From a virus: a stretch of 64,000 nucleotides of DNA. The notes beneath the pieces were generated by a model that ran no database searches, was not told the DNA's origin, and saw nothing but the letters and a program-made list of their open reading frames with translations. The stretch lies in the IMG/VR virus record IMGVR_UViG_3300037502_001442, positions 7,823-71,822 of that record, one strand, 5' to 3'. Numbering within the stretch: the first letter of the stretch is position 1; the number at the start of each line of letters is the position of its first letter. The position numbers were made by a program, and so were the translations under genes. Of this stretch, positions 1-64,000 are shown piece after piece.

Positions 1-129
1 TGTACCACAATCTGTCCTCCTCTAAGGTGCTAGGGTCACACGGTACCAGCGACCACGCCCTCCCCACAAGTATTTGCCCGTGGTATGATGTTTTTCATAC
101 TTAACCCATAGGAATGAGTGTAACAACCC

Positions 130-1815
130 ATGGCTATTGATTTCTGGTCTCCTTCATATAGGGCGTCGTCCAGCGATCTCACTGTTGCCATCTCTCCTCT
201 GGGCCTCGTCGAACTTGCAGACGAAGAGTTTGAGGTTCATGGACCGCGACTGAACCGTTATGCGGCCGCTTGGGCTTGGTATCTGGGCCACCACTGGTCC
301 TACCGCCGAGAGATGGGCGAGTCTCAGTTCTACATGAACTACGTCCGCACGATGTCGGACTACATCACCAACTTCTGCTTCGGTAAGGGCGTTCAGTTCC
401 GCGTTCCCGAGCAGAACGCGGCGATTATCCCCCATCTTCTTGCCCGTGTCTGGGAACAGCACAACCACAAGCACTACGTGCTTTGGGAAATGGGACAGTT
501 GGCCTCGGTCACTGGCGACTGCTTTGTCAAGGTTGCCTATGAGGAGCCCTACGTCGACCCCGCTGGCGTCCCTGTTGAGGGCCGCATTCGTATTATTCCG
601 CTGAACCCCGCTCACTGCTTCCCTGAGTACCACCCCCACGACCGCGACCGACTTCTGCGCTTCAAGTTGAAGTACCGCTTCTGGGGCACCTCGCCCGAGG
701 GCACCCGTCAGGTCTACACCTTCACGGAAATCCTTTCGGACGGGATGATCCAGCAGTTCATCAACGACGAACTCATCGATCAGTACGAGAACGTCCTCGG
801 GATCATCCCGATTGTCCACATCCCGAACACCAGCATCTCGTCGTCCCCGTGGGGCCAGAGCGACATTTGGGACATCATCCCGCTCAACCGCGAACTCAAC
901 GAGAAGATGGCCGAGGTTTCGGACATCATCAACTACCACGCCGCCCCTGTAACCATCATCACGGGCGCTAAGGCCAGCCAGTTGGAGCGCGGTCCTAAGA
1001 AGGTCTGGGCTGGTCTGCCCAAGGACGCCAGCGTGTTCAACCTTGAGTCCCGTGGCGAGATGTCGGGAGCCCTGGAGTACGTCCAGTTCCTGAAGAGGAC
1101 GATGCACGAGATTACGGGCGTTCCTGAGACCGCTCTGGGCCAGTTCCAGCCCGTCTCCAACACCTCTGGCGTGGCTTTGGCTATCCAGTACCAGCCAATG
1201 ATGAACCGCTTCACGATGAAGAAGGTGCACTTCACCAAGGGTCTTGAGCGCATCAACGAGATCATCATCAGAACAGCGGCCGTCTTTGAGCCCCAGATGC
1301 TCGTCTACGACCCGTCCCAGGCGGCGATGCCCGAGAAGGACCAACTTACGCAGTTGGACCCCGCCGATCCGAACACCTACAGGACGATGGTCCACTGGCC
1401 CGAGCCTCTCCCTGTGGACGCCCTCATCAAACTCAACGAGGTCCAGGCCAAGATGGCCCTCGGCCTTGAGTCCAAGCGCGGAGCCCTCCGAATCCTCGGT
1501 GAGGAGTTCCCGAACGAGAAGATGGACGAAATCTTTGAGGAATTGCAGTCTGACGCCCTTGATCAGGGCGCTCTAGACATGCTCCGAGCCCAGATCAACA
1601 TGGCGGTCATGATGGTCACGGGAATGGTCGCTGGTCCTGAGGGACCAGAAACGACTTCGGCTGGAGGTGCTAATGTGTCTTCAGCGGGAGGTTCTTCCGA
1701 GGGTCCGTTGCCTGGAACGGCAGTCGGTCCCATGGAAGAGCAGATGGTGAATCAACTTGTAAGCAAGGCTTACGGCGCTCGTTTCGCACAGCGTCGTGTG
1801 CCTGATGAAGAATAA
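130..1815 (+). CDS. Portal protein (SPP1 gp6-like)
   Basis: 561 aa; motifs 'NYVRTMSDYITNFCFGKG' and 'IPIVHIPN...PWGQSDIWDIIPLNRELN...SGVALAIQYQP' typical of SPP1-type portals; first gene before scaffold and capsid. Confidence 0.85.
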   Translation: MAIDFWSPSYRASSSDLTVAISPLGLVELADEEFEVHGPRLNRYAAAWAWYLGHHWSYRREMGESQFYMNYVRTMSDYITNFCFGKGVQFRVPEQNAAIIPHLLARVWEQHNHKHYVLWEMGQLASVTGDCFVKVAYEEPYVDPAGVPVEGRIRIIPLNPAHCFPEYHPHDRDRLLRFKLKYRFWGTSPEGTRQVYTFTEILSDGMIQQFINDELIDQYENVLGIIPIVHIPNTSISSSPWGQSDIWDIIPLNRELNEKMAEVSDIINYHAAPVTIITGAKASQLERGPKKVWAGLPKDASVFNLESRGEMSGALEYVQFLKRTMHEITGVPETALGQFQPVSNTSGVALAIQYQPMMNRFTMKKVHFTKGLERINEIIIRTAAVFEPQMLVYDPSQAAMPEKDQLTQLDPADPNTYRTMVHWPEPLPVDALIKLNEVQAKMALGLESKRGALRILGEEFPNEKMDEIFEELQSDALDQGALDMLRAQINMAVMMVTGMVAGPEGPETTSAGGANVSSAGGSSEGPLPGTAVGPMEEQMVNQLVSKAYGARFAQRRVPDEE

Positions 1816-1867
1816 AAAGTCCTATTAACTAAGTCCAAATAAGCCAAACTAACGAGGTAGGTAACTC

Positions 1868-2668
1868 ATGGCACGGAATAACGTCCCCGAAGGGGACATC
1901 ATCAGCGTTCCCGTCGACGCTCCCGCAGTGGAGCAGTTCGTTGAGAGCGCAATGAAAAGCACTAACGGCAAGATCTTCACTGAGGACGAGGTCGAGAAGA
2001 TTCGTCAGCAGGAGAAGGACAAGATGTACAAGCGTCTTGAGGATGCCGACAGCAGGGTCAAGACCCTTGAGGAGCAGATCAACCTCATTGCTGAGGAGCG
2101 CGAGCAGGCCCGCCGAGAGGCTGAAGAGCGTGCCGCCAAGGAGGCCGAACTCCTCCGCCAGCGTGAGGTAGAGGAACTGAGCGCCAAGGAACTCCTCCTG
2201 AAGAAGGAAGACGAGTTCAACCAGCGGATCAATACCGTCGAGCAGGAGTGGCAGAGCCGCCTTGCCGAGATTGAGGCCCAGCGTCAGGCTCAGGAAGCCC
2301 TCCTTGAGAAAGAGCGCCGTCTCCAGGAACTGGAGCACTACCGCAACAGCCGTCTCCAGGCTGAGCAGGAGGCCATCATCCCCGAACTGATCGACCTCGT
2401 CTCGGGTAACTCCGAGGAGGAGATCGAGCAATCGATTGCTGTGCTACGAGATCGTTCTTCTGCTATTATTGAGTCAATCCAGCAGGCGACCGCGCAGTCG
2501 CAAAGTCGTCTGAGGGGGGCTCCTGTTACGGCTCCCCCCGTTGGGCCGATGGAAACTCAGACGGAATACCAGCAGTTGAATGCGGATGACATCCGCAACA
2601 TGTCGATGGATCAGTACGCGAAGATGCGGGACAGGCTCCTGAATGCTCGGACCCGAGGACGCTTTTAG
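1868..2668 (+). CDS. Capsid scaffolding protein
   Basis: E/K/R/Q-rich coiled coil, C-terminal 'IRNMSMDQYAKMRDRLL'; lies between portal and major capsid. Confidence 0.75.
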   Translation: MARNNVPEGDIISVPVDAPAVEQFVESAMKSTNGKIFTEDEVEKIRQQEKDKMYKRLEDADSRVKTLEEQINLIAEEREQARREAEERAAKEAELLRQREVEELSAKELLLKKEDEFNQRINTVEQEWQSRLAEIEAQRQAQEALLEKERRLQELEHYRNSRLQAEQEAIIPELIDLVSGNSEEEIEQSIAVLRDRSSAIIESIQQATAQSQSRLRGAPVTAPPVGPMETQTEYQQLNADDIRNMSMDQYAKMRDRLLNARTRGRF

Positions 2669-2723
2669 TCCAAGGGTTCACCCCCAAACATCCACAAACC
2701 CCTAACCACGGAGGAAAAATCCC

Positions 2724-3806
2724 ATGGCCTATCCTGGCCCTTCTGGTGGAGCGATTACCACGGCGGGAGCAACCAGCGCGACTGGTTACTCCAGCGGTGA
2801 GTACCTCTCCCCCGCAATTCAGACCATTTGGTCGAAAGAGATCCTGTTCCAGGCGATGCCCGTGCTTCGCTTCGAGCAGTTCGCAGTCAAGAAGACGGAA
2901 CTCGGCGTCATGCCTGGTCTCACGATCAACTTCATGCGTTACAACAACCTTGCCACTGATGAGGCGAACGGTTCGGAACTGACCGAGGGTGTCCGTATGG
3001 ACCCCGTCGCTCTGTCGTCCAGCCAGATCCAGATCACGGTCAAGGAGCAGGGCAAGGCGGTCTCCGTGACCGAACTCCTGCTGAACGCTTCGTTCGACGA
3101 TGTCATGGCCTCGGCTTCGCGCCTTCTCGGCCGTCACATGGCTCAGTCGATGGACATCCAGGCCCGTAACACCCTCTACAAGAACGCTGTGCCGTTCGGT
3201 GGTGGGGCGGCTGTTCCCCCGAGCGTCGTCTTCGGTCGTACGCCTGCGGCCAGCCGTGGCTCGATCAGCCCGTACGACGCTGGTACCCTCGGCAACGCCT
3301 CGGCTCCTGGCTACATGTCGCCCGCGACCATCAAGGACGCTGTCGAGGTGCTGGCTGAGCAGAACATCCCGCGCCTTGGCGACACCTACGTGTGCTTCGT
3401 GCACCCGTCGCAGAGCCGCTCGATCCGTGACTGGCCCGAGTTCATCGAGGTCTCGAAGTACGCCGCTCCTGGCAACTTCATGCTCGGTGAGATCGGCCGT
3501 CTGTACGACGTGGTGTTCATTGAGACGACCCAGGTGAAGAAGGGCCTTACCCTTTCCAACGTCACCGACACCGACACGAACTTCTCGTCGGCTGGTGTTC
3601 AGTCGAACGCGAATGCGTACAACGCGATCATGATCGGTGACAACGCCTTTGGTCAGGCCATTGCCCTCCCCGTGGAACTCCGCGACGGCGGTGTGATCGA
3701 CTTCGGTCGTGAGCACGGTCTCTCGTGGTACGCGATCTGGGGCTTCGGCATGATCACCCACGAGTCCCGAGTGGTGATCAACACCCTCGGTGGCGCCATC
3801 TCCTGA
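2724..3806 (+). CDS. Major capsid protein (N4 gp56-like, HK97 fold)
   Basis: 'PG.TINFMRYNNL', 'ELTEGV', 'YVCFVHPSQ', 'GEIGRLYDVVFIET', 'DFGREHGLSWY'; strong codon bias; RBS GGAGGA upstream. Confidence 0.9.
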   Translation: MAYPGPSGGAITTAGATSATGYSSGEYLSPAIQTIWSKEILFQAMPVLRFEQFAVKKTELGVMPGLTINFMRYNNLATDEANGSELTEGVRMDPVALSSSQIQITVKEQGKAVSVTELLLNASFDDVMASASRLLGRHMAQSMDIQARNTLYKNAVPFGGGAAVPPSVVFGRTPAASRGSISPYDAGTLGNASAPGYMSPATIKDAVEVLAEQNIPRLGDTYVCFVHPSQSRSIRDWPEFIEVSKYAAPGNFMLGEIGRLYDVVFIETTQVKKGLTLSNVTDTDTNFSSAGVQSNANAYNAIMIGDNAFGQAIALPVELRDGGVIDFGREHGLSWYAIWGFGMITHESRVVINTLGGAIS

Positions 3807-3832
3807 TAACACAGGACCACACAATCGTGTAG

Positions 3833-3874
3833 AGTGTGGGGGAACGGCCTTCGGGCCTAGTACCCCACACTTTT
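3833..3874 (+). terminator. Intrinsic terminator after the capsid gene
   Basis: AGTGTGGGG...CCCCACACT stem enclosing GGCC-TTCG-GGCC, followed by a T run. Confidence 0.65.
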
Positions 3875-3899
3875 CACACTCACACCATAAGGAGTAGAA

Positions 3900-4133
3900 A
3901 TGCCTAGCAAGAAGACCATCGACGCATTTGTCGTGTCAGAGGATGACTTTGACGACGAGGGCACTGTTGTTGCCCCTGGTGGAACTGGTACAAAGAAGGG
4001 GCGCGTCAAGGGCTCCTGGACGATGTACTGGGGAAACACGAAGTACGAGTTTGAGGACGGCAGGGCGTATGTCCTTCCCACCGACCTCTACCAGTACCTT
4101 CGAGAGAACGATTCTATTTACGACACTCTGTGA
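3900..4133 (+). CDS. Small head-module protein
   Basis: 77 aa ORF with AAGGAG RBS directly after the capsid gene. Confidence 0.7.
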   Translation: MPSKKTIDAFVVSEDDFDDEGTVVAPGGTGTKKGRVKGSWTMYWGNTKYEFEDGRAYVLPTDLYQYLRENDSIYDTL

Positions 4134-4141
4134 GGTAATTA

Positions 4142-5452
4142 ATGGGCGGGTTCACGATCCCGAATACGCCAGATGCGTATAACCAGAATCAAGCCGAACC
4201 CGACTCGTTAGACTTCCAGATTCTTGGTGATCAGCGCTACGGCGTGATCAGCGGCATGGGGGTTATCAACCCCCTGTCCGCAGGTACTGTTGACGTCGAG
4301 GCTGGCGTCATCCTCATCAATGGTCAGCAACACTCGTTTGCTGGCATCCAGGGGGTGCAACTAACCCCCTACGCCTCTGCGCCCTTCTTTGACGTTGTTG
4401 TCGCCCGCCATGACGGTTCCAGCAACGTCACGATTGTGGTTGTCGACGGTACTACCGTCAACCCCCGCTACCCCGCTATTGACCGCACCACTGACGTGGT
4501 ACTTGCCACCGTGTGGCGGGACAATGCTGGCCTAACTTCGTCCCACATTACGGACAAGCGCTACTTTGTCCGAGCCAACTCCAACTACGTCGAGCCTGGT
4601 GACCCTGACCCCGCTCGCGGTAGCACTGGCGACTTCTGGGTTGAGAGCAACTGGACCCCTGGTCCGAGCCTTGACTCACCTGTTTCCGTCAAGATCGGTG
4701 CCTCCTACATCAACCTTGCCAAGTGGTCAGGGACCGAGAACATCATCACCACGGGCTCTTTTACTGGCGCAAACCTAACCCTGTCTGGTAACGCCAATAT
4801 CAACCGCGTGATTCCCGCTTCCAACGTGGGTACTGGTAGCCCTGTTCGTGTTTGGGGAGTCACCGCTGAGGGAGACAACACCCTCCGTGCTTACCCTACG
4901 ACCTCTCTAGCCGTAAATACGGCCACACGGTTGGACAGCGGCGGACGCTCTATCTCGTACGCTACTGGCTCTTCTGAGGGAGGCACTGGCTGGCTCACCA
5001 CGGGCGCCTTCTACGCATCTGGCACTGGTCTTCGGTATTCGTTTACCCCTGACACCAACACTGGTATCGGTAATACGTCTACTCAAGGACAGGTTTCTGT
5101 TTATAACAACGGCGATATCAGGGCCCTATTTACTAACTCTGGATTGACCGTTTACGGAAGCGTTACTGAGTCCTCGTCTTTGCGGTACAAGGACAACGTC
5201 CAGGACCTCAAGTTCAACGCCAAGGACCTTTTGAAGGTCAGGCTCGTTACGTTCCGCCTCACTAACTCCCTGCACGCCCAATACACGGGCCTCATCGCTG
5301 AGGAACTGGACAAGTTGGAGGGTGGTAAGCCCTTCGTCACCTATGACGAGGCTGGGCGCCCCGACGGTATCAACTACGCCCAGTTGGCTGTTGCTTATAT
5401 CGAATTACTAAAGGATCACGAGGCTCGCCTGTCTGCACTTGAGGCCAAGTGA
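4142..5452 (+). CDS. Fibre-like virion protein with C-terminal intramolecular chaperone (peptidase S74-like)
   Basis: G/S/T-rich beta-like body; C-terminal 'SSLRYKDNV...GLIAEEL...INYAQL...IELLKDHEARLSALE'. Confidence 0.75.
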   Translation: MGGFTIPNTPDAYNQNQAEPDSLDFQILGDQRYGVISGMGVINPLSAGTVDVEAGVILINGQQHSFAGIQGVQLTPYASAPFFDVVVARHDGSSNVTIVVVDGTTVNPRYPAIDRTTDVVLATVWRDNAGLTSSHITDKRYFVRANSNYVEPGDPDPARGSTGDFWVESNWTPGPSLDSPVSVKIGASYINLAKWSGTENIITTGSFTGANLTLSGNANINRVIPASNVGTGSPVRVWGVTAEGDNTLRAYPTTSLAVNTATRLDSGGRSISYATGSSEGGTGWLTTGAFYASGTGLRYSFTPDTNTGIGNTSTQGQVSVYNNGDIRALFTNSGLTVYGSVTESSSLRYKDNVQDLKFNAKDLLKVRLVTFRLTNSLHAQYTGLIAEELDKLEGGKPFVTYDEAGRPDGINYAQLAVAYIELLKDHEARLSALEAK

Positions 5453-5613
5453 TGCCCCACGAACTCGAACGCCCCATTCCCAAGCCCTCTGGAAATGTCG
5501 TTGACGCCGTCCAGGTGAGGCAGGTTATGGCCCCCCGCGTCAGGGAGACCCAGCCGCAAATCAATCAGCCGTATCAGGACACGATTCCTGGAGAAGGTTC
5601 TGGTGACCAATAA
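5452..5613 (+). CDS. Small hypothetical protein (53 aa, MPHELERPIPKP...)
   Basis: Translated by hand; overlaps both neighbours by stop/start (TGATG, TAATG). Confidence 0.6.
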   Translation: MPHELERPIPKPSGNVVDAVQVRQVMAPRVRETQPQINQPYQDTIPGEGSGDQ

Positions 5614-6422
5614 TGACTCAAGAAATTAGCCCTGAACTTCTGGAGGAACTGTCCACGCTGGCCCGCAACTACCTGCGGGACTTCCCCAAGTTCTTCCAGA
5701 CCTCGTTTGACGCTGTCGGCCGCACCTACCAGTTGGGACAGATCAACATTGATAAACCCACCTTCTGGGTGGCAACGACCACTGGTGCCAGCGCGACCGA
5801 ACTTTCGGACAACCAGTACTCGCTTGACGTCCGTAACGGAGTTCTACGTCTGGCGTCTACCCCTGCCGCTGGCTCTCGCATCATGGTAGAGGGCTACTAC
5901 TACGAGTGGTTCCTCCCCGAAGATCTTGAGTACTACGTCAAGAGGTCCATCTACTTCCACGACCAGACGATCCATATCCCTATTGAGAGCGCAAACAAGG
6001 CTGTCAAGGACACGGTGGGAATGGCTGGTCTGATTGAGGCCCTGTGGGCTCTCATGACCGAGTATTCGCGTGACATCGACGTCATGACCTCTGAGTCGAT
6101 TCACATTCCTGGTTCTCAGCGTTTCCGCATGCTTCAGGCCCTCATTGCCCAATGGGAGGCCGAATACCGCAAACATGCCAACAACCTGAACATCGGCCCC
6201 GAGCGCATCGAGATCATGAACCTGCGCCGCGTGTCCCGTACCACCAACCGCCTTGTGCCCCTCTTCGTGGCCAAGGAGTTGGGCGACTACGACCCGTACG
6301 AGCGTATTTTCGTGGACGACCACCCCCAACAGATTCTCCTTACTGACGAGGAATCTCTCAGGGACAACGTGTACATCGACGGAGACCCGCCCACGGGCAT
6401 TCCTACTAATGCGTACTTCTGA
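5613..6422 (+). CDS. Putative head-tail adaptor
   Basis: Position after the head genes; 269 aa; translationally coupled. Confidence 0.5.
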   Translation: MTQEISPELLEELSTLARNYLRDFPKFFQTSFDAVGRTYQLGQINIDKPTFWVATTTGASATELSDNQYSLDVRNGVLRLASTPAAGSRIMVEGYYYEWFLPEDLEYYVKRSIYFHDQTIHIPIESANKAVKDTVGMAGLIEALWALMTEYSRDIDVMTSESIHIPGSQRFRMLQALIAQWEAEYRKHANNLNIGPERIEIMNLRRVSRTTNRLVPLFVAKELGDYDPYERIFVDDHPQQILLTDEESLRDNVYIDGDPPTGIPTNAYF

Positions 6423-6958
6423 TGGACGCTCGGCGCGAACTATCGCATATTCGCAAGCACTATAGGCAGTACAGCCGCGACTACGGCGAGACCGTGGTCT
6501 ACTTTGAGTTTGTCCCGCTAGCCAATGCGGCCAGTGCTGGTTCGGTTTACGACGACATCTACGACGAGGGAGCCCCTGGAGAAGGGGGCCGAAAGTACCG
6601 AGAAGGTCTTGTTCTCCCTGTCCTGATGATCACCGAGGCCGAGGACCAGAAGAGGGCCATCCCCGAGGGCCGTCAGCCTGTCCAGTTGGCTAACTTCGTG
6701 GCCTCCATCGAGGACATGCGGGATGCTGGCGTCACCAACCCCTTTGAGTACCAGACCCACCTAAACGACATGTTCCTGTACGACGGCAGGTACTTTTCGG
6801 TCGTCTCCTACCGTGTCCGTGGGCGCACGAGAGACGACGTTCTGGTGGTCGTCGAGGGCATTGAGGTTTACATCAGCGAGGAAATGTCCAACGACATTGG
6901 CCCAGCCCCGTTCTCTATCCAGGATGACCCCTGGCCTTCTAGGCTTCCCGAACTCTGA
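6422..6958 (+). CDS. Putative neck/head-closure protein
   Basis: Synteny; 'YDDIYDEG...NDMFLYDGRYFSV' pattern resembles neck proteins. Confidence 0.45.
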   Translation: MDARRELSHIRKHYRQYSRDYGETVVYFEFVPLANAASAGSVYDDIYDEGAPGEGGRKYREGLVLPVLMITEAEDQKRAIPEGRQPVQLANFVASIEDMRDAGVTNPFEYQTHLNDMFLYDGRYFSVVSYRVRGRTRDDVLVVVEGIEVYISEEMSNDIGPAPFSIQDDPWPSRLPEL

Positions 6959-7019
6959 TAAACTTGGAATAACCCTGATGCGCGTCAGGGGGTCCAACGC
7001 CTAGAATCCTGAGGGAAGT

Positions 7020-7418
7020 ATGACTGCTTCTTCAACCTACTCCCGCAACGGTTCTAGCGCGTCCACGCCCGCAGAGTTCTCCCCGTTTGTTTCATGGGTT
7101 GAGAGCGCGGTAAACGCACTTCCTCAGGCAATCGTTCAGGCCATCACCGCCGTTGAAAAGGAAGAGAAGACCTTCCTTGAGGACAGGTTAAACAGGCACC
7201 CTGACTGGGCCGCTATCAAGCCCAACGCCAATGTCCGCTATGGGCAAGAGGGGATGGTCTACCAGGTTCCTGGGGCGCAAGCCCATCAACTGGAATACGG
7301 CAATCCTGAGGAAAGCATCGTTGCCACTGGTCTCGTGCGCTCGACGGCCAAGAGGCGCGAGTACGACGTTCAGCAATCCTTGACAGGTCACATCAACAAG
7401 GCGATCACGAGTGCCTAA
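7020..7418 (+). CDS. Putative neck/tail-completion protein
   Basis: 'AHQLEYGN' resembles the HK97 gp10-like LEYG motif; synteny. Confidence 0.45.
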   Translation: MTASSTYSRNGSSASTPAEFSPFVSWVESAVNALPQAIVQAITAVEKEEKTFLEDRLNRHPDWAAIKPNANVRYGQEGMVYQVPGAQAHQLEYGNPEESIVATGLVRSTAKRREYDVQQSLTGHINKAITSA

Positions 7419-8088
7419 TCCTGGGTTCCTTCTTGCCGAAGATGCGGCCGTAAAGGCTCGATTCTCCAACCTCACGGTCAAAGATGATCGAGAAAACGCT
7501 CGCCCTGTTCAGGTTTTCTTTCGCTACCCTGAGGCTGAGACTGAGCGCTCTTACCCGTTCATTACCATCGAGATGATCGATGTCGTCCATGCTCGCAACC
7601 GCCAGCACTCCGAGTCTCAGATTGTATACGCACGGTCTACTACGACTGGAGCCAGTGCTTTTGGCGGGCCAGACCAGATGGAGTATTGGCCCAGCAAAAT
7701 CTCTGATTTGGACACAGTCCAGAACTCGTCCCAGTACGATTTCCTCGTCAGCAACGAGTTTGTGCCTGTCGACATCCTGTATCAAGTGTCGACCTACACC
7801 CGTAGCGCACTTCACGACCGCCAACTCAGCGCCCAAATGTTGAGTACAATTACACCGTTCCGAAGGGGCTTTATTGCGGTTCCAGAGGACGGCACAATGA
7901 GGCGTTTTGATCTTTTGGATTGGACGACTGCGGACCTGTTAGACTCCGAGTCTGGCTACCGCAAGCGCATTTTCCGAAAGATCTACACGATCCAGATGTC
8001 GGCCGAGATTCCCTCGACCAACATGTATGGAGCGTATCAAATTACAAACGTTATCCCTACCATCAGTGGCACCAATCTCGATTCGTAA
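7411..8088 (+). CDS. Putative tail terminator / sheath stabiliser
   Basis: 'YPFITIEMIDV...PVDILYQVSTYTR' pattern; immediately upstream of the sheath gene. Confidence 0.55.
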   Translation: MPNPGFLLAEDAAVKARFSNLTVKDDRENARPVQVFFRYPEAETERSYPFITIEMIDVVHARNRQHSESQIVYARSTTTGASAFGGPDQMEYWPSKISDLDTVQNSSQYDFLVSNEFVPVDILYQVSTYTRSALHDRQLSAQMLSTITPFRRGFIAVPEDGTMRRFDLLDWTTADLLDSESGYRKRIFRKIYTIQMSAEIPSTNMYGAYQITNVIPTISGTNLDS

Positions 8089-8121
8089 CCCCCGCATACT
8101 TACTCAGGAGTAAAAAACACA

Positions 8122-9726
8122 ATGGCATATTCCCGCCCTGGAGTCTACGTCACCGAAGGACCCTTCTCGACCAACGCCTTTTCTGGCACTGGTGTGGTCC
8201 CCGCCTCTTTCGTTGGCACGGTTGCCCGTGGACCCGTCACCCCCACTCTGGTTACTTCTTGGAACCAGTACAAGACGCAGTTTGGTGATCTGACGAATGC
8301 GTCGGATCTCGGCTATGCCGTCTACCAGTTCTTCGCCAATGGTGGTCGGGCCGCTTACGTGACCCGCGTTTACCACAGCGTGTCCACTGGTGCCGCCTCT
8401 GCTACCGACGCAACGGCTGAGACGACCGCCTATGTCGGCACCGTTGGTGGTGCTTCGACTTCGGTTGACATCTTCAAGATCAAGGCCAACAGCCCTGGCA
8501 CCTGGGCCAACTACACGGCCGCTACGTCGACGGCCGCTACGGCTGGACTTCGTGTGGTTGTGACCGCTGGTCTCCGCAACGGTGTCCCTGAGGGTCAGGG
8601 CGGAACTGGTACGCCGACCACCTTCAACATCTCGGTGCTCCTCAATGGGGTCGAGGTTGAGCGTTGGCGTGAGGTGTCGCTGGACCCCGATTCGGCCCAG
8701 TTTGCCCCGTCCATTGTCAACCAGTACTCAAACTACATCTCGGTTGACGCCGACGACATCAACGCCAGCATCACGTCTGGTGTGTACTACACCCTGACTC
8801 TTGCGACTGAGGAGAATAGGACTCGTGACCTCGCTGGTGGCACCACGAGCGCTCCCGAGACCGTGGACTGGCAGGATGCGGTGGACCGCCTCGACGAGGT
8901 GACTGATGCCATGAACATCAACCTTGTTGGTCGTTCGGACTCCACCCTCGTCAATTACGCTCTGGCCTACGCTGAGGGCCGTGGCGACTGCTTTGTCATC
9001 ATCGATCCTGACAAGAGCCTTCTCTCCGAGGATGGCATCAGGACCCTTGTGGACGGCTACAGCAAGTCCTCGTACGGCGCGGTGTACTACCCGATGCTGA
9101 AGATGCCTGATCCCGCCCGTAGCGGTACGACCACCCTCCGTGACACCTACCCTGGTGGCGCTGTGGCTGGCCTGTTCTCGCGTGTTGAGATCGAGCGCAC
9201 CATTGCCAAGGCTCCCGCTGGTTACCTGTACGACCTGCGTAACGCCTTTGCTCTGGCGGTCAACTTCACCGATGTGGCTGTCGGCACCCTGTACGATGCC
9301 AATATCAACACGATGAAGGTCGTTCCTGGCGGTGGTGTCATCATCAATGGCGCCCGCACCCTCAAGAAGACTGACATCACCCGCTACGTGCCCGTTCGCC
9401 GCTCACTCAACTTCATCAAGAAGAGCGTCGAGGACATCGCCAAACTGTCGCTGTTCGAGCCGAACGGCGAGCGAGTTTGGTCCGAGGTCAGCACCCGCAT
9501 CACCCGATTCCTCACGGATTTCTGGGGCGGTGGAGGTCTCAAGGGCCGCAATGCCAGCGAGGCTTTCTTCGTGGTCTGCGACGCTTCTAACAACACGGCT
9601 TACACGATGCAAAACGGTGAACTACACGTCGAGGTTGGTGTCGCCCTACAGACCCCTGCCGAATTCATTATCATCAATGTCACCCAGTTCGCTGGGGGAT
9701 CTACCACCGCAACGGAAGCGGTCTAA
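8122..9726 (+). CDS. Contractile tail sheath protein
   Basis: 'RPGVYVTE', 'YAVYQFFANGG..AYVTRV', 'GARTL', 'RYVPVRR', 'FEPN', 'PAEFIII'. Confidence 0.95.
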   Translation: MAYSRPGVYVTEGPFSTNAFSGTGVVPASFVGTVARGPVTPTLVTSWNQYKTQFGDLTNASDLGYAVYQFFANGGRAAYVTRVYHSVSTGAASATDATAETTAYVGTVGGASTSVDIFKIKANSPGTWANYTAATSTAATAGLRVVVTAGLRNGVPEGQGGTGTPTTFNISVLLNGVEVERWREVSLDPDSAQFAPSIVNQYSNYISVDADDINASITSGVYYTLTLATEENRTRDLAGGTTSAPETVDWQDAVDRLDEVTDAMNINLVGRSDSTLVNYALAYAEGRGDCFVIIDPDKSLLSEDGIRTLVDGYSKSSYGAVYYPMLKMPDPARSGTTTLRDTYPGGAVAGLFSRVEIERTIAKAPAGYLYDLRNAFALAVNFTDVAVGTLYDANINTMKVVPGGGVIINGARTLKKTDITRYVPVRRSLNFIKKSVEDIAKLSLFEPNGERVWSEVSTRITRFLTDFWGGGGLKGRNASEAFFVVCDASNNTAYTMQNGELHVEVGVALQTPAEFIIINVTQFAGGSTTATEAV

Positions 9727-9736
9727 GGAGTAAATC

Positions 9737-10375
9737 ATGGCAATTACGGCATCTGCAACCCGTACCGATCCGCTGAGGAACTTCAAGTTCCAGGTCGAGA
9801 TCGTCCCTAACGGAAACGCACTCCGCACCTACACGAAGAACCTGGGCAAACTGGGTTTTGCGTCGATGAGCGGACTGTCGGTCAACAACGACCTCCTCGC
9901 TTACCGCGAGGGTGGCATGAATACCCACACCCACAAGATGGTTGGTCTGTCCGACTTCAACGCCATCTCGTTCATGCGAGGCGTGTTTTCGGAGGGCGAC
10001 GAGATGTGGCGTTGGCAACAGTTCATCCACTCTTGGCAGAGCGGTGTCCCTGGTGGCAACGCTGGCTCCTCGGGTAACGGCGACTATCGTTGCACGATCA
10101 ACGTCCGCGTCTACGACCACCCCGTGACCAGCGACGCCTACTCGTATGTGACCGACGCGGCCAATCCGCCTGACACCCTTGCCAAGCCTGGTGACGTCAA
10201 GTTGATGGTCCGTCTGTACAACTGCTGGCCTGGTGTGTTCTCGTTCGGTGGCCTCTCTGCTGGTGACAGCGGTCTCCTCGTTCAGGAGATGACGGTCCAC
10301 CACGAGGGATTCGTCGTGGCCTGGAACAACACCGACGCTGGCCGACTTGGCCTCCCCCAAGAGTTCCGCTCGTAA
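9737..10375 (+). CDS. Tail tube protein (T4 gp19-like)
   Basis: 'DPLRNFKFQVEI', 'GF..MSGLS', 'YREGG', 'LYNCWP', 'QEMTVHHEG'; follows the sheath gene. Confidence 0.9.
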   Translation: MAITASATRTDPLRNFKFQVEIVPNGNALRTYTKNLGKLGFASMSGLSVNNDLLAYREGGMNTHTHKMVGLSDFNAISFMRGVFSEGDEMWRWQQFIHSWQSGVPGGNAGSSGNGDYRCTINVRVYDHPVTSDAYSYVTDAANPPDTLAKPGDVKLMVRLYNCWPGVFSFGGLSAGDSGLLVQEMTVHHEGFVVAWNNTDAGRLGLPQEFRS

Positions 10376-10396
10376 CAACACTAAAAGGAAAACAAA

Positions 10397-11194
10397 ATGG
10401 CTGAGGATCTTGCCTCTGTTGCAAACCAAGTAAACCAAGGTATTGCTGACCCTGTCCCCGAGGTAGCGGCTCCCCCGTCTACCTCGGTGGAACTCATCCG
10501 TGGCGTCTTCAACGGCGCTACGGGTGACTGGGAGAACAATGCGGTCGTCAGGGAGATGACAGGTGAAGACGAGGAGGCTCTCGCGGCTATCGACGCCCGA
10601 GAGGACCTTTCCTACGGCGACTATCTGTATCACCTTCTTCAGCGGTGCGTGGTCTCTATCGGTAGCCAGGAAATCTCCAAGGTGCCCCACATCATCGATG
10701 ACCTGCTCATCGGTGATAGGGACCTGCTGTTCCTGGCCATCGTGAGGGCTACCTACGGAATCAGCCGAAAGATCGAGATGATCTGTGGCGGGTGCCGTGA
10801 GCACAACGACGTTACTCTTCGTCTGGACGACGACTTCCCCGTTTCTGACGTGGAGGTCGACACGACCAAGAAGATCAGCGTCAAGTTGAAGAACGGTAGC
10901 ACCGTGGAGTTCAACTACCCCACGGCTGGCGATAGTCGATATGCCCTCAAGAAGGCCAAGACCACCGCAGAGCAGAACACCCTCATCATCGCTCGTTGCG
11001 CTGATGTCAGCATGGACCGCATCTCTCGGGAGAACTGGGCTAAAAAACTCAACATCTCCGATAGGTCCAACATTGTGAAGGCTCTTACGTCTACACAGCC
11101 TGGTCCTCGCATGGAGGAGGTGAAGACTCAGTGCGCTCATTGCAATGCAGAGATGGTGGTGGCCGTCGACTGGGTCTCACTTCTATTCGGTTGA
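10397..11194 (+). CDS. Tail/baseplate assembly chaperone (T4 gp26-like)
   Basis: 'VREMTGEDEE', 'LLIGDRD.LFLAI..ATYG', two CxxC motifs; between tube and tape measure. Confidence 0.7.
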   Translation: MAEDLASVANQVNQGIADPVPEVAAPPSTSVELIRGVFNGATGDWENNAVVREMTGEDEEALAAIDAREDLSYGDYLYHLLQRCVVSIGSQEISKVPHIIDDLLIGDRDLLFLAIVRATYGISRKIEMICGGCREHNDVTLRLDDDFPVSDVEVDTTKKISVKLKNGSTVEFNYPTAGDSRYALKKAKTTAEQNTLIIARCADVSMDRISRENWAKKLNISDRSNIVKALTSTQPGPRMEEVKTQCAHCNAEMVVAVDWVSLLFG

Positions 11195-11330
11195 TATTCG
11201 AATCATTTATTGGGAATACGAAAAGATTGCCTCTTCGTACAGGGGCTTTGGTCTTAGCGACCTTAAGTCAATGACAGTCCGCCAGCGTGCCTACTGGGTC
11301 AGTATGGCAAAATGGCGGAGTACTCCTTAG
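11145..11330 (+). CDS. Small post-chaperone ORF (start uncertain, possibly a frameshift extension)
   Basis: 'GFGLSDLKSMTVRQRAYW' resembles short pre-tape-measure ORFs; overlaps the end of the chaperone gene in another frame. Confidence 0.5.
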   Translation: MQRWWWPSTGSHFYSVDIRIIYWEYEKIASSYRGFGLSDLKSMTVRQRAYWVSMAKWRSTP

Positions 11331-11339
11331 AGGTAATTT

Positions 11340-13604
11340 ATGGCAGTCCCCGATCAACAAGGTAGCGACATCAAGATTGACAGTTTTGGTCAATCTTCTG
11401 GCGCACGTGGTGTCAACGGTGATTCCTTGGCGTCCGCTGTCAAGCCCTTTGAGCGTTCCCTTGACAGCATCATCAAGAAACTTGAAAAGATCAATGATCT
11501 AGTCAAGAAGACTGGCTCTGGGGTTGCTGGGGCATTCGGCGGCGCGGGGCAAAAGCAATCCAAGACCAGCATGCCCGCCGCTGGCACTGTTGTTGCGCAG
11601 TCCACTGGTGGGTGGGGCCCTCCGACAACTCCTCCTGGAGTAAGTGGAACACCGCAGGCCGCTGGGGGCGCTGGCGCTGGTGGGGGGCAAAACCCCTCTC
11701 TGACTGCTCGCCAGCAATTTGCCATGAACTTCGCGGCTGGCACTACCCAGATGGTGGGGGATAGGAACGCCAGAGGCGCCCAGTACTCACTGCAAGCGGA
11801 CAGGATGAGCACCCAGTACATGCAGATGTACGGGATGAGCAATGCCGAAGTTCGAAACCAAGTTCGTATGCCACTGGCTCAGCACTACTTGCTGGGTGGT
11901 GGTGCCGCTGTCAACCAGTTGATGGGGTTGCAGGCCGCTACTGGCCTAAGCGCCGTTGGCCAAGCGTCCAGCGTCGAAGCCATCAGGGCCATCTCAGGGT
12001 TCTCGTACGGCGCTGGAGATGTCACCAACATGCTCGGAGCCATGGCTAGCCCTGACGTAGCCAATCGCATGTTCATGATGGGTGGCACTGGTATGTTTGG
12101 AATCGGTGGCACCCAACGTGGTGGCATGCAGGTGATCCAGGACATTATTCAGAAAACTGGTCTTACCAACGAAATGGCACTAAAGGGAGCGCTGTCTCCT
12201 GGATCAGTTACTCGACAGAGGCTGACCGCTATGGGAGTCCCTGCTGACATGCAGGACATGGTGATCCAGTACGCCATGCAGAATGTGGAGTTTGGCAAAA
12301 AGGGTGGAAGTGGTATGTACGACCCTTCCAAAGAAGCCAATCGCAAGATCATGGGTATTGAGGGCACCTACGCCGTTCAGCATGAGAAGACCACTGGGGA
12401 GATGCTCAAGAGGGAGGAAAGTTTCTACGGTCGCCAGACCGACAACCTTGCTGACTTTGAGAAGAACATGCGTTCTACGGTCAGGATGCTTGCCGCTTTT
12501 GAGGACGCGCTTTCTGGCATCACTGGCCTACTGATGAGTGTGAAGGGCCACCCCGTCGGTCGAATGCTTGGGTCTACCTTCAACATGGGAATGGGAGGAA
12601 ACCCTATTGCGGGCGATGGCTTCTCCATGAAGGACATCGGTGACGCAACATCTGTTAAAACTGGTAACACGGTCGGACCAGCCAAGGGTGGTGTTCCTAC
12701 AGACGGCGGAGACTACGCCTCTAAAACCCCCATCTCACAGCACAACATGGACAAACTCACGCAACTGGATCACAGGCTTGCTGGTCCAGTTATCCGCATG
12801 TTGAGGGACAACCCTAGGCTGAAGATCGGCTCTACTCGTCGAAGCCCTGCCGACCAAGAAAAACTGTTTAAATCTCGCTATAGGGCACGACCTGATCTCA
12901 AAGAAAAACAAAAGCGCGAAGACAGAGTATGGAATGGTGTTGTGTGGGAACACATCCCAGGAACGGGGGCGGCACTAGCGGCTCCTGGCTCTTCATGGCA
13001 CGAAAAGGGCCTTGCTGTCGACATCCACGGAGACTTGGAGTGGATCAAAGCCAACGCCAGTAAGTACGGGCTATTCCACGGAGGTACTGGGCAGGGTGGT
13101 CCTAGCGATGAGCCTTGGCACCTTCAGCCCCTATTCACCAAGAGTGCGAGCGCCCGAGACGAGTTCACTACGGGCCAAGATGGTATCGCATCGAGCCCTG
13201 GGGCAGGAACGTCTGGAACCACCCTTGCGGGGCCAGGAGGCTCTCCTGGAACCCTCTCAGGGGGCGGTGGGGCCGCTGTAGAGGGAGGATCAGGGGGTGG
13301 GGCGGGTAGCCGTGCCTCAGAACTCATCTCTTCTGGCGTGTACTCCAGTATGAACTCGATCATGTCGGGTATTGACAAGCCCTACAAGTCATCGTCTTCA
13401 TCCTCGCAAGAAGGAGACGGGACCATGATTGCTGGCTCTAGTGGGTCTGTTGCAGGAGGCGGTGGGGGGACTGTTATCACCATTGCCCCCAACATCTACC
13501 TGACAACCACTGGAGACAGTGCTGTCGACATGCGTCGTATGGCGCAAGAAATTGGAACTATCCTTGAGCAAGAAGTTCGTCTAGTAGCAATGAGGTCCTC
13601 GTAA
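11340..13604 (+). CDS. Tape-measure-like protein with C-terminal M15 (D-Ala-D-Ala carboxypeptidase-like) domain
   Basis: G/A/M-rich N-terminal part; 'APGSSWHEKGLAVDI...WIKANASKYGL...EPWHLQP' contains the M15 SxHxxGxAxD and ExWH zinc motifs. Confidence 0.75.
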   Translation: MAVPDQQGSDIKIDSFGQSSGARGVNGDSLASAVKPFERSLDSIIKKLEKINDLVKKTGSGVAGAFGGAGQKQSKTSMPAAGTVVAQSTGGWGPPTTPPGVSGTPQAAGGAGAGGGQNPSLTARQQFAMNFAAGTTQMVGDRNARGAQYSLQADRMSTQYMQMYGMSNAEVRNQVRMPLAQHYLLGGGAAVNQLMGLQAATGLSAVGQASSVEAIRAISGFSYGAGDVTNMLGAMASPDVANRMFMMGGTGMFGIGGTQRGGMQVIQDIIQKTGLTNEMALKGALSPGSVTRQRLTAMGVPADMQDMVIQYAMQNVEFGKKGGSGMYDPSKEANRKIMGIEGTYAVQHEKTTGEMLKREESFYGRQTDNLADFEKNMRSTVRMLAAFEDALSGITGLLMSVKGHPVGRMLGSTFNMGMGGNPIAGDGFSMKDIGDATSVKTGNTVGPAKGGVPTDGGDYASKTPISQHNMDKLTQLDHRLAGPVIRMLRDNPRLKIGSTRRSPADQEKLFKSRYRARPDLKEKQKREDRVWNGVVWEHIPGTGAALAAPGSSWHEKGLAVDIHGDLEWIKANASKYGLFHGGTGQGGPSDEPWHLQPLFTKSASARDEFTTGQDGIASSPGAGTSGTTLAGPGGSPGTLSGGGGAAVEGGSGGGAGSRASELISSGVYSSMNSIMSGIDKPYKSSSSSSQEGDGTMIAGSSGSVAGGGGGTVITIAPNIYLTTTGDSAVDMRRMAQEIGTILEQEVRLVAMRSS

Positions 13605-15136
13605 TGTCTGGTGTTTTTGATCCTACCAGAAGGTCTGTCGACAACCCCCCATTCAGTTGGCCCCAGAAGACCTACCACAACATCAGTGGTGAAGTAGAAA
13701 CGGTTCAGCGCGGTTACATGAGGGGGCTTCTGCCTACCTCAGAACTGTTCGAAGGGCTAAACGAAAAGGCCGACAAAAAACTGTTTTTCCAATTCAACCC
13801 TCAAGTTCTTGTACGTTCTGTGCAACAGTCTATTGGTGCACTCAACCCCCTGCTCCAACCTGCTGAGCAGTTGATGCAACCTATTCCTGGAACGGCGTCT
13901 TTTGGGTTTGAATTGTTTTTCAACAGAGAATTAGAAGTCGCAAATGGATACGACCCAGACAACGTAGACACGGTGTATGTTGGAGAGGGTATCGATACTC
14001 GTGTATCGAGGATTGGTGTTCTTGCAGATATTCTCGTCCTTGATTCTATTATCGGGCAAGGTGTTTCTGCTGACCTCATTAGCGCGGTTGCACAATACAA
14101 TGCTTTAGTTGCTGACGCTAAAAACGCCCCCATCTTGGAAGAAAAAGCGCGTCTGGAGGCTGAAGGAAAAACCGACGAAGCCGCCGCCCTTAAAGTTGAC
14201 GAGGTAAGCACCGATACTGATAGGGCCGAGGGTCTTCTGGGGGTTAACTTAGGCAACTCAGCATTCCTTAACCCGCTTCCGTTTAGGGTCTTGTTCTCTG
14301 AACTGTTTATGGTCGAGGGTTTCGCCAACGCCGTTACTGTTGACTTTCAAAAGTTCAGCAACAAAATGATCCCAACTATGTGCCGAGTGAACATCAACAT
14401 GCAGGCTCTGTACATTGGGTTTACAAAGAAGGACACGTTCCTTACCAAGGGTCTTGAGGCTGTAGCAGAGGAGGCTAAAAAAACTGATAGTAAGAGAAAA
14501 CGTGCTGGTATTCAACTAGAGAACGCTCTTAACCGTTTCTCCTACTACCAGATCAGAGCGCAAGACTGGAATGGTGCTACACCCCCTACTCCTATTAACC
14601 CACTAACCATTGATAGTGTAAATAAAGTAGAGTTCAACGCAAAACTAGATGTCGACAGGACAGAAGCGTACGCCAACGCGGAAAGCGCAAACGAAATTAA
14701 CGAGTCTAGGTTAACTATTAACCTTTACGCTAAATTTGCTAATTCAGAAAATGAAGCAAACCAGTACACTGTGTCGGACCTACTTCAGGTTGATCCTTAC
14801 GCCGTGTCGAAAACCAATGGTGAGACGACCATCATGCTCGGAGATGCAACCAATGGAGTTGATCTTCGTTGCGTTGACCTAGATGAAAAAATAAAAGAAA
14901 TCATCAGAGAAAATGTCTTTGATCAGAACAGCGTGGCAAATAGTACGTGGGTGGCCTTTATGTTTAGAGCAACGTTAACCGCTGAATATATTGATACTGA
15001 AGCCAGCACTCCTGAGGGATACTCCACCCAAATTATTGTGCTTAATTGGTCTGGCTTGGACAGCATGAACTTACGTGCTCTCTGGACTAAGCCACAAACA
15101 GTGCCCTCGGCACCCCCTGCAAGAGGTGTGCGATGA
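13604..15136 (+). CDS. Putative tube-initiator/baseplate protein
   Basis: 'LFFQFNPQ', 'FELFFNR', 'FSNKMIPT...VNINM' resemble contractile-system tube-like proteins; synteny. Confidence 0.5.
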   Translation: MSGVFDPTRRSVDNPPFSWPQKTYHNISGEVETVQRGYMRGLLPTSELFEGLNEKADKKLFFQFNPQVLVRSVQQSIGALNPLLQPAEQLMQPIPGTASFGFELFFNRELEVANGYDPDNVDTVYVGEGIDTRVSRIGVLADILVLDSIIGQGVSADLISAVAQYNALVADAKNAPILEEKARLEAEGKTDEAAALKVDEVSTDTDRAEGLLGVNLGNSAFLNPLPFRVLFSELFMVEGFANAVTVDFQKFSNKMIPTMCRVNINMQALYIGFTKKDTFLTKGLEAVAEEAKKTDSKRKRAGIQLENALNRFSYYQIRAQDWNGATPPTPINPLTIDSVNKVEFNAKLDVDRTEAYANAESANEINESRLTINLYAKFANSENEANQYTVSDLLQVDPYAVSKTNGETTIMLGDATNGVDLRCVDLDEKIKEIIRENVFDQNSVANSTWVAFMFRATLTAEYIDTEASTPEGYSTQIIVLNWSGLDSMNLRALWTKPQTVPSAPPARGVR

Positions 15137-15387
15137 TTGCTCCATTTTCACGTTACGTGTCTGCTAGTGAGACTCGCAACGGGGTTACTTACGTGGTGGC
15201 TAAGCGCCCCGTTACGTACACCCCCAACTACATCTCCCACACGGCTCGTCGTGGGGAGACCATGGCCGATCTAGCCAAGAAGTACTTAGGGACTCCTGTC
15301 CTTTACTGGCGTATTGCCGACATCAACCCTCAAGTGCCGTTTCCTGACATCATCGAGCCTGGGACCAAGATCCGCATTCCGCAATGA
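15133..15387 (+). CDS. LysM-like baseplate wedge protein
   Basis: 'GETMADLAKKYLG....YWRIADINPQ..FPD.IEPGTKIRIP'. Confidence 0.8.
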   Translation: MIAPFSRYVSASETRNGVTYVVAKRPVTYTPNYISHTARRGETMADLAKKYLGTPVLYWRIADINPQVPFPDIIEPGTKIRIPQ

Positions 15388-16541
15388 TCACTACTGGCGC
15401 GTCTAACCTAAAACTTAACTTCAATGTGGTGATTGACGGCATTGCCCTCAATTTTGTTGACGTGCGCATGATTTCAGTGGAACTGCATGAGAACATGCAC
15501 AACATGGCGGTAATCCACGTCGCTGGTATTCCTGCCGATTCTCTTACCGATTACATCAACAGGCCGATACTTATCGAGATGGGTATTGGAGAACTCAGCC
15601 AGCACACCTTTTACGGGACTATCATCTACCTAGAGCCTGAGTCCAAGACCCACGATGGCCTTGTAAACGGTAGCCCCTTTCAGATCACGAAAATCTTCTG
15701 CATGGGTCCTACGTTCGCAATGAGGGGCAAGAAGACCAGGGCATGGGACAAGAGGACTCTTCCCCAACTGGCTGGTCAACTTGCCTCGGAGTACGGTCTG
15801 TCCGTTTCCGTGCCCAACAGCACTTACGTTTACCCGAGGCTTGTGCAGAACGGCAAGTCTGACTGGGAAATCTTAGTTGAGGCCGTTGAGTATCAGGGAT
15901 TCCGCATGATGTCTCGCGGTACCCATATTGAAATCTGGGACCCTTACACTCTTCTTAACCGAAACGGTGGCGCTATCCCTATCACTACACTCAAAGGCAC
16001 ACAGGGAGACGTCACCCCCGACCTCGGTCAGGTCATTGAGTTCAAGGCTCAGGTCGGTGCCAGCACTCCTGGAGGCCAAGGTGTACCCAACACCGTGCAC
16101 GTTCTTGCAGACGGGCAGATCAAGACCATCAACCTCGTGGAGTCAAGCGGGTACGGAGACGCTATCCCTCGGCCATACTCCAACGAGGCCAACGAAAACC
16201 TCACATCGGTTGAGCAGGCAGAGACGTTCTTGGGGGCCAAGTTCCTTCCTATTTCTGGCTCTTGCACCGTGGTAGGCAACTTCAACATCCAGCCTGGAAC
16301 GCTGGTCAATCTCTTCAAATACGACTCCAAGATCGACGGGGTATGGATCGTTGAGTCGGCCAAGCATGAAATGTTCCGTGGGTCGGGTCTTTCTTACCTG
16401 ACTCTTAGGCGAGACTCCCTTGCCCGCGACGGGGCCATCACCATCACGAGGCCCGCAACTCCGCCTATAATTCCACCTCAGCCTGTGCTCCGTGACGGAC
16501 GTTGGCGCAGTTCACAAGAGGTAATCGATGTTTACGCATAG
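15384..16541 (+). CDS. Baseplate hub (gpD/VgrG-like)
   Basis: 'QNGKSDWEIL', 'GNFNIQPG.LVNL....SKIDGVWIVESAKHE'. Confidence 0.7.
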   Translation: MITTGASNLKLNFNVVIDGIALNFVDVRMISVELHENMHNMAVIHVAGIPADSLTDYINRPILIEMGIGELSQHTFYGTIIYLEPESKTHDGLVNGSPFQITKIFCMGPTFAMRGKKTRAWDKRTLPQLAGQLASEYGLSVSVPNSTYVYPRLVQNGKSDWEILVEAVEYQGFRMMSRGTHIEIWDPYTLLNRNGGAIPITTLKGTQGDVTPDLGQVIEFKAQVGASTPGGQGVPNTVHVLADGQIKTINLVESSGYGDAIPRPYSNEANENLTSVEQAETFLGAKFLPISGSCTVVGNFNIQPGTLVNLFKYDSKIDGVWIVESAKHEMFRGSGLSYLTLRRDSLARDGAITITRPATPPIIPPQPVLRDGRWRSSQEVIDVYA

Positions 16542-18378
16542 GGCGCTAGTTACATTCTCTAACCCCGACAACGGAGAGATCAAGGTCAAGGTACCCGCCG
16601 TTACTGGTCTGTCTGAACTGTCAATCTCCTACTTTGGTAGGTCTGCCAGCAACGGTTATTGGGCTGTCCCCAAGATCGGTGACGAGATTGCCGTCTCGTC
16701 TGACGACGAGCACATGACCAACCTGTTCTGGGTGCAGACCGAGCCCTATAACCCTGGCACCAAGGAACCTACTGGAATCTCCAACAAGAGCGATTCCCTC
16801 ATTGCGTTCGATAACGCAACCCGAACCTTCACCATTAGGCCAGCCGCTCGCTCGTATGAGGTGTGGGTAAAGGGAGTCAAGTACAACATCACCGAGCCCA
16901 AGTCGGTGCAAATTCCTAACGTCACTGGCATTTACTTCATCTCCTTTGGCATCGGCGCTGAACTACAGGAAAGCGTTGACTTCTTCGATCTGGAAAACTG
17001 CGCCCCAGTTTCGTACATCTACTGGCGGGAAGTGGACCAGAAGGCTGAGTTCTTTGCTGACGAGAGGCACGGCATCGTCACGGACTGGCAGACCCACGAG
17101 TATCTGCACCTGACTAGGGGTGCCGCTTTTGGCCGTGGTCTGAGTATCAGCGACTACGTGACAAACGGGGATGGTTCCTCGGCCGATCATCTTAAGTTCA
17201 GCCTTAACTACGGCTTCTTTTACGACGAGGACATCAGGGTAGACATCATCCCGTCTGCTTCTCCCACCCCCAATACTTGGGAACAGAGGCTCCAAAACGG
17301 TGCTTACTGCCCGATCTATTACAGAGATGCCAACGGGTGGAAGCAGGACGTTGCTACGCAAGTGTGCATCAAAAAGGGAACACTGCACCCGTACTACAAC
17401 AACATGTCGGCCAACTCTTTGGTAGAGATGACGGCTAACAGATATGCTGTTTCTTGGGTAGTTGCGTCAAACAACCTGAACGAGCCCGTCATTATTCTCA
17501 TGGGACAAGCACAGCACTCCAATATTGGAGGGGCGCAAGATGAGACCTGGAGCGGGGTAAATCTAGAGGGATTGCCCATCTATGAGTTTCGACCACTATA
17601 CAAAATCATTTTTCAGTCATTAAACGCCACTCAAGGAGCGGCTATACGCGAGGTGGAGGACATCCGCTATGCCACCTCAGTATCTACTGGGGGTGCCGCC
17701 GCTTCTGGAGATACTGTGCCTACGGGTAGTGTTGTGGCATTTGCAGGGTCTATTGCCCCCAGCGGTTGGCTTGTGTGTGACGGTTCTGCCGTAAGCAGGA
17801 CGACTTATGGCTCCTTGTTCTCAACGATCAACACCGTTTACGGAGCGGGGGATGGGTCTACAACGTTCAACCTTCCTGACCTGCGCACAAGAGTCCCTGT
17901 TGGTAAGGCCGCGTCTGGGACGTTCGTGAACTTAGGTGCTACTGGTGGTGCGGAAACCCACACCTTGACGACGTCTCAGATTCCTGCGCACAGCCACACA
18001 CAGAACCCGCACAACCACACGCAAGACTCGCACGACCATGCCCAACAATCCCACAGCCACACTGTGGGAACTGGCGGTACTCACGACCATGCTATTTTTG
18101 TAACTGGTACTAACGACACCAGCCACACCCACAACGGGGCCTCTACCACCACATTTGTGGCAGGTACTCCTTCGTCGGGTACGGGAGGCAGTAGCACCGC
18201 ATCCCCAATATTGGATGATGGTTCGCACAACCACTCCCTTACATCGACCACGGCTAACAACCTCAGCACTACGGCTACAAACAACGAAACTACCGCTACC
18301 AACCAAAACACGGGCGGAGGCCAGTCCCACAACAACCTCCAGCCGTACATCGTCCTGAACTACATCATCAAGACCTGA
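16528..18378 (+). CDS. Spike-like (gp5/gpV OB-fold) N-terminus fused to a tail-collar/short-fibre C-terminus
   Basis: N-terminal 'RALVT..NPDNGEIKVKVP...VPKIGDEIAV'; C-terminal collar motif 'PTGSVVAFAG..APSGWLVCDGSAVSRTTY..LF...YGAGDGSTTFNLPDLR..VPVG', HxH repeats, 'HNNLQPYIVLNYIIK'. Confidence 0.75.
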   Translation: MFTHRALVTFSNPDNGEIKVKVPAVTGLSELSISYFGRSASNGYWAVPKIGDEIAVSSDDEHMTNLFWVQTEPYNPGTKEPTGISNKSDSLIAFDNATRTFTIRPAARSYEVWVKGVKYNITEPKSVQIPNVTGIYFISFGIGAELQESVDFFDLENCAPVSYIYWREVDQKAEFFADERHGIVTDWQTHEYLHLTRGAAFGRGLSISDYVTNGDGSSADHLKFSLNYGFFYDEDIRVDIIPSASPTPNTWEQRLQNGAYCPIYYRDANGWKQDVATQVCIKKGTLHPYYNNMSANSLVEMTANRYAVSWVVASNNLNEPVIILMGQAQHSNIGGAQDETWSGVNLEGLPIYEFRPLYKIIFQSLNATQGAAIREVEDIRYATSVSTGGAAASGDTVPTGSVVAFAGSIAPSGWLVCDGSAVSRTTYGSLFSTINTVYGAGDGSTTFNLPDLRTRVPVGKAASGTFVNLGATGGAETHTLTTSQIPAHSHTQNPHNHTQDSHDHAQQSHSHTVGTGGTHDHAIFVTGTNDTSHTHNGASTTTFVAGTPSSGTGGSSTASPILDDGSHNHSLTSTTANNLSTTATNNETTATNQNTGGGQSHNNLQPYIVLNYIIKT

Positions 18379-18385
18379 GGTTTTT

Positions 18386-18799
18386 ATGAAGGCTATTTCC
18401 ATCCCATTCCGCTTTGAGAACGGCAAGGTTGCTTCCACGGAAGATAACGCCGTGATTGCCAAGCAACGGATCATCGACGTCTTGGCGACCAACAAATACG
18501 AAAGGGTCATGCGCCCCGAGTACGGGGCCAGCGTCTCCAGCCTGTTGTTTGAGCCTTTGGACCCCCTGATCCTGGCCGACTACAAGGTCGACGCCCTGTC
18601 GGAAATCAACGACAATGTGAGCAACGCCCGTGTTTTGGACATTGCCTTCCAGACCTCTGGGGATTTCGTATACAATACAAATGACGAATCAACATTGGTT
18701 GCCCGTGTAATATACGAAGTTGCAGGACTTGGACTCACCACGTTCACCTTTACGGTGGACACCACGCAGATCTTAACCGAAGAAACCCCCATCTCATAG
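18386..18799 (+). CDS. Baseplate wedge subunit (gp25/gpW-like)
   Basis: 'ERVMRPEYGA....LLFEP'. Confidence 0.85.
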   Translation: MKAISIPFRFENGKVASTEDNAVIAKQRIIDVLATNKYERVMRPEYGASVSSLLFEPLDPLILADYKVDALSEINDNVSNARVLDIAFQTSGDFVYNTNDESTLVARVIYEVAGLGLTTFTFTVDTTQILTEETPIS

Positions 18800-18806
18800 G
18801 ACAGCC

Positions 18807-20384
18807 ATGGCTACTTTTGACTACACCAGCAGGGACTTTGTCTCTATCAGGCAAGACCTGATCAACCGCGCCTCTCGGCTAGTTCCTGAGTGGAATAGGA
18901 CCGACGACTCTGACTTTGCAAACGTCCTGGTTGACCTCTGGGCGTACATGGGGGACATTCTCCACTTCTACGTGGACAGAGCCGCCGCAGAGACTTTTCT
19001 ACCTACGGCTACCCAGCGTGAATCCGTGCTGGCAATCGCAAACCTTATGGATTACGTGCCCGCCTCTTCTCGCGGTGCAAAGGGAACCATCACGTTCAAC
19101 GTCAACAGTGTCCCCACTAACCAGACAACCTATACGATTCCTCAGTACACGGTTTTCATTGGCTTCGATGACGACGGAAACGAGTACAAGTACTACTCCA
19201 CGACTGCCGTAACCGCCGCCAGCGCTGGAAGCCAGCACTCCGTGACTGTGGTGCAAGGTGAACTGATCAATGAGGAGAGCCTGGGCCGTAGCAGTGGCAC
19301 TGCTAGTCAGAGAATCAACTTGACCAAAAAAGGTGTTGAGTCTACCAGCGTGTCCGTGTATGTCTACGAAGGGCCAGTGGATGCCTCTGGTAACGCAACT
19401 GCCGTTACTTACCAGTACGTCGAGCAGATTTCGTCCGCTGGGTATCAAGACAAGGTCTTTACTACCCGCCTTACCTCGGATGGCTACACCATCATTGAGT
19501 TTGGTAACGGGTTCAATGGTGCTATCCCCACCACAAACGCGGCTATCACTGCATCCTATCGTGCTACCTCGGGTGCTCTGGGCAACCTGTCGCAAAACAA
19601 AGTGACTCTTGTGGGTGGCACTCCCAACCAATACATCTCGGTTGTCTCTTCGTCCGCTATGTCTGGTGGCACGGACATCGAGTCCATTGTCTCGATCAAA
19701 GAGAATGTGTCGCGCTTGTACAGGACACAGGATCGAGCGGTGTCCCTGTCGGACTACAAAGACCTGACTCTGCAAACCCCTGGTGTGGGTAAGGCTACGG
19801 CCGTTTATCAGAGCAACACCAGCACTGGGGCGTCTGTTCTTGTCTACCCCGTCCCTACTCAATCGGCATATCCACCTGCGGCCGTGTCCAACCAAGTCCG
19901 ACTCACGGTGCCCACCTCCATTGTGGAATACACCGAGTCTTATCTGCGTGACAAGTCCATGGTGGGAGTAACCGCTTACGTTGCCAACAAAAGCAGTGCC
20001 TCCGCTGGGGTCACCGCCTACATCGAGTGCGTACCCGTGTATGTAGCGATGACTGTGAACGTACTACCCAACTTTGTGCAGGCTGTAGTCAAAGAAAACG
20101 TCACGGCCGCTATCAAAGAACTTCTGTCTTTTGACAACGTCTCGTTTGAAAAGAGGCTGAGTATTGGAGAGGTTTATCGGGCGGCACTCAGCGTTCAGGG
20201 TGTCGACTTCGTGGACATCACGCAGTTGAACACCAACAGGCTGTCGGCTACGGTTACAAACATTACCCCAGATGTATCGACAAACTACACGGCAACTAAA
20301 CTTCTCTGCTTTGCCGATGACGTGGACAGCACCATCGCCATTACCCTAACCATGGTTGGTGGCCTCACTGGCGTTCAGGTGTAA
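18807..20384 (+). CDS. Baseplate wedge subunit (gpJ/T4 gp6-like)
   Basis: 'DYTSRDF..IRQDL', 'AYMGDILHFY.DR...E.FL.TA.QRES', 'FGNG..G.IP', 'QDRAVSL.DY'. Confidence 0.9.
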   Translation: MATFDYTSRDFVSIRQDLINRASRLVPEWNRTDDSDFANVLVDLWAYMGDILHFYVDRAAAETFLPTATQRESVLAIANLMDYVPASSRGAKGTITFNVNSVPTNQTTYTIPQYTVFIGFDDDGNEYKYYSTTAVTAASAGSQHSVTVVQGELINEESLGRSSGTASQRINLTKKGVESTSVSVYVYEGPVDASGNATAVTYQYVEQISSAGYQDKVFTTRLTSDGYTIIEFGNGFNGAIPTTNAAITASYRATSGALGNLSQNKVTLVGGTPNQYISVVSSSAMSGGTDIESIVSIKENVSRLYRTQDRAVSLSDYKDLTLQTPGVGKATAVYQSNTSTGASVLVYPVPTQSAYPPAAVSNQVRLTVPTSIVEYTESYLRDKSMVGVTAYVANKSSASAGVTAYIECVPVYVAMTVNVLPNFVQAVVKENVTAAIKELLSFDNVSFEKRLSIGEVYRAALSVQGVDFVDITQLNTNRLSATVTNITPDVSTNYTATKLLCFADDVDSTIAITLTMVGGLTGVQV

Positions 20385-20387
20385 CCA

Positions 20388-22142
20388 ATGGCTCTGTCCT
20401 CCTTTACCCTAAAGAAGACCATCGTCTCTGGTGGCTCGGCTCTTAGGCGCACGCACGTAAACCAAGATGCCAGCGACCCCGCTGGATCTGGTGACGTCGT
20501 AGAGGACAGCGGTCTTCGTTCAGACGGGTTCGTCATCGGGGTTCCTACTGCCGCTGACGAGTCAACGTTCTTTGCTGACATTTACGAGCGCGGACAAATT
20601 GAACTTGGGTGGTCCCTTAGCGTCGCCCTATCTGATACCCCAGTTGCTGGTAGTGACCCCAACGTATACGAGGCCGTGGAGATTCTCATCCGTGGTTCGG
20701 GACAGGGAGAGCCTGAGACAGCGGCCGACGGCGTACAGGTCACCTCCGTCATTTACAGCAACTACCGAGAGTCTTACACCGACGTCGCTGGTGCTGGTAG
20801 GCCCTACATCGCAGATGGTAGGTGGGCATATTACTCCATGTTTGTTCGATACCAGAACTACCTGGGAGACGCCTTCTACGAGAAGATCACGTCGATCTCT
20901 ATTCAGATGCCTTACAACTTTGGCTCTGCTGACCTTCTCTGGAACAAGATTCCTGCCTACTACAGGGAAGCCGACAACGCCTATGTCTTGCAAAACGAGA
21001 AGACGTACAACTACACCTCTGGCCCTCTGCGCCGTTTTATTGATCTCATTGGGTGGGAACTAGATCAGTACCGTAGCACCATCTACGACACCCAAAGAAT
21101 CAACGATCCCGATGTCATCCACAGTTCGGCCATCGATGCTCTAGCCACTCAGATGGGTGTGCCTTTCACCAAGGACATTCTTGGGACCGAAAAGTTGCGG
21201 GTCATTCTGGACAACATCGGGCACCTTCAGCGCACCAAGGGCACGCTGAACAGCATTCAGGAGTACATCAGCGCTTTGACAGGCTCCCGAGTTTCATATG
21301 ATGCTTCAGGGACGCCAGTGGTCTTTAACGTCCACCCACAGCGAGTTAACCTGACGACGGACCCGCTCTACCAGAATCCCGCCACCACAACGGACTCTGT
21401 CGGTGATGTCTATCGCAAGTTCTTTGCAGGTTTGGATGGTATTCGTGAGCATGGTTGGGGAGTATACGTCGACCAGGACTCCAGTGTCACCACCCCTCCG
21501 TCCATCACCGTGTCTGGTGGGGCAGTTCAGGTTGTGCTGGATGCTGGTACTGGAACCAGCAACGTTTACCTGTACAGCCGTGGGGCTTTTACGTACAACA
21601 ATGATTTGACGTATTACGCCAGCGCTGAGACTGGGGCCAGTTTCTCTCTTCGCTTTGTAGATTCCGCCCATGTAACTACAGAGTTGGAGTCTGGGTCTCC
21701 CCTGGTGACCTTCTACGACTCGTGGAACAACAACCTGTCCGCGTCCGCTGTGCCTGTGTACTCCAACATCAACGCCCCCAACAGAAGGATCGTTGGCAGT
21801 GTGCCCAGCACGACTACTCCCGAGGACAAGACTGTTGTTCCAGTCTTTGCGTTTGAGGTCAACCACAGCGCAGGAGCCAGCGCTACCCTGAACTTCTCCA
21901 AGCCTCTGGTCGAGCCCAACGGGGCTACTGGTGTGTTCTTCACTGGCAATAGCGCCCTAGGGCCGTTTGACTACCGCTGGGGCCCTAGCGACACCAGCAA
22001 CCCCCATGAGGACTTTTCATACTTCTCAATTGATGCTTACCGATCCCAGGAAGTGGCTGACTATGTGGTAGAAACATACGTCAAACCAGTTACGCTGGAG
22101 AAAACAACAGGGTACGTAATCAATTGGGATGTTCTTGAATGA
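20388..22142 (+). CDS. Baseplate wedge / tail protein I-like
   Basis: 'LWNKIPAYYR..D', 'LRRFIDLIG.ELD', 'KGTLNSI..YISALTG'; follows gpJ. Confidence 0.6.
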   Translation: MALSSFTLKKTIVSGGSALRRTHVNQDASDPAGSGDVVEDSGLRSDGFVIGVPTAADESTFFADIYERGQIELGWSLSVALSDTPVAGSDPNVYEAVEILIRGSGQGEPETAADGVQVTSVIYSNYRESYTDVAGAGRPYIADGRWAYYSMFVRYQNYLGDAFYEKITSISIQMPYNFGSADLLWNKIPAYYREADNAYVLQNEKTYNYTSGPLRRFIDLIGWELDQYRSTIYDTQRINDPDVIHSSAIDALATQMGVPFTKDILGTEKLRVILDNIGHLQRTKGTLNSIQEYISALTGSRVSYDASGTPVVFNVHPQRVNLTTDPLYQNPATTTDSVGDVYRKFFAGLDGIREHGWGVYVDQDSSVTTPPSITVSGGAVQVVLDAGTGTSNVYLYSRGAFTYNNDLTYYASAETGASFSLRFVDSAHVTTELESGSPLVTFYDSWNNNLSASAVPVYSNINAPNRRIVGSVPSTTTPEDKTVVPVFAFEVNHSAGASATLNFSKPLVEPNGATGVFFTGNSALGPFDYRWGPSDTSNPHEDFSYFSIDAYRSQEVADYVVETYVKPVTLEKTTGYVINWDVLE

Positions 22143-22390
22143 GTTATTTACTAGCAGGACTAGCGGTCTACAAACTGATGCAGTTGCTCAACTCCCTAAC
22201 CCCTAGGGAGGCCATGCCTTGGGTCAAGGTTCTTACGGGAATTATTCTGGGCTATGCGATAGCAATCCCATTTAGTGTTCCTGACAGGTGGACATCGGGG
22301 CTGGTTGTCGCTACAATCGCCTCCGCATGTCATGGCGTTCTGCGGTGCATCACACTGTTTGGCGACATGGCGCTTAAAAAGTCCAAGTAA
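22139..22390 (+). CDS. Small membrane protein, putative holin
   Basis: 83 aa with 2-3 hydrophobic segments and a basic C-terminus, at the end of the structural operon. Confidence 0.45.
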   Translation: MSYLLAGLAVYKLMQLLNSLTPREAMPWVKVLTGIILGYAIAIPFSVPDRWTSGLVVATIASACHGVLRCITLFGDMALKKSK

Positions 22391-22402
22391 CAGGAGCAAC
22401 AC

Positions 22403-23146
22403 ATGAAATACGGGATTGTGGGTAGTGGCGAAGCCACTGCCTCGGTGGTTCACGCAGGTCTGTCAGACCTTCTTTCCAAGGATAAGAACGCTGAGTTCCT
22501 TATCCACGCCAGGAAGTCGCCTCAGGGGGCAGTCGGGGATGTCTACGACTACCTCATCGACAACGAGGTTTCCTTCCGCGCCTACACCAGAATCGACGAC
22601 AAGGCGCCCAAGTTGCTCCTCGATTCGGCTCTGGACGTCGTCAAGACCGACGACCCTCTGAAGAGCATCCTCAACGATGCAGAGACGATCCTCATCCTGT
22701 GGGACGAGAAGAGCCCCGAGAACTCTGAGAAGATTTGCCTGATGGCTGACGCTGAAGGCATCGCGGTCCTTGACCTGTCTATGGCCCTCACTCCCATCGT
22801 GATCGAGTCGTCGGATGAGGCTCCCAAGGAAGAGCCTGCACCGAAGCAGGCCCCTCAGGTTGAGGAAGACGACGATGAGACCGAGTTCGTGCCCTTCTCT
22901 CGTGCAGAACTGGAGTCCATGACCATCGGAGTTCTCAGACGGCAGGCCAAGGCTCTAGGCATCGAGGGCTCGTTCACGACTAAGGAGGCACTGGTCGAGG
23001 CCATCACCGCCGTCAATGGAGGTGGCGAAGTCGCCTCAGACGTGCACGTGCCCAAGAGCGAGCAGGCAGTTGTGGTCTGGTATCAGGACGGACAGCCCAT
23101 GACTGTCCACATCGACTTGGAGAAGTTGAAGCCTCTACTTAGTTGA
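22403..23146 (+). CDS. Hypothetical protein (Rossmann-like N-terminus, Rho-N-like helical motif)
   Basis: 'KYGIVGSG'; 'ELESMTIGVLRRQAKALGI....TKEALVEAI' resembles the Rho N-terminal domain. Confidence 0.5.
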   Translation: MKYGIVGSGEATASVVHAGLSDLLSKDKNAEFLIHARKSPQGAVGDVYDYLIDNEVSFRAYTRIDDKAPKLLLDSALDVVKTDDPLKSILNDAETILILWDEKSPENSEKICLMADAEGIAVLDLSMALTPIVIESSDEAPKEEPAPKQAPQVEEDDDETEFVPFSRAELESMTIGVLRRQAKALGIEGSFTTKEALVEAITAVNGGGEVASDVHVPKSEQAVVVWYQDGQPMTVHIDLEKLKPLLS

Positions 23147-23572
23147 GGCTGTAAGCATCCAGCGCCACTTCTTGTGCACGTCATCACGGCCTGCCAAGAA
23201 GTCCATGATCCCCTGCTCGTTCTCTTTTTCGGCAGACGCAATGGCCTTGTTGATGGTCTCGATGACCCCATCGTTGACCTTCAGCAGGGCCTTTGCCATT
23301 GCCTTGGGCTCAGGCTTGACCTCCACGGACTCAACGGTGCGCAGGTCGGTGAACTTGCTGAGGGTAAACGGGGCGTACTCGTCGAGTTTGCGGATGTTCT
23401 CTGCAATCGGGTCGATGCTTCCATAGACGTCCCCGTAGATCTCGCCAAAGAGGGCGTGATACTGGTGGAAGTCCTCCCCCTCCACGTTCCAGTGATAACC
23501 CTGGGCGACGAAGGACATTGTGACAACATCAGACAACAAGGTCTTCAGGTCGTCAGATAACTTGCTCACCAC
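23135..23572 (-). CDS. dps: Dps / DNA-binding ferritin-like protein
   Basis: 'HWNVEGEDFHQYHALFGEIY......DPIAENIRKL', 'HKKWRWML' Dps ferroxidase motifs. Confidence 0.92.
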   Translation of the reverse strand: MVSKLSDDLKTLLSDVVTMSFVAQGYHWNVEGEDFHQYHALFGEIYGDVYGSIDPIAENIRKLDEYAPFTLSKFTDLRTVESVEVKPEPKAMAKALLKVNDGVIETINKAIASAEKENEQGIMDFLAGRDDVHKKWRWMLTASTK

Positions 23573-23859
23573 TTCACCTTGTCTGCCCAGTAAGCGGCGC
23601 TCATCTTGCCCTTGGCAATATTCTTGGCGTGACGCGCCTTGAACGACGCACGCTTGTCCTTCATGCGCTCGGACTCGCCCTCCTTGGGCTTGCCTGCGGT
23701 CTCTGCACCCTGCTCACCAAAGCGGATGGTCTTGATCTGGTCACCTTCCTTGGCAACCACGATGTGCGACTTGGTCGGATGGTCAGGGGTGCGCTTGGGC
23801 TTGTTGTAGCCCTCGACACCTGCCCGCTCCAGTCGGGGGTCCTTCTTCTTTGCGGCCAT
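23566..23859 (-). CDS. Small basic conserved phage protein
   Basis: 'YNKPKRTPDHPTKSHIVVAKEG..IKTIRFGEQG...RASFKARHAKNI.KGKMSAAYWADKVKW'. Confidence 0.75.
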   Translation of the reverse strand: MAAKKKDPRLERAGVEGYNKPKRTPDHPTKSHIVVAKEGDQIKTIRFGEQGAETAGKPKEGESERMKDKRASFKARHAKNIAKGKMSAAYWADKVKW

Positions 23860-24116
23860 TACTTTTTCCTCGCTGTCTTAGAAGCCTGTGCGGCTTTCTT
23901 GGTGTTGGGCACGAACTGCTTTCCTTTTTTCGTGCCCTCTTTCTTCTTCTTGCTGGTGGCTTCGTACTCTTCGTCACTCAGCGACTGAATCGCCTTCTTC
24001 GGAAGGTAGCGCTCACCAGTGGCGTCAGGACCTTGAGTGGAAGGCTTGCCAGACTTGGTGCCCCACTCTTCCTTCGTCCACTTGTCCAAGGACTTCTGTG
24101 ACTTTGCCTTAGCCAT
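23859..24116 (-). CDS. Small basic protein (DUF5872-like, C-terminal part)
   Basis: 'QKSLDKWTKEEWGTKSGK....TGERYLPKKAI', 'KGKQFV'. Confidence 0.65.
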   Translation of the reverse strand: MAKAKSQKSLDKWTKEEWGTKSGKPSTQGPDATGERYLPKKAIQSLSDEEYEATSKKKKEGTKKGKQFVPNTKKAAQASKTARKK

Positions 24117-24307
24117 CAGTCCTTGTATCCTCCGCCCTTGGCCTTATACTCCTTGGCCAGCATCTGGGCTTTTCTGGCAGACCACTCACCAGGGTCTCCA
24201 CCCTTGTCGCCTGCCTTGATCTTCTCGAATAGTTGCTTGCGCAACTTTGGCTTGGTGTAGTTACCAGCCTCGTTGACACGAGACTCGGTCTTCTTTTTCG
24301 CGGCCAT
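24116..24307 (-). CDS. Small basic protein (DUF5872-like, N-terminal part)
   Basis: 'NYTKPKLRKQLFEKIKAGDKGG.PGEWSARKAQMLAKEYKAKGGGYK'. Confidence 0.65.
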   Translation of the reverse strand: MAAKKKTESRVNEAGNYTKPKLRKQLFEKIKAGDKGGDPGEWSARKAQMLAKEYKAKGGGYKD

Positions 24308-24498
24308 TACTTCTTCTTGGTCTTCTTCTTGTCGTCTTTGCTTTGACCAGACTCAGAGAGAGCGATGGCGATGGCCTGCTTACGGCTCTTGACCTTGTCG
24401 CCAGAGGAGGACTTGAGTTTGCCCTCCTTGTACTCCCCCATGACCTTCTCGACCTTGGCTTGTTGTTTCTTGGTAGCCACCTTGTCCTCCTTTGACAA
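24307..24498 (-). CDS. Small basic protein (DUF6496-like)
   Basis: 'KVEKVMGEYKEGKLKSSSGDKVKSRKQAIAIALSE'; TTG start uncertain. Confidence 0.7.
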   Translation of the reverse strand: MSKEDKVATKKQQAKVEKVMGEYKEGKLKSSSGDKVKSRKQAIAIALSESGQSKDDKKKTKKK

Positions 24499-24674
24499 AT
24501 CTTGAAAAAGATGGGATGCTCAATGGTACACCATAAACAGCAATACCGAGGACCTAACCACGGATGGCTAGGCCCTCGGTATCACCGAGCAACCAACACA
24601 GGGGAGGGAACCGCAAGTGTCTACGGCGAGTGTATCATCGGCTTCCCGCAACCGTCAACCATAGGAGCAACAAT

Positions 24675-25175
24675 ATGAGCAACAACAAGTTCGGAGGGCC
24701 CTTCCTTCCCTTCCCACGATGGGCCATGAAGTCTCTGGTCGGGGACACCACAGCCATGGGGGTCCTCCTCCAGATGCTGATGTTCATGAACCCCGACAAC
24801 CAGACCACGACGACCTCGTACGAGTACATCGCCAGCCAGATCGGCGTGGACCGTAGAACAGTTATTCGCGCCGTCAAGCGTCTGGAGTCCATCGGGGTCC
24901 TGGTCAAGAAGACCCGCAAGAAGACGGACGGAAACGGCAACCTCTCCAACCTCTACGTGATCAAGTTCGATAGCCCTGAGGTCTTCGAGGTAGTGTCACC
25001 AGAGTCACTAGGTAGTGTCACGGGTGACACTAGGGGTGGTGACACCAGTGTCACTAGGGTGGTGTCACGGGTGTCACCCAATCAAGAGTATAAGAACAAG
25101 AGTAAAAACAAGAGTAACCGTACCAAGAAGCCGAATTCGGGGTACGAGGACTTGAGGGTGGACGAGCGCATATGA
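24675..25175 (+). CDS. HTH replication initiator (lambda O-like organisation)
   Basis: Winged HTH 'SYEYIASQIGVDRRTVIRAVKRLESIGVLVK...SNLYVI'; internal iterons; upstream of DnaC-like and DnaB genes; AGGAG RBS before ATG 24675. Confidence 0.75.
   Translation: MSNNKFGGPFLPFPRWAMKSLVGDTTAMGVLLQMLMFMNPDNQTTTTSYEYIASQIGVDRRTVIRAVKRLESIGVLVKKTRKKTDGNGNLSNLYVIKFDSPEVFEVVSPESLGSVTGDTRGGDTSVTRVVSRVSPNQEYKNKSKNKSNRTKKPNSGYEDLRVDERI
24993..25116. repeat. Iteron array and A-rich tract, putative replication origin
   Basis: Four units with about 23 bp period (24993, 25015, 25039, 25062), each two GTGTCAC/GTGACAC-type heptamers 2 bp apart; followed by three CAAGAGTA repeats. Confidence 0.75.
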
Positions 25176-25576
25176 GCACCGACGATTGGGGTAAGCCACT
25201 CGGGTGGGACCCAGACGACGCGCCTTCGGATCGGAAGCCCAAGAAGAAGCCCCGAGGCGGGGACTCGACCTACGGTCTCATCCAGTTCTTCACCGACAAC
25301 CTTCCCGCGAACTCTTGGGGAGACCTGAACTCTCCCGTGAACACCCGCGCCATGTCTGCTGGCGTCAAGAAAGCCAAGGACGCTGGCTACACACCCGACG
25401 AGATTCGTGGGATGATGAAGGCGTTCCTCGTGGAGATACAGAACAAGCCGTTGCCCAATGGGGTTGCGCCGTGGAGGGGGTTCCTTGCTAACCTCGACCG
25501 CCTCGCCCACAAGGTGAGGACCAGCAACACAGCAACGCAGTCCTACGAGGACCTAGAGGTGGACCACAGAATATGA
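25172..25576 (+). CDS. Hypothetical replication protein
   Basis: Coupled to the initiator and DnaC-like genes; shares the C-terminal YEDLxVDxRI motif with the initiator. Confidence 0.65.
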   Translation: MSTDDWGKPLGWDPDDAPSDRKPKKKPRGGDSTYGLIQFFTDNLPANSWGDLNSPVNTRAMSAGVKKAKDAGYTPDEIRGMMKAFLVEIQNKPLPNGVAPWRGFLANLDRLAHKVRTSNTATQSYEDLEVDHRI

Positions 25577-26229
25577 GCGAACTACGGAGTCAGCGCTACT
25601 GGCGCAACAGAGAGCCCGAGGAGCGCGTACGCAACACGGCAGTTCCCAAGAGGTTCCGCGCCGATACTCTCGATACGTTCAAGAGCAACTCGGCGGACAA
25701 GGAGACACTGCGTCTCGTGCACAAGTGGGTTGACAATGCTGTTGAGTACGCAGAGCAGGGTCAGGGACTCTACATCTGCGGAGGCACGGGGTCTGGCAAG
25801 ACGCACCTTGCTCAGGCAGTCCTGAAGCGAGTCGTGTACACGAACAAACTCTCGGGCATGTTCATCACCGCCGACAAGTACATCCAGTTGGCTTACAACG
25901 AGGTCAAGTTCGGTGACGACCTGCCAGAGGGCTATGAGGACCCGAACACGATGAAGTACCTTCAGGAGGTCTACGACATCGTGGTGCTGGACTCCCTCGG
26001 CTCTGAGCGCCCCACGGACTTCACTAGGCGCACAATCATCTCTCTCATTGAGTCCCGCTATCACAACCAGTTGGCGACCATCATCACGAGCACTCTCAGG
26101 CCAGATCAGGTCGAGTCGGTCTACAACACAAGCGTGCAGTCGATCATCAAGGAGTCGTGCTTCATCGCCCCACTCAAGAGCGGTGACTACCGAATCTCGA
26201 AGTGGCTGGATGACAATGCAGGGAAATGA
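25573..26229 (+). CDS. DnaC/IstB-like helicase loader ATPase
   Basis: Walker A 'GLYICGGTGSGKTHLA', Walker B 'IVVLDSLGSE', 'GDYR'. Confidence 0.85.
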   Translation: MSELRSQRYWRNREPEERVRNTAVPKRFRADTLDTFKSNSADKETLRLVHKWVDNAVEYAEQGQGLYICGGTGSGKTHLAQAVLKRVVYTNKLSGMFITADKYIQLAYNEVKFGDDLPEGYEDPNTMKYLQEVYDIVVLDSLGSERPTDFTRRTIISLIESRYHNQLATIITSTLRPDQVESVYNTSVQSIIKESCFIAPLKSGDYRISKWLDDNAGK

Positions 26230-26656
26230 CATCGCCTCGTTCTCCCCTACCGCTCAGGGAGTGATTTTCGACGGCCTCCTCGCCTCGCCCCCGTCTGGTA
26301 ACAAGGCCATCCTTGAGGCCATCCAGAAACGGCGCGACAGGTGGGACTCTGTCATCAACTTGTGGGAGCCGAACGACCTTCCGTTGAAAGCACTGAGTGA
26401 CTCTGTCAACCGACTCGGTCTCGGCACCGATGTTTACACGTTCATCCACCCAGACGCGGCTGACGCGATTGACAAGTGGTTGGTGCGTAAAGGGATATCC
26501 ACACCCGTGTACTACTACGAGACACCGCAGTTGCTGGAATACGACTTGCGCTTCAGCCGTGCGGTGCGTATCATCTACACCTCCAACGAGGAGTACGCAC
26601 GAATCCTTGGAATAAGAGCAACCGTAGTTAACCCAGAGAGGGCTTGGACACCGTAA
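26216..26656 (+). CDS. Hypothetical protein (possible degenerate HAD fold)
   Basis: Coupled ORF MQGNDIAS...; 'VIFDGLLA'. Confidence 0.55.
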   Translation: MQGNDIASFSPTAQGVIFDGLLASPPSGNKAILEAIQKRRDRWDSVINLWEPNDLPLKALSDSVNRLGLGTDVYTFIHPDAADAIDKWLVRKGISTPVYYYETPQLLEYDLRFSRAVRIIYTSNEEYARILGIRATVVNPERAWTP

Positions 26657-27915
26657 TGGCCAGCGCAGAGCATCTGCTCATTAGCAAGATCATCGAGACC
26701 CGCAGTCTCGAAGAGTGCATCAACGCTGGTCTTCGCCCCGACCACTTTGATTCCAAACTGGGGAACATCTACACGTGGATTCTTTCGTACTGGAGAGAGT
26801 ACGGAGAAGTGCCGACTGACCGTGTGGTCAAGCAGGAGTACGCCGACCTCCAGTTGCCCGACGCTCGCCCCGAGCCAATGGCCCGACTCATCGATGAGTT
26901 GTACGACGCCTACAAACTCCGTCAACTGACCCTGTCCGTACAAGCGGCCAGCCCTGCCCTGAGCAACGGCAACACCGAGTCCGCCATGAAGGTCCTCTCA
27001 GAGGGTTTGCAGAAAGCGGCACTTGAGGTCGCCCACCTTCGTGACGTTGACATCATCCAGTCGTGGGAGCAGAGGCTTCAGCGCTACAAGGAGATGCGGG
27101 ACACCCCGAACTTCCTGCGTGGCATACCGACTGGGTTCCATGGTCTGGACAAGATCACCGCAGGGTTCCGCCCCCAGCAGTTGATCACCTTCGTTGGTGA
27201 GGCCAAGAAGGGTAAGTCGCTCATGACGCTCATCATGGCTAACGCGGCCCACAACCACGGCATATCGCCCATGTACGTCTCGTTTGAGATGAGCATCGAG
27301 GAGCAGGAAGCCCGCTACGACGCCATCGTGGCTAACGTCTCGCACACCCGCCTCCTCCGTGGTGATTTCACCATGGCGGAACTGGAGCGCATTGAGAACG
27401 CCATTAAGATTCGCAAGAACATGCACCCGTTCTACATGACCGAGGATTCGTCGTCCCTCACGACGGTGAGCGCCATCGCTGGCAAGATTCAGCAGTACCG
27501 TCCTGGGCTCGTCATCGTCGACGGCGTGTACCTCATGGACGATGAGAACGGCGAACCCAAGGGGAGCCCGCAGGCTCTCACCAACATCACGAGGTCGCTC
27601 AAGAGACTCGCTCAGAGGTTCGATGTTCCTCTGATCGGCACCACGCAGGTTCTGTCGTGGAAGTTGGGTAACAAGAAGTCCCGACAGATAACATCGGACT
27701 CAATCGGATACACCTCATCGTTTGCTCAGGACTCTGACCTGATTCTCGGCGTTGAGTCGGACCCCGATATAGACAACCAAGCAATCATCCGTGTCGTTCT
27801 TGCCAGAACAGCACCCAAGGGCGAAGTTCGCATCAAGTGGGACTGGGAGAACATGGACTTCACGGAGGTGGGAGAAGATGGAGAACATGTCAACAACGAC
27901 GGCTGGTACTACTGA
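26656..27915 (+). CDS. dnaB: Replicative DNA helicase (DnaB-like)
   Basis: 'GIPTGFHGLDKITAG', Walker A 'GEAKKGKS', 'SFEMS', 'VIVDGVYLM', 'QDSDLILG'. Confidence 0.92.
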   Translation: MASAEHLLISKIIETRSLEECINAGLRPDHFDSKLGNIYTWILSYWREYGEVPTDRVVKQEYADLQLPDARPEPMARLIDELYDAYKLRQLTLSVQAASPALSNGNTESAMKVLSEGLQKAALEVAHLRDVDIIQSWEQRLQRYKEMRDTPNFLRGIPTGFHGLDKITAGFRPQQLITFVGEAKKGKSLMTLIMANAAHNHGISPMYVSFEMSIEEQEARYDAIVANVSHTRLLRGDFTMAELERIENAIKIRKNMHPFYMTEDSSSLTTVSAIAGKIQQYRPGLVIVDGVYLMDDENGEPKGSPQALTNITRSLKRLAQRFDVPLIGTTQVLSWKLGNKKSRQITSDSIGYTSSFAQDSDLILGVESDPDIDNQAIIRVVLARTAPKGEVRIKWDWENMDFTEVGEDGEHVNNDGWYY

Positions 27916-28789
27916 CCTCGTCGATTTCCTCACGTCCATTGGCGTGGAAATCAAGAGGGTCGGACAAGAGATTTCTGCGAAGTGCCCCGTGCACGTCGCA
28001 CGCACGGGCAAAGAGGACAGGTCCCCCTCGTGGTCCATGAACGCGGATACGGGACTGTGGATCTGCTACTCGTGCGGTGCCAAGGGCACGTTGCGCCAAC
28101 TCGCAACCGAACTGACTGGCAAAGACGACTTTGAGATCATCACGATGATGATGGAGACCAGCGTTGACCGTCTGACCATGCCTGCGATTGAGCGCAAGCC
28201 CGAGGTCGACATCAACAAGTACCTGAGTTACGGCCCCGTTCCCAAGCGGTACCTCAACAGCAGGAACCTGTCGGAAGAAGCGGCCAAGAAGAACGGCATT
28301 CGCTGGAACGACGAGAACAAGTCGTGGATCATCCCCATTGTTTCCTACGAGGGAGAACTGATGGGCTGGCAGGAAAAGGGCACCGACTTCACTCTCAACC
28401 ACCCGACGGGTGTCCGCAAGGGACAGACGCTGTTCGGTATTGAGCGGGCTCAGTACCCGACGACCATCGTCGTTGAGTCGCCTCTTGACGTGGTGCGGTT
28501 TGAGTCCGCCTTCGGTGGCATGAACTGTCTCGCTACCTTCGGTGCGCAGGTGACCAGCATCCAGATGCAATTACTGTCCCTCGTGTCCGAGAAGATCATC
28601 ATCGCTACGGACAACGACAAGGCTGGCATCGACAGCGCTAAGTCCATGTTTGACCGCATGCCCCTGCTCAAGGGTGGTGCATACTGGCTCAAGTATTCGC
28701 ACACCAAGGCCAAGGACATCGGAGACATGACTGACGACGAACTCGAAGAAGCCATCGTCGGCGCCTCTGTCATCCCTTGGTGGTACTGA
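27878..28789 (+). CDS. DNA primase (CHC2 zinc finger plus TOPRIM)
   Basis: 'CPVH...CYSCG' zinc finger; 'VVESPLD', 'ATDNDKAG', 'KDIGDM'; alternative start at 27887. Confidence 0.88.
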   Translation: MENMSTTTAGTTDLVDFLTSIGVEIKRVGQEISAKCPVHVARTGKEDRSPSWSMNADTGLWICYSCGAKGTLRQLATELTGKDDFEIITMMMETSVDRLTMPAIERKPEVDINKYLSYGPVPKRYLNSRNLSEEAAKKNGIRWNDENKSWIIPIVSYEGELMGWQEKGTDFTLNHPTGVRKGQTLFGIERAQYPTTIVVESPLDVVRFESAFGGMNCLATFGAQVTSIQMQLLSLVSEKIIIATDNDKAGIDSAKSMFDRMPLLKGGAYWLKYSHTKAKDIGDMTDDELEEAIVGASVIPWWY

Positions 28790-30333
28790 TGTTCAAGGGC
28801 AGTCTTTACCCGTTCCAAGAGGAAGCCAGCACCCGCATGGTGGACCGTGGCCAGATGTTGCTGGCCATGGTCATGGGCGCTGGTAAGACTGTCACAACCA
28901 TCTCCGCCTTGGAGGAACTCATCGGTCAGGAAGAGATCGACAGAGTGTTGGTCGTGGTGCCCAGCAGTCTCAAGTACCAGTGGCTCCGTGAGATCAAGAA
29001 GTTCACCGACTCGACGGCGGTGGTGATCGACGGACCACCGAAGGCTAGAGAGGTGCTATGGCGCACTGCATTGCGGTGTCGTTACGTCATCGTGAACCCA
29101 GAGACTCTCGTCAACGACGAAAAGTACCTAACACACCTCAATGCCAACGCCATCGTCATTGACGAGGCCACGATGATCAAGTCCCCCAAGGCCAAGCGCT
29201 CCAAGATGCTCAAGAAGTTGGGCAAGAAGTTCCAGTACCGTTTTGCCCTCACGGGACAGCCGATTGAGAACAAGCCAGAAGAACTGTTCTCCATCATGGA
29301 GTTCGTCGACCCCTCCGTTCTGGGCAGGTTCGACGTCTTCGACAGGACCTTCATTGTCCGCAACCACTACGGCGCTCCAGTTCGGTACAGGAACCTAAAG
29401 GCTCTCAACGAGACGATGGCCGAGAGCATGGTCCGCAAGACCAGAGATGACATTGCTGACCAGTTGCCCAAAGTCATCCACCAAGTGGTACCAGTACCGT
29501 TTGATTCAGCGGGTGCATCTGCCTACGAGAAAATCAGCGCAGACCTCATCGAGCAGATTAACAAAGCAATTACCACCAGCGGTCGTGGCTTCGACCTCTG
29601 GTCTCACTATCACGGAGGTGGCGGAGATGACGCCCAAGGTCAGATCATGTCTCGTCTTACTGTTCTTCGCATGCTGTGCGACAACCCTCGCCTTGTCCGC
29701 TGGTCGGCTGAGGCGTACATGGACCCGTCCCAACACTCCGAGGGGAGCAAGTACGCACACGACGTCGTCAACCTCGGCTGGATCTCCGAGAGCGCTAAGA
29801 CACCCAAACTAGACGCAGTTATTGATTACATTAAGGATGTACTAGATGAAGACCCAACTAACAAGGTGGTTGTATTCTCGTTCTTTAAGAAGAACCTACG
29901 GCTTATCCAAGAGGCAACTAGCGGACTTACTGGAAGCGTACTTTTCATGGGTGGCATGGACGCACACGAGCGGGACCGTGCTAAGGAGCGATTCCAAACC
30001 GATAGCAATGTTCGGCTCTTTCTATCCTCTGATGCGGGGGGCTATGGGGTGGACCTACCACAAGCCAATTACCTCATCTCTTACGATCTGCCTTGGTCGG
30101 CTGGCAAACTTGACCAAAGAGAGGCCCGTATCATCCGCCTATCCTCGACACACCCCCACGTTACGATCACATCATTCGTGATGAAGGGTTCCATCGAGGA
30201 GAGGCAGTACGAGATGCTCCAGCAGAAGAGGGCCATCAATCAGGCATTCATTGACAAGGGCTACGACCAGCAGGGCAAGTTTGAGTTGTCTCTCGGTACC
30301 CTGTCGGACTTTCTCAAGAACACGGAGGTTTGA
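28789..30333 (+). CDS. SNF2-family helicase
   Basis: 'MGAGKT', 'IDEAT', 'LTGQPIENKPEEL', 'GYGVDL', 'QREARIIR'. Confidence 0.9.
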   Translation: MFKGSLYPFQEEASTRMVDRGQMLLAMVMGAGKTVTTISALEELIGQEEIDRVLVVVPSSLKYQWLREIKKFTDSTAVVIDGPPKAREVLWRTALRCRYVIVNPETLVNDEKYLTHLNANAIVIDEATMIKSPKAKRSKMLKKLGKKFQYRFALTGQPIENKPEELFSIMEFVDPSVLGRFDVFDRTFIVRNHYGAPVRYRNLKALNETMAESMVRKTRDDIADQLPKVIHQVVPVPFDSAGASAYEKISADLIEQINKAITTSGRGFDLWSHYHGGGGDDAQGQIMSRLTVLRMLCDNPRLVRWSAEAYMDPSQHSEGSKYAHDVVNLGWISESAKTPKLDAVIDYIKDVLDEDPTNKVVVFSFFKKNLRLIQEATSGLTGSVLFMGGMDAHERDRAKERFQTDSNVRLFLSSDAGGYGVDLPQANYLISYDLPWSAGKLDQREARIIRLSSTHPHVTITSFVMKGSIEERQYEMLQQKRAINQAFIDKGYDQQGKFELSLGTLSDFLKNTEV

Positions 30334-30334
30334 G

Positions 30335-30751
30335 ATGGAGAAGAGAGTTGTCAAGCGTGCGGAAGGCTTCGACGCCTCCTACATCGAGCGCCTTGCCGAG
30401 GAATACAAGAAGAGCAAAGAGTTCCTTGCCGAGATCGAGAAGCGCACCAACGCCATGAAGAAGGAACTGTCCGACGTCGTCGACGCCAACGGTGTCCCCG
30501 ACGACAAGGGCAACGTCTGGCTCCGTATCGGTGACCTCTCCCTCAAGCGTGAGAAGCGCATCAGTCGCTCTCTGGACCAGCAAGCGGCTGAGGACTGGGC
30601 CCGAGCCAACGGGCACTGGGACGACGTCAAGCAGGTCATCGAGGTCCTTGACGAGGACAAACTCTTGGCCCTAGCGTGGGACAACTCGGATCTGGAGGAC
30701 ACCATTCAGGCGTTCTACGTTGAGAAGGAAGTGTGGGCATTCAAGGCATGA
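30335..30751 (+). CDS. Hypothetical coiled-coil protein
   Basis: MEKRVVKR...; GGAGG RBS; within the replication operon. Confidence 0.65.
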   Translation: MEKRVVKRAEGFDASYIERLAEEYKKSKEFLAEIEKRTNAMKKELSDVVDANGVPDDKGNVWLRIGDLSLKREKRISRSLDQQAAEDWARANGHWDDVKQVIEVLDEDKLLALAWDNSDLEDTIQAFYVEKEVWAFKA

Positions 30752-31206
30752 AAGACGTTCTGGACTACTTCAACGACCTTCCTGACTATCCAGGAAAGAG
30801 CAAGCCCCGCAACCGAGGGGTGTCGTCTGTCAAGGCGGCACGTGACCTGTCGTTTGACATCTTCGACGGGGTGCCCTGCAAGTTGATCGAGATCGACGGG
30901 GAACTCAAGGACTTCTACACCATCGGCAGTCTTGCCCGTGTGGTGGGCAGGTCTCACAAGACCGTCAGGTCATGGGAAGACAAGGGCTGGTTGCCCAAAG
31001 CAACCTACCGATCCAGCAAGGCCAGCGGTCACCCCGCTGTCAATAAGAAAAATCGTGGCTACCGCCTTTACTCCAGAGAGCAAGTTCAGGTAGTCTACAG
31101 AGCCCTTGAGGTCAACGGCCTCTTGGGGGGCAGAACAGTTGCTTGGCGCGAGAGCCATCGGTGGATAGACTTCATCGACTACGTCAAGGCCAACTGGCCC
31201 CGATAA
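30748..31206 (+). CDS. MerR-like HTH DNA-binding protein
   Basis: 'YTIGSLARVVGRSHKTVRSWEDKGWLPKA...RLYSREQV'. Confidence 0.75.
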   Translation: MKDVLDYFNDLPDYPGKSKPRNRGVSSVKAARDLSFDIFDGVPCKLIEIDGELKDFYTIGSLARVVGRSHKTVRSWEDKGWLPKATYRSSKASGHPAVNKKNRGYRLYSREQVQVVYRALEVNGLLGGRTVAWRESHRWIDFIDYVKANWPR

Positions 31207-31236
31207 CAACAAACACACAACTAAGGAGAGCAAGCC

Positions 31237-31944
31237 ATGGGACGATGGGATGATGAAGAGCAGGAAGTGTCGGAACCGAAGCAGGAACTGACCCGCAAAC
31301 TGCGAGTCGTGGACAACGACGCCAATGATGACGACGAGGACGTTGCTCCTCGCAAGGTCGTTCGCTCTGGATGGGGCTCCTCGGAGCGCACCAGCGGAGG
31401 CAACGGAGACGAGTTCGCCAAGCGCCTCAAGGTGACTGAAGAGATTCAAATCATCAAGTTCCTCGACGACGCACCGTACGCCCGCTACCGCCAGCACTGG
31501 GTGGAGCGCAAGGGACAGATGTCGTTCACCTGCATCGCTGACATCGAGTCGGGCACGACCTGCCCGCTCTGCGAGGTTGGCAACCGTCCGTCGTGGCGCT
31601 TCAACTTCAACGTGGTCCTGATGACCCCTGGCGAGGACCCTGTCCTCCGCTCCTACGAGGTGGGAGCCCGAGTCATTGACCAGTTGAAGAACTTCAACGA
31701 CCACCCCGCCATGGGCCCGCTTCCCAAGCACTACTGGACCGTGTCCCGCAGTGGCAAGGGTGCTACTACTTCCACGAACCATCAGATGGTGCGTGCGTCC
31801 GACCTCAACGACTGGGGTCTGGAGGAACTGTCCGACTCGAAGATCAAGCACTTCGAGGGCATCGCCTACGATGAGTCCATCATCCGCACGCCCTCCCGCA
31901 AGACCCTCGCGGCAGTTGCTCTCGAAGTTCAGACCGACGACTGA
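31237..31944 (+). CDS. Single-stranded DNA-binding protein (T4 gp32-like)
   Basis: 'IIKFLDD.P...YRQHWV...FTC......CPLCE', 'VSRSGKG'; directly upstream of the polymerase. Confidence 0.65.
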   Translation: MGRWDDEEQEVSEPKQELTRKLRVVDNDANDDDEDVAPRKVVRSGWGSSERTSGGNGDEFAKRLKVTEEIQIIKFLDDAPYARYRQHWVERKGQMSFTCIADIESGTTCPLCEVGNRPSWRFNFNVVLMTPGEDPVLRSYEVGARVIDQLKNFNDHPAMGPLPKHYWTVSRSGKGATTSTNHQMVRASDLNDWGLEELSDSKIKHFEGIAYDESIIRTPSRKTLAAVALEVQTDD

Positions 31945-33989
31945 TGCGTTGCAAGGTTGTCACGAGCCTCGCTGAGGTTCGGGACGCCGTTTCCAAGATC
32001 CAGTCCCACGGGGCCTTCGCGTTTGACGTGGAGACCCGTGGGAACTTGGAACGTCACCCCGACCTCGTGGAGATGGCTGAGAGCGAGTGGAAGTCGCACC
32101 TTTCCAAGTTGAAGGCGCCGACTCCCGAGATTGCTCGCAAGGCTAAGGAGAACATCGAGGCCAAGTTCCGCTCGGAACTGGCTCTCGACCCTCTGCGCAA
32201 TGAGGTGTTCTGGATTGGTCTTGCCACGTACGCAGAGTCGTGGGCCATCCCCATGGGTCACCCCTTGGGCATCATCGTCGAGCCTGAAGAGGTTGGTGAC
32301 GGAACCACCGTCCCACCCGTCGGCTATCGCAAGAAACTTAAGAACGGCGAAGAGTCTATGGCCAAGGCCAAGTACGTCAAGCCTGCCGTCTACAGCGAGG
32401 TACCCGAGCAACTGGATAGGTCCGAGGTCCTTGAGGCTTTGCGCCCATTGTTCTTCAGCGACCTCATCAAGGTCGGCCACAACGTCAAGTTCGACGCCCG
32501 CTCCGTTGGCAAGTACTACGGAGAACTGCCCCCTGGCCCCTTCTACGACACCATCCTGATGCAACACATCTTGGACGAGAACATGATGTCGTACTCCATG
32601 GAGCAGGTGGTTCTCAAGAACTTCAAGACAGCCTCGCACGGCCGTGAGGGCAAGATCGGTAAGGTCATCACAAGAGTGCCATTTGATGTCGCGGCCCGTT
32701 ACCTGCACCTCGACGTCCGCTGGACGTGGTTGCTGTATACCCGCATGAAGGTTGCCATCGAGCGCCGAGAGGATCTGCACAAGGCTTTCCTTCTGGAGAC
32801 CGACGCCCTCCGTGTCATCATGGAGATGGAGGACGAGGGCATCCTCGTGGATTCCCGTGCCCTCAAGTCTCTGGGCAAGGAACTGGATGCCCGCATCAGG
32901 CAGATCCATCTGGACATATCAGAGTATGCGTTCGTGGGATTCAACCCAGACTCCAACCCGCACAAGCAGGCTCTGCTCTTCAACAAGAAGCGTGAAGGAG
33001 GTCTGTCTTTGAAGCCCGTCAAGAAGACTCCCAAGGGGGCCCCGTCCGTGGATGAAGAGTCGCTCCAGAAACTCAAGGGAGAGCACCCTGTGGTTCCTCT
33101 TCTGCTGGAGTACGCCGAGGTCCAGAAGTTGAAGTCAACGTACGTCGAGGGTCTCATCCCGAAACTGAACAACAGCAAACTGCACCCGTCGTTCCACCTG
33201 CACAGGACCGCCACGGGTCGACTGTCGTCGTCTAACCCGAACCTCCAGAACATCCCGCGCTCGTCCAGCATTCGCAGTCTGTTCGTGGCCCCCGACGGTT
33301 ACAAACTGTTAGTGGCTGACTACGATCAGATTGAACTGCGCGTCATGGCAATGTTCTCTCAAGACAAGCACATGACCCGCATCTTCCGCAACGAAGAGGA
33401 CATTCACGCTGGAGCCGCCGCTCTCATCTACAAAAAGCCGATTGAAGAAATCACAAGCGAAGAGCGCCAGGTAGGCAAGGGAGTCAACTTCCTCACGGCC
33501 TATGGCGGTGGAGCAGGCAAACTTGCCAACACCACGGGCATTCCGTTTGAGGAGGCCAAGGAAATCATCGACAACTACTACCGTCAGTTCTCTGGCATCA
33601 CCGAGTGGAAGAGGCACGTTATTGCCAGCGGTCGCTCCAAGGGTTACGTGTCCACCATGGCTGGTCGTCGCAGGCGACTTCCCGACCTTCACTCCGCTGA
33701 CGACATGGACAGGTCCCGAGCCGAGCGTCAGGCCGTCAATGCCGTGGTTCAGGGCTCTGCGGCCGACATCTGTAAGCAGGCCATGATTGACGTGGACAAG
33801 GTTCTCAAGGGCACTGGCGCTAAGTTGATCGTGCAGGTGCACGACGAACTTGTCGCCATCGTTCCCGAGGATAAGGTAGAAGAGTTGACCCCCAAGTTCA
33901 TGGACGCCATGGGACACGGACGAATCATCGACAACGTGCCTCTGCTTGTGTCGTGCGACTCCGCCTACAGTTGGGCGGATGCCAAGTGA
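31944..33989 (+). CDS. polA: DNA polymerase, family A, with 3'-5' exonuclease
   Basis: ExoI 'FDVET', ExoII 'HNVKFD', 'TGRLSSSNPNLQNIP', motif A 'ADYDQIELR', motif B 'R..GKGVNFLTAYG', motif C 'QVHDEL'. Confidence 0.95.
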   Translation: MRCKVVTSLAEVRDAVSKIQSHGAFAFDVETRGNLERHPDLVEMAESEWKSHLSKLKAPTPEIARKAKENIEAKFRSELALDPLRNEVFWIGLATYAESWAIPMGHPLGIIVEPEEVGDGTTVPPVGYRKKLKNGEESMAKAKYVKPAVYSEVPEQLDRSEVLEALRPLFFSDLIKVGHNVKFDARSVGKYYGELPPGPFYDTILMQHILDENMMSYSMEQVVLKNFKTASHGREGKIGKVITRVPFDVAARYLHLDVRWTWLLYTRMKVAIERREDLHKAFLLETDALRVIMEMEDEGILVDSRALKSLGKELDARIRQIHLDISEYAFVGFNPDSNPHKQALLFNKKREGGLSLKPVKKTPKGAPSVDEESLQKLKGEHPVVPLLLEYAEVQKLKSTYVEGLIPKLNNSKLHPSFHLHRTATGRLSSSNPNLQNIPRSSSIRSLFVAPDGYKLLVADYDQIELRVMAMFSQDKHMTRIFRNEEDIHAGAAALIYKKPIEEITSEERQVGKGVNFLTAYGGGAGKLANTTGIPFEEAKEIIDNYYRQFSGITEWKRHVIASGRSKGYVSTMAGRRRRLPDLHSADDMDRSRAERQAVNAVVQGSAADICKQAMIDVDKVLKGTGAKLIVQVHDELVAIVPEDKVEELTPKFMDAMGHGRIIDNVPLLVSCDSAYSWADAK

Positions 33990-34333
33990 GCGCGGTCGAT
34001 CAACGCTTGTATTACCTGATGTTGTCACCGCAACTAGGTCAGGAGTTCGCGCATAACGGAGGCTTTTCTAAGCCCTCTGAGGATGTGCAGGAAGCAGAAA
34101 CCGTGGATGTGATTTCACGGTGGACTGTTCTTACACTCGCTGGCCTTCTAGAGGACGTCATCGAGACCGCCGATTGGTTCTGTCAATTAGAAGTTCTGTC
34201 GGACGTGGATCAGGAGCAACTAAAAAAGACGCTCGTGTCCCACGGGGTCGGTCTCTTGAATAGACTGCTGGACTCTGGCAAGATATCGATTGTCCTAGAA
34301 CTAGAAGACGAAGAGGAGGAAGACGATGAGTGA
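33986..34333 (+). CDS. Hypothetical acidic protein
   Basis: GTG start overlapping the polA stop; acidic tail. Confidence 0.6.
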   Translation: MSAVDQRLYYLMLSPQLGQEFAHNGGFSKPSEDVQEAETVDVISRWTVLTLAGLLEDVIETADWFCQLEVLSDVDQEQLKKTLVSHGVGLLNRLLDSGKISIVLELEDEEEEDDE

Positions 34334-34745
34334 CTGGTGGAACAAGAAACTGAGCGGGCAGGAGCCGACCCCCCAGAGGACCTACGCGACTCCCCCCACT
34401 TCGCCCCCGCTCCGCTTCCCAGCACCCTCTCAGAGCGCTCCTACGGCCCCTCAGAGCCACTCTACGGTGCCCTCCGCACCCCAGGACCGTCAGGACGTTT
34501 TGGACCCCTCTAAAGCCCCTACAGAGCAGATCACGATGGGTGACGCCATCAGGCTCTGGAAGGGCGGAGAGGCCATGCGCAAGGAGGGCAACCTGACCTG
34601 CCCCGAGTGCGGGAGCATCCACGTGTTCTCTCGAACTGGGCGTGGGTTTGGCACCACCGTCAACGGAGCGTCCCCCGCCCCTCGTTGCTACGAGTGCGGA
34701 TGGAACGGTATGTACGATCAAGGTTCACGAGGAAACTGGGTATAA
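34326..34745 (+). CDS. Pro-rich zinc-ribbon protein
   Basis: 'CPECGS...RCYECGW'. Confidence 0.65.
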   Translation: MSDWWNKKLSGQEPTPQRTYATPPTSPPLRFPAPSQSAPTAPQSHSTVPSAPQDRQDVLDPSKAPTEQITMGDAIRLWKGGEAMRKEGNLTCPECGSIHVFSRTGRGFGTTVNGASPAPRCYECGWNGMYDQGSRGNWV

Positions 34746-34747
34746 CA

Positions 34748-35767
34748 ATGTCTGACTACGAGTCACTTCAGTCCATCATCTCTTCTCTTCGCAAGAAGCA
34801 CGGAGACGGAGTCATCGTCAAGGGCTCCGACGTGCGTGAGATGATTCCTCGCATCACCACGGGAATGCTCTCGTATGACCTCATGCTTGGTGGCGGTTGG
34901 CCAGTCAACCAGTGGAGCGAGATCATCGGTGAGGAGTCCAGTGGCAAGACCGCTATCGCTTACAAGACCATCGCGGCTAATCAGGCCGTCGACCCCAACT
35001 TCTGCGCTTTGTGGATCGCGGCTGAGGACTTTGTTCCTGAGTACGCCAAGGCAATCGGTGTCGACCTAGACCGTCTTTGGGTCGTTGAGAACAACATCAT
35101 GGAGCAGGTTTACGACCTCGCTATCCGCGCCCTCGACAACAGGGCAGTGGACATGATCGTCATCGACTCTCTCCCCGCACTCGTCCCCGACGACGAGGCC
35201 GAAAAGATGATGGAGGAGTTCACGGTCGGACTCGGTGCCCGACTCACTGGTAAGTTCTTCCGCAAGTCTTCCAAGGCTCAGAAGCGCTCTTTGATCGAGG
35301 AGGACCGTGGTTGCACTGGCCTCATCATCAATCAGTGGCGCGAGAAGATCGGTGTCATGTATGGAGACAACCGTACGACTCCTGGTGGTAAGGCAAAGAA
35401 CTTCCACTACTTCTGCCGTCTTGAGGTCAAGCGCGACGAGTGGCTCAAGGAGAAGGACGAGGTAGTTGGTCAGTCCATCAAGGGACGCACCATCAAGAAC
35501 AAGACTCACCGCCCCCAGCAGAGCGCCGTGGTCGACTTCTACTTCTCCGACAGCGACCACTTCCAGTTCGGTGAGTTTGACGTCATCAAGGACATGGTGA
35601 ACGTCGGCATTGTCGCTGGCATCATCGAGCGTGCGGGTGCCTTTTACTCCTACGGTGGAGAGCGCTGGCAGGGCAAGGAGAAGGTGCTCCTCGGTATCCG
35701 AGAGGACCTCGACCTCCAGAAGTCCTTGCGTGAGCAGGTGTTTGCTCACTACGGTGTCGAGTCGTGA
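34748..35767 (+). CDS. recA: RecA/UvsX-like recombinase
   Basis: 'GEESSGKT', 'IVIDSLPAL', 'INQWREKIGVMYGD..TTPGGKA', 'GAFYSYG...QGKE'. Confidence 0.93.
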   Translation: MSDYESLQSIISSLRKKHGDGVIVKGSDVREMIPRITTGMLSYDLMLGGGWPVNQWSEIIGEESSGKTAIAYKTIAANQAVDPNFCALWIAAEDFVPEYAKAIGVDLDRLWVVENNIMEQVYDLAIRALDNRAVDMIVIDSLPALVPDDEAEKMMEEFTVGLGARLTGKFFRKSSKAQKRSLIEEDRGCTGLIINQWREKIGVMYGDNRTTPGGKAKNFHYFCRLEVKRDEWLKEKDEVVGQSIKGRTIKNKTHRPQQSAVVDFYFSDSDHFQFGEFDVIKDMVNVGIVAGIIERAGAFYSYGGERWQGKEKVLLGIREDLDLQKSLREQVFAHYGVES

Positions 35768-36099
35768 CCCTAGACCCGCATGAGCGCAAGCAGATTCTCA
35801 AGAAGTCTCGACGCCAAGAGGCTCGCACCGCCGATACTTATCGGGGCAGTCGCAACTCTGGTTCTGGTAACGGTTGGCTACGCAAAAACGATGTGCGTAG
35901 CGACAAGATCCTTTTTGAGAACAAGTTCACGACGGCTACGAAGTCGATAAGCCTCAAGTCTTCGGACCTCAGAGAGTTAACGGAAAGGGCCATCCTTGAC
36001 GATAGGGTGGCGGTCCTCCAGTTCGATCTGGCGGGAAGGCGATACGTAGTCCTCAATGAGGACGACTTTTTGGAGATGATTCATGAGAGCGATCAATGA
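35764..36099 (+). CDS. Putative PD-(D/E)XK Holliday junction resolvase-like protein
   Basis: 'SRRQEAR.A...GSGNGW.RKNDV.....FENK'. Confidence 0.6.
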   Translation: MTLDPHERKQILKKSRRQEARTADTYRGSRNSGSGNGWLRKNDVRSDKILFENKFTTATKSISLKSSDLRELTERAILDDRVAVLQFDLAGRRYVVLNEDDFLEMIHESDQ

Positions 36100-36304
36100 G
36101 TGGGAATCACAAGCGGCCTTCTTCTCCATCCTGTCGCTGAAGCATGCCAAGAGGCGCTCTCTGGCCGAGGCTGAGACCGCTCAGTGGATGAACATGTGCC
36201 AACTCATGGCCCACATCCTTAGTGAGCAGGGACACCCTGAAGGTTCTTTTGTGGGCTCTGTTCTCAACGAGTACAAGAAGATGGTTGACTCCTATGCCAA
36301 TTAG
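36083..36304 (+). CDS. Hypothetical protein
   Basis: 73 aa ORF overlapping both neighbours. Confidence 0.5.
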   Translation: MRAINEWESQAAFFSILSLKHAKRRSLAEAETAQWMNMCQLMAHILSEQGHPEGSFVGSVLNEYKKMVDSYAN

Positions 36305-37193
36305 TCCCAAGGACATGAAGCGCATCATGGCCAGCCCCCACCGCATCCTCGGTCCTGTGGAGCGCCACGTCATTCAAGAGAACGACTCCAAGACCTCCAA
36401 ACGCGATACAGAGCACCTACACCCGTCCGAAATCTGCAAGAAGGATTGGTGCCCCCGCTCGTCCTACTACAAGATCATCGGTATGCCCGAGAAGCCTGAG
36501 TCGTTCAACCTTCAGAGGCTGAACGTGTTTGCCATGGGCACCATGATCCACGAGAAGTGGCAGAAGTGGATGGAGGATGCGGGCATCCTTGAGCAGGCCG
36601 AAGTCCCCGTGTACAACGAAGAGCACCTCATCATGGGACACGCCGATGGCATTGTCTCCGACAAGCACGGAAGAGCCGTCGTTGAGATCAAGAGCGTGGG
36701 CGCTGGCACCATCAGGTTTGAGGACTACGGTCTGTTTGCCCCCTATGCCAAGAAGGAGATCACCTTTGAGGCCCTGTGGGAGAGCATCAAGCAACCCTTC
36801 GACTCCCATGTCCGACAGGCACAGTTGTACATGTATTGCCTGGGTGTGGATAAAGGTCTCATCCTCTACGAGTGGAAGGCCACTCAAGAGGTCAAAGAAT
36901 TTCAGATCGACTACCAGCCAGAGTTGGTGGACCCCATCCTTGCTTCCTGCCTGACTGTCAAGAGGGCGCTAGAAGCCAAAGAGCCCCCTAGTAGGCCGTC
37001 ATGGTTGACACCAGAGAGTAAGACATGCAAATATTGCCCGTTCAAAGAGGAGTGCTGGAATGAAAACAGTCGTGAGGTCGACACTTGGGGAGCAGGAGTT
37101 GCTGGAGAAGTTCAGCCACAAGTTCGAGTTGCCGAACAGGCCGTCGAACTTGATTCCCGAGATGCCCCACAACCTCGACGAGTTGTCCGATAA
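36294..37193 (+). CDS. Cas4-like PD-(D/E)XK exonuclease
   Basis: 'HPSEIC...WCPR', 'GTMIHE', 'GHADG', 'EIKS', 'QAQLY', C-terminal 'CKYCPFKEEC'. Confidence 0.85.
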   Translation: MPISPKDMKRIMASPHRILGPVERHVIQENDSKTSKRDTEHLHPSEICKKDWCPRSSYYKIIGMPEKPESFNLQRLNVFAMGTMIHEKWQKWMEDAGILEQAEVPVYNEEHLIMGHADGIVSDKHGRAVVEIKSVGAGTIRFEDYGLFAPYAKKEITFEALWESIKQPFDSHVRQAQLYMYCLGVDKGLILYEWKATQEVKEFQIDYQPELVDPILASCLTVKRALEAKEPPSRPSWLTPESKTCKYCPFKEECWNENSREVDTWGAGVAGEVQPQVRVAEQAVELDSRDAPQPRRVVR

Positions 37194-37560
37194 TCGACTC
37201 ATGTCCCTGTACGGGGAGTTCATGGCATGGGTGTCCTACGCTAAAGCAGAACTGGTCAAGGCAGAGATTGCCGAAGACCGCACAGCCCACGTGCTCAAGG
37301 TGACCGAGTCCAGCGCGATCATCGAGCAGTGGAGTGACAAAGTCAAGGGTGACACCGTCACCCTCGCCAAGGCCCGCCGTGATGTTGACCCCACGGTTGT
37401 AGAAGCCACCGAGAAGCATCTTGAGTCCCGCGCCTATCGCAAACTAACAGAGTCTGTGTTTGACCGCTGTGAGAAGAGCGCTCAAGTTCTTAGCCGAGAG
37501 TTGAGTAGGCGCATCAGCCTTGCCCCCAAGGAAGGTAGGCAAGCCAAGTATCTGCCATGA
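37060..37560 (+). CDS. Putative recombination mediator (UvsY-like helical protein)
   Basis: Helical protein ending 'LSRELSRR' in the RecA operon; overlaps the nuclease C-terminus. Confidence 0.5.
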   Translation: MKTVVRSTLGEQELLEKFSHKFELPNRPSNLIPEMPHNLDELSDNRLMSLYGEFMAWVSYAKAELVKAEIAEDRTAHVLKVTESSAIIEQWSDKVKGDTVTLAKARRDVDPTVVEATEKHLESRAYRKLTESVFDRCEKSAQVLSRELSRRISLAPKEGRQAKYLP

Positions 37561-37673
37561 GCAAGAAAAAAGAACCCGTCAAGGACATCAATTACTGGAT
37601 AGCCTTGGCGCAGAAACTGCACGCCGAGAATGAACGGCTCAAAGAACAACTACTAGCCCTGAGGGGGTACTGA
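37557..37673 (+). CDS. Small hypothetical protein (MSKKKEPV...)
   Basis: Translated by hand, 38 aa, ATGA coupling. Confidence 0.4.
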   Translation: MSKKKEPVKDINYWIALAQKLHAENERLKEQLLALRGY

Positions 37674-37674
37674 A

Positions 37675-37812
37675 ATGATCAAGACAATTATCGCTGTGAT
37701 GATGGGAAATCTCTTTTACTTCGCAATCATCGGATACCTGCGGGACCGCATTGCCCAAGCCACCAGACCCGAGAACGACCCGATGTTTTTCGATCAGGAC
37801 GATTGGCTCTGA
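37675..37812 (+). CDS. Small membrane protein (MIKTIIAV...)
   Basis: Translated by hand, 45 aa, one hydrophobic segment. Confidence 0.4.
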   Translation: MIKTIIAVMMGNLFYFAIIGYLRDRIAQATRPENDPMFFDQDDWL

Positions 37813-37889
37813 CATGCTCAGATACCTAGGGGCTCTTGGCCTCATCTTCGGGATGCTTCTCATCCTCTTCTTTGTTGACGGGGACTGAC

Positions 37890-38297
37890 ATGCGTATTGG
37901 TTTTACCTGCTCGACGTTCGACTTGTTTCATACGGGCCACGTCATCATGCTTGAGGAGGCCAAGTCCCTTTGCGACCACTTAGTCGTCGGTTTGCACACC
38001 GACCCAACTATTGACCGCAACTGGAAGAACAAGCCAGTACAGAGCGTCATGGAGCGTTTTATCCAAGTAGCGGCCTGCCGTTACGTGGACGACGTTGTGG
38101 TATACGAAAGCGAACACGACCTCTACAACTTCTTGGTGTCCTACCCCATCGACATTAGGTTCCTTGGCGAGGAGTACCGAGATCAGTCGTTTACTGGCAT
38201 GGACCTCGACATCCCCATTCACTTCACTAAGAGGCGTCATGACTATTCGACCACTTCTCTTAGAGATCGGGTCATAAAGGAGGGCAAAGGTGACTGA
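37890..38297 (+). CDS. Cytidylyltransferase (TagD / glycerol-3-phosphate CTase-like)
   Basis: 'STFDLFHTGH' (HxGH), 'LVVGLHTDP', 'YSTTSLR'. Confidence 0.85.
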   Translation: MRIGFTCSTFDLFHTGHVIMLEEAKSLCDHLVVGLHTDPTIDRNWKNKPVQSVMERFIQVAACRYVDDVVVYESEHDLYNFLVSYPIDIRFLGEEYRDQSFTGMDLDIPIHFTKRRHDYSTTSLRDRVIKEGKGD

Positions 38298-38535
38298 TGA
38301 CATTGTGACCCGACTGAACATTGATGCGGCATGGCTTGAAACTTGCTCACCAACTATTTATCAGGACATCGCAAGTATTGTGCGTGAAGCCGCTGATGAG
38401 ATTGAGCGTCTACGAGAGGACCGCGACAGGTGGAAAGCATTAGGTCAGCACATTTGCGAGTTCCATTACAATTTGATTCCTGACCACATCCATCAGTTGT
38501 TCGATGACTACAACAAGGCGGTGCGTGGTGAGTGA
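38290..38535 (+). CDS. Small protein, 'MTDDIVTRL...EAADEIERLR' family, copy 1
   Basis: Shares two motifs with the next two ORFs. Confidence 0.7.
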   Translation: MTDDIVTRLNIDAAWLETCSPTIYQDIASIVREAADEIERLREDRDRWKALGQHICEFHYNLIPDHIHQLFDDYNKAVRGE

Positions 38536-38821
38536 CGACATTGTGACCCGACTACGGGAGAATTGCGACACCGTTTGTAAGTACGCAACTGTAAACGAGT
38601 TCGTGCCGTGCGAGGTGTGCGAGGCCGCTGATGAGATTGAACAGTTGCGCTCCATGTTGCGCCATGTCCTCGGCAATAATGCCTTTGACCCTGACGACGA
38701 CTGCCCCCAATGTCGTCAAATCATGGTGCGTTACGGAAACATTATTTGGCACACACCAATACCTGATTCAGAACAGGACAAGGCTCAGCCAATGATTTTT
38801 CAGCAAGAAAGAGATGCCTAA
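38528..38821 (+). CDS. Same family, copy 2 (Cys-rich)
   Basis: 'SDDIVTRLR...EAADEIEQLR'; GTG start. Confidence 0.7.
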   Translation: MSDDIVTRLRENCDTVCKYATVNEFVPCEVCEAADEIEQLRSMLRHVLGNNAFDPDDDCPQCRQIMVRYGNIIWHTPIPDSEQDKAQPMIFQQERDA

Positions 38822-39024
38822 TGACTGATGACATTTTGACCCTGCTTCGTAAGTACCAACCGTACAGCAAACTTCACGGACAAGCCGCTGATGAGATTGA
38901 ACGCCTACGGGCAGAAAACGAGCGCCTACGCACAGAGGTTGCTCGTCTTGGTTCATTCATTCACCCCATCGGAACAATCACATGCGGAATAGTTGGCGAC
39001 GAGGCAGAGCATGGCCCAAGGTGA
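38821..39024 (+). CDS. Same family, copy 3
   Basis: 'MTDDILTLLR...QAADEIERLR'. Confidence 0.7.
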   Translation: MTDDILTLLRKYQPYSKLHGQAADEIERLRAENERLRTEVARLGSFIHPIGTITCGIVGDEAEHGPR

Positions 39025-39193
39025 AGACCACGGTGCCGAAATCGGTGCGAAGTTCAAGCGTTGGGGCGAAATGAACGAAGCCGAACAAGACGCCATCTGC
39101 GCGAAAATGGCGCTGGACTGGAAGGGCAACCTGATGGCAGGCTATGCCACCATCCACTACCACGATAGGAGAGACCGTGGGGAACAAAAGTAA
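39011..39193 (+). CDS. Hypothetical protein
   Basis: MAQGEDHG...; overlaps both neighbours. Confidence 0.45.
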   Translation: MAQGEDHGAEIGAKFKRWGEMNEAEQDAICAKMALDWKGNLMAGYATIHYHDRRDRGEQK

Positions 39194-39542
39194 GGCCAAG
39201 GGCACAGCCTTTGAAACTCTGATCAAGAACTATCTCGTCAATAAAGGTTTCATCCATGCCCACAGGACAGCACTAGAGGGCGGTCAGGACAAGGGGGACA
39301 TCCATGGCATCGCGCACAGGATGACGCGCCGAAAGGTAGCCGTTCAATGCAAGAACCAGAAATCTTTCAACCTCAGCGGCTGGCTCAATGATACGGTCGA
39401 GCAGGCAGAGAGGTTGAACAACGCAGTTCCCATTCTGGTCGTAAAGAGGCCAGGAAAAGGGGAAAAAGCCGTCGGTGACTCGTACGCCGTGATGCGGTTA
39501 GATGACTTGGTTCAACTCCTACAGGACGCAGATTTCACCTAA
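39177..39542 (+). CDS. Holliday junction resolvase (Hjc-like PD-(D/E)XK)
   Basis: 'NKSKAKGTAFE', 'DKGDI', 'VQCKN', 'LVVKRPG'; GTG start after AGGAG. Confidence 0.75.
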   Translation: MGNKSKAKGTAFETLIKNYLVNKGFIHAHRTALEGGQDKGDIHGIAHRMTRRKVAVQCKNQKSFNLSGWLNDTVEQAERLNNAVPILVVKRPGKGEKAVGDSYAVMRLDDLVQLLQDADFT

Positions 39543-39570
39543 ACTAATAGGGACACAACAAGGAGTCCCT

Positions 39571-39861
39571 ATGTCACAAGAACTAAACAACGTTATTGGC
39601 GATGTCCTGAAAGTTTCAGGCTCCAGCAACCCGCAGTCCGTGGGTTCACTGCTGGCACGATCTGTTACCGCAGGGCAGACCCCCAAGTTACGCGCCATCG
39701 GCGCCTCTGCTGTCAATCAGGCTGTCAAAGCGGCCGCGATTGCCCGAGGCTTTGTCGCTCCGAGAGGCATCGACCTTCTTTTCGTCGTTGGCTTCGACGA
39801 CATTGAGGGTGAAAACGGCGAAACCATTTCTGCGATATCATTAAAGCCAGTTATCAAGTAA
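39571..39861 (+). CDS. spoVS: SpoVS-family protein
   Basis: 'LKVS..SNP.SV......RAIGASAVNQAVKAAAIARGFVAP.G.DL....F.DI' SpoVS signature; AAGGAG RBS. Confidence 0.9.
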   Translation: MSQELNNVIGDVLKVSGSSNPQSVGSLLARSVTAGQTPKLRAIGASAVNQAVKAAAIARGFVAPRGIDLLFVVGFDDIEGENGETISAISLKPVIK

Positions 39862-39870
39862 GGAGTTGCC

Positions 39871-41446
39871 ATGGCACTGCAAGCACTAGCCGCCGTGGGT
39901 CTTCGGGCCGTCGCTGGACAAGTCGCCAAGAAGGCCGCTACGCAAGTGGCGACCAAGGCCGCTACTGGTGCGGCCGCTGAGGGAGCCGCTGGAGCAACCG
40001 CAAGTGGCGCCTCCTCTGGCATGAGCGGAACCATCATGCGTTCTGCCAAGACCTTTGGACGTGGTCTGAACTTTGCCGAGTTTGGTGGCGGAGCAGAGAC
40101 GCCTTCCCAGCCCATGCAACCCATGCAGTCTGCTAGCCCCGCTGGCGGGCAGATTTATAACACTGCTCAGAACGTTCTGGGCAGTTCTGCACCTACAACT
40201 TTAGATGACAATGATCAAGCGAGGTTTGGCTGATGTCTATTACTGGCCCCGACGGCAAGCGCCGTACACGTAGCAACGGCTCTGGAGCAGGTCGCGGTGA
40301 CAACCCGCACCGAGTCACTGGCACCTATCTGGGGTACTCCCACAGTGGTGGCCCCAGCCATGACCCGAGCAGTTACACCCACCTGTTCTCCTCCCCCACT
40401 GGCGGTGAGTCGGACAGCATCGAGCAGTCGTACGGAAGCCACAAACCCAATCTAGAGGTGGGCAAGAAGTACAATCTAGACATGCGTCCTACCAAGGGCC
40501 CCAATAGCGCCCCCGATCCTGCGTACTGACGCCAATGCCCAAGGGTCTTGATACCAGCAGGAGTCTGAACCGCAGGCCCCCTTCCCGCGACCTAGTCGAG
40601 GCCGCTTCTCGTGCACGCGCCCACGGAGGTCGTGTTCTGGCTGATAAGCGGACTGGTGAAATGCACATTGTGAGCCCTGCTGGCTCCAAGTGGGGGTCGT
40701 ACGACCAGACGGTAAACCACCTTCGAGGTGGGGATCTTCGTCGTGTGAATGGCGACGATGACATCGTTGACATCACGGACACCTTCGATGGCGACCGCTA
40801 AGAACCCCCGCTCTCGGTCGCGCACTCAGCAAAGGTACGCCCGTAAGCAGGCAGTCAAGAAGAGCGCTCGCCCCGTCTCTATTGTCGGTGGCGGTCAGGG
40901 TGGCATCCTGAGCCCGTCTGGTAACGCTGGGAGTTTCTGGGGCTAATGGCTCAGCAGACCCCCACCTTCGCCAACTGGAACACCCCAGAGCAGGCTCCTG
41001 GAGTAGGTACTCAGGTTACGTTTGGCCCTGAGCCGTTCTTCCGCAACTCCAAGGATCAACTTCTCACTGGCTTCAGAACAGCAGTAGACGCCCAGTACCC
41101 CGACGGGTATCTGGGTACCATGTCTGCCAACCGTAGACAGGACAAGGTCCTCGGCACCCTGAGCCGTATGAACGCCCGCCAATACAGCCGAGGCGTTCAC
41201 AAGGGAGAGCGCATCAACACGGGCGATTACTTTTGGCCCGAGGAGTTTGGTAAGTACACGGGCATCCAATTGGAGGCCGCTGGTCTCAAGTTTGCCCCTC
41301 CTGGAGCCGAGCCTGTGCGACTCACCAACGACGGCAAGGTTGGCCCCCGAGGCATCCCCCGCAGTATCGACGACGGCGAGCAAGCATCCCAGATCAGTCC
41401 CGAGATGCGTTCTAGGCTCAAGTCGCTGGCCCCGCGCTGGCGCTAA
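39871..41446 (+). other. Five small hypothetical CDSs (39871-40233, 40233-40529, 40535-40801, 40788-40946, 40946-41446)
   Basis: Tightly packed or coupled + strand ORFs, A/G/S/P-rich, no family recognised. Confidence 0.6.
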
Positions 41447-41464
41447 ATAGTCTAAAATAGCCTC

Positions 41465-44246
41465 ATGGCATATCGTTACGGGGACAACGGAGAGTACAGG
41501 GACCCACACGACGGTCTCAATATCTTTAGGACCCCCCGCAAGCACGACGGCGGTAACTGGTACCTCCCCCAGATGCCTGACAACAACAACCCTGACTTTG
41601 GTCCGTACAAGGACGGGCGTGACCCGTTCAACGGTGGATCAGGAGGGGCTCGTGTTCCCCGTAGGCCCAAGACCCCCGCAGGCGGAGGCGGTATGAAGAT
41701 GGAGGTAGGCCGTGAGTGACCCTTTTGCCGACCCGTTCAAGGACACTGGTTCCCTTTCCTCCCGTCTACATGGGTTCATCGGCAGTGTAGGTTCACACGC
41801 ATCTTCGCATCATGTCGAGCACTTCAAGGCTCGTGCCCAGCAGGTGGGAGGACAGGCGGCTCAGCAGGCTACACAACTGGGTGGACAGGCGGCTGATCGC
41901 GCCGTCGGATTCGCGGCTGACAACCCCGACACCATGGAGAGGGCTGGCGAGAAAATGGGAGAGCGCATTGGTCGTGCGGCTATCCCTGTCCCCTTTGTCG
42001 GAAAGAAGATCGGCGGAGCCGTCGGTCGTCGCGTCGGCCGTTCCCTGAGCGAGAGCGCACAGGCACGCACTGGTGGTGCTCCGCAAGGATCGCAACCGTT
42101 TGACAGTGCTGACCCGTTCGGCGGTGTGGACTTGTCGCGTAGCACGCACAGCGAGCCCAGCATGGCGTATGACCCCAGTGATCCGTTCGCTGGTAGCCCG
42201 TCTTCTCCGCAGGGCGGTTCTTCTGGTATGGGATACGACGCCAGTAGCGATCCGTTTGCTGGTTCCCAGCCCGCACAGCAGGAAGAGGCTCCCAAGAAGA
42301 AGATGTTTGGTCGCAAGAAGAAGGAAGCAGACGCTGGACAGCAGTGGACTGCCCCCGATGACCCGTTCGCGTAAGTAATGCCTCAGTACCCCGCACGCCC
42401 TTGGCAGTCCCGACAGGAGATGCTCGTAGATCAAGCACTCCAGTCTGCCATCTCTGACCCTGAGACCATCAGGGCGATTCGCCCTGTCGTGCCTCAGCAA
42501 CTGTTCCCGCAGAACAGGGGAATGGCAAAGCAGGAGATGGGCGTTGCAGAAGTGCTCACCGTCGACCGACGCTTCCCGACCTACCGTTCGTGGATTTCTG
42601 GCGCCCCTGTTATGTTCCGTAACGGCTTTATGGACGACAACTTCTCCAGTAGCAGTCGCTACTCCATGCAGGGGCTCTGGACCTGATGGCCTCTCGTCGC
42701 GGTCAGGGCATTTGGACTGAGGGCCCCAACGTCCCCTTCACCACCTACAAGATGCCCGAGGTCAACAAGCCAGCGGTAGTCCCTCCCCCGAACGTCAACT
42801 CTGGTGCTACCCGTAACTATGGGAGTACTCCAGACAACTTAAACACTGTTTCTAGCAGGTACAGGCCGTATCGACCCCCTATTCGTCAGGCTTTGGCCTA
42901 CCTATCCGAAGAGGTCGAGTATCTCGACCCTAACACTGGTCTCCTCTATCACGGACGCCCTCCGAGTGGTTCTAGGGGTACTTCGGGGCAACCTCCCGCT
43001 ACCTCAGGCCCCTCATCTCGACTGGGTCAACGCTCAAACCCGTTGCCTTTCCCTAGTGGTTCTCCCGCTGGTTCTGCTGGTGCCCCAGCACCCCCGACCC
43101 CTGGTGGCGCCACGCAACCCACGTGGACTTCCATGCCCCCCGTTTCTGGGACACAATCCATGCCTGCCCCGCCGAAGAAGACCACCAAGACCAGTCCCTT
43201 TGGGCTACCCCCGCTGAAAGGGTCAGAGCAAGAAGACCCCTTTATCGCGCAGATCCGAGGGGCAGAGCCTAAGCCCCCCACCCAATGGGCTGGCCCCGAG
43301 GCCACGTCTGATGTTCTTGATCTTACAAAACCATATTCTCCGTCTAAAGCACGAGAGGTAACGGAGGATGCAATCCTTGGTTTTTTGAAACAAGGCGCCA
43401 AACAGGTTGGGCGCAGGCAGGGCTCCAAACGAGCCAAGAGCACCTGATACAATAGGAATATGGCAGTTAACGATTCTCGCTCAATGAACAACGACATGCG
43501 GCTCGGTTCCACCGACGGCAAGTTCAAGTGCCTGACCCCCGACCGTGGAGGCGATGTCGATCCGACTGCGGCCTACGCTCGTATGGAGGTCACCAAGGCA
43601 ATGTTCCCGACTGGTGAGCAATACAGTTTCACTGATCGTCATCCCCTCGCGTCGAAAGGACTCTGAGAATGCCTAAGGGTAAAGACACCCGCCATCATCC
43701 CGACCGCAACGTGCACTTCGCTGGTGACCCGCTTCTCGCGGCCCAGATGCACTTGGTGGACGCCATCAACGCCCCCGTGCGTGCCCAGAACGACGACTTC
43801 CTTCGTCGCGTTGGTGCCATCATGGGAGGCATCTCCGTCGATAGCGACCCGACCCCGCCCCACGGGATTGAGCGCCCCGAACTTTCTGAAGAGGAGTACG
43901 ACTGATCATGGCTACTAACCATCGCGGATACGAAATTCATCCTGGAACCGTCAACTACCGCAACACTCCGCGCTTCGCGGCGGCACTTCGTCGCACTATT
44001 GCAAACACCATGACTGAAAACTTTACTGACGACAGTCTTTATGGTGGCTACGTCGGGGATCATGCAAGCGAGGCGCGAAACTCCGAAAAAGTGCGTAACG
44101 CTGTTGAGGCAAGCATTCCCCTCGACTCCGTCCAGGAGACCATCAACTCGTATCGTAGAGATCGGGACAGGGGTTACCCCAGCATGGTGGATACGACCAC
44201 CATGCACGGCGCCGCTCAATACAGGGGTCGGTATTTCCCCGCTTGA
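41465..44246 (+). other. Seven small hypothetical CDSs (41465-41719, 41712-42374, 42378-42686, 42686-43447, 43460-43666, 43669-43905, 43908-44246)
   Basis: Packed ORFs, several Pro/Gly-rich; TAAAAT and TACAAT boxes a few nt before ATG 41465 and 43460. Confidence 0.6.
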
Positions 44247-44313
44247 TGACAAGCCCTCTACGAGGTTCTTAGTTATCATGTGCTAGCCTACGGCTGGCAC
44301 AAAGGAGCATAAA

Positions 44314-44781
44314 ATGGCTGAGACTGGATACGAGCGCCTGCTCGTCTGCAAGACCCATGGCGTCATGTACAAGATGCGCCCATACGACGGTCCCGCTGAG
44401 TATGATCAGGAACTCAGGGAACTCTGCGAGCGTCATAACGGGCAGGTCCCTGACCCCGACAACTGTCGTGCGATGATCTTTCGCACCGACCCCGAGACCG
44501 CCAAGAACCTTGACCTAGAGACTGCCCTCAAGGGCAAACTCAAGGAGCACGACATCGTCATCAAGGAGATGCGTGACGACCTCAAGGTCGAGGCCCTCAA
44601 GTGCTACAACCGTCACAACCGCCCTCAGGGTGGTTGCTCCGACTGGTGCGACGAGTCCAAGACCATCGGTCGCAAGACTGGCGTCCCCCCTGCTCACCGC
44701 CAGTACCTTTGCATGTACTGCCCCGTGGGCTCATGGGTCGCTGAGCAGGAGCGCATCCAGATGGGGATGTACAACGGATGA
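44314..44781 (+). CDS. Cys/His-rich hypothetical protein
   Basis: AAGGAG RBS; 'CKTH', 'CERH', 'C..H......C', 'YLCMYCP'. Confidence 0.7.
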   Translation: MAETGYERLLVCKTHGVMYKMRPYDGPAEYDQELRELCERHNGQVPDPDNCRAMIFRTDPETAKNLDLETALKGKLKEHDIVIKEMRDDLKVEALKCYNRHNRPQGGCSDWCDESKTIGRKTGVPPAHRQYLCMYCPVGSWVAEQERIQMGMYNG

Positions 44782-45254
44782 TCGTCATGTCGTTTGACGT
44801 TCTCGCCCACGACGGCGAGGACCTTGGGGCGCGTATGCCCACAGACGAGGGCAGGAAACTATGGAACATGATGTTCCCCATGTACGAGGGTCGCATCTGT
44901 GTTCTCGCCACAGGTCTGGACAAGAACAAAACACCTATACTTATGGAGTGGCTCAAGCGAGAGGGCTACAAGGCTGGATCGATTGACCTAACCCATGAAT
45001 CAACTACCGATGCCAAACTGGAGCGTGTACGTAGTCTCCAAGCAGGATACGGACGGATCGACTGGTTCGTCGACACCGACCCGACTCTCGTCGCAAAAGT
45101 TATCCACGAAGGGATTGCCAGCCTCCTTGTCTCCATTCCTAGTTTCGCTAGACCCGAGTGGATCACCAAGCGAGATGTCAAAGGATGGGCAGACCTTACC
45201 GCTGAACTGGAACGCCAAGCCCTTGCCAAAGCCGAGCGAGAGTGGAAGGATTGA
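44778..45254 (+). CDS. HAD-like hypothetical protein
   Basis: 'MSFDVLA...WFVDTDP' degenerate HAD pattern. Confidence 0.5.
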   Translation: MIVMSFDVLAHDGEDLGARMPTDEGRKLWNMMFPMYEGRICVLATGLDKNKTPILMEWLKREGYKAGSIDLTHESTTDAKLERVRSLQAGYGRIDWFVDTDPTLVAKVIHEGIASLLVSIPSFARPEWITKRDVKGWADLTAELERQALAKAEREWKD

Positions 45255-45258
45255 GGGC

Positions 45259-45519
45259 ATGAGCGACTCAAACAACACCCTGTTCCACTCCTTCGACGAA
45301 TGGCTCGAATACGGCATGGACCAAGGCTGGTGCGGTCCCGCTGTGTGCGAGACCCACGACGGCCTTCCCCTGTCCTCCTCTGAAGAGGAAGAGTTCTTCG
45401 AGCAGGGCCTCGACCCCTGCATCCACGTCATCCGCCTCTACGAGGACTTCGAGACGAAGTTTGCGGTCGAGGAGAACCACGCTCCTTCCCAGTGGAGGAA
45501 GCCGAACCGAGGCAAGTAG
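45259..45519 (+). CDS. Conserved hypothetical protein (MSDSNN...WCGPAVCETHDG)
   Basis: In-frame ATG at 45259; 'CETHDG.P....E......DPCIHVIRLY'. Confidence 0.65.
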   Translation: MSDSNNTLFHSFDEWLEYGMDQGWCGPAVCETHDGLPLSSSEEEEFFEQGLDPCIHVIRLYEDFETKFAVEENHAPSQWRKPNRGK

Positions 45520-45522
45520 GCC

Positions 45523-46950
45523 ATGCGGGTCTTCTTCGGAGGGTCTGAGAAGGGCTCTTATCGGTCCATTCTCCTTAGCGCAGGGGTCACGAGGTTCGGC
45601 CTGAACCTGACCCACTTCCCCATCCCCAAGCGCAAGGAGTTGGACCTCGGGGCCCTGTACAAGGGTCATGAGTTGATCCTGTACACCTCCGAGGGGGACG
45701 AGGACGTCGCCAAGTACGACTCCTTCGTGCGGGAGCACATCGACCATTTGACCCATGTCATCGGTCGCCCCGACTACGACGGGCAGTGGATGGAGGACAA
45801 GTACGTCCCTATCTGGAACGACGCCGAGGACCTAGAGAGGCTGGTCTGGCTGTGCCAGAAGCACGCCCGAGTCGCCATCAGCGACAAGGCCATCAACGGC
45901 AAGAACGTGGCCCGCATCGGTCAGATCGGGATGCGCTGGGGCACCCAACTCATCGGCATGACCTCCAAGCCAGACCTCATCGAGAGGATGCCTTGGGAGG
46001 CGGTCGTCGTGGGCTCGTGGTCCAGTTCGATCCGCTACGGCGAGACACAGGTCTGGGACGGGCACACCCTCCACAGGTACCCCGCCCAGCAGAAGGAGAG
46101 CGCCCGTAGGCGTCACCGAGCCGACATCCAGAGGCTTGGGGTTGACTACGAGTCGGTCCTCAATGACGAGGTGAACGCCATCGCCCACCTCGCTGTTGAG
46201 TCATGGAAGGCGTGGGAGACCAAGAACTTTGGGGGCTATGACCCTATGAAAGACGACGACGAGATCGAGTTCGCAGACCCCTCAGAGGGGTCAAACATTA
46301 CTATTTCGGGGCAGGCACCTACTGCTCCAAGTGTGGCACGAGGGGTACCCAACATTACTAATAACCCCCTAGAGATTCGGCACCGAAACGACAAAACATT
46401 ACTACCAGTGATGGGGGTCGAGCAGATCACCTCGTTCGGTTCGCAAAACGTTGATTCTGAAGGGGAATCTATTGAAGTTGACCCCGAGAGGGTGCCTGTA
46501 ATCAGGTACAACGCGAACCCTTTGAGGCAGTGCAATCATTGCTATTTGGCGAGCCGTTGTCCGCAATTTCAAGAGAACTCTGACTGTGCGTTTTCTTTGC
46601 CTGTCGAGATCAGGACCAAGGACCAACTCAACGCGGCCATGCGTGCGCTCGTCGAGATGCAGGTGGGCCGAGTCATGTTCGCCCGCTTCGCTGAGGAACT
46701 GGAGGGGCAGGGTCTGGACAGCACACTGTCGTCCGAGATGGATCGGTTCTTTGACATGATCGAGAAGATGCGGGACATCTCAGACACCCGTGACACCGTT
46801 CGTTTCGAGGTTGAGGCCCGAGGGTCCAGCGGTGTCCTGTCCCGACTCTTCGGCGCCAAGGCTGGCGAGCAGGCTCGGCAACTGCCCAACGGCGGGATGA
46901 GCCCCGAAGCCACCGACGCCATGTACGCCGAGATCATCGACGAGGAGTAG
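45523..46950 (+). CDS. Degenerate tRNA-guanine transglycosylase (TGT/DpdA)-like protein with C-terminal Cys cluster
   Basis: 'VPIWN', 'LIGMT.KPD.....PWEAVVVGSW...IRYG' resemble phage TGT-like barrels; 'CNHCYLASRCP......C'. Confidence 0.45.
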   Translation: MRVFFGGSEKGSYRSILLSAGVTRFGLNLTHFPIPKRKELDLGALYKGHELILYTSEGDEDVAKYDSFVREHIDHLTHVIGRPDYDGQWMEDKYVPIWNDAEDLERLVWLCQKHARVAISDKAINGKNVARIGQIGMRWGTQLIGMTSKPDLIERMPWEAVVVGSWSSSIRYGETQVWDGHTLHRYPAQQKESARRRHRADIQRLGVDYESVLNDEVNAIAHLAVESWKAWETKNFGGYDPMKDDDEIEFADPSEGSNITISGQAPTAPSVARGVPNITNNPLEIRHRNDKTLLPVMGVEQITSFGSQNVDSEGESIEVDPERVPVIRYNANPLRQCNHCYLASRCPQFQENSDCAFSLPVEIRTKDQLNAAMRALVEMQVGRVMFARFAEELEGQGLDSTLSSEMDRFFDMIEKMRDISDTRDTVRFEVEARGSSGVLSRLFGAKAGEQARQLPNGGMSPEATDAMYAEIIDEE

Positions 46951-46960
46951 GTTCTATACG

Positions 46961-46990
46961 TTGACGCGGGGATACCCCTGTGGGTAAACT
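46961..46990 (+). promoter_or_regulatory. Sigma70-type promoter, leaderless start of rmlB
   Basis: TTGACG-18 nt-TAAACT, with ATG 7 nt downstream (46998) and no SD. Confidence 0.65.
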
Positions 46991-46997
46991 CCGCGCC

Positions 46998-48023
46998 ATG
47001 TCTAAAACTGTCTTAGTTTCTGGTGGCTGTGGGTTCGCAGGGCACCACCTCGTCGAGCACCTTCTGGAGAACACCGATTGGGAGATCGTCGTTCTGGACT
47101 CCCTGACCTATGCGGGCAGGGTCGACCGCCTCACCGACATGGTGGGCTACGACCCCAAGCGGGTCTCCATCCTCTGGCATGACCTTCGGTCCCCCATCCC
47201 GAGCCATTTCCCCGACGTCAACTACATCCTCCACCTCGCGGCTGAGTCCCATGTGGAGCGCTCAATCACCAACCCCGTCCCGTTCGTGCACAACAACGTG
47301 ATGGGCTCCACCCACATGGTGGACTGGGCCCGCAATCTGGACAATCTGGAGCACATCGTCCAAATCTCGACCGACGAGGTCTACGGACCCGCCCCCGAGG
47401 GTTACGCCCACCGAGAGTGGATCGACCCCATGATCCCCTCCAACCCGTACTCGGCCTCCAAGGTCGCTCAGGAGGCGGTCGCCATCTCGTACTGGCGCAC
47501 CTTCGGTCTCCCACTCACCATCACGAACACGATGAACCTGTTCGGTGAGCGTCAGGACCTCGAGAAGTTCATTCCCATGACCATCAAGGCAGTGGCTGAG
47601 GGCAGGCCCGTGCACCTCCACGCCAAGATCGTCGACGGTGAGCCCATCTTTTCCTCGCGCCATTGGCTCCACGCTCGTAACCACGCTGACGCTCTGCTGT
47701 GGATTCTGCGGGAGACCAAGCCGTTCCTTTACGGAGACCCCGCCAACCTGTCTGACCCGACCCCTCGACCCAACCGCTGGAACGTCTCTGGCGAGGAGAT
47801 GGACGTGCGGGAGGTCGCCCTCCTCATCGGCTCCTTCTTCGGTAAGGAGACCGTGCCCTACACCTACGAGGACTACCACACGAGCCGTCCAGGTCATGAT
47901 CACCGCTATGCGCTGGACAACTCCAAGATCCTCTCCGCTGGCTGGCGCCCCCCGCTGACCATGGCGGATGCCCTTGAGAGGGCTGTCAAGTGGACCATGA
48001 ACAACACGAAATGGATGCAGTGA
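46998..48023 (+). CDS. rmlB: dTDP-glucose 4,6-dehydratase
   Basis: 'GGCGFAG', 'LDSLTYAG', 'HLAAESHVERSI', 'STDEVYG', 'PYSASK', 'RPGHDHRYA'. Confidence 0.9.
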   Translation: MSKTVLVSGGCGFAGHHLVEHLLENTDWEIVVLDSLTYAGRVDRLTDMVGYDPKRVSILWHDLRSPIPSHFPDVNYILHLAAESHVERSITNPVPFVHNNVMGSTHMVDWARNLDNLEHIVQISTDEVYGPAPEGYAHREWIDPMIPSNPYSASKVAQEAVAISYWRTFGLPLTITNTMNLFGERQDLEKFIPMTIKAVAEGRPVHLHAKIVDGEPIFSSRHWLHARNHADALLWILRETKPFLYGDPANLSDPTPRPNRWNVSGEEMDVREVALLIGSFFGKETVPYTYEDYHTSRPGHDHRYALDNSKILSAGWRPPLTMADALERAVKWTMNNTKWMQ

Positions 48024-48238
48024 TGGTTGACCACAACGCTATGAAAGAGGCGATTGCTAACGCCACTCGACATGAGTACTCCACCTTCTCGGTCGTTTCT
48101 CTGAAGGACGGCACCTACCTGATCGTCAAGGACAGCCGTAGTTTCGGGTGTGACTATGACGAGGTTGCCTCCACCACCAACGTCTACATGGCGCAGGACA
48201 TCTGTCAATTGCTCAACATCAAGGAGGGCCTCAAGTGA
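48023..48238 (+). CDS. Hypothetical protein
   Basis: TGATG-coupled to rmlB. Confidence 0.55.
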   Translation: MVDHNAMKEAIANATRHEYSTFSVVSLKDGTYLIVKDSRSFGCDYDEVASTTNVYMAQDICQLLNIKEGLK

Positions 48239-48855
48239 GAAGCAGAGTCATCACCGACGTTGCGATTGACCTCGATGGAGTCGTGTTTGACTTTGCTGAG
48301 TCTGCCACGTTCTATTTCTCTCGTCACCTGAACAAGTCCCTTCCGCGACCCACGACGTGGGAGTTCTACACCGACTGGGGTCTTGAGGCGTGGGAGTTCT
48401 ACACGATGCTGGACGAGTTGACCGAGGAGCACGACATCTACGACTCGGGCGCCCCCCTGCAAAACACAATCGAGGGCTGGAACTCCCTTGTCACTCAGGG
48501 AGTGAACATCCACGTGATCACCCACAGGTCACCGAGGGCATACACCCAGACCTGTCGCTGGTTGGAGAGGTTCAACATGTTGGCCGACAGCCTGCACTTC
48601 ACTGGCAACAAGCCAGAGACCCTGCACGCCTGCGCCGTCGGTGGTGGGGCACTCGCGGCCATCGACGACAACATCCACCAGTACGACGCCTACATCAAGA
48701 ACGGCGTCAAGGCGTACTTGTACACCCAGCCGTGGAACTCCCGTGCCGTGAACGCTTCTCGTGTCTCGGACCTCATGGAGTTCGCTGAGGCCGTCCGTAT
48801 CAACAACGACTTCTGGCACAACCCGCACGTACTCGACAATCTGGAGGTCTTCTGA
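48235..48855 (+). CDS. HAD-superfamily 5'(3')-deoxyribonucleotidase-like protein
   Basis: 'IDLDGVVFDF', 'VITHR', 'IDD', 'QPWN'. Confidence 0.8.
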   Translation: MRSRVITDVAIDLDGVVFDFAESATFYFSRHLNKSLPRPTTWEFYTDWGLEAWEFYTMLDELTEEHDIYDSGAPLQNTIEGWNSLVTQGVNIHVITHRSPRAYTQTCRWLERFNMLADSLHFTGNKPETLHACAVGGGALAAIDDNIHQYDAYIKNGVKAYLYTQPWNSRAVNASRVSDLMEFAEAVRINNDFWHNPHVLDNLEVF

Positions 48856-49196
48856 TGTCTGACAACTACCGTTCTGAGATTCTGCGAGAGGCGATCATCC
48901 TCATCAACGGGGACAGGAACAACGACTACGGCGACCCCGTGGACGACTTCAGCACGACCGCTGAACTGTGGCAGACCTACTTGTCCCGCACCATGGAGGC
49001 CCGTGGCGGTCTCAACATCAAGGCTCACGACATCGCCGTCATGATGATGCTTCTGAAAGTCGCCCGCATCTCGTGGAGCCCTGAGAAGCGGGACCACTGG
49101 GCAGACATCGCTGGCTACGACGGCTGTGGCTGGGACTGTGTCCAGAGGCAGGAAGAGGACATCGAAGACGACCCCGAGAGCGAAGGCTGGGCCTGA
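48855..49196 (+). CDS. DUF6378-like (dNTP diphosphohydrolase-related) protein
   Basis: 'ILREA..LINGDRN.DYGDP...F...AELW', 'MMLLKVAR', 'DHWADIAGY'. Confidence 0.75.
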   Translation: MSDNYRSEILREAIILINGDRNNDYGDPVDDFSTTAELWQTYLSRTMEARGGLNIKAHDIAVMMMLLKVARISWSPEKRDHWADIAGYDGCGWDCVQRQEEDIEDDPESEGWA

Positions 49197-49393
49197 TGGC
49201 TAGGCAGACGGTCACCGAACTCAGGGGCGAGATCGAGGCTCTCCAGAAGCAACTGGATGGCCTTCGCACCTATCTGGAAACCACCCTCGTGTCCACTCTT
49301 GAGATTCTGGACAAGGCCAACGAGTCAGTCGCGCACCAACTACGTGTTCTGAAGATCGAAACAGACAAGCCCCTCCCCGAGGACGACTTCTGA
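49196..49393 (+). CDS. Small coiled-coil protein
   Basis: Coupled 65 aa ORF. Confidence 0.55.
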   Translation: MARQTVTELRGEIEALQKQLDGLRTYLETTLVSTLEILDKANESVAHQLRVLKIETDKPLPEDDF

Positions 49394-49394
49394 C

Positions 49395-49805
49395 ATGACC
49401 TATGACGAGGACTGGCGACAGGATGCCCTGTGCCTCGGCAAGAATCAAGACATCTGGTACCCACCTCTGGAGTCGCAGTCTCCCGAGCAGTACTACGCCG
49501 TTGGTCGTGAGATTTGTCGCGCATGCCCCGTGTGGGAACTTTGCTTAGCCGATTCTCGTGGAGAGAAGTACGGCATGTGGGCAGGTCTCACTCCCCGTGA
49601 CAGACAGGGTGCATTTGAAAATCGAGAGACGCACCTCAAGATGCACGGTTGGTTGAGATACCGACAAGGATGTCGTTGTGAGGTCTGTACCAAGTCGCAC
49701 TGGAGTAATACGACAGGTGTAAAGGTTGATCTTTCCCTTATTCCAGACGCTTTGGAGCCCTTAGAAGACATCGACTCTCTTAGGTATGGACTGCTAGGGC
49801 CGTAA
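49395..49805 (+). CDS. whiB: WhiB-family transcription factor
   Basis: 'WRQDALC', 'ICRACPVWELCL', 'YGMWAGLTPRDR'; extra C-terminal 'GCRCEVC'. Confidence 0.88.
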   Translation: MTYDEDWRQDALCLGKNQDIWYPPLESQSPEQYYAVGREICRACPVWELCLADSRGEKYGMWAGLTPRDRQGAFENRETHLKMHGWLRYRQGCRCEVCTKSHWSNTTGVKVDLSLIPDALEPLEDIDSLRYGLLGP

Positions 49806-49810
49806 CCCCG

Positions 49811-49910
49811 TATACTGGTAACCAGACACCCATACCAAGGTCCTCCCGTTTCGGTCGCAAGACCGTCTTGGTATGGGTGTCTTGTTTTATCCGACGACAC
49901 TGGAGGAATC
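49811..49910 (+). promoter_or_regulatory. -10 box and structured 5' leader of the Rpf-like gene
   Basis: TATACT at 49811; 17-bp stem 49824-49840/49866-49882 enclosing CGGTC-GCAA-GACCG; TGTTTT after the stem; SD GGAGGA at 49902. Confidence 0.6.
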
Positions 49911-51035
49911 ATGACCAGTATCTTCTATGGCCTCGTTGCCATGTTCACCGCACTTAGTGCAACCCTTGCCTTTGGGATAAAGGCGCCAGAGCAATCAACG
50001 CTAGACACCGCAACAGGATCGGTAGCAACCGACGCACAGTTCCCCTCATGGGAGCCCACCGCAACCGAGGCTGAGTTTCTCGCCTACGCATCCCTGCCTG
50101 AGGCCCCTCCCATGGACTACTGGGTGAGATTGGCCCAGTGCGAGACAGGGCAGAACTGGCAGAACAGCGGTCGCCACGGCGGAGGTTTCGGGTTCTTCAC
50201 CGTTGGTGAGTTCCCCTCGTCCAGCATGGGCGGATGGGAGCGCATGGGCGGAGAGGAGTTTGCAGGCCACCCCATGGACGCCACCCCGACCGAGCAGATC
50301 ATCATCGCAACTCGTACCGCCATCCTTGGCTGGGGTCCGATCCCGCTCCAGCGCGACCCCGCCATGGCTAAGCGCAAGGGTATCCCCGTCGACTACGAGT
50401 GGAAGACCAATCCCCATGGCTATTGGACATGGGGCTGTGCCAAGAGGGTCGTCGGTGACCCCTGCGGGTACCTCTACGACGGCACCGTCATCAAGGACTT
50501 CCCGCATGAGAAGCCCGCTTACTGTCGCTATCTGAAGCCCAAGAACTACTCGAAGGTGGACGGCAACGGCAGGTACCTGCACAACCGCGCCATCCGAGAA
50601 GCGTCAGCGAAAGCCCGAGCAGACGGAGCAACCTCGGTTGCCTTCCCCTCTGCGGTGGAGTGGTTGTACCCGACCCCCGTGAGCAATGCGCCCATTCCCG
50701 ATACCGCACTCTGCCCCAAGGCATGGTCCTATGCACGAGAGGCAGGGTTCACCGACGAGGAAATCGCCGTGCTGGATGTCGTCATCAACAACTCGTCCAA
50801 GTGCTCTGCCTCTGCCAAGAAGAAGGACGCCGAGGGCATGATCTACCGAGGCTGGACTCTTCTCAGTTCTGACTGGGTTTCGTACTTCCGCATCTCGGCC
50901 ACGCTGTGGTCCGCACAGGAACTGCTCGACCCCGCAACACACATGGAAGCGGTGCGAGCCCTCTACGAGCGAGACATCCTCCGAGGTGGAGACGGGTGGG
51001 GCTGGGCCAGTCAGTACCTCCAGAACACTAACTAA
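49911..51035 (+). CDS. Secreted Rpf-like lytic transglycosylase with a second degenerate SLT-like domain
   Basis: N-terminal signal/TM segment; 'WVRLAQCETGQNW...GGGFGF...ATPTEQIIIA' Rpf pattern; C-terminal 'C.......AGF...VINNSSKC...ELLDP..H..A...LY......GW.W'. Confidence 0.7.
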   Translation: MTSIFYGLVAMFTALSATLAFGIKAPEQSTLDTATGSVATDAQFPSWEPTATEAEFLAYASLPEAPPMDYWVRLAQCETGQNWQNSGRHGGGFGFFTVGEFPSSSMGGWERMGGEEFAGHPMDATPTEQIIIATRTAILGWGPIPLQRDPAMAKRKGIPVDYEWKTNPHGYWTWGCAKRVVGDPCGYLYDGTVIKDFPHEKPAYCRYLKPKNYSKVDGNGRYLHNRAIREASAKARADGATSVAFPSAVEWLYPTPVSNAPIPDTALCPKAWSYAREAGFTDEEIAVLDVVINNSSKCSASAKKKDAEGMIYRGWTLLSSDWVSYFRISATLWSAQELLDPATHMEAVRALYERDILRGGDGWGWASQYLQNTN

Positions 51036-51053
51036 TGTTCTACAATGGAACCC

Positions 51054-51290
51054 ATGGATAACTCCGACTGCATCAAGCGAACCGACATTCTCGGCACCTC
51101 TGAGGTGGCTGAGGTGCTCGGCGTTAGCAAGCAACGGATCGCGTCGCTTCGCAAGGACGTGAACTTCCCCGAGCCCTTCCTGAAGTTGGCGTCCACACCA
51201 CTCTGGGACAGGACCGAGGTGGAGACCTTCCTTGCGAAGTGGCGCCCTTGGGTCCTCCTGAACCGCGACTCGGTATCGAGCGATGAGTGA
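51054..51290 (+). CDS. HTH DNA-binding protein (AlpA/excisionase-like)
   Basis: 'ILGTSEVAEVLGVSKQRI......FPEP...LASTPLW'; TACAAT at 51041 suggests a leaderless start at 51054. Confidence 0.8.
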   Translation: MDNSDCIKRTDILGTSEVAEVLGVSKQRIASLRKDVNFPEPFLKLASTPLWDRTEVETFLAKWRPWVLLNRDSVSSDE

Positions 51291-51426
51291 TCTGTACCGC
51301 TGTACGGCTTGCAAGCACTCGGTGAGGCTGGGGGTGACGCCTAGCGTCCCCCCGACCCACCACTGCTCTGGCAAGCACCACGAGATGGTCCTTGTCGGGG
51401 AAAAGAAAAAGGCCCCCGCCGAATAA
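51283..51426 (+). CDS. Small zinc-ribbon-like protein (MSDLYRCTACKH...)
   Basis: Translated by hand, 47 aa, CxxC...HC...H. Confidence 0.45.
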   Translation: MSDLYRCTACKHSVRLGVTPSVPPTHHCSGKHHEMVLVGEKKKAPAE

Positions 51427-51446
51427 TCGGCAGGGGCCAGTTTCTC
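51401..51446. terminator. Terminator between convergent operons
   Basis: Stem GGCCCCCGCCGA/TCGGCAGGGGCC; A tract on the left gives a U tract on the minus strand; T-rich on the right. Confidence 0.75.
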
Positions 51447-51450
51447 TTCG

Positions 51451-51846
51451 TTAGTCAACGTACTCGGGGATGTCCCGCTTGGTTCCTTTGCCTGTGTGGA
51501 AGTCAATGCCACCCCACACTCCATAGAGGAAGTTGTTCAACTTGGCGAACTTGAAGCACTCACTGCGGACAGTGCACTCGGCGCAGATCGCCTTAGCCTT
51601 GTCCACGAGGGGTTTGCGGGGCTGACCCCGACCGATGCCCTCTGCGAAGAAGTACTGCAACAGTTCGGGCTTGCCCAAGCACTTAGCCTCGCTCTTCCAC
51701 GACTCCCCGTCCGAGAACTTCAGAGAGGGAAGACCGACGACACCGCTGTGGGTCGTAACCTCATCCTCGGCAGAAGTGAGGGGGGACTCGTCGAGCCCCC
51801 CCTCTTCCTCCTCCTGCACGTCGCTCCAGTGCAGGTACTTCGTCAT
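51451..51846 (-). CDS. whiB: WhiB-family transcription factor (second copy)
   Basis: 'WKSEAKC', 'AKAICAECTVRSECF', 'YGVWGG'. Confidence 0.88.
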   Translation of the reverse strand: MTKYLHWSDVQEEEEGGLDESPLTSAEDEVTTHSGVVGLPSLKFSDGESWKSEAKCLGKPELLQYFFAEGIGRGQPRKPLVDKAKAICAECTVRSECFKFAKLNNFLYGVWGGIDFHTGKGTKRDIPEYVD

Positions 51847-52865
51847 GCGAACACCAGTTCCTTGATGAGCGAGAGGACCTGACGGTCGTACTGCTCAGCC
51901 TTGCCAGTGAGACCGTTGAGCATGTTTCGCTCGACACGGGTCTCATCCGAGCCAGCGAAGTGGTGCTGGTAGGTGTTCCACGTCTGAAGGACGCCGAGGG
52001 CGGTGCCGTTCCACGGAGCGACCCGAGGGTCGTTGTAGTAGAGGTGGCGGAGCAGTTCCTGCTTGTTCTCGGCACGAGCCTTGACCTGCGGTCGCACGTC
52101 CACGTCCTGTGCGACAGGGACGAGGCGCTCGATGATCGCTTGGAACTCGTTGTCCACCACAGCCTGCGTGGCAAGGCGCTCGAGTTCCAGCGACAGGTCG
52201 TCAGAGTAGGAGTGCACCAGCGTCAGGGCGTCCCGCACCGTCTGGAGACGGAAAGCGCTGTTCTTGGAGTGGCGGACCTTGTACTGCGGGGTGTTCTCAC
52301 CGAGGGCACCAGCCAGCGTGTTGTCGCAGACCACGACCGTCGAGACCAACTGGAAGGTGGTCGACAGGGTGCCGTCGTGCGAGGTGCAGGCAAGGAGGTG
52401 CGGGCGGATGCTGAACCCCGTGCCCGCGACGTCGACCGTCTCGGGCAGTTCGATGGTCACGAACGACTTCGCACCGTTCCGCAGGAGCCCCGCAGTACCG
52501 ATGGAGAGGTCGTCATCGTCCAGCAGGTTGGCAACGGAACCGAGGAGCCACTCACGGTACTGGTGCACCTGATAGCCCGACTTGAAGGTTGCGAAGATGT
52601 CGTTCGTGTCCCCACGGACGATTGCCTTGCGCTCGGTGTCCTCGATGAAGTTCTCACCGATCTTGATGTACACGGGAGCCTCGACGGCTTCCCAGTTGTA
52701 CAGGCGGCGGAGGACGTCGTCCACGGGGACGGCGTGCTTGTAGTGGTTGGGCTCGTCACCTTGCAGGTCGGCACGGTAGTGCCAAGCGTTTCCACGCCCG
52801 TACTGCGGGTCCGTGAACCCGATGAGCACCTGAGTGTTGAGCCATGAGAGTGTCTCTGCGGACAT
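51843..52865 (-). CDS. DUF932-family (phage/plasmid TIGR03299-like) protein
   Basis: True start MSAETLSWLN at 52865 after AGGAG; 'AGLLRNGA..F', 'TSHDGT', 'VVCDNTL', 'RHS'. Confidence 0.85.
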   Translation of the reverse strand: MSAETLSWLNTQVLIGFTDPQYGRGNAWHYRADLQGDEPNHYKHAVPVDDVLRRLYNWEAVEAPVYIKIGENFIEDTERKAIVRGDTNDIFATFKSGYQVHQYREWLLGSVANLLDDDDLSIGTAGLLRNGAKSFVTIELPETVDVAGTGFSIRPHLLACTSHDGTLSTTFQLVSTVVVCDNTLAGALGENTPQYKVRHSKNSAFRLQTVRDALTLVHSYSDDLSLELERLATQAVVDNEFQAIIERLVPVAQDVDVRPQVKARAENKQELLRHLYYNDPRVAPWNGTALGVLQTWNTYQHHFAGSDETRVERNMLNGLTGKAEQYDRQVLSLIKELVFA

Positions 52866-52922
52866 TGTTTGTCTTCTCCTTGTGTTTGTTGGTTTGTTTG
52901 TGGGTTGTCCCACACCTGCGAA

Positions 52923-52950
52923 TCTACAGGTGTGGATGTGGGGTTTGCAA
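52923..52950 (-). promoter_or_regulatory. Sigma70-type promoter embedded in two hairpins
   Basis: Minus strand TTGCAA-18 nt-TAGATT; both boxes lie at hairpin tips (GGGGTT/AACCCC and CCACACCTG/CAGGTGTGG). Confidence 0.55.
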
Positions 52951-52953
52951 CCC

Positions 52954-55157
52954 CTAAAAGAGGTTCCTGACTTCCAGCCAGACCAGAGCCAGAGCCTCGG
53001 GCTCGAAGACCTCACCGTACGCTTCCTCGGACAGGTCCTTGAAGGTCTTGAACAGTTTCTCGCTGTCTTCGTCGGGGCAGAGGTACTTGTTGGCACCCCC
53101 ATCGCCGTTCTGCTCAACGATGAAGAAGTTCTCCCCCCGAGAGACAGTGGCAGTGAACGCCACCCCTCGGTCGGTCTCCCATTCTTCGTCAATCTCGATC
53201 AACCACTCATCGTCGAAGAGCGAGGGGTTGGCAGGGGTCACAGGACCGTAGTAGTCCCTTAGTTCGTCAGTCATTTGTTTCTCCTTTGTACTTTGCTGAC
53301 AGGCTGAGACACCCGAACCCAAGGGAAGCGAGTGCCATGGTGACGGGAAGCGTTATGGGCGCCCCGTAGAACAGGATGTTGGTAAACACCCCGAGATAGA
53401 AGGACACGCCAAGGAGCGCCACCCCCGTAGGGGTGGTCACTCGGTTGGCGAACCTCTGAGGGTCAGAGACTCGCATCTTCGGTCTCCAGTGCACGCACGA
53501 GGAAGTCGAGAGACACCCCGACAACCCGAGCCTCACGGAGCGCACCTCGGCGGGTCCGCTTGGTCTTGGTCGCCGTGAGTACGGGATCGAACTGGTCCAC
53601 CGCCCAGATGACACCAGTGACGGTGTATCCCCCGAGTGGCAACCACTTGCGGTTCTTCTCGACGACGACGCTGATGTTGAGATCACTCATCGTCTTCTCC
53701 GTCCTCGTAGAATCCCATGTTGTAAAGGAAGTCCACGAAGGCATCCAGATGGAGACCCTCCACGACGTCCCACGACGAGACCTCGGTGCTTCCCTTGTAG
53801 GAAACGCCCTCGGGCAGTTGGATCAACTCCTCGGGGTTCTCCGTGGCGCAGTTCTCGATGGCTTTGAGAGCCGTTGAGAGCATCTTGTTGGGCACGGGCG
53901 GGTAGCAGTTGCTCACGAAGTGAATGCTGACCGCCTTTGCCAAGTCTTCGTCACCGAGGTAGTCGATGAGATCCAGTGCCTTTGAGTATCCCATTAGATG
54001 TCCTCCTGTTCGTCGTAGGGATAGATGGAGAACGAGTACAGGTTGTGCTCGCTCAGGTCTTCGTAGAAGCCGTCGGGGTCAGCCTTGGCGTACTCCTCAC
54101 ACTCCTCCAGCGTGCCCACGAAGGCGGGCGTCTCGCTATCTGGCAGGCACCCTGCGGATGCCCACCAGACTGCGAAGGTTCCTTCGATGGTCTTCATGAT
54201 GCGCTCACCGTCGTTTCCACGGGGAAGAGACCGAGGGCGACAGCCTTTGCCACCGCCTCACGAAGGACCTGAAGAGCCTTGTCGTGGGTGTACTCGTCCA
54301 CTGGGATCGTCAGAGCGAAGTTGAACCTGCTCAGGACCGTCTGGTTGTGGCAGGAGTAGCAGACTCCGTCCTCACCGATGCGCTCCAGAGGTCCCTCGCA
54401 GTGCGGGCACCAGAGTGTGTAGTTGTTGATTGTCATGAGTTGCTTCTCCATTCGCTGTAGTTGTCTCTGTTGTTGTCGTCCTCGGGGTCGAGCCCGAGTT
54501 CCGCACACCATTCGGCGTACGTGGGTCGTGTGCTGAACACGACCAGTCTGTGCTTCTTCTCTTTCATGTGTTTCCTTTCTTAGTAGGAGTCGGGGTTGCT
54601 TCGGAGCCACTCCTCGTAGCCGTCCCACGGGTCGTCTATCGACTCGGCTACGTGATTGACGTAGTCGCTGTAATCCTTGGACGACTTGTAGTCCTCCTCG
54701 GTCTTGTCGGGATTGTCCTCCAGCCACTCGTCGAGGCACTGGGCGTACTCGCCAGCGAGGAACTTCTCCTCTGCTCGCTCCCACCGTTCCTCTGCCTCGT
54801 ACTGGTCCTGATAGGGCTTCTCCAGCCATGCGTCGTAGTTGATTCTCATGTTCTTTCCTTTCACTTGTAGATGTTCTTGGGTTCACTGCTGATGACGCGC
54901 CAGCCACGCCCGAGGTTCGACCCCTTGCTTGCCACAAACCACTCGTCTCGGTGCAGTTCAATGACCTGCACGTCGTCCATGTTGAGTCCGTCGAAGATGG
55001 GGTTGCCCCTCTCGTACTGGTCGAAGACGCTGTTGGCATTGGCGAACAGTTCGTCCTCCGTGTCACCGAGTACGACGATGGCAGGCTCCTCGATGTCGAG
55101 GTCAGGCCAGATGATGCGAACGATCACCCCGACCTTCTCCTTGTGCACGACGTCCAT
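52954..55157 (-). other. Nine small acidic or hypothetical early-type CDSs (52954-53274, 53267-53476, 53463-53690, 53683-53994, 53994-54197, 54194-54436, 54433-54567, 54580-54849, 54861-55157)
   Basis: Coupled minus-strand ORFs with AGGA/GGAG RBSs; starts refined by hand; 53267-53476 is hydrophobic; 54194-54436 has CxxC...CxxC. Confidence 0.65.
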
Positions 55158-55750
55158 CACTTGTCTCCTTCCGTGTGCTCTTTCCAGAGTTCGTCTGCGG
55201 TCTGGTTCAGGAGGTCCCAGACCTCGTTGTACTGGTTGTCCCAAGCGTCGATGTCATCGGGGTCATCGACATCGGGGATGTCGTTGTCGAGGTCCACGTC
55301 CGCCAGCACCTCGCCGTTGGCGATGAGCGTCACGCCGAGAACGGCGTTGCTCAGTTCCTCGTACGAGATGAGGAACGAGAGGTCGCTCCACTCTCGGGAG
55401 ATGGTGATGAAGGCTTGGAGGGGCGGTCCCCACGGACTGCTGAAACTGAAGTCCACCTCCAGAGTCACAGTGTCGTCACGGTCCTGCTCCAGCACGAAGT
55501 CGTCCTTGAGGTACGTGTCGCTGTCACCCCACTTGGTTCCCCAGTTGGCGTACTGCCAGTCGACGACGTGCACGCCTTCGGCGTTGCGGTTGTCGTCGTT
55601 GTTGAACTCTTCGGGGATAGTTACGAGAGTCGAGATGATCTGAAACTCTCGGGACTCGCCCTCTCCCTTGACGGTCACGGCGTCGACGAAACGACTCACG
55701 GACTCAGAGGGACCACGGACGGTCAGGTTGTTGGTGCACCAGTTGGGCAT
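55157..55750 (-). CDS. DUF1281/YubB (Api92-like ferredoxin-fold) protein
   Basis: 'MPNWCTNNLTVRG', 'DWQYANWGTKW', 'F.SPWGPP', 'YEE'. Confidence 0.8.
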   Translation of the reverse strand: MPNWCTNNLTVRGPSESVSRFVDAVTVKGEGESREFQIISTLVTIPEEFNNDDNRNAEGVHVVDWQYANWGTKWGDSDTYLKDDFVLEQDRDDTVTLEVDFSFSSPWGPPLQAFITISREWSDLSFLISYEELSNAVLGVTLIANGEVLADVDLDNDIPDVDDPDDIDAWDNQYNEVWDLLNQTADELWKEHTEGDK

Positions 55751-55781
55751 TGGATTCTCCTTGTGTTGTGTTGGTTGCTGT

Positions 55782-55876
55782 TGGACTTGCGTCCCATGAG
55801 TGCTGGAGCGGGGAGAAAGGGTAAGAACCCGCCCCAGCACCCATGGCACGCCACGGGCTCTCACCCGTGACGTCCA
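55782..55876 (-). ncRNA. Structured intergenic element, divergent copy
   Basis: Same three-stem layout as the copies at 58.4-62.1 kb but different sequence; GAGA tetraloop and G-U pairs on the minus strand. Confidence 0.5.
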
Positions 55877-55884
55877 TGGTCACT

Positions 55885-57423
55885 CTATCCGACCCAGTCG
55901 GAAAGAAGCGACGCAATTATGGACCCCGCCTCAATACCGAGGTCCTCTGCCTTGCCGTCCAGCACCGCCGTGAGGGCGGTCTGCTTCGCATTGAGGAGTG
56001 CGAACAGCCTGTCGTCAATCGTCTGCTCACCGTTGGCACGGGCACCAGTGAGGTGCCAGCACGTCACGGACTCGGTCTGACCGACACGGTGGATGCGGTC
56101 CTCTGCCTGAGAGAGTTCGGCAGGAGTCCACGGCAGTTCCACACCGAGCCACTGAGTGGCACGAGTGAGGGTCAGACCGACACCGCCAGCGGTGTAGTTG
56201 CAGACGATGACGTTGATGCGCCCCTGCTGGAAGGCGTCGACCGCCTCCTGCTTCTCGGCATCCTTCATGCCACCGACGATGCGACCGACCGACCAGCGGG
56301 GATCGGTCTCTGCACGCTTCTGGCACTCGGTGACGATGGCGTCAATGACCGCACGGTGGTGGGCGAAGACCACGACGGGCTCGTCCGCCTCCACGAGGCT
56401 CTCCAGATGCTCCAGAGCGCTGGGCACCTTAGCCACGGCGAGGGTCCGACGGAGGGCTGTCAACTGGGTGATGACCTCCGCACGGGAGACCTTGAGCACC
56501 GCCTCACGACCGCCACGTTCGTACACCCATCCGAGGAAGTCGCTCTCCACCCGCAGGTACTCCCGCAGGCTCTTGTCATCGAGGGCGACAGCCACCTGAG
56601 CACGACGCTTAGCGGGGAGTTCCTTGAGGACCTCGCTCTTGCGACGTCGGATGTAGCACGTGCCAGTCAACTTGAGGTTGAGTTCCTCGGTGTTGGATGC
56701 GCCGTTGAACGTCCACCCGAAGTTGTTCTGGATGGGGTCGCAGTAGCGGAACCTGAACGCTCCAGCCGAGCCGAACACGGGGCGCAACTGACCGATGGCG
56801 TCCAGCAGGGACACGAGTTCAGAGGGGCGGTTCGTTGCGGGCGTGCCCGAGGCGAGCACCACGTAGCCGTGCTCGGGGACCGAGCGGGCAATCGCCTGCA
56901 ATCCGATGGTGCGCTTCGCCTTCGGGTTCTTGATGCGGTGCGCCTCGTCCACCAGCAGGGCACCGAAGCCCTCGGTAGCGAGAGCCTGCGTCCAGCCCGT
57001 GACCGACGAGTCACCGATCACCGTGACGTCGGCGCCCGAGAGGGCGTAGGGCTTCGTGCCGTTGACGACCTCCACGGACAGTGCGCCCGCAGTGAACTTG
57101 GCAATCTCACGGCGCCAGTTCTCACGAAGAGACGGGGGCACGACGATGAGCGAGCGCAGACCTTGCTCGTGAGCCTTGACGGCGACGGCGATGAGTTGCG
57201 GGGTCTTGCCCAGACCCATCTCGTCACCGAGGATGACACGGCGCACCTTGAGGGCATACGCCACGCCAGCCCGCTGGTACGGGAGGAGGGGAAGGGCAAG
57301 GTCGAAGTCGATGTCGGCATCGTGCGCCCCAGAGAGCGCAGTCAGTTCGGCATCCACCTCAGTAGGAGGGGCGACCCTGCTGAGGGATGACAGCAGGGCG
57401 TCCAGCGATTCACGCTGATTCAT
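55885..57423 (-). CDS. SNF2/HARP-like helicase
   Basis: 'LLPYQRAGV', 'GDEMGLGKT', 'VDEAHRIKN', 'SGTPATNRPSEL', 'GVGLTLT', 'QAEDRIHRVGQ'. Confidence 0.92.
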   Translation of the reverse strand: MNQRESLDALLSSLSRVAPPTEVDAELTALSGAHDADIDFDLALPLLPYQRAGVAYALKVRRVILGDEMGLGKTPQLIAVAVKAHEQGLRSLIVVPPSLRENWRREIAKFTAGALSVEVVNGTKPYALSGADVTVIGDSSVTGWTQALATEGFGALLVDEAHRIKNPKAKRTIGLQAIARSVPEHGYVVLASGTPATNRPSELVSLLDAIGQLRPVFGSAGAFRFRYCDPIQNNFGWTFNGASNTEELNLKLTGTCYIRRRKSEVLKELPAKRRAQVAVALDDKSLREYLRVESDFLGWVYERGGREAVLKVSRAEVITQLTALRRTLAVAKVPSALEHLESLVEADEPVVVFAHHRAVIDAIVTECQKRAETDPRWSVGRIVGGMKDAEKQEAVDAFQQGRINVIVCNYTAGGVGLTLTRATQWLGVELPWTPAELSQAEDRIHRVGQTESVTCWHLTGARANGEQTIDDRLFALLNAKQTALTAVLDGKAEDLGIEAGSIIASLLSDWVG

Positions 57424-57507
57424 GATTGGGTTCCTTTCTTGTGGTTGCTCGGTTGAGCCTAGCGGATGGGAGGGTCAATCGGCGCACCGAAAGACCCCCC
57501 CAACTGC

Positions 57508-58179
57508 TCAGCCCTGTCGGGCGCACTCGGGTCCGAGACCCCGAGCACGTGATGCCTCGTCCGTGAGGTGGCGACCGCACGAACCGCACACCCCGAGTTC
57601 CCGACCGAAGAGCGCCTTGGCATCGTGGCGCTCGGCGTCGGTGAGAGCACCGAGGCGCTCTGCGACGTCCCGCACTTGCGCGAACGGGATCGGTTGGTCG
57701 GCGTGACCGCCGATGACACGGAGGACCTCCTTGCGACCGTGTGACACACGGACACGGAAGAAGTCCAAGTCGTTGTTCCCCGTCGCAGACGGGAGGGCGT
57801 AGCGACCCTCCTCCACGTTGGCGAGGACCTCGTCGGTGTTGAGGCACTCCCCCTTGCGGTGGAAGTTCTTCCATCCCTCTGAGGTGTGCACGGCGAAGCC
57901 CGTACCGATGGGGACGGGATGACCGCACGACCCGCACCAGTTCTGACGCTTGTTCACAATGACGTGACCCTCGGGGAGGTGGGCGTGCTCGGGGTTGCGG
58001 GGCTTCGGGATGCTCTTCACCTTGTCAATGACCTTGGAGATGTCAGCGACGGTGAGTCGTGCCACGGCGGTGTCCGCCATGTACTGCTCCACGTCGGTGA
58101 TGCCGAGGGTCTCGGCACGCTCCTCCAGAAGTGATCGCAGGAAGTGCACCTGCTTCGGGGTTGCGACAGTGGCGCTCAC
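57508..58179 (-). CDS. DUF6011-like zinc-binding protein
   Basis: C-terminal 'CGSCGRHLTDEASRARGLGPECA'; N-terminal 'ATPKQVHFLRSLL'. Confidence 0.75.
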   Translation of the reverse strand: MSATVATPKQVHFLRSLLEERAETLGITDVEQYMADTAVARLTVADISKVIDKVKSIPKPRNPEHAHLPEGHVIVNKRQNWCGSCGHPVPIGTGFAVHTSEGWKNFHRKGECLNTDEVLANVEEGRYALPSATGNNDLDFFRVRVSHGRKEVLRVIGGHADQPIPFAQVRDVAERLGALTDAERHDAKALFGRELGVCGSCGRHLTDEASRARGLGPECARQG

Positions 58180-58424
58180 AGCGTCACCGTCCTGTGCTCC
58201 CGCACCTTGATGAGCGGGAAGAGGGTGCTGACGTGGGCGACGACCTCCTCCACGGTCTCCACACCGAGCGTGGAGGTCTTGAAGTAGAGGGTCAGGTCGT
58301 TCAGCCCCCGCTCTTCGCCGTCACTGGTCTTGGCTCGGATGCTGACGGCGACGAAGTCCGTGTAGACGTTCGCCTCGGTCTCGACGTCCTCGACGTCGTG
58401 GATGCTGATGGATGCGTAGAGCAT
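58176..58424 (-). CDS. Hypothetical protein (MLYASISIHD...)
   Basis: GAAAGGAA RBS before ATG 58424. Confidence 0.65.
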   Translation of the reverse strand: MLYASISIHDVEDVETEANVYTDFVAVSIRAKTSDGEERGLNDLTLYFKTSTLGVETVEEVVAHVSTLFPLIKVREHRTVTL

Positions 58425-58450
58425 GCTTGTTCCTTTCTGTTGGTTGCTGT

Positions 58451-58536
58451 TCGGGCTCTGATGAGCCCTCACAATGCACGAGCCTAGCGCCCATGCACTG
58501 TGAGGGCACCACCACTTACGTGGTGGAGCCCCGAGG
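58451..58536 (-). repeat. Structured intergenic repeat, copy B
   Basis: + strand TCGGGCTC-TGATGA-GCCCTCAC...GTGAGGGC-A-CCACCAC-TTAC-GTGGTGG-AGCCCCGAGG. Confidence 0.85.
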
Positions 58537-59097
58537 TCACGAGAGGCTCTCGTGGAGCGCCTCGTAGTCGTCGCTGAGGTACGTGATGAAGTCGTCCCTG
58601 TCACGGTCCTTCACGAGGACCGAGACCCCCGTGGAGAAGACGTTGCTGGTGGGCTCCACGAGGACCGCCACCGTGAACGGGCAGTCGCTCGTGCCACCGA
58701 TGAGTTCCTCCACCCACTGGTTGAAGTCACGCTTGCGACGACCGACGGCGTCGTCCCAGTTGCCCGTGGTCCAGCCGTCCAGCACCTCGGTCCAGCCGTT
58801 CAGGGTCGTGTGCTGGTAACCCCTCCAGCCGTCCGTGGAGCGCCACTCACGTGATGCGATCAACTCTGCGTACTCTCCCCAGAGAGGGTCGCCGTACTCG
58901 TTGAAGCGCACGTAGTCACCGATGATGAACTTCTTCGCACCTTCGGGCGAGACGATGAAGAGCGTGGACGCCGAGTTGACGTCCTGTTCGTAGCACGACT
59001 CACAGATGTAGTCGTTCACCACGTCGGACCACTGACCCTCGGTGTCGGGATCGAACTGGCTCTCACAGTCGTGGCAGGTGTTGGTTTCGTTGCTCAT
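58537..59097 (-). CDS. Hypothetical protein with N-terminal zinc finger
   Basis: 'CHDC...CESC', 'STDGWRGY'; GAAAGGAA RBS. Confidence 0.75.
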   Translation of the reverse strand: MSNETNTCHDCESQFDPDTEGQWSDVVNDYICESCYEQDVNSASTLFIVSPEGAKKFIIGDYVRFNEYGDPLWGEYAELIASREWRSTDGWRGYQHTTLNGWTEVLDGWTTGNWDDAVGRRKRDFNQWVEELIGGTSDCPFTVAVLVEPTSNVFSTGVSVLVKDRDRDDFITYLSDDYEALHESLS

Positions 59098-59109
59098 GGT
59101 TGATTCCTT

Positions 59110-59201
59110 TCTGTCTCGGGCTCTTGTGAGCCCTCACAGCCTCTCAGACGGCGCCTGAGGGGCTGTGAGGGCACCACCGCAGAGCGGTGGAGCCCCGAGG
59201 G
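59110..59201 (-). repeat. Structured intergenic repeat, copy C (92 bp, identical to copy E)
   Basis: Base-by-base match to 60777-60868. Confidence 0.92.
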
Positions 59202-59207
59202 AATGGG

Positions 59208-59510
59208 TCAGTAGAAGTGCCCGAAGACCTCCCAGCGACCGTCGTCGGTGGGTCGGATGATGCCGTCCCTCCTGCTCGTGATGTATGCGTTGAACCCGCA
59301 GAGTTCCAGCCACTTGAAGATGGTCTCGGCACTCTCGTTCTTCACCGTCGGGTCCACGGCGATGAGTATGGCAAGAGCCGTCCGTGCCTTGCCGTCATCC
59401 AGCGTGCACCGAACGGCGTGCGTCTCCTCGTGGATGATGTGCCAGTCGGCGCTGTTGCTCAGGTACAGGTCGTCTCGCACCGCACGTGCGATGTCGTCTC
59501 TGATGGTCAT
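59208..59510 (-). CDS. Hypothetical protein
   Basis: GAAAGGAAA RBS; single gene between copies D and C. Confidence 0.7.
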   Translation of the reverse strand: MTIRDDIARAVRDDLYLSNSADWHIIHEETHAVRCTLDDGKARTALAILIAVDPTVKNESAETIFKWLELCGFNAYITSRRDGIIRPTDDGRWEVFGHFY

Positions 59511-59527
59511 GGGTTTCCTTTCTCTGT

Positions 59528-59614
59528 CTCGGGCTCGTGTGAGCCCTCAGGGGGCACCAGCGTAATGCCGATGCACCCTGAGGGCACCACCGCAGAGCGG
59601 TGGAGCCCCGAGGG
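59528..59614 (-). repeat. Structured intergenic repeat, copy D
   Basis: Conserved ends; long stem changed compensatorily to GCCCTCAGGG.../...CCCTGAGGGC. Confidence 0.88.
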
Positions 59615-60067
59615 TCATGTCCAGTCGGCGCTGAGACCGACTCGTGCGTAGAGGGCGTGCAGGAGAGCCCCGTGCTCCACCGAAACGATCCGCCGTGCGA
59701 ATCGCACGTACTCGGTGCGCCACGCCTCGCCGTGTCCACGCTCACCGCAGGTGAGGTGGGCGAGTTCGTGGGCGAGCACGAGGCTCGTCGTCGGTCCCGA
59801 GAGCACGATGCGGTAGCCGTTCAGGTCGGCGCACGCTCCCGCTCTCTTGATGCGGGCTCGCACGACCTCGGGCGTGTCCAGACCGAGGCTGAGGCACGCA
59901 TCGGTCACGAGCCTCTGTGCGTCCTCCACGGACCACCGACGGGAGGGCAGGACGTCGTCCACCACGCTCTCCACGCCGTAGGTCAGCCTCTGGTGCTCGG
60001 GCATGCCCGAGAAGGCACGAGACCTCGCCCGTGCCCTCTCGGTCAGTTCCACGATGTGCATGGTCAC
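59615..60067 (-). CDS. HEXXH metallohydrolase (Rv0185/TIGR04338, SprT-like)
   Basis: 'VLAHELAHL......HGEAW...Y'; coupled to the DUF2786-like gene. Confidence 0.75.
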   Translation of the reverse strand: MTMHIVELTERARARSRAFSGMPEHQRLTYGVESVVDDVLPSRRWSVEDAQRLVTDACLSLGLDTPEVVRARIKRAGACADLNGYRIVLSGPTTSLVLAHELAHLTCGERGHGEAWRTEYVRFARRIVSVEHGALLHALYARVGLSADWT

Positions 60068-60762
60068 CTCCCGATGGCGCCGATGGCGCCCCGACCGATG
60101 CCGTTGCTGTTGAACGTGGAGCCCGTGCCGAGCCCTGCGCCGTAGGCAGACGCCGAGCGGACGCCACGGGACTGCACCGCTCGGAGCCCCGAGACCTGCG
60201 CCCTCATCTCGTCGTCCGCCCGCTTGAGGCGGTCACGGAGCACGAGCGCCGAGCCCGTGGTCTCCGTGGCGACCTCGTTGGACGCCTTCGTGAGAGCCCG
60301 ACCGACGCCGACGGCGAAGCCGACCCACCACGAGGTGCGGAAGGAGCGGTCGCCCTGAGGGATCGAACGGAGCGCCAGTGCCTCGGCGCTCTGGAAGAGC
60401 ACCTGAGTGGCGAAGATGTCAGCCTTCGTGCCGTAGAGGTGGAGTCGGTATCCCTTGCCACCCTTCTCGTTCCACACCGAGGTGCGGTACCGAGCGACGC
60501 CGTTCGCCTTCGCAATCTCGCCTGCGACGGTCAGACGGCGCAGTGCGTACGACCCGAACACGTCCAGCGTGTCGGTGACGACCTCCTCGTCTCGGTGCTC
60601 AGCACGGGCGAGGGCTCCCTCGTCCAGTGAGTACTTCGTGATGAGGCGCTGAGCGAGCGCCAGAGCGGTCTCAGCCTCGGCGGGCGGAGTGTTCGGATGG
60701 TTGGCACGGTCCAAGATGGCACGCACCTTCTCCACGATGGAGTCCTGTGTCTGTGTGGTCAT
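60064..60762 (-). CDS. DUF2786-domain protein (Rv0184-like)
   Basis: 'EKVRAILDRA....TPPAEAETALALAQRLITKYSLDE', 'SFRTSW..GF', 'AYGAG...G'; start MTTQTQ at 60762. Confidence 0.8.
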   Translation of the reverse strand: MTTQTQDSIVEKVRAILDRANHPNTPPAEAETALALAQRLITKYSLDEGALARAEHRDEEVVTDTLDVFGSYALRRLTVAGEIAKANGVARYRTSVWNEKGGKGYRLHLYGTKADIFATQVLFQSAEALALRSIPQGDRSFRTSWWVGFAVGVGRALTKASNEVATETTGSALVLRDRLKRADDEMRAQVSGLRAVQSRGVRSASAYGAGLGTGSTFNSNGIGRGAIGAIGR

Positions 60763-60776
60763 TGTTGGTTCCTTTC

Positions 60777-60868
60777 TCTGTCTCGGGCTCTTGTGAGCCC
60801 TCACAGCCTCTCAGACGGCGCCTGAGGGGCTGTGAGGGCACCACCGCAGAGCGGTGGAGCCCCGAGGG
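60777..60868 (-). repeat. Structured intergenic repeat, copy E
   Basis: Identical to 59110-59201. Confidence 0.92.
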
Positions 60869-61369
60869 TCATGCGTTGTCGCCCCGCAGGAGGGCGAGGA
60901 TGGCGTCCGCCGAATCGGGAGGGAGGACGAGCGACACGTACACGCCACCGTCCCGCTCCCGATTGACCTGCCCGAGCAGTCCTCGGGCGACGAGAGCCTC
61001 ACGCAGTTCGTTGCGCCGACGGTCGGTGACGATGTCGTTCAGGTGGGCGACAGCCTGCTCACGCTCACGGCGCTTGCGGGCTTCATCGAAGCGCTCCTGC
61101 GCCTCACGAGCCTCCTGCTCTTGCTTGCGGGCGAAGGCTGACAAGCCCTCCGCATAGACGCCCTTCACCTGACCGAGGGTCAGGAGGCGACGCTCACGGT
61201 GCACAGCCTTCCCTTCGCGGTTCCAGTAGACCTCCACGACCTTGACCTTCGTGCCCTTGCGGGTGTGCTCTAGCCCGAGGACCTGCACGTAGGCGCAGGT
61301 GTACTTGCTCGTGCGGAAGACCATCTCGGGCTGGTCCCCGACGATGTCCAGAATCTCGGATTGCTTCAT
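60869..61369 (-). CDS. Hypothetical protein
   Basis: GAAAGGAACC RBS; single gene between copies F and E. Confidence 0.75.
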   Translation of the reverse strand: MKQSEILDIVGDQPEMVFRTSKYTCAYVQVLGLEHTRKGTKVKVVEVYWNREGKAVHRERRLLTLGQVKGVYAEGLSAFARKQEQEAREAQERFDEARKRREREQAVAHLNDIVTDRRRNELREALVARGLLGQVNRERDGGVYVSLVLPPDSADAILALLRGDNA

Positions 61370-61386
61370 GGTTGGTTCCTTTCTGT

Positions 61387-61469
61387 CTCGGGCTCTGATG
61401 AGCCCTCACAGTGCACCGACGGCGCCGATGCACTGTGAGGACCCCCCCACCGAGGCGGGGGAGTCCCGA
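61387..61469 (-). repeat. Structured intergenic repeat, copy F
   Basis: CTCGGGCTC-TGATGA-GCCCTCACAGTGCA...TGCACTGTGAGG; short stem replaced by CCCCCAC-CGAG-GCGGGGG. Confidence 0.85.
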
Positions 61470-61484
61470 AGGGATGGGAAGAAG

Positions 61485-61991
61485 TCAGAAGGGGACTCGG
61501 TCGTCGGGCACCGTGACGAGAACGAGGTCCCCGTTGAGGATGCTCGTCAGGGTCTGGATGACCTTCTCGTGGGCAGTGTCGTCGCCCTCGCTGAACAGGT
61601 TCACCGCAAGCGCTCTGAGCGCCTCGGTGACGATGTCGTCGGGGGTCTTGCTGGCCCACTTGCGGGCGTGGCAGGGGTCGCACAGGGCGCCCCAGTCCTC
61701 GTCGGTGCCGAGGTTGGTGAGGCACTTGGCGCAGAAGCCCCGCAGGCAGTTCTCCGAGCGGTCTGCGTAGGTCTCGCCCCACGAGTCCTGCTCGCACTCG
61801 GGGCACTGGCAGTCCAGCGGGGTCTGCTCCACGATGATGTCCTCGGTGAGTCCTGCGAAGGACACCGAGTCCAGAATCTCGCCCGTGGCGGTGTCCGCCC
61901 AGACCTGCACGTAGAAGGGCTCGGTGTACCAGCCGTTCTCACGGGCAATCTGCGCCCAGCGGTCACGTGCGCTTTCGATGTTCAGTTCCAT
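61485..61991 (-). CDS. Cys-rich hypothetical protein, first gene of the early-type array
   Basis: Several CxxC motifs; GAAAGGAACC RBS; ends in 'DDRVPF'. Confidence 0.75.
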   Translation of the reverse strand: MELNIESARDRWAQIARENGWYTEPFYVQVWADTATGEILDSVSFAGLTEDIIVEQTPLDCQCPECEQDSWGETYADRSENCLRGFCAKCLTNLGTDEDWGALCDPCHARKWASKTPDDIVTEALRALAVNLFSEGDDTAHEKVIQTLTSILNGDLVLVTVPDDRVPF

Positions 61992-62017
61992 GGTATGGGT
62001 TCCTTTCTCTGGATGGA

Positions 62018-62102
62018 TGGGCTGGTGAGCCCTCTCAGACCCTCGGACGTGCGCCCGAGAGTCTCAGAGGGCACCCTCTCCCCGAAGGGAGAGGAGCGCC
62101 AT
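62018..62102 (-). repeat. Structured intergenic repeat, copy G
   Basis: ATGGGCT...AGCGCCAT closing stem; GCCCTCT...AGAGGGC long stem; CCTCTCCC-CGAA-GGGAGAGG (cUUCGg loop on the minus strand). Confidence 0.75.
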
Positions 62103-62389
62103 GCTGTTGGGGGAGGTATGTGTCCCCGAAGCCCGAGTTGCTGTTCGGACATGCTTGCTTTCACGTAGTGCAGAGGTGTGCTCCCTCTTCATCCCTTCCT
62201 TTACTGGTCCCCCACGTACTTGCTGTGCTCGGGGGCTTGCGCCCCCCGCCTGTCGTTGCGTGGATTCGGGTCAACCGTACCGATGGGCCTCACGGGACCC
62301 GATTATCGGAGCGCCAGCGGTATGGGGCTGGCAGGAGGCAGTGTAGGGGAAGGGTGTGCAGAAGTGGTGGATGATTCTTGTGATTCTCC

Positions 62390-62964
62390 TGTGACGTGCG
62401 TCACACCCCCTGTGACGGGGGTCATGGGTCTGGGGCTCCATAAGGGGGGTCCCGAGGTGCCCATAAGGGGCGCCCGAAACGGCGCCAGACCGACAGACCT
62501 TCCCATCTATGGGAGGGAAGGAAGGGGGGGATCGGGTGATCGGCGGAGCAGAGGGGATCAGCGGAGCATGGTGATCAACTTGCTTGTGCATGGCAATGAT
62601 TACTGGTTGGTGGGCACAACATTACTGGTTGGTGGGCACAACTATGTGTGTCCCCCTACCCTCCCCGTGCACACGTGTGACCTGCGTCACCCATAGCCCC
62701 ATCCCTAGGACGCATACCCCTAGGGGTATACCTCACATACCCTAGGGGGTATACGAATCCCTAGCACATGCCCCCATGATGCAACCGACTCGATCACTCA
62801 ATGAATAGGCGATTTGCGTCAGGAAGCGTTCTAAGGCGCTAAAAATCCTTGGTTGACTCGGTATACCAGAGAGGGGGGTTACACGCTGTAGAAGGGCTCT
62901 CAGAGCGTCTGAGAGGGTCCTAGGGGGCGCCCCGAGCGCCATGGGAGGTGTGACGTGCGTCACA
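62390..62964. promoter_or_regulatory. Three TGTGA-N6-TCACA (CRP/GlxR-like) palindromes
   Basis: TGTGACGTGCGTCACA at 62390-62405 and 62949-62964; TGTGACCTGCGTCACC at 62676-62691. Confidence 0.6.
62599..62642. repeat. Perfect 22-bp tandem duplication
   Basis: ATTACTGGTTGGTGGGCACAAC twice. Confidence 0.9.
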
Positions 62965-63001
62965 GGGGGGACGAGGGGGGGTGCCATACCCCTAGGGGTA
63001 C
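62714..63001. repeat. Three ATACCCCTAGGGGTAT-type palindromes
   Basis: 62714-62729 (perfect), 62737-62752, 62986-63001. Confidence 0.8.
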
Positions 63002-63154
63002 CCCCCCACCCTTAAAGGGGTCCGAGGGGCGGGGGAGGGGGTAGGGCCGATTCCCCGACAACCCTAAAAATGGCCCGATAGCCCTATTCTGGAGTCGATT
63101 TGACCTCAAAAATGCGCATAGATAGCCCTATCCCCAGTGTGCGATAATGAAAAC

Positions 63155-63469
63155 GTGCGAAAGCGGCTCACTGCGAGGGACATCGTCCACAACTTCACCC
63201 CTGGTGACTACTCGGGAGACCCTCAAGATCAGGAAATGCTGAGTGATTTTTGGGTAAATCGCTACCAGCAGTCCAAATGGAGCCCAATGGTCACTGGAAG
63301 TGACGAAAGAGACTCAATTTACGAGAGCATTGAGAAGGAAGGTCAGAAAAAGCCTGTCAGCCTGAACCTTGAGACAAAGGAAATCCTTGACGGGCATCAC
63401 CGAATCGCGGCCATGTACCACATAAACCCAGACCAGTTCGTAAAATACCGTGCCTGGAAGCCTCGTTAA
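63155..63469 (+). CDS. ParB/Srx-like nuclease-domain protein
   Basis: 'ESIEKEGQKKPV.......ILDGHHRIAA'; start uncertain (63137 or GTG 63155). Confidence 0.7.
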   Translation: MRKRLTARDIVHNFTPGDYSGDPQDQEMLSDFWVNRYQQSKWSPMVTGSDERDSIYESIEKEGQKKPVSLNLETKEILDGHHRIAAMYHINPDQFVKYRAWKPR

Positions 63470-63516
63470 GGGTTAAATCGTTCCCCCTAACAGGCGCTGA
63501 AGGGTACAATTGATCG

Positions 63517-63963
63517 ATGTCATTGAGCAAGGCACAGTTTGGCGAGTGGCAAGAGGGGTTCGACCCCCAAAAGGACATCAAAGTTCCTAAGGGAAGGTTC
63601 CATGGCTCATCTGGCCTTGCTGAGGACTTCGGTCTAGAGCACCTAGACCCTATGGAGCATCGAGATATCGTTGGTGACGCAGTCTACGCGGTCTCTGGAT
63701 GGGGAGAAGACGTCGACATGCCGATCTCCAATCTGGCGGCACAGCACCATATAGACCGAGCAAACGCCAGGAAAGTCTTCGAGAGCATCAAATCACGTGG
63801 GTTCGACCGTGATGAGCCGATCACAGTCGTTGGAGACAAGGACTACGGAGTCATCATCAACGGTCACCACAGAGCCATCGCCGCCAGAGCCGCTGGTATG
63901 AAGGAAATTCCCGCGACTTTGGTCAGTTGGGATGATGTGTATCGACGCATCCAGGGCAAGTAA
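63517..63963 (+). CDS. ParB/Srx-like nuclease-domain protein
   Basis: 'ESIKSRGFD..EPITV.......IINGHHRAIAARAAGMKEIPA'. Confidence 0.8.
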   Translation: MSLSKAQFGEWQEGFDPQKDIKVPKGRFHGSSGLAEDFGLEHLDPMEHRDIVGDAVYAVSGWGEDVDMPISNLAAQHHIDRANARKVFESIKSRGFDRDEPITVVGDKDYGVIINGHHRAIAARAAGMKEIPATLVSWDDVYRRIQGK

Positions 63964-63979
63964 CGTACAATTGATCGAT

Positions 63980-64000
63980 ATGACACTGTCTCGTGACCAG
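63980..64000 (+). CDS. 5' end of a truncated ORF (MTLSRDQ...)
   Basis: Same 15-bp upstream motif as 63517; runs off the window. Confidence 0.5.

Follow-up and report, generated by a model that had tools for sequence, protein, structure and literature searches.

The window, a 64,000-nt stretch of an uncultured phage genome (IMG/VR record IMGVR_UViG_3300037502_001442, positions 7,823 to 71,822), carries an operon whose first genes are separated by spacers of folded RNA. Seven such elements lie where the initial annotation had placed them, all on the coding (minus) strand: six close relatives, here labeled B to G, and a divergent copy, A. In the following, bit scores refer to a covariance model built from B–G and z values to folding stability. 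The array is headed by G (62018–62102; 65.9 bits, z = −6.36), which has no upstream gene; it combines an outer stem AUGG-c-GCU/AGC-CCAU with an 8-bp P2 capped by a UUCG loop and a P3 of ~20 bp, and its leader (61992–62017) contains GAAAGGAA. Then come F (61387–61470; 109.1 bits, z = −7.44), with a CUCG loop on P2 and a 19-bp P3, E (60782–60866; 116.9 bits, z = −6.56), D (59528–59612; 107.7 bits, z = −6.33), C (59115–59199; 122.8 bits) and B (58451–58535; 98.7 bits, z = −8.86). D is a mosaic with a C/E-like 5′ part, a distal P3 of the B/F type and TACGCT in the P3 loop, while B has a GUAA loop on P2 and TAGGCT in the P3 loop, followed by a CA-rich 26-nt leader. Element A (55782–55876; 20.5 bits, E = 0.004, z = −7.98) retains the layout of the others, with a closing stem, a short GAGA-loop hairpin and a 23-bp long hairpin, and shares its 3′ flank ACAGCAACCAACA with B. 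These P2 loops, together with UCU in C, D and E, are those originally described.

We added two further minus-strand spacers to this set. Element H (57424–57507; 13.1 bits, E = 0.3, marginal; z = −4.35) is a decayed copy that precedes an SNF2 helicase gene and consists of one long hairpin, GCUC-AACC-GAGC and then GAAAGGAA; from its sequence, it appears to be B minus the stretch between two GGCUC words. Spacer I (52866–52955; z = −4.07) is analogous in build but has no sequence kinship and was not matched by the covariance model. Its GCAA-loop hairpin begins at the stop codon itself and is followed by a 10-bp hairpin whose loop contains TAGATT, a CA-rich leader and AAGGAG. A repeat finder clustered B–F; C and E do not differ at any of 92 nt (59110–59201 and 60777–60868), and D is 77% identical to both. 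An unfiltered scan of the entire window with the covariance model returned the six elements at 66–123 bits and matched A over 55762–55880 and H over 57421–57547, with no credible match in positions 1–55000; the remaining 7.8 kb of the record likewise gave none. No Rfam family matched the element, in agreement with the annotation, and no copies were found outside this phage lineage in the collections searched or in 56 candidate loci from bacterial genomes.

Each element sits between a stop codon and a strong Shine–Dalgarno site, which was correctly given as GAAAGGAA in all six of B–G and AAGGAG in A, and whose AAGGA core ends 5–9 nt ahead of the ATG. The first paired base follows the upstream stop codon at the short distances claimed (1 nt in B, 2 nt in D and E, 8 nt in C and A and 14 nt in F), and 17–31 nt separate the 3′ end of the element from the next start codon. 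The description ‘once per early cassette’ proved loose; two spacers head two-gene blocks, and eight genes from ~55.1 to 53.0 kb are without an element. No copy is followed by a U-tract, and the same operon ends in a canonical intrinsic terminator (51411–51438, minus strand) with a 12-bp GC-rich stem followed by TTTTTCTTTT, upholding the earlier view that the elements are not ordinary terminators. A sigma-70-type promoter was not found on the minus strand between 51000 and 64000.

These features bear on the possibility that the elements are terminator or attenuator plus promoter cassettes, in which a hairpin cluster without a U-tract stops or pauses the polymerase and transcription resumes from a −10 hexamer in the P3 loop. 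New transcripts would then start in the 3′ arm, with a GGGCUC/GAGCCC hairpin at their 5′ end. Terminators without U-tracts have reportedly been found in the early region of actinophage phiC31. Six of the eight TA dinucleotides in 1,016 nt of spacers belong to a TANNNT hexamer, compared with 8 in ~9.7 kb of coding sequence, the set comprising TACGCT (D), TAGGCT (B and H), TACCCT (A), TAGATT (I) and TACCAT (at the ATG of G). However, TA is missing from C/E, F and G, the hexamer of A is lost in four of four related runs (55822 T>G) and that of B and H is shared by descent. Like the terminators proposed for Actinobacteria in parts of PMC8355165, the elements are GC-rich hairpin clusters no more than 15 nt from a stop codon and lack a U-tract, but they differ in that, within 17–31 nt, a strong ribosome site leads into the following gene, and the operon has its own canonical terminator. 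The proposal is itself disputed in PMC3993855, passages of which describe purified mycobacterial RNA polymerase as requiring a U-tract and as not stopping at such sites. Composite cassettes of this kind, with a stop or pause, a restart in the P3 loop and new 5′ ends, are, in our judgment, rather unlikely.

Selection on the RNA is indicated by several results, and the initial proposal of an element that works as RNA, is formed on the mRNA strand and keeps its stems through compensatory change is supported. Elements A–G fold far beyond chance (z = −6.3 to −8.9; for each, none of 200 dinucleotide shuffles was as stable), with −59 to −65 kcal/mol and several helices per copy, and seven of eight distinct elements are more stable on the mRNA strand than on the opposite strand. 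Stem mismatches become G·U pairs on the mRNA strand as claimed, with 18 G·U versus 2 A·C across the eight distinct elements, except in C/E, where the single C·A mismatch favors the opposite strand. The RNA-stabilizing UUCG and GNRA loops are present on the mRNA strand only. In an alignment fitted to the model and consisting of five distinct paralogues from one genome, related through descent and gene conversion, pairing holds in 96.4% of 197 cells, and 13 of 33 pairs have changed on both sides, a level reached by none of 500 shuffles, with slid controls at 29–45%. Pairwise comparisons of the P3 stems of B, F and D each show two to four double changes and one to five wobble-keeping single changes against zero or one non-pair. 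In related phages (four of four runs), element G carries five substitutions in all, namely a G–C to A–U swap, two changes to or from G·U and one loop change, and these natural variants stay folded, the fold energy going from −61.0 to −61.6.

The same paralogues invite an explanation at the DNA level, in which the elements are mainly recombination modules whose conserved flanks mediate exchange, duplication and loss of small cassettes, with the hairpins incidental. All copies share flanks and could, therefore, act as homology patches for gene-cassette exchange. The identity of C and E covers exactly the element between unrelated genes, and D combines parts of the C/E and B/F types. Contig alignments of relatives end at 59097, the ATG after C, with unlike sequence beyond, although contig breaks at repeats can also be an assembly artefact; in one record, 543 unaligned letters lie between an element copy and this ATG. 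X3 and X9 give no coverage of the gene at 59208–59510, which lies between D and C, and X10 covers it at a depth of 0.5. A precedent is offered by the PeSLs of T4-type phages, described in portions of PMC2839356 and PMC4122927 as a strong sigma-70-like early promoter with a terminator stem-loop. Like PeSLs, as far as those portions describe them, the elements are short conserved stem-loop motifs repeated between small non-essential genes, and the copies mark where close relatives differ by gene cassettes; unlike PeSLs, they come without a detected sigma-70-like promoter and without a U-tract, the unit being a structure plus a ribosome-binding site. Homology alone needs no pairing, yet the stems covary with a strong G·U bias and stabilizing loops on the mRNA strand. 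Exchange adds to an RNA function rather than replacing it: the conserved flanks may also double as cassette-exchange points, while recombination as the main role is unlikely.

The three-way junction initially described stands as one of two equally good folds, the other being a closing stem plus three hairpins in tandem. Both fit the covariation equally well, and the junction is thus not uniquely supported. The two lie 0.1–1.8 kcal/mol apart in all five distinct B–G copies (in F, the three tandem hairpins are the minimum-energy fold at −64.0 versus −62.2 for the three-way form), and both pairings are maintained throughout; F keeps its extended 5′ hairpin through a double change of G to A and C to U. 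These data directly support the folded structure and the strand on which it forms, the covariation and both alternative pairings, together with the position of the elements and their free ribosome site. Neither fold pairs the Shine–Dalgarno site or the start codon. Such near-equal energies could serve a two-state switch, with a terminating ribosome, temperature or a factor interconverting the folds and setting expression of the next gene. Despite their sequence changes, F and G retain both pairings, and P1 lies so close to the stop codon in B, D and E, with its 5′ strand 1–2 nt beyond, that a terminating ribosome must open it. This gap is 8–14 nt in C, A and F, however, and copy A is without an equivalent alternative fold. 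A conserved unpaired core for ligand binding is absent and, because the Shine–Dalgarno site and start codon are free in either state, a switch would have no visible output. We regard it as improbable.

Conserved words at the junctions of B–F (GU after P2, UCA after P3 and GAGCCCGAGACAG ahead of the Shine–Dalgarno site) might instead mark where an RNA-binding factor of the phage or its host docks, as in nut- or put-like antitermination or translational repression or activation. They are accounted for by the two alternative pairings, however, and none occurs in copy A. Processive antitermination would need fewer than seven copies in 6 kb, and no candidate binding protein was found, making such a site very unlikely. 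Still further down the scale, to the point of being hardly credible, is a new self-cleaving ribozyme. The branched intergenic fold has ribozyme size, but no Rfam ribozyme family matched even at E values up to 5, and the unpaired junction letters are few, variable (UCACAA, UCAUCA, UCACAC or UCACC; GU or GG; a bulged G, A or C) and missing from A. Terminator, ribozyme and riboswitch readings are thus weak.

Most likely, the elements mark a long message for cutting and capping, which would make them a new form of a familiar type of phage signal. The full proposal, which we put forward tentatively, treats them as intercistronic punctuation: a dsRNA nuclease of the RNase III type would cut the two-turn helix, the halves would cap the products as hairpins and the ribosome site would stay free, with the flanks serving as exchange points. 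We infer that the elements are transcribed within one long minus-strand message, presumably early, that starts at ~62.1 kb and ends at the 51.4-kb terminator. P3, which spans 18–23 bp or about two turns and may stack on P1, would be the substrate of a dsRNA-specific endoribonuclease, most probably host RNase III, and at a minimum a barrier to exonucleases. According to passages of PMC1540722, the reactivity of bacterial RNase III substrates depends primarily on a helix of about two turns, and coaxial stacking can supply helix length; the predicted length of P3 fits such a substrate and supports the proposed cutting. The upstream half would refold at its new 3′ end into a 12–13-bp hairpin of P2 plus GGGGC/GCCCU and the downstream half at its new 5′ end into a small GGGCUC/GAGCCC hairpin; each gene would therefore become a capped message with a purine- or CA-rich unstructured leader and a free strong Shine–Dalgarno site. 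When copies were split inside P3 and folded, six of six gave the 3′-terminal extended hairpin upstream and, downstream, the 5′-terminal GGGCUC/GAGCCC hairpin with the Shine–Dalgarno site unpaired, a consistency check rather than an independent test because the same four conserved boxes largely underlie both.

Several points count against processing. The central helix of the tandem fold is modeled at 14–15 bp, short for RNase III; co-transcriptional folding should favor this local tandem-hairpin form; and the eight element-free genes lie downstream in the same operon. A second role outside the processing model is also hinted at by the −10-like TANNNT hexamer, which lies within loops in B, D, A and I and adjoins H. 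Among the four functions originally suggested, a processing site nevertheless appears to fit best, and a translation enhancer or insulator is compatible with it. Ribozyme and antiterminator functions found no support, as no unpaired core is common to A and B–G.

Comparable elements are known from several systems. REP extragenic palindromes stabilize upstream mRNA in bacterial operons, and the elements similarly are repeated intercistronic palindromes that may block 3′ exonucleases. REPs, however, are single hairpins of 35–40 nt that occur across host chromosomes and are mobilized by a transposase, whereas no copy of the element was found in the 56 candidate bacterial loci. Between the early genes of T7 lie the RNase III signals R0.3, R0.5, R1, R1.1 and R1.3, in which internal loops are typical. 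The elements resemble these as repeated related hairpins between the genes of a polycistronic phage mRNA, with a helix of about two turns, no U-tract and the ribosome site of the next gene just downstream. They are not known to be related in sequence to the T7 signals and differ from them in other ways: the fold branches into three helices and has an alternative of equal energy, the nearly perfect stems have none of the internal loops typical of T7, the host is probably an actinobacterium and cutting is predicted only. The properties of R1.1 and the helix-length rule used here for T7 signals come from parts of PMC1540722. In Cluster K mycobacteriophages, SAS and extended SAS (ESAS) repeats lie just before start codons, according to sections of PMC3203893. 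Matches to the 13-nt SAS consensus did not exceed chance (three with two mismatches versus 1.7 expected), and none preceded a start codon. As those sections describe it, ESAS shares with the element an inverted repeat with a variable spacer, a single orientation and a function without assignment, but its arms follow a 17-bp consensus, whereas those of the element vary and covary.

All seven elements described in the initial annotation lie where it had placed them, on the minus strand: A at 55782-55876, B at 58451-58536, C at 59115-59199, D at 59528-59612, E at 60782-60866, F at 61387-61469 and G, which heads the array, at 62018-62102. All genes from ~62.1 kb down to 51.4 kb are encoded on this strand of the IMG/VR record (71,822 bases, 57% G+C), of which the window covers bases 7823-71822. 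A repeat finder placed B–F in one group, with C and E identical over 92 nt and D 77% identical to C/E. The covariance model that had been suggested was trained on B–G and scanned over the whole window with filters off. It recovered these six elements at 66-123 bits and the divergent copy A at 20.5 bits (E 0.004); H, a decayed copy before the SNF2 helicase gene at ~57.4 kb, scored 13 bits (E 0.3). Remaining matches in the window were images of the long helix P3 on the opposite strand or noise (E ≥ 0.3), and zero elements were found in the remaining 7.8 kb of the record. Because the 3′ flank ACAGCAACCAACA is common to A and B, we assign A to the B–G family. Spacer I (52866-52955, minus strand) has the layout of the A–G family with an unrelated sequence, comprising a hairpin with a GCAA loop that begins on the stop codon, a 10-bp hairpin, a 30-nt CA-rich leader and AAGGAG.

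On the coding strand, six of the seven copies follow a stop codon and precede the next Shine-Dalgarno site, G being the array head. The first paired base follows the upstream stop codon by 1-14 nt, and 17-31 nt separate the end of the structure from the ATG. The Shine-Dalgarno site, whose AAGGA core stops 5-9 nt short of the ATG, is free of pairing in all computed folds. Eight genes at ~55.1-53.0 kb are closely packed with no element between them. The genes flanked by elements are small. Of the nine from G to the gene that follows A, five lack a Pfam family and four carry DUF2786, a weak SprT-like match, DUF6011 and DUF1281_C. Together with the gene after spacer I, which carries DUF932, these domain-bearing genes lie at 51843-60762 (minus strand). 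Such domains are typical of the leading regions of conjugative elements and of prophage accessory regions. Early expression of the operon is our inference from position and gene content alone. Upstream of G, non-coding sequence (62103-62400, minus strand) contains more hairpins with stable loops, among them one near 62230 with a G-rich stem capped by GCAA and a CUUCGG motif near 62125.

The elements are very probably some form of cis-acting RNA structure under selection. Fold energies of A–G lie 6.3-8.9 standard deviations below those of dinucleotide shuffles, with none of 200 shuffles matching any element, and H and I have folding z values of about -4. The mRNA strand is more stable than the opposite strand by 2 to 15 kcal/mol in seven of eight distinct elements, the exception being C/E, by 0.8 kcal/mol. 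The stems of the eight distinct elements comprise 227 Watson-Crick pairs, 18 G·U pairs, two A·C and eight other 1×1 mismatches. With A·C mismatches counted as would-be G·U pairs of the other strand, the earlier claim that stem mismatches become G·U on the mRNA strand was borne out (18 of 20, one-sided binomial p 2e-4), part of the G·U pairs being common by descent.

Pairing was likewise found to be kept while the sequences of P2, the short hairpin, and P3 vary. In a model-fitted alignment of the six strong copies, in which C and E entered as two rows because their flanks differ, 96.4% of 197 cells were paired and 13 of the 33 pairs had changed on both sides among B–G; the sample consists of five distinct sequences, paralogues undergoing gene conversion in an alignment fitted to structure, and part of the covariation signal may stem from shared descent. 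None of 500 shuffles reached this pairing value, and sliding the partner by 1-3 columns left 29-45% paired. Between the clearly homologous P3 helices of B, F and D, each comparison gave 2-4 double changes, 1-5 pair-keeping single changes and 0-1 non-pairs. Independent support beyond paralogue covariation comes from related-phage contigs ~97-99% identical to the region, obtained from four DNA runs of four studies. Among the differences listed, element G carries the same five substitutions in all four runs; on the mRNA these amount to a G-C to A-U swap, A-U to G·U, G·U to G-C and one loop change, and they shift the fold energy of G from -61.0 to -61.6 kcal/mol.

The three-way junction proposed in the initial annotation stands in part: P2, distal P3 and the outer pairs of the closing stem P1 are supported, whereas the junction itself is indistinguishable from a tandem-hairpin fold, because both folds fit energy and covariation equally. 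RNAalifold favours three tandem hairpins over the junction. The two folds compete because four short boxes pair either way: the 5′-terminal box 1 (GGGGCUC), boxes 2 (GCCCUC) and 3 (GAGGGCUC), which lie at the base of P3, and the 3′-terminal box 4 (GAGCCC). The three-way junction arises from pairing of boxes 1/4 and 2/3. In the tandem fold, boxes 1/2 and 3/4 pair instead; the 5′ hairpin is thereby extended, the middle one shortened and a small hairpin formed on the 3′ side, with the 2-3 outermost pairs closing all three. All five distinct copies have an energy gap of 0.1 to 1.8 kcal/mol between the folds, and covariation fits both (three-way, 96.4% paired with 13 of 33 double-change pairs; tandem, 96.5% with 14 of 34). 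Copy G has two compensatory changes in the outermost pairs, which are common to both folds, while a G-to-A plus C-to-U double change in copy F is compensatory in the extended 5′ hairpin only.

Near-equal energies would suit a two-state regulatory switch, as would the position of P1 in B, D and E, where a terminating ribosome would open it. Such a switch has no visible output, because the ribosome site is free in every state, and we regard it as improbable. A tentative reading, to which we give somewhat less than even credence, is that the elements punctuate what is presumably a polycistronic message. RNase III signals lie in the early region of T7, and the elements would work most like these, cutting of the elements being a prediction. 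P3 measures 18-23 bp in the three-way fold and only 14-15 bp in the tandem fold. According to PMC1540722, bacterial RNase III substrates owe their reactivity mainly to a helix of some two turns, a length to which stacked helices can contribute; P3 attains this length in the three-way fold. In the uncut message, P3, with its roughly two helical turns, would be the substrate of a double-strand-specific nuclease. After the cut, the upstream half would cap the upstream gene's message with a 3′-terminal hairpin, and the downstream half would do likewise at the 5′ end of the next gene's message; enzyme, cut and capping role are all putative. Both pairings would be kept because each half refolds into a terminal hairpin.

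Refolding was simulated by splitting each copy inside P3 at two arbitrary depths. Upstream halves formed an extended 12-13-bp hairpin at the 3′ end in six of six copies, and downstream halves formed a GGGCUC/GAGCCC hairpin near the 5′ end, again in all six; with the deeper cut, CUGU/ACAG extended the latter in B, C, E and F. The ribosome site was unpaired in the downstream halves. The in silico split serves as a consistency check and is no proof of cutting. None of the 24 sequencing runs listed as containing the stretch is RNA-derived, a blank with no bearing on expression. A bolder version, which we consider unlikely, is a programmed two-state RNA device: selection would hold both box pairings, the long helix would be cut and the halves would snap into caps, with some copies perhaps bearing an internal promoter that starts transcripts at the same 5′ cap.

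No U-tract follows any element, the 3′ sequence being GAGACAGAAAGG, and an intrinsic terminator scan was blank at the elements, in agreement with the view that they are not ordinary terminators. Its sole strong minus-strand hit was a canonical terminator at the operon end (51411-51438, a 12-bp stem then TTTTTCTTTT), which argues that phage and host use ordinary terminators. An unexpected feature was that six of eight TA dinucleotides in 1,016 nt of spacers have the form TANNNT, mostly in P3 loops. On the minus strand, these -10-like hexamers occupy the loops of the long stems of B (58486), D (59564), A (55823) and I (52926), and one lies beside the hairpin of H (57461); with TACCAT at the ATG of G excluded, a bare TANNNT occurs in five of nine distinct spacers (C/E counted once). 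The hexamers would fit a cassette of terminator plus promoter. However, C/E, F and G have no TA-type hexamer in the structure, that of A is absent in all four related runs, that of B and H is common by descent, and zero sigma-70-type promoter sites were found on the minus strand of 51000-64000. Furthermore, according to PMC3993855, mycobacterial RNA polymerase terminates only with a U-tract. We therefore rate this cassette as distinctly unlikely. PeSLs (PMC2839356 and PMC4122927) feature a strong sigma-70-like promoter in the motif, unlike the present elements.

The Rfam search proposed in the initial annotation left the window without a match at gathering thresholds; relaxing the cut-off to E 5 gave miRNA-type hairpins alone, whose 19-26 bits fall short of their thresholds (55-105). 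None of the ribozymes within its scope (hammerhead, twister, pistol, hatchet and HDV-like) reached threshold, nor did any riboswitch. This blank, together with the lack of an unpaired core common to A and B–G, makes a binding site for a factor very improbable and a self-cleaving ribozyme hardly credible. A tRNA-like RNase P substrate was rejected, as the closing stem is limited to 3 bp, a CCA is not general among the copies and ARAGORN detected zero tRNA genes in 51000-64000; so was a CRISPR-repeat decoy, the P2 sequence differing from copy to copy.

PMC3203893 describes, in Cluster K mycobacteriophages, a 13-nt start-associated sequence (SAS) consensus 3-8 nt before start codons, and ESAS as 17-bp inverted repeats. 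Like ESAS, the elements are actinophage inverted repeats fixed before start codons; in contrast to the fixed ESAS consensus given there, their arms vary between copies. Membership was rejected: the SAS consensus gave three matches at two mismatches (1.7 expected), zero of them before start codons. The elements lack the defining features of intrinsic terminators, PeSLs (promoter), the SAS consensus, all Rfam families and tRNA-like structures. A keyword search of open-access text found no description of an actinophage element of this kind other than SAS/ESAS.

Searches elsewhere returned no copy outside the lineage in the collections covered, although such blanks are not proof that the lineage stands alone. 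The exact conserved word occurs five times in the phage's own genome and at only two loci in IMG/VR, which we take as chance because both look coding by eye. A looser gapped pattern matched 26 viral and 56 bacterial or archaeal loci, where the best covariance-model E was 0.08. On 80 viral loci around SNF2 relatives, the model found nothing; on 80 metagenome loci, it gave one marginal match (L102, 18912-19014, 21.7 bits). We rejected this match as a family member, since it combines an unrelated hairpin with a ribosome site, has a broken P1 and belongs to no repeat family. The locus itself (18912-19030, plus strand), a single copy on a distant SNF2-bearing contig, has a 10-bp GC hairpin, CUCACAA, a CCCC-AUA-GGGG hairpin, a CA-rich leader and GAAAGGAAC. 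Relatives of the SNF2 helicase did not exceed 36% identity in the viral and metagenome collections or ~35% among GenBank phages, the protein of the first gene had no IMG/VR relative, and megablast against GenBank phages gave no match. The elements are a new sequence family and an unusual branched, two-state form of a known signal type.

Phage early and accessory operons hold many small genes of unknown function. To our knowledge, the division, stabilisation and translation of long phage messages have been detailed for only a few model phages. As it offers seven natural variants, two alternative folds in competition and compensatory mutations of natural origin, the element is a compact test case with internal controls. 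It could test 'cut and refold' punctuation beyond T7-like phages and in actinobacterial hosts, and whether spacers of this kind also serve for the exchange of anti-defence-type gene cassettes. Operon design for high-GC bacteria may benefit from it as well, as an insulating spacer that brings its own strong ribosome site.

C and E are identical, D is a mosaic, and relatives have a cassette exchanged in the interval from an element to the ATG at 59097; these findings suggest that the elements act as exchange points, as PeSLs do (PMC2839356 and PMC4122927). That they are mainly DNA-level exchange points forming a recombination module is nonetheless rather unlikely, as this leaves the strand-specific compensatory change unexplained. 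Contig alignment tables revealed one replaced cassette, bounded by the element and this ATG: the gene at 59208-59510 is uncovered in related runs X3 and X9, and record 1 of run X10 has 543 unaligned letters between the element copy and the ATG. In run X2, the gene after F is partly replaced, with 213 letters skipped and 237 put in (within 61129-61343). Regions 59098-59510 and 61129-61343 therefore point to cassette and intragenic mosaicism among relatives of 97-99% identity. Related-phage short-read contigs also end at the repeated elements (59585-59614, 60800-60839 and 59097-59201), so that assemblies of this lineage are prone to fragmentation or mis-joining here.
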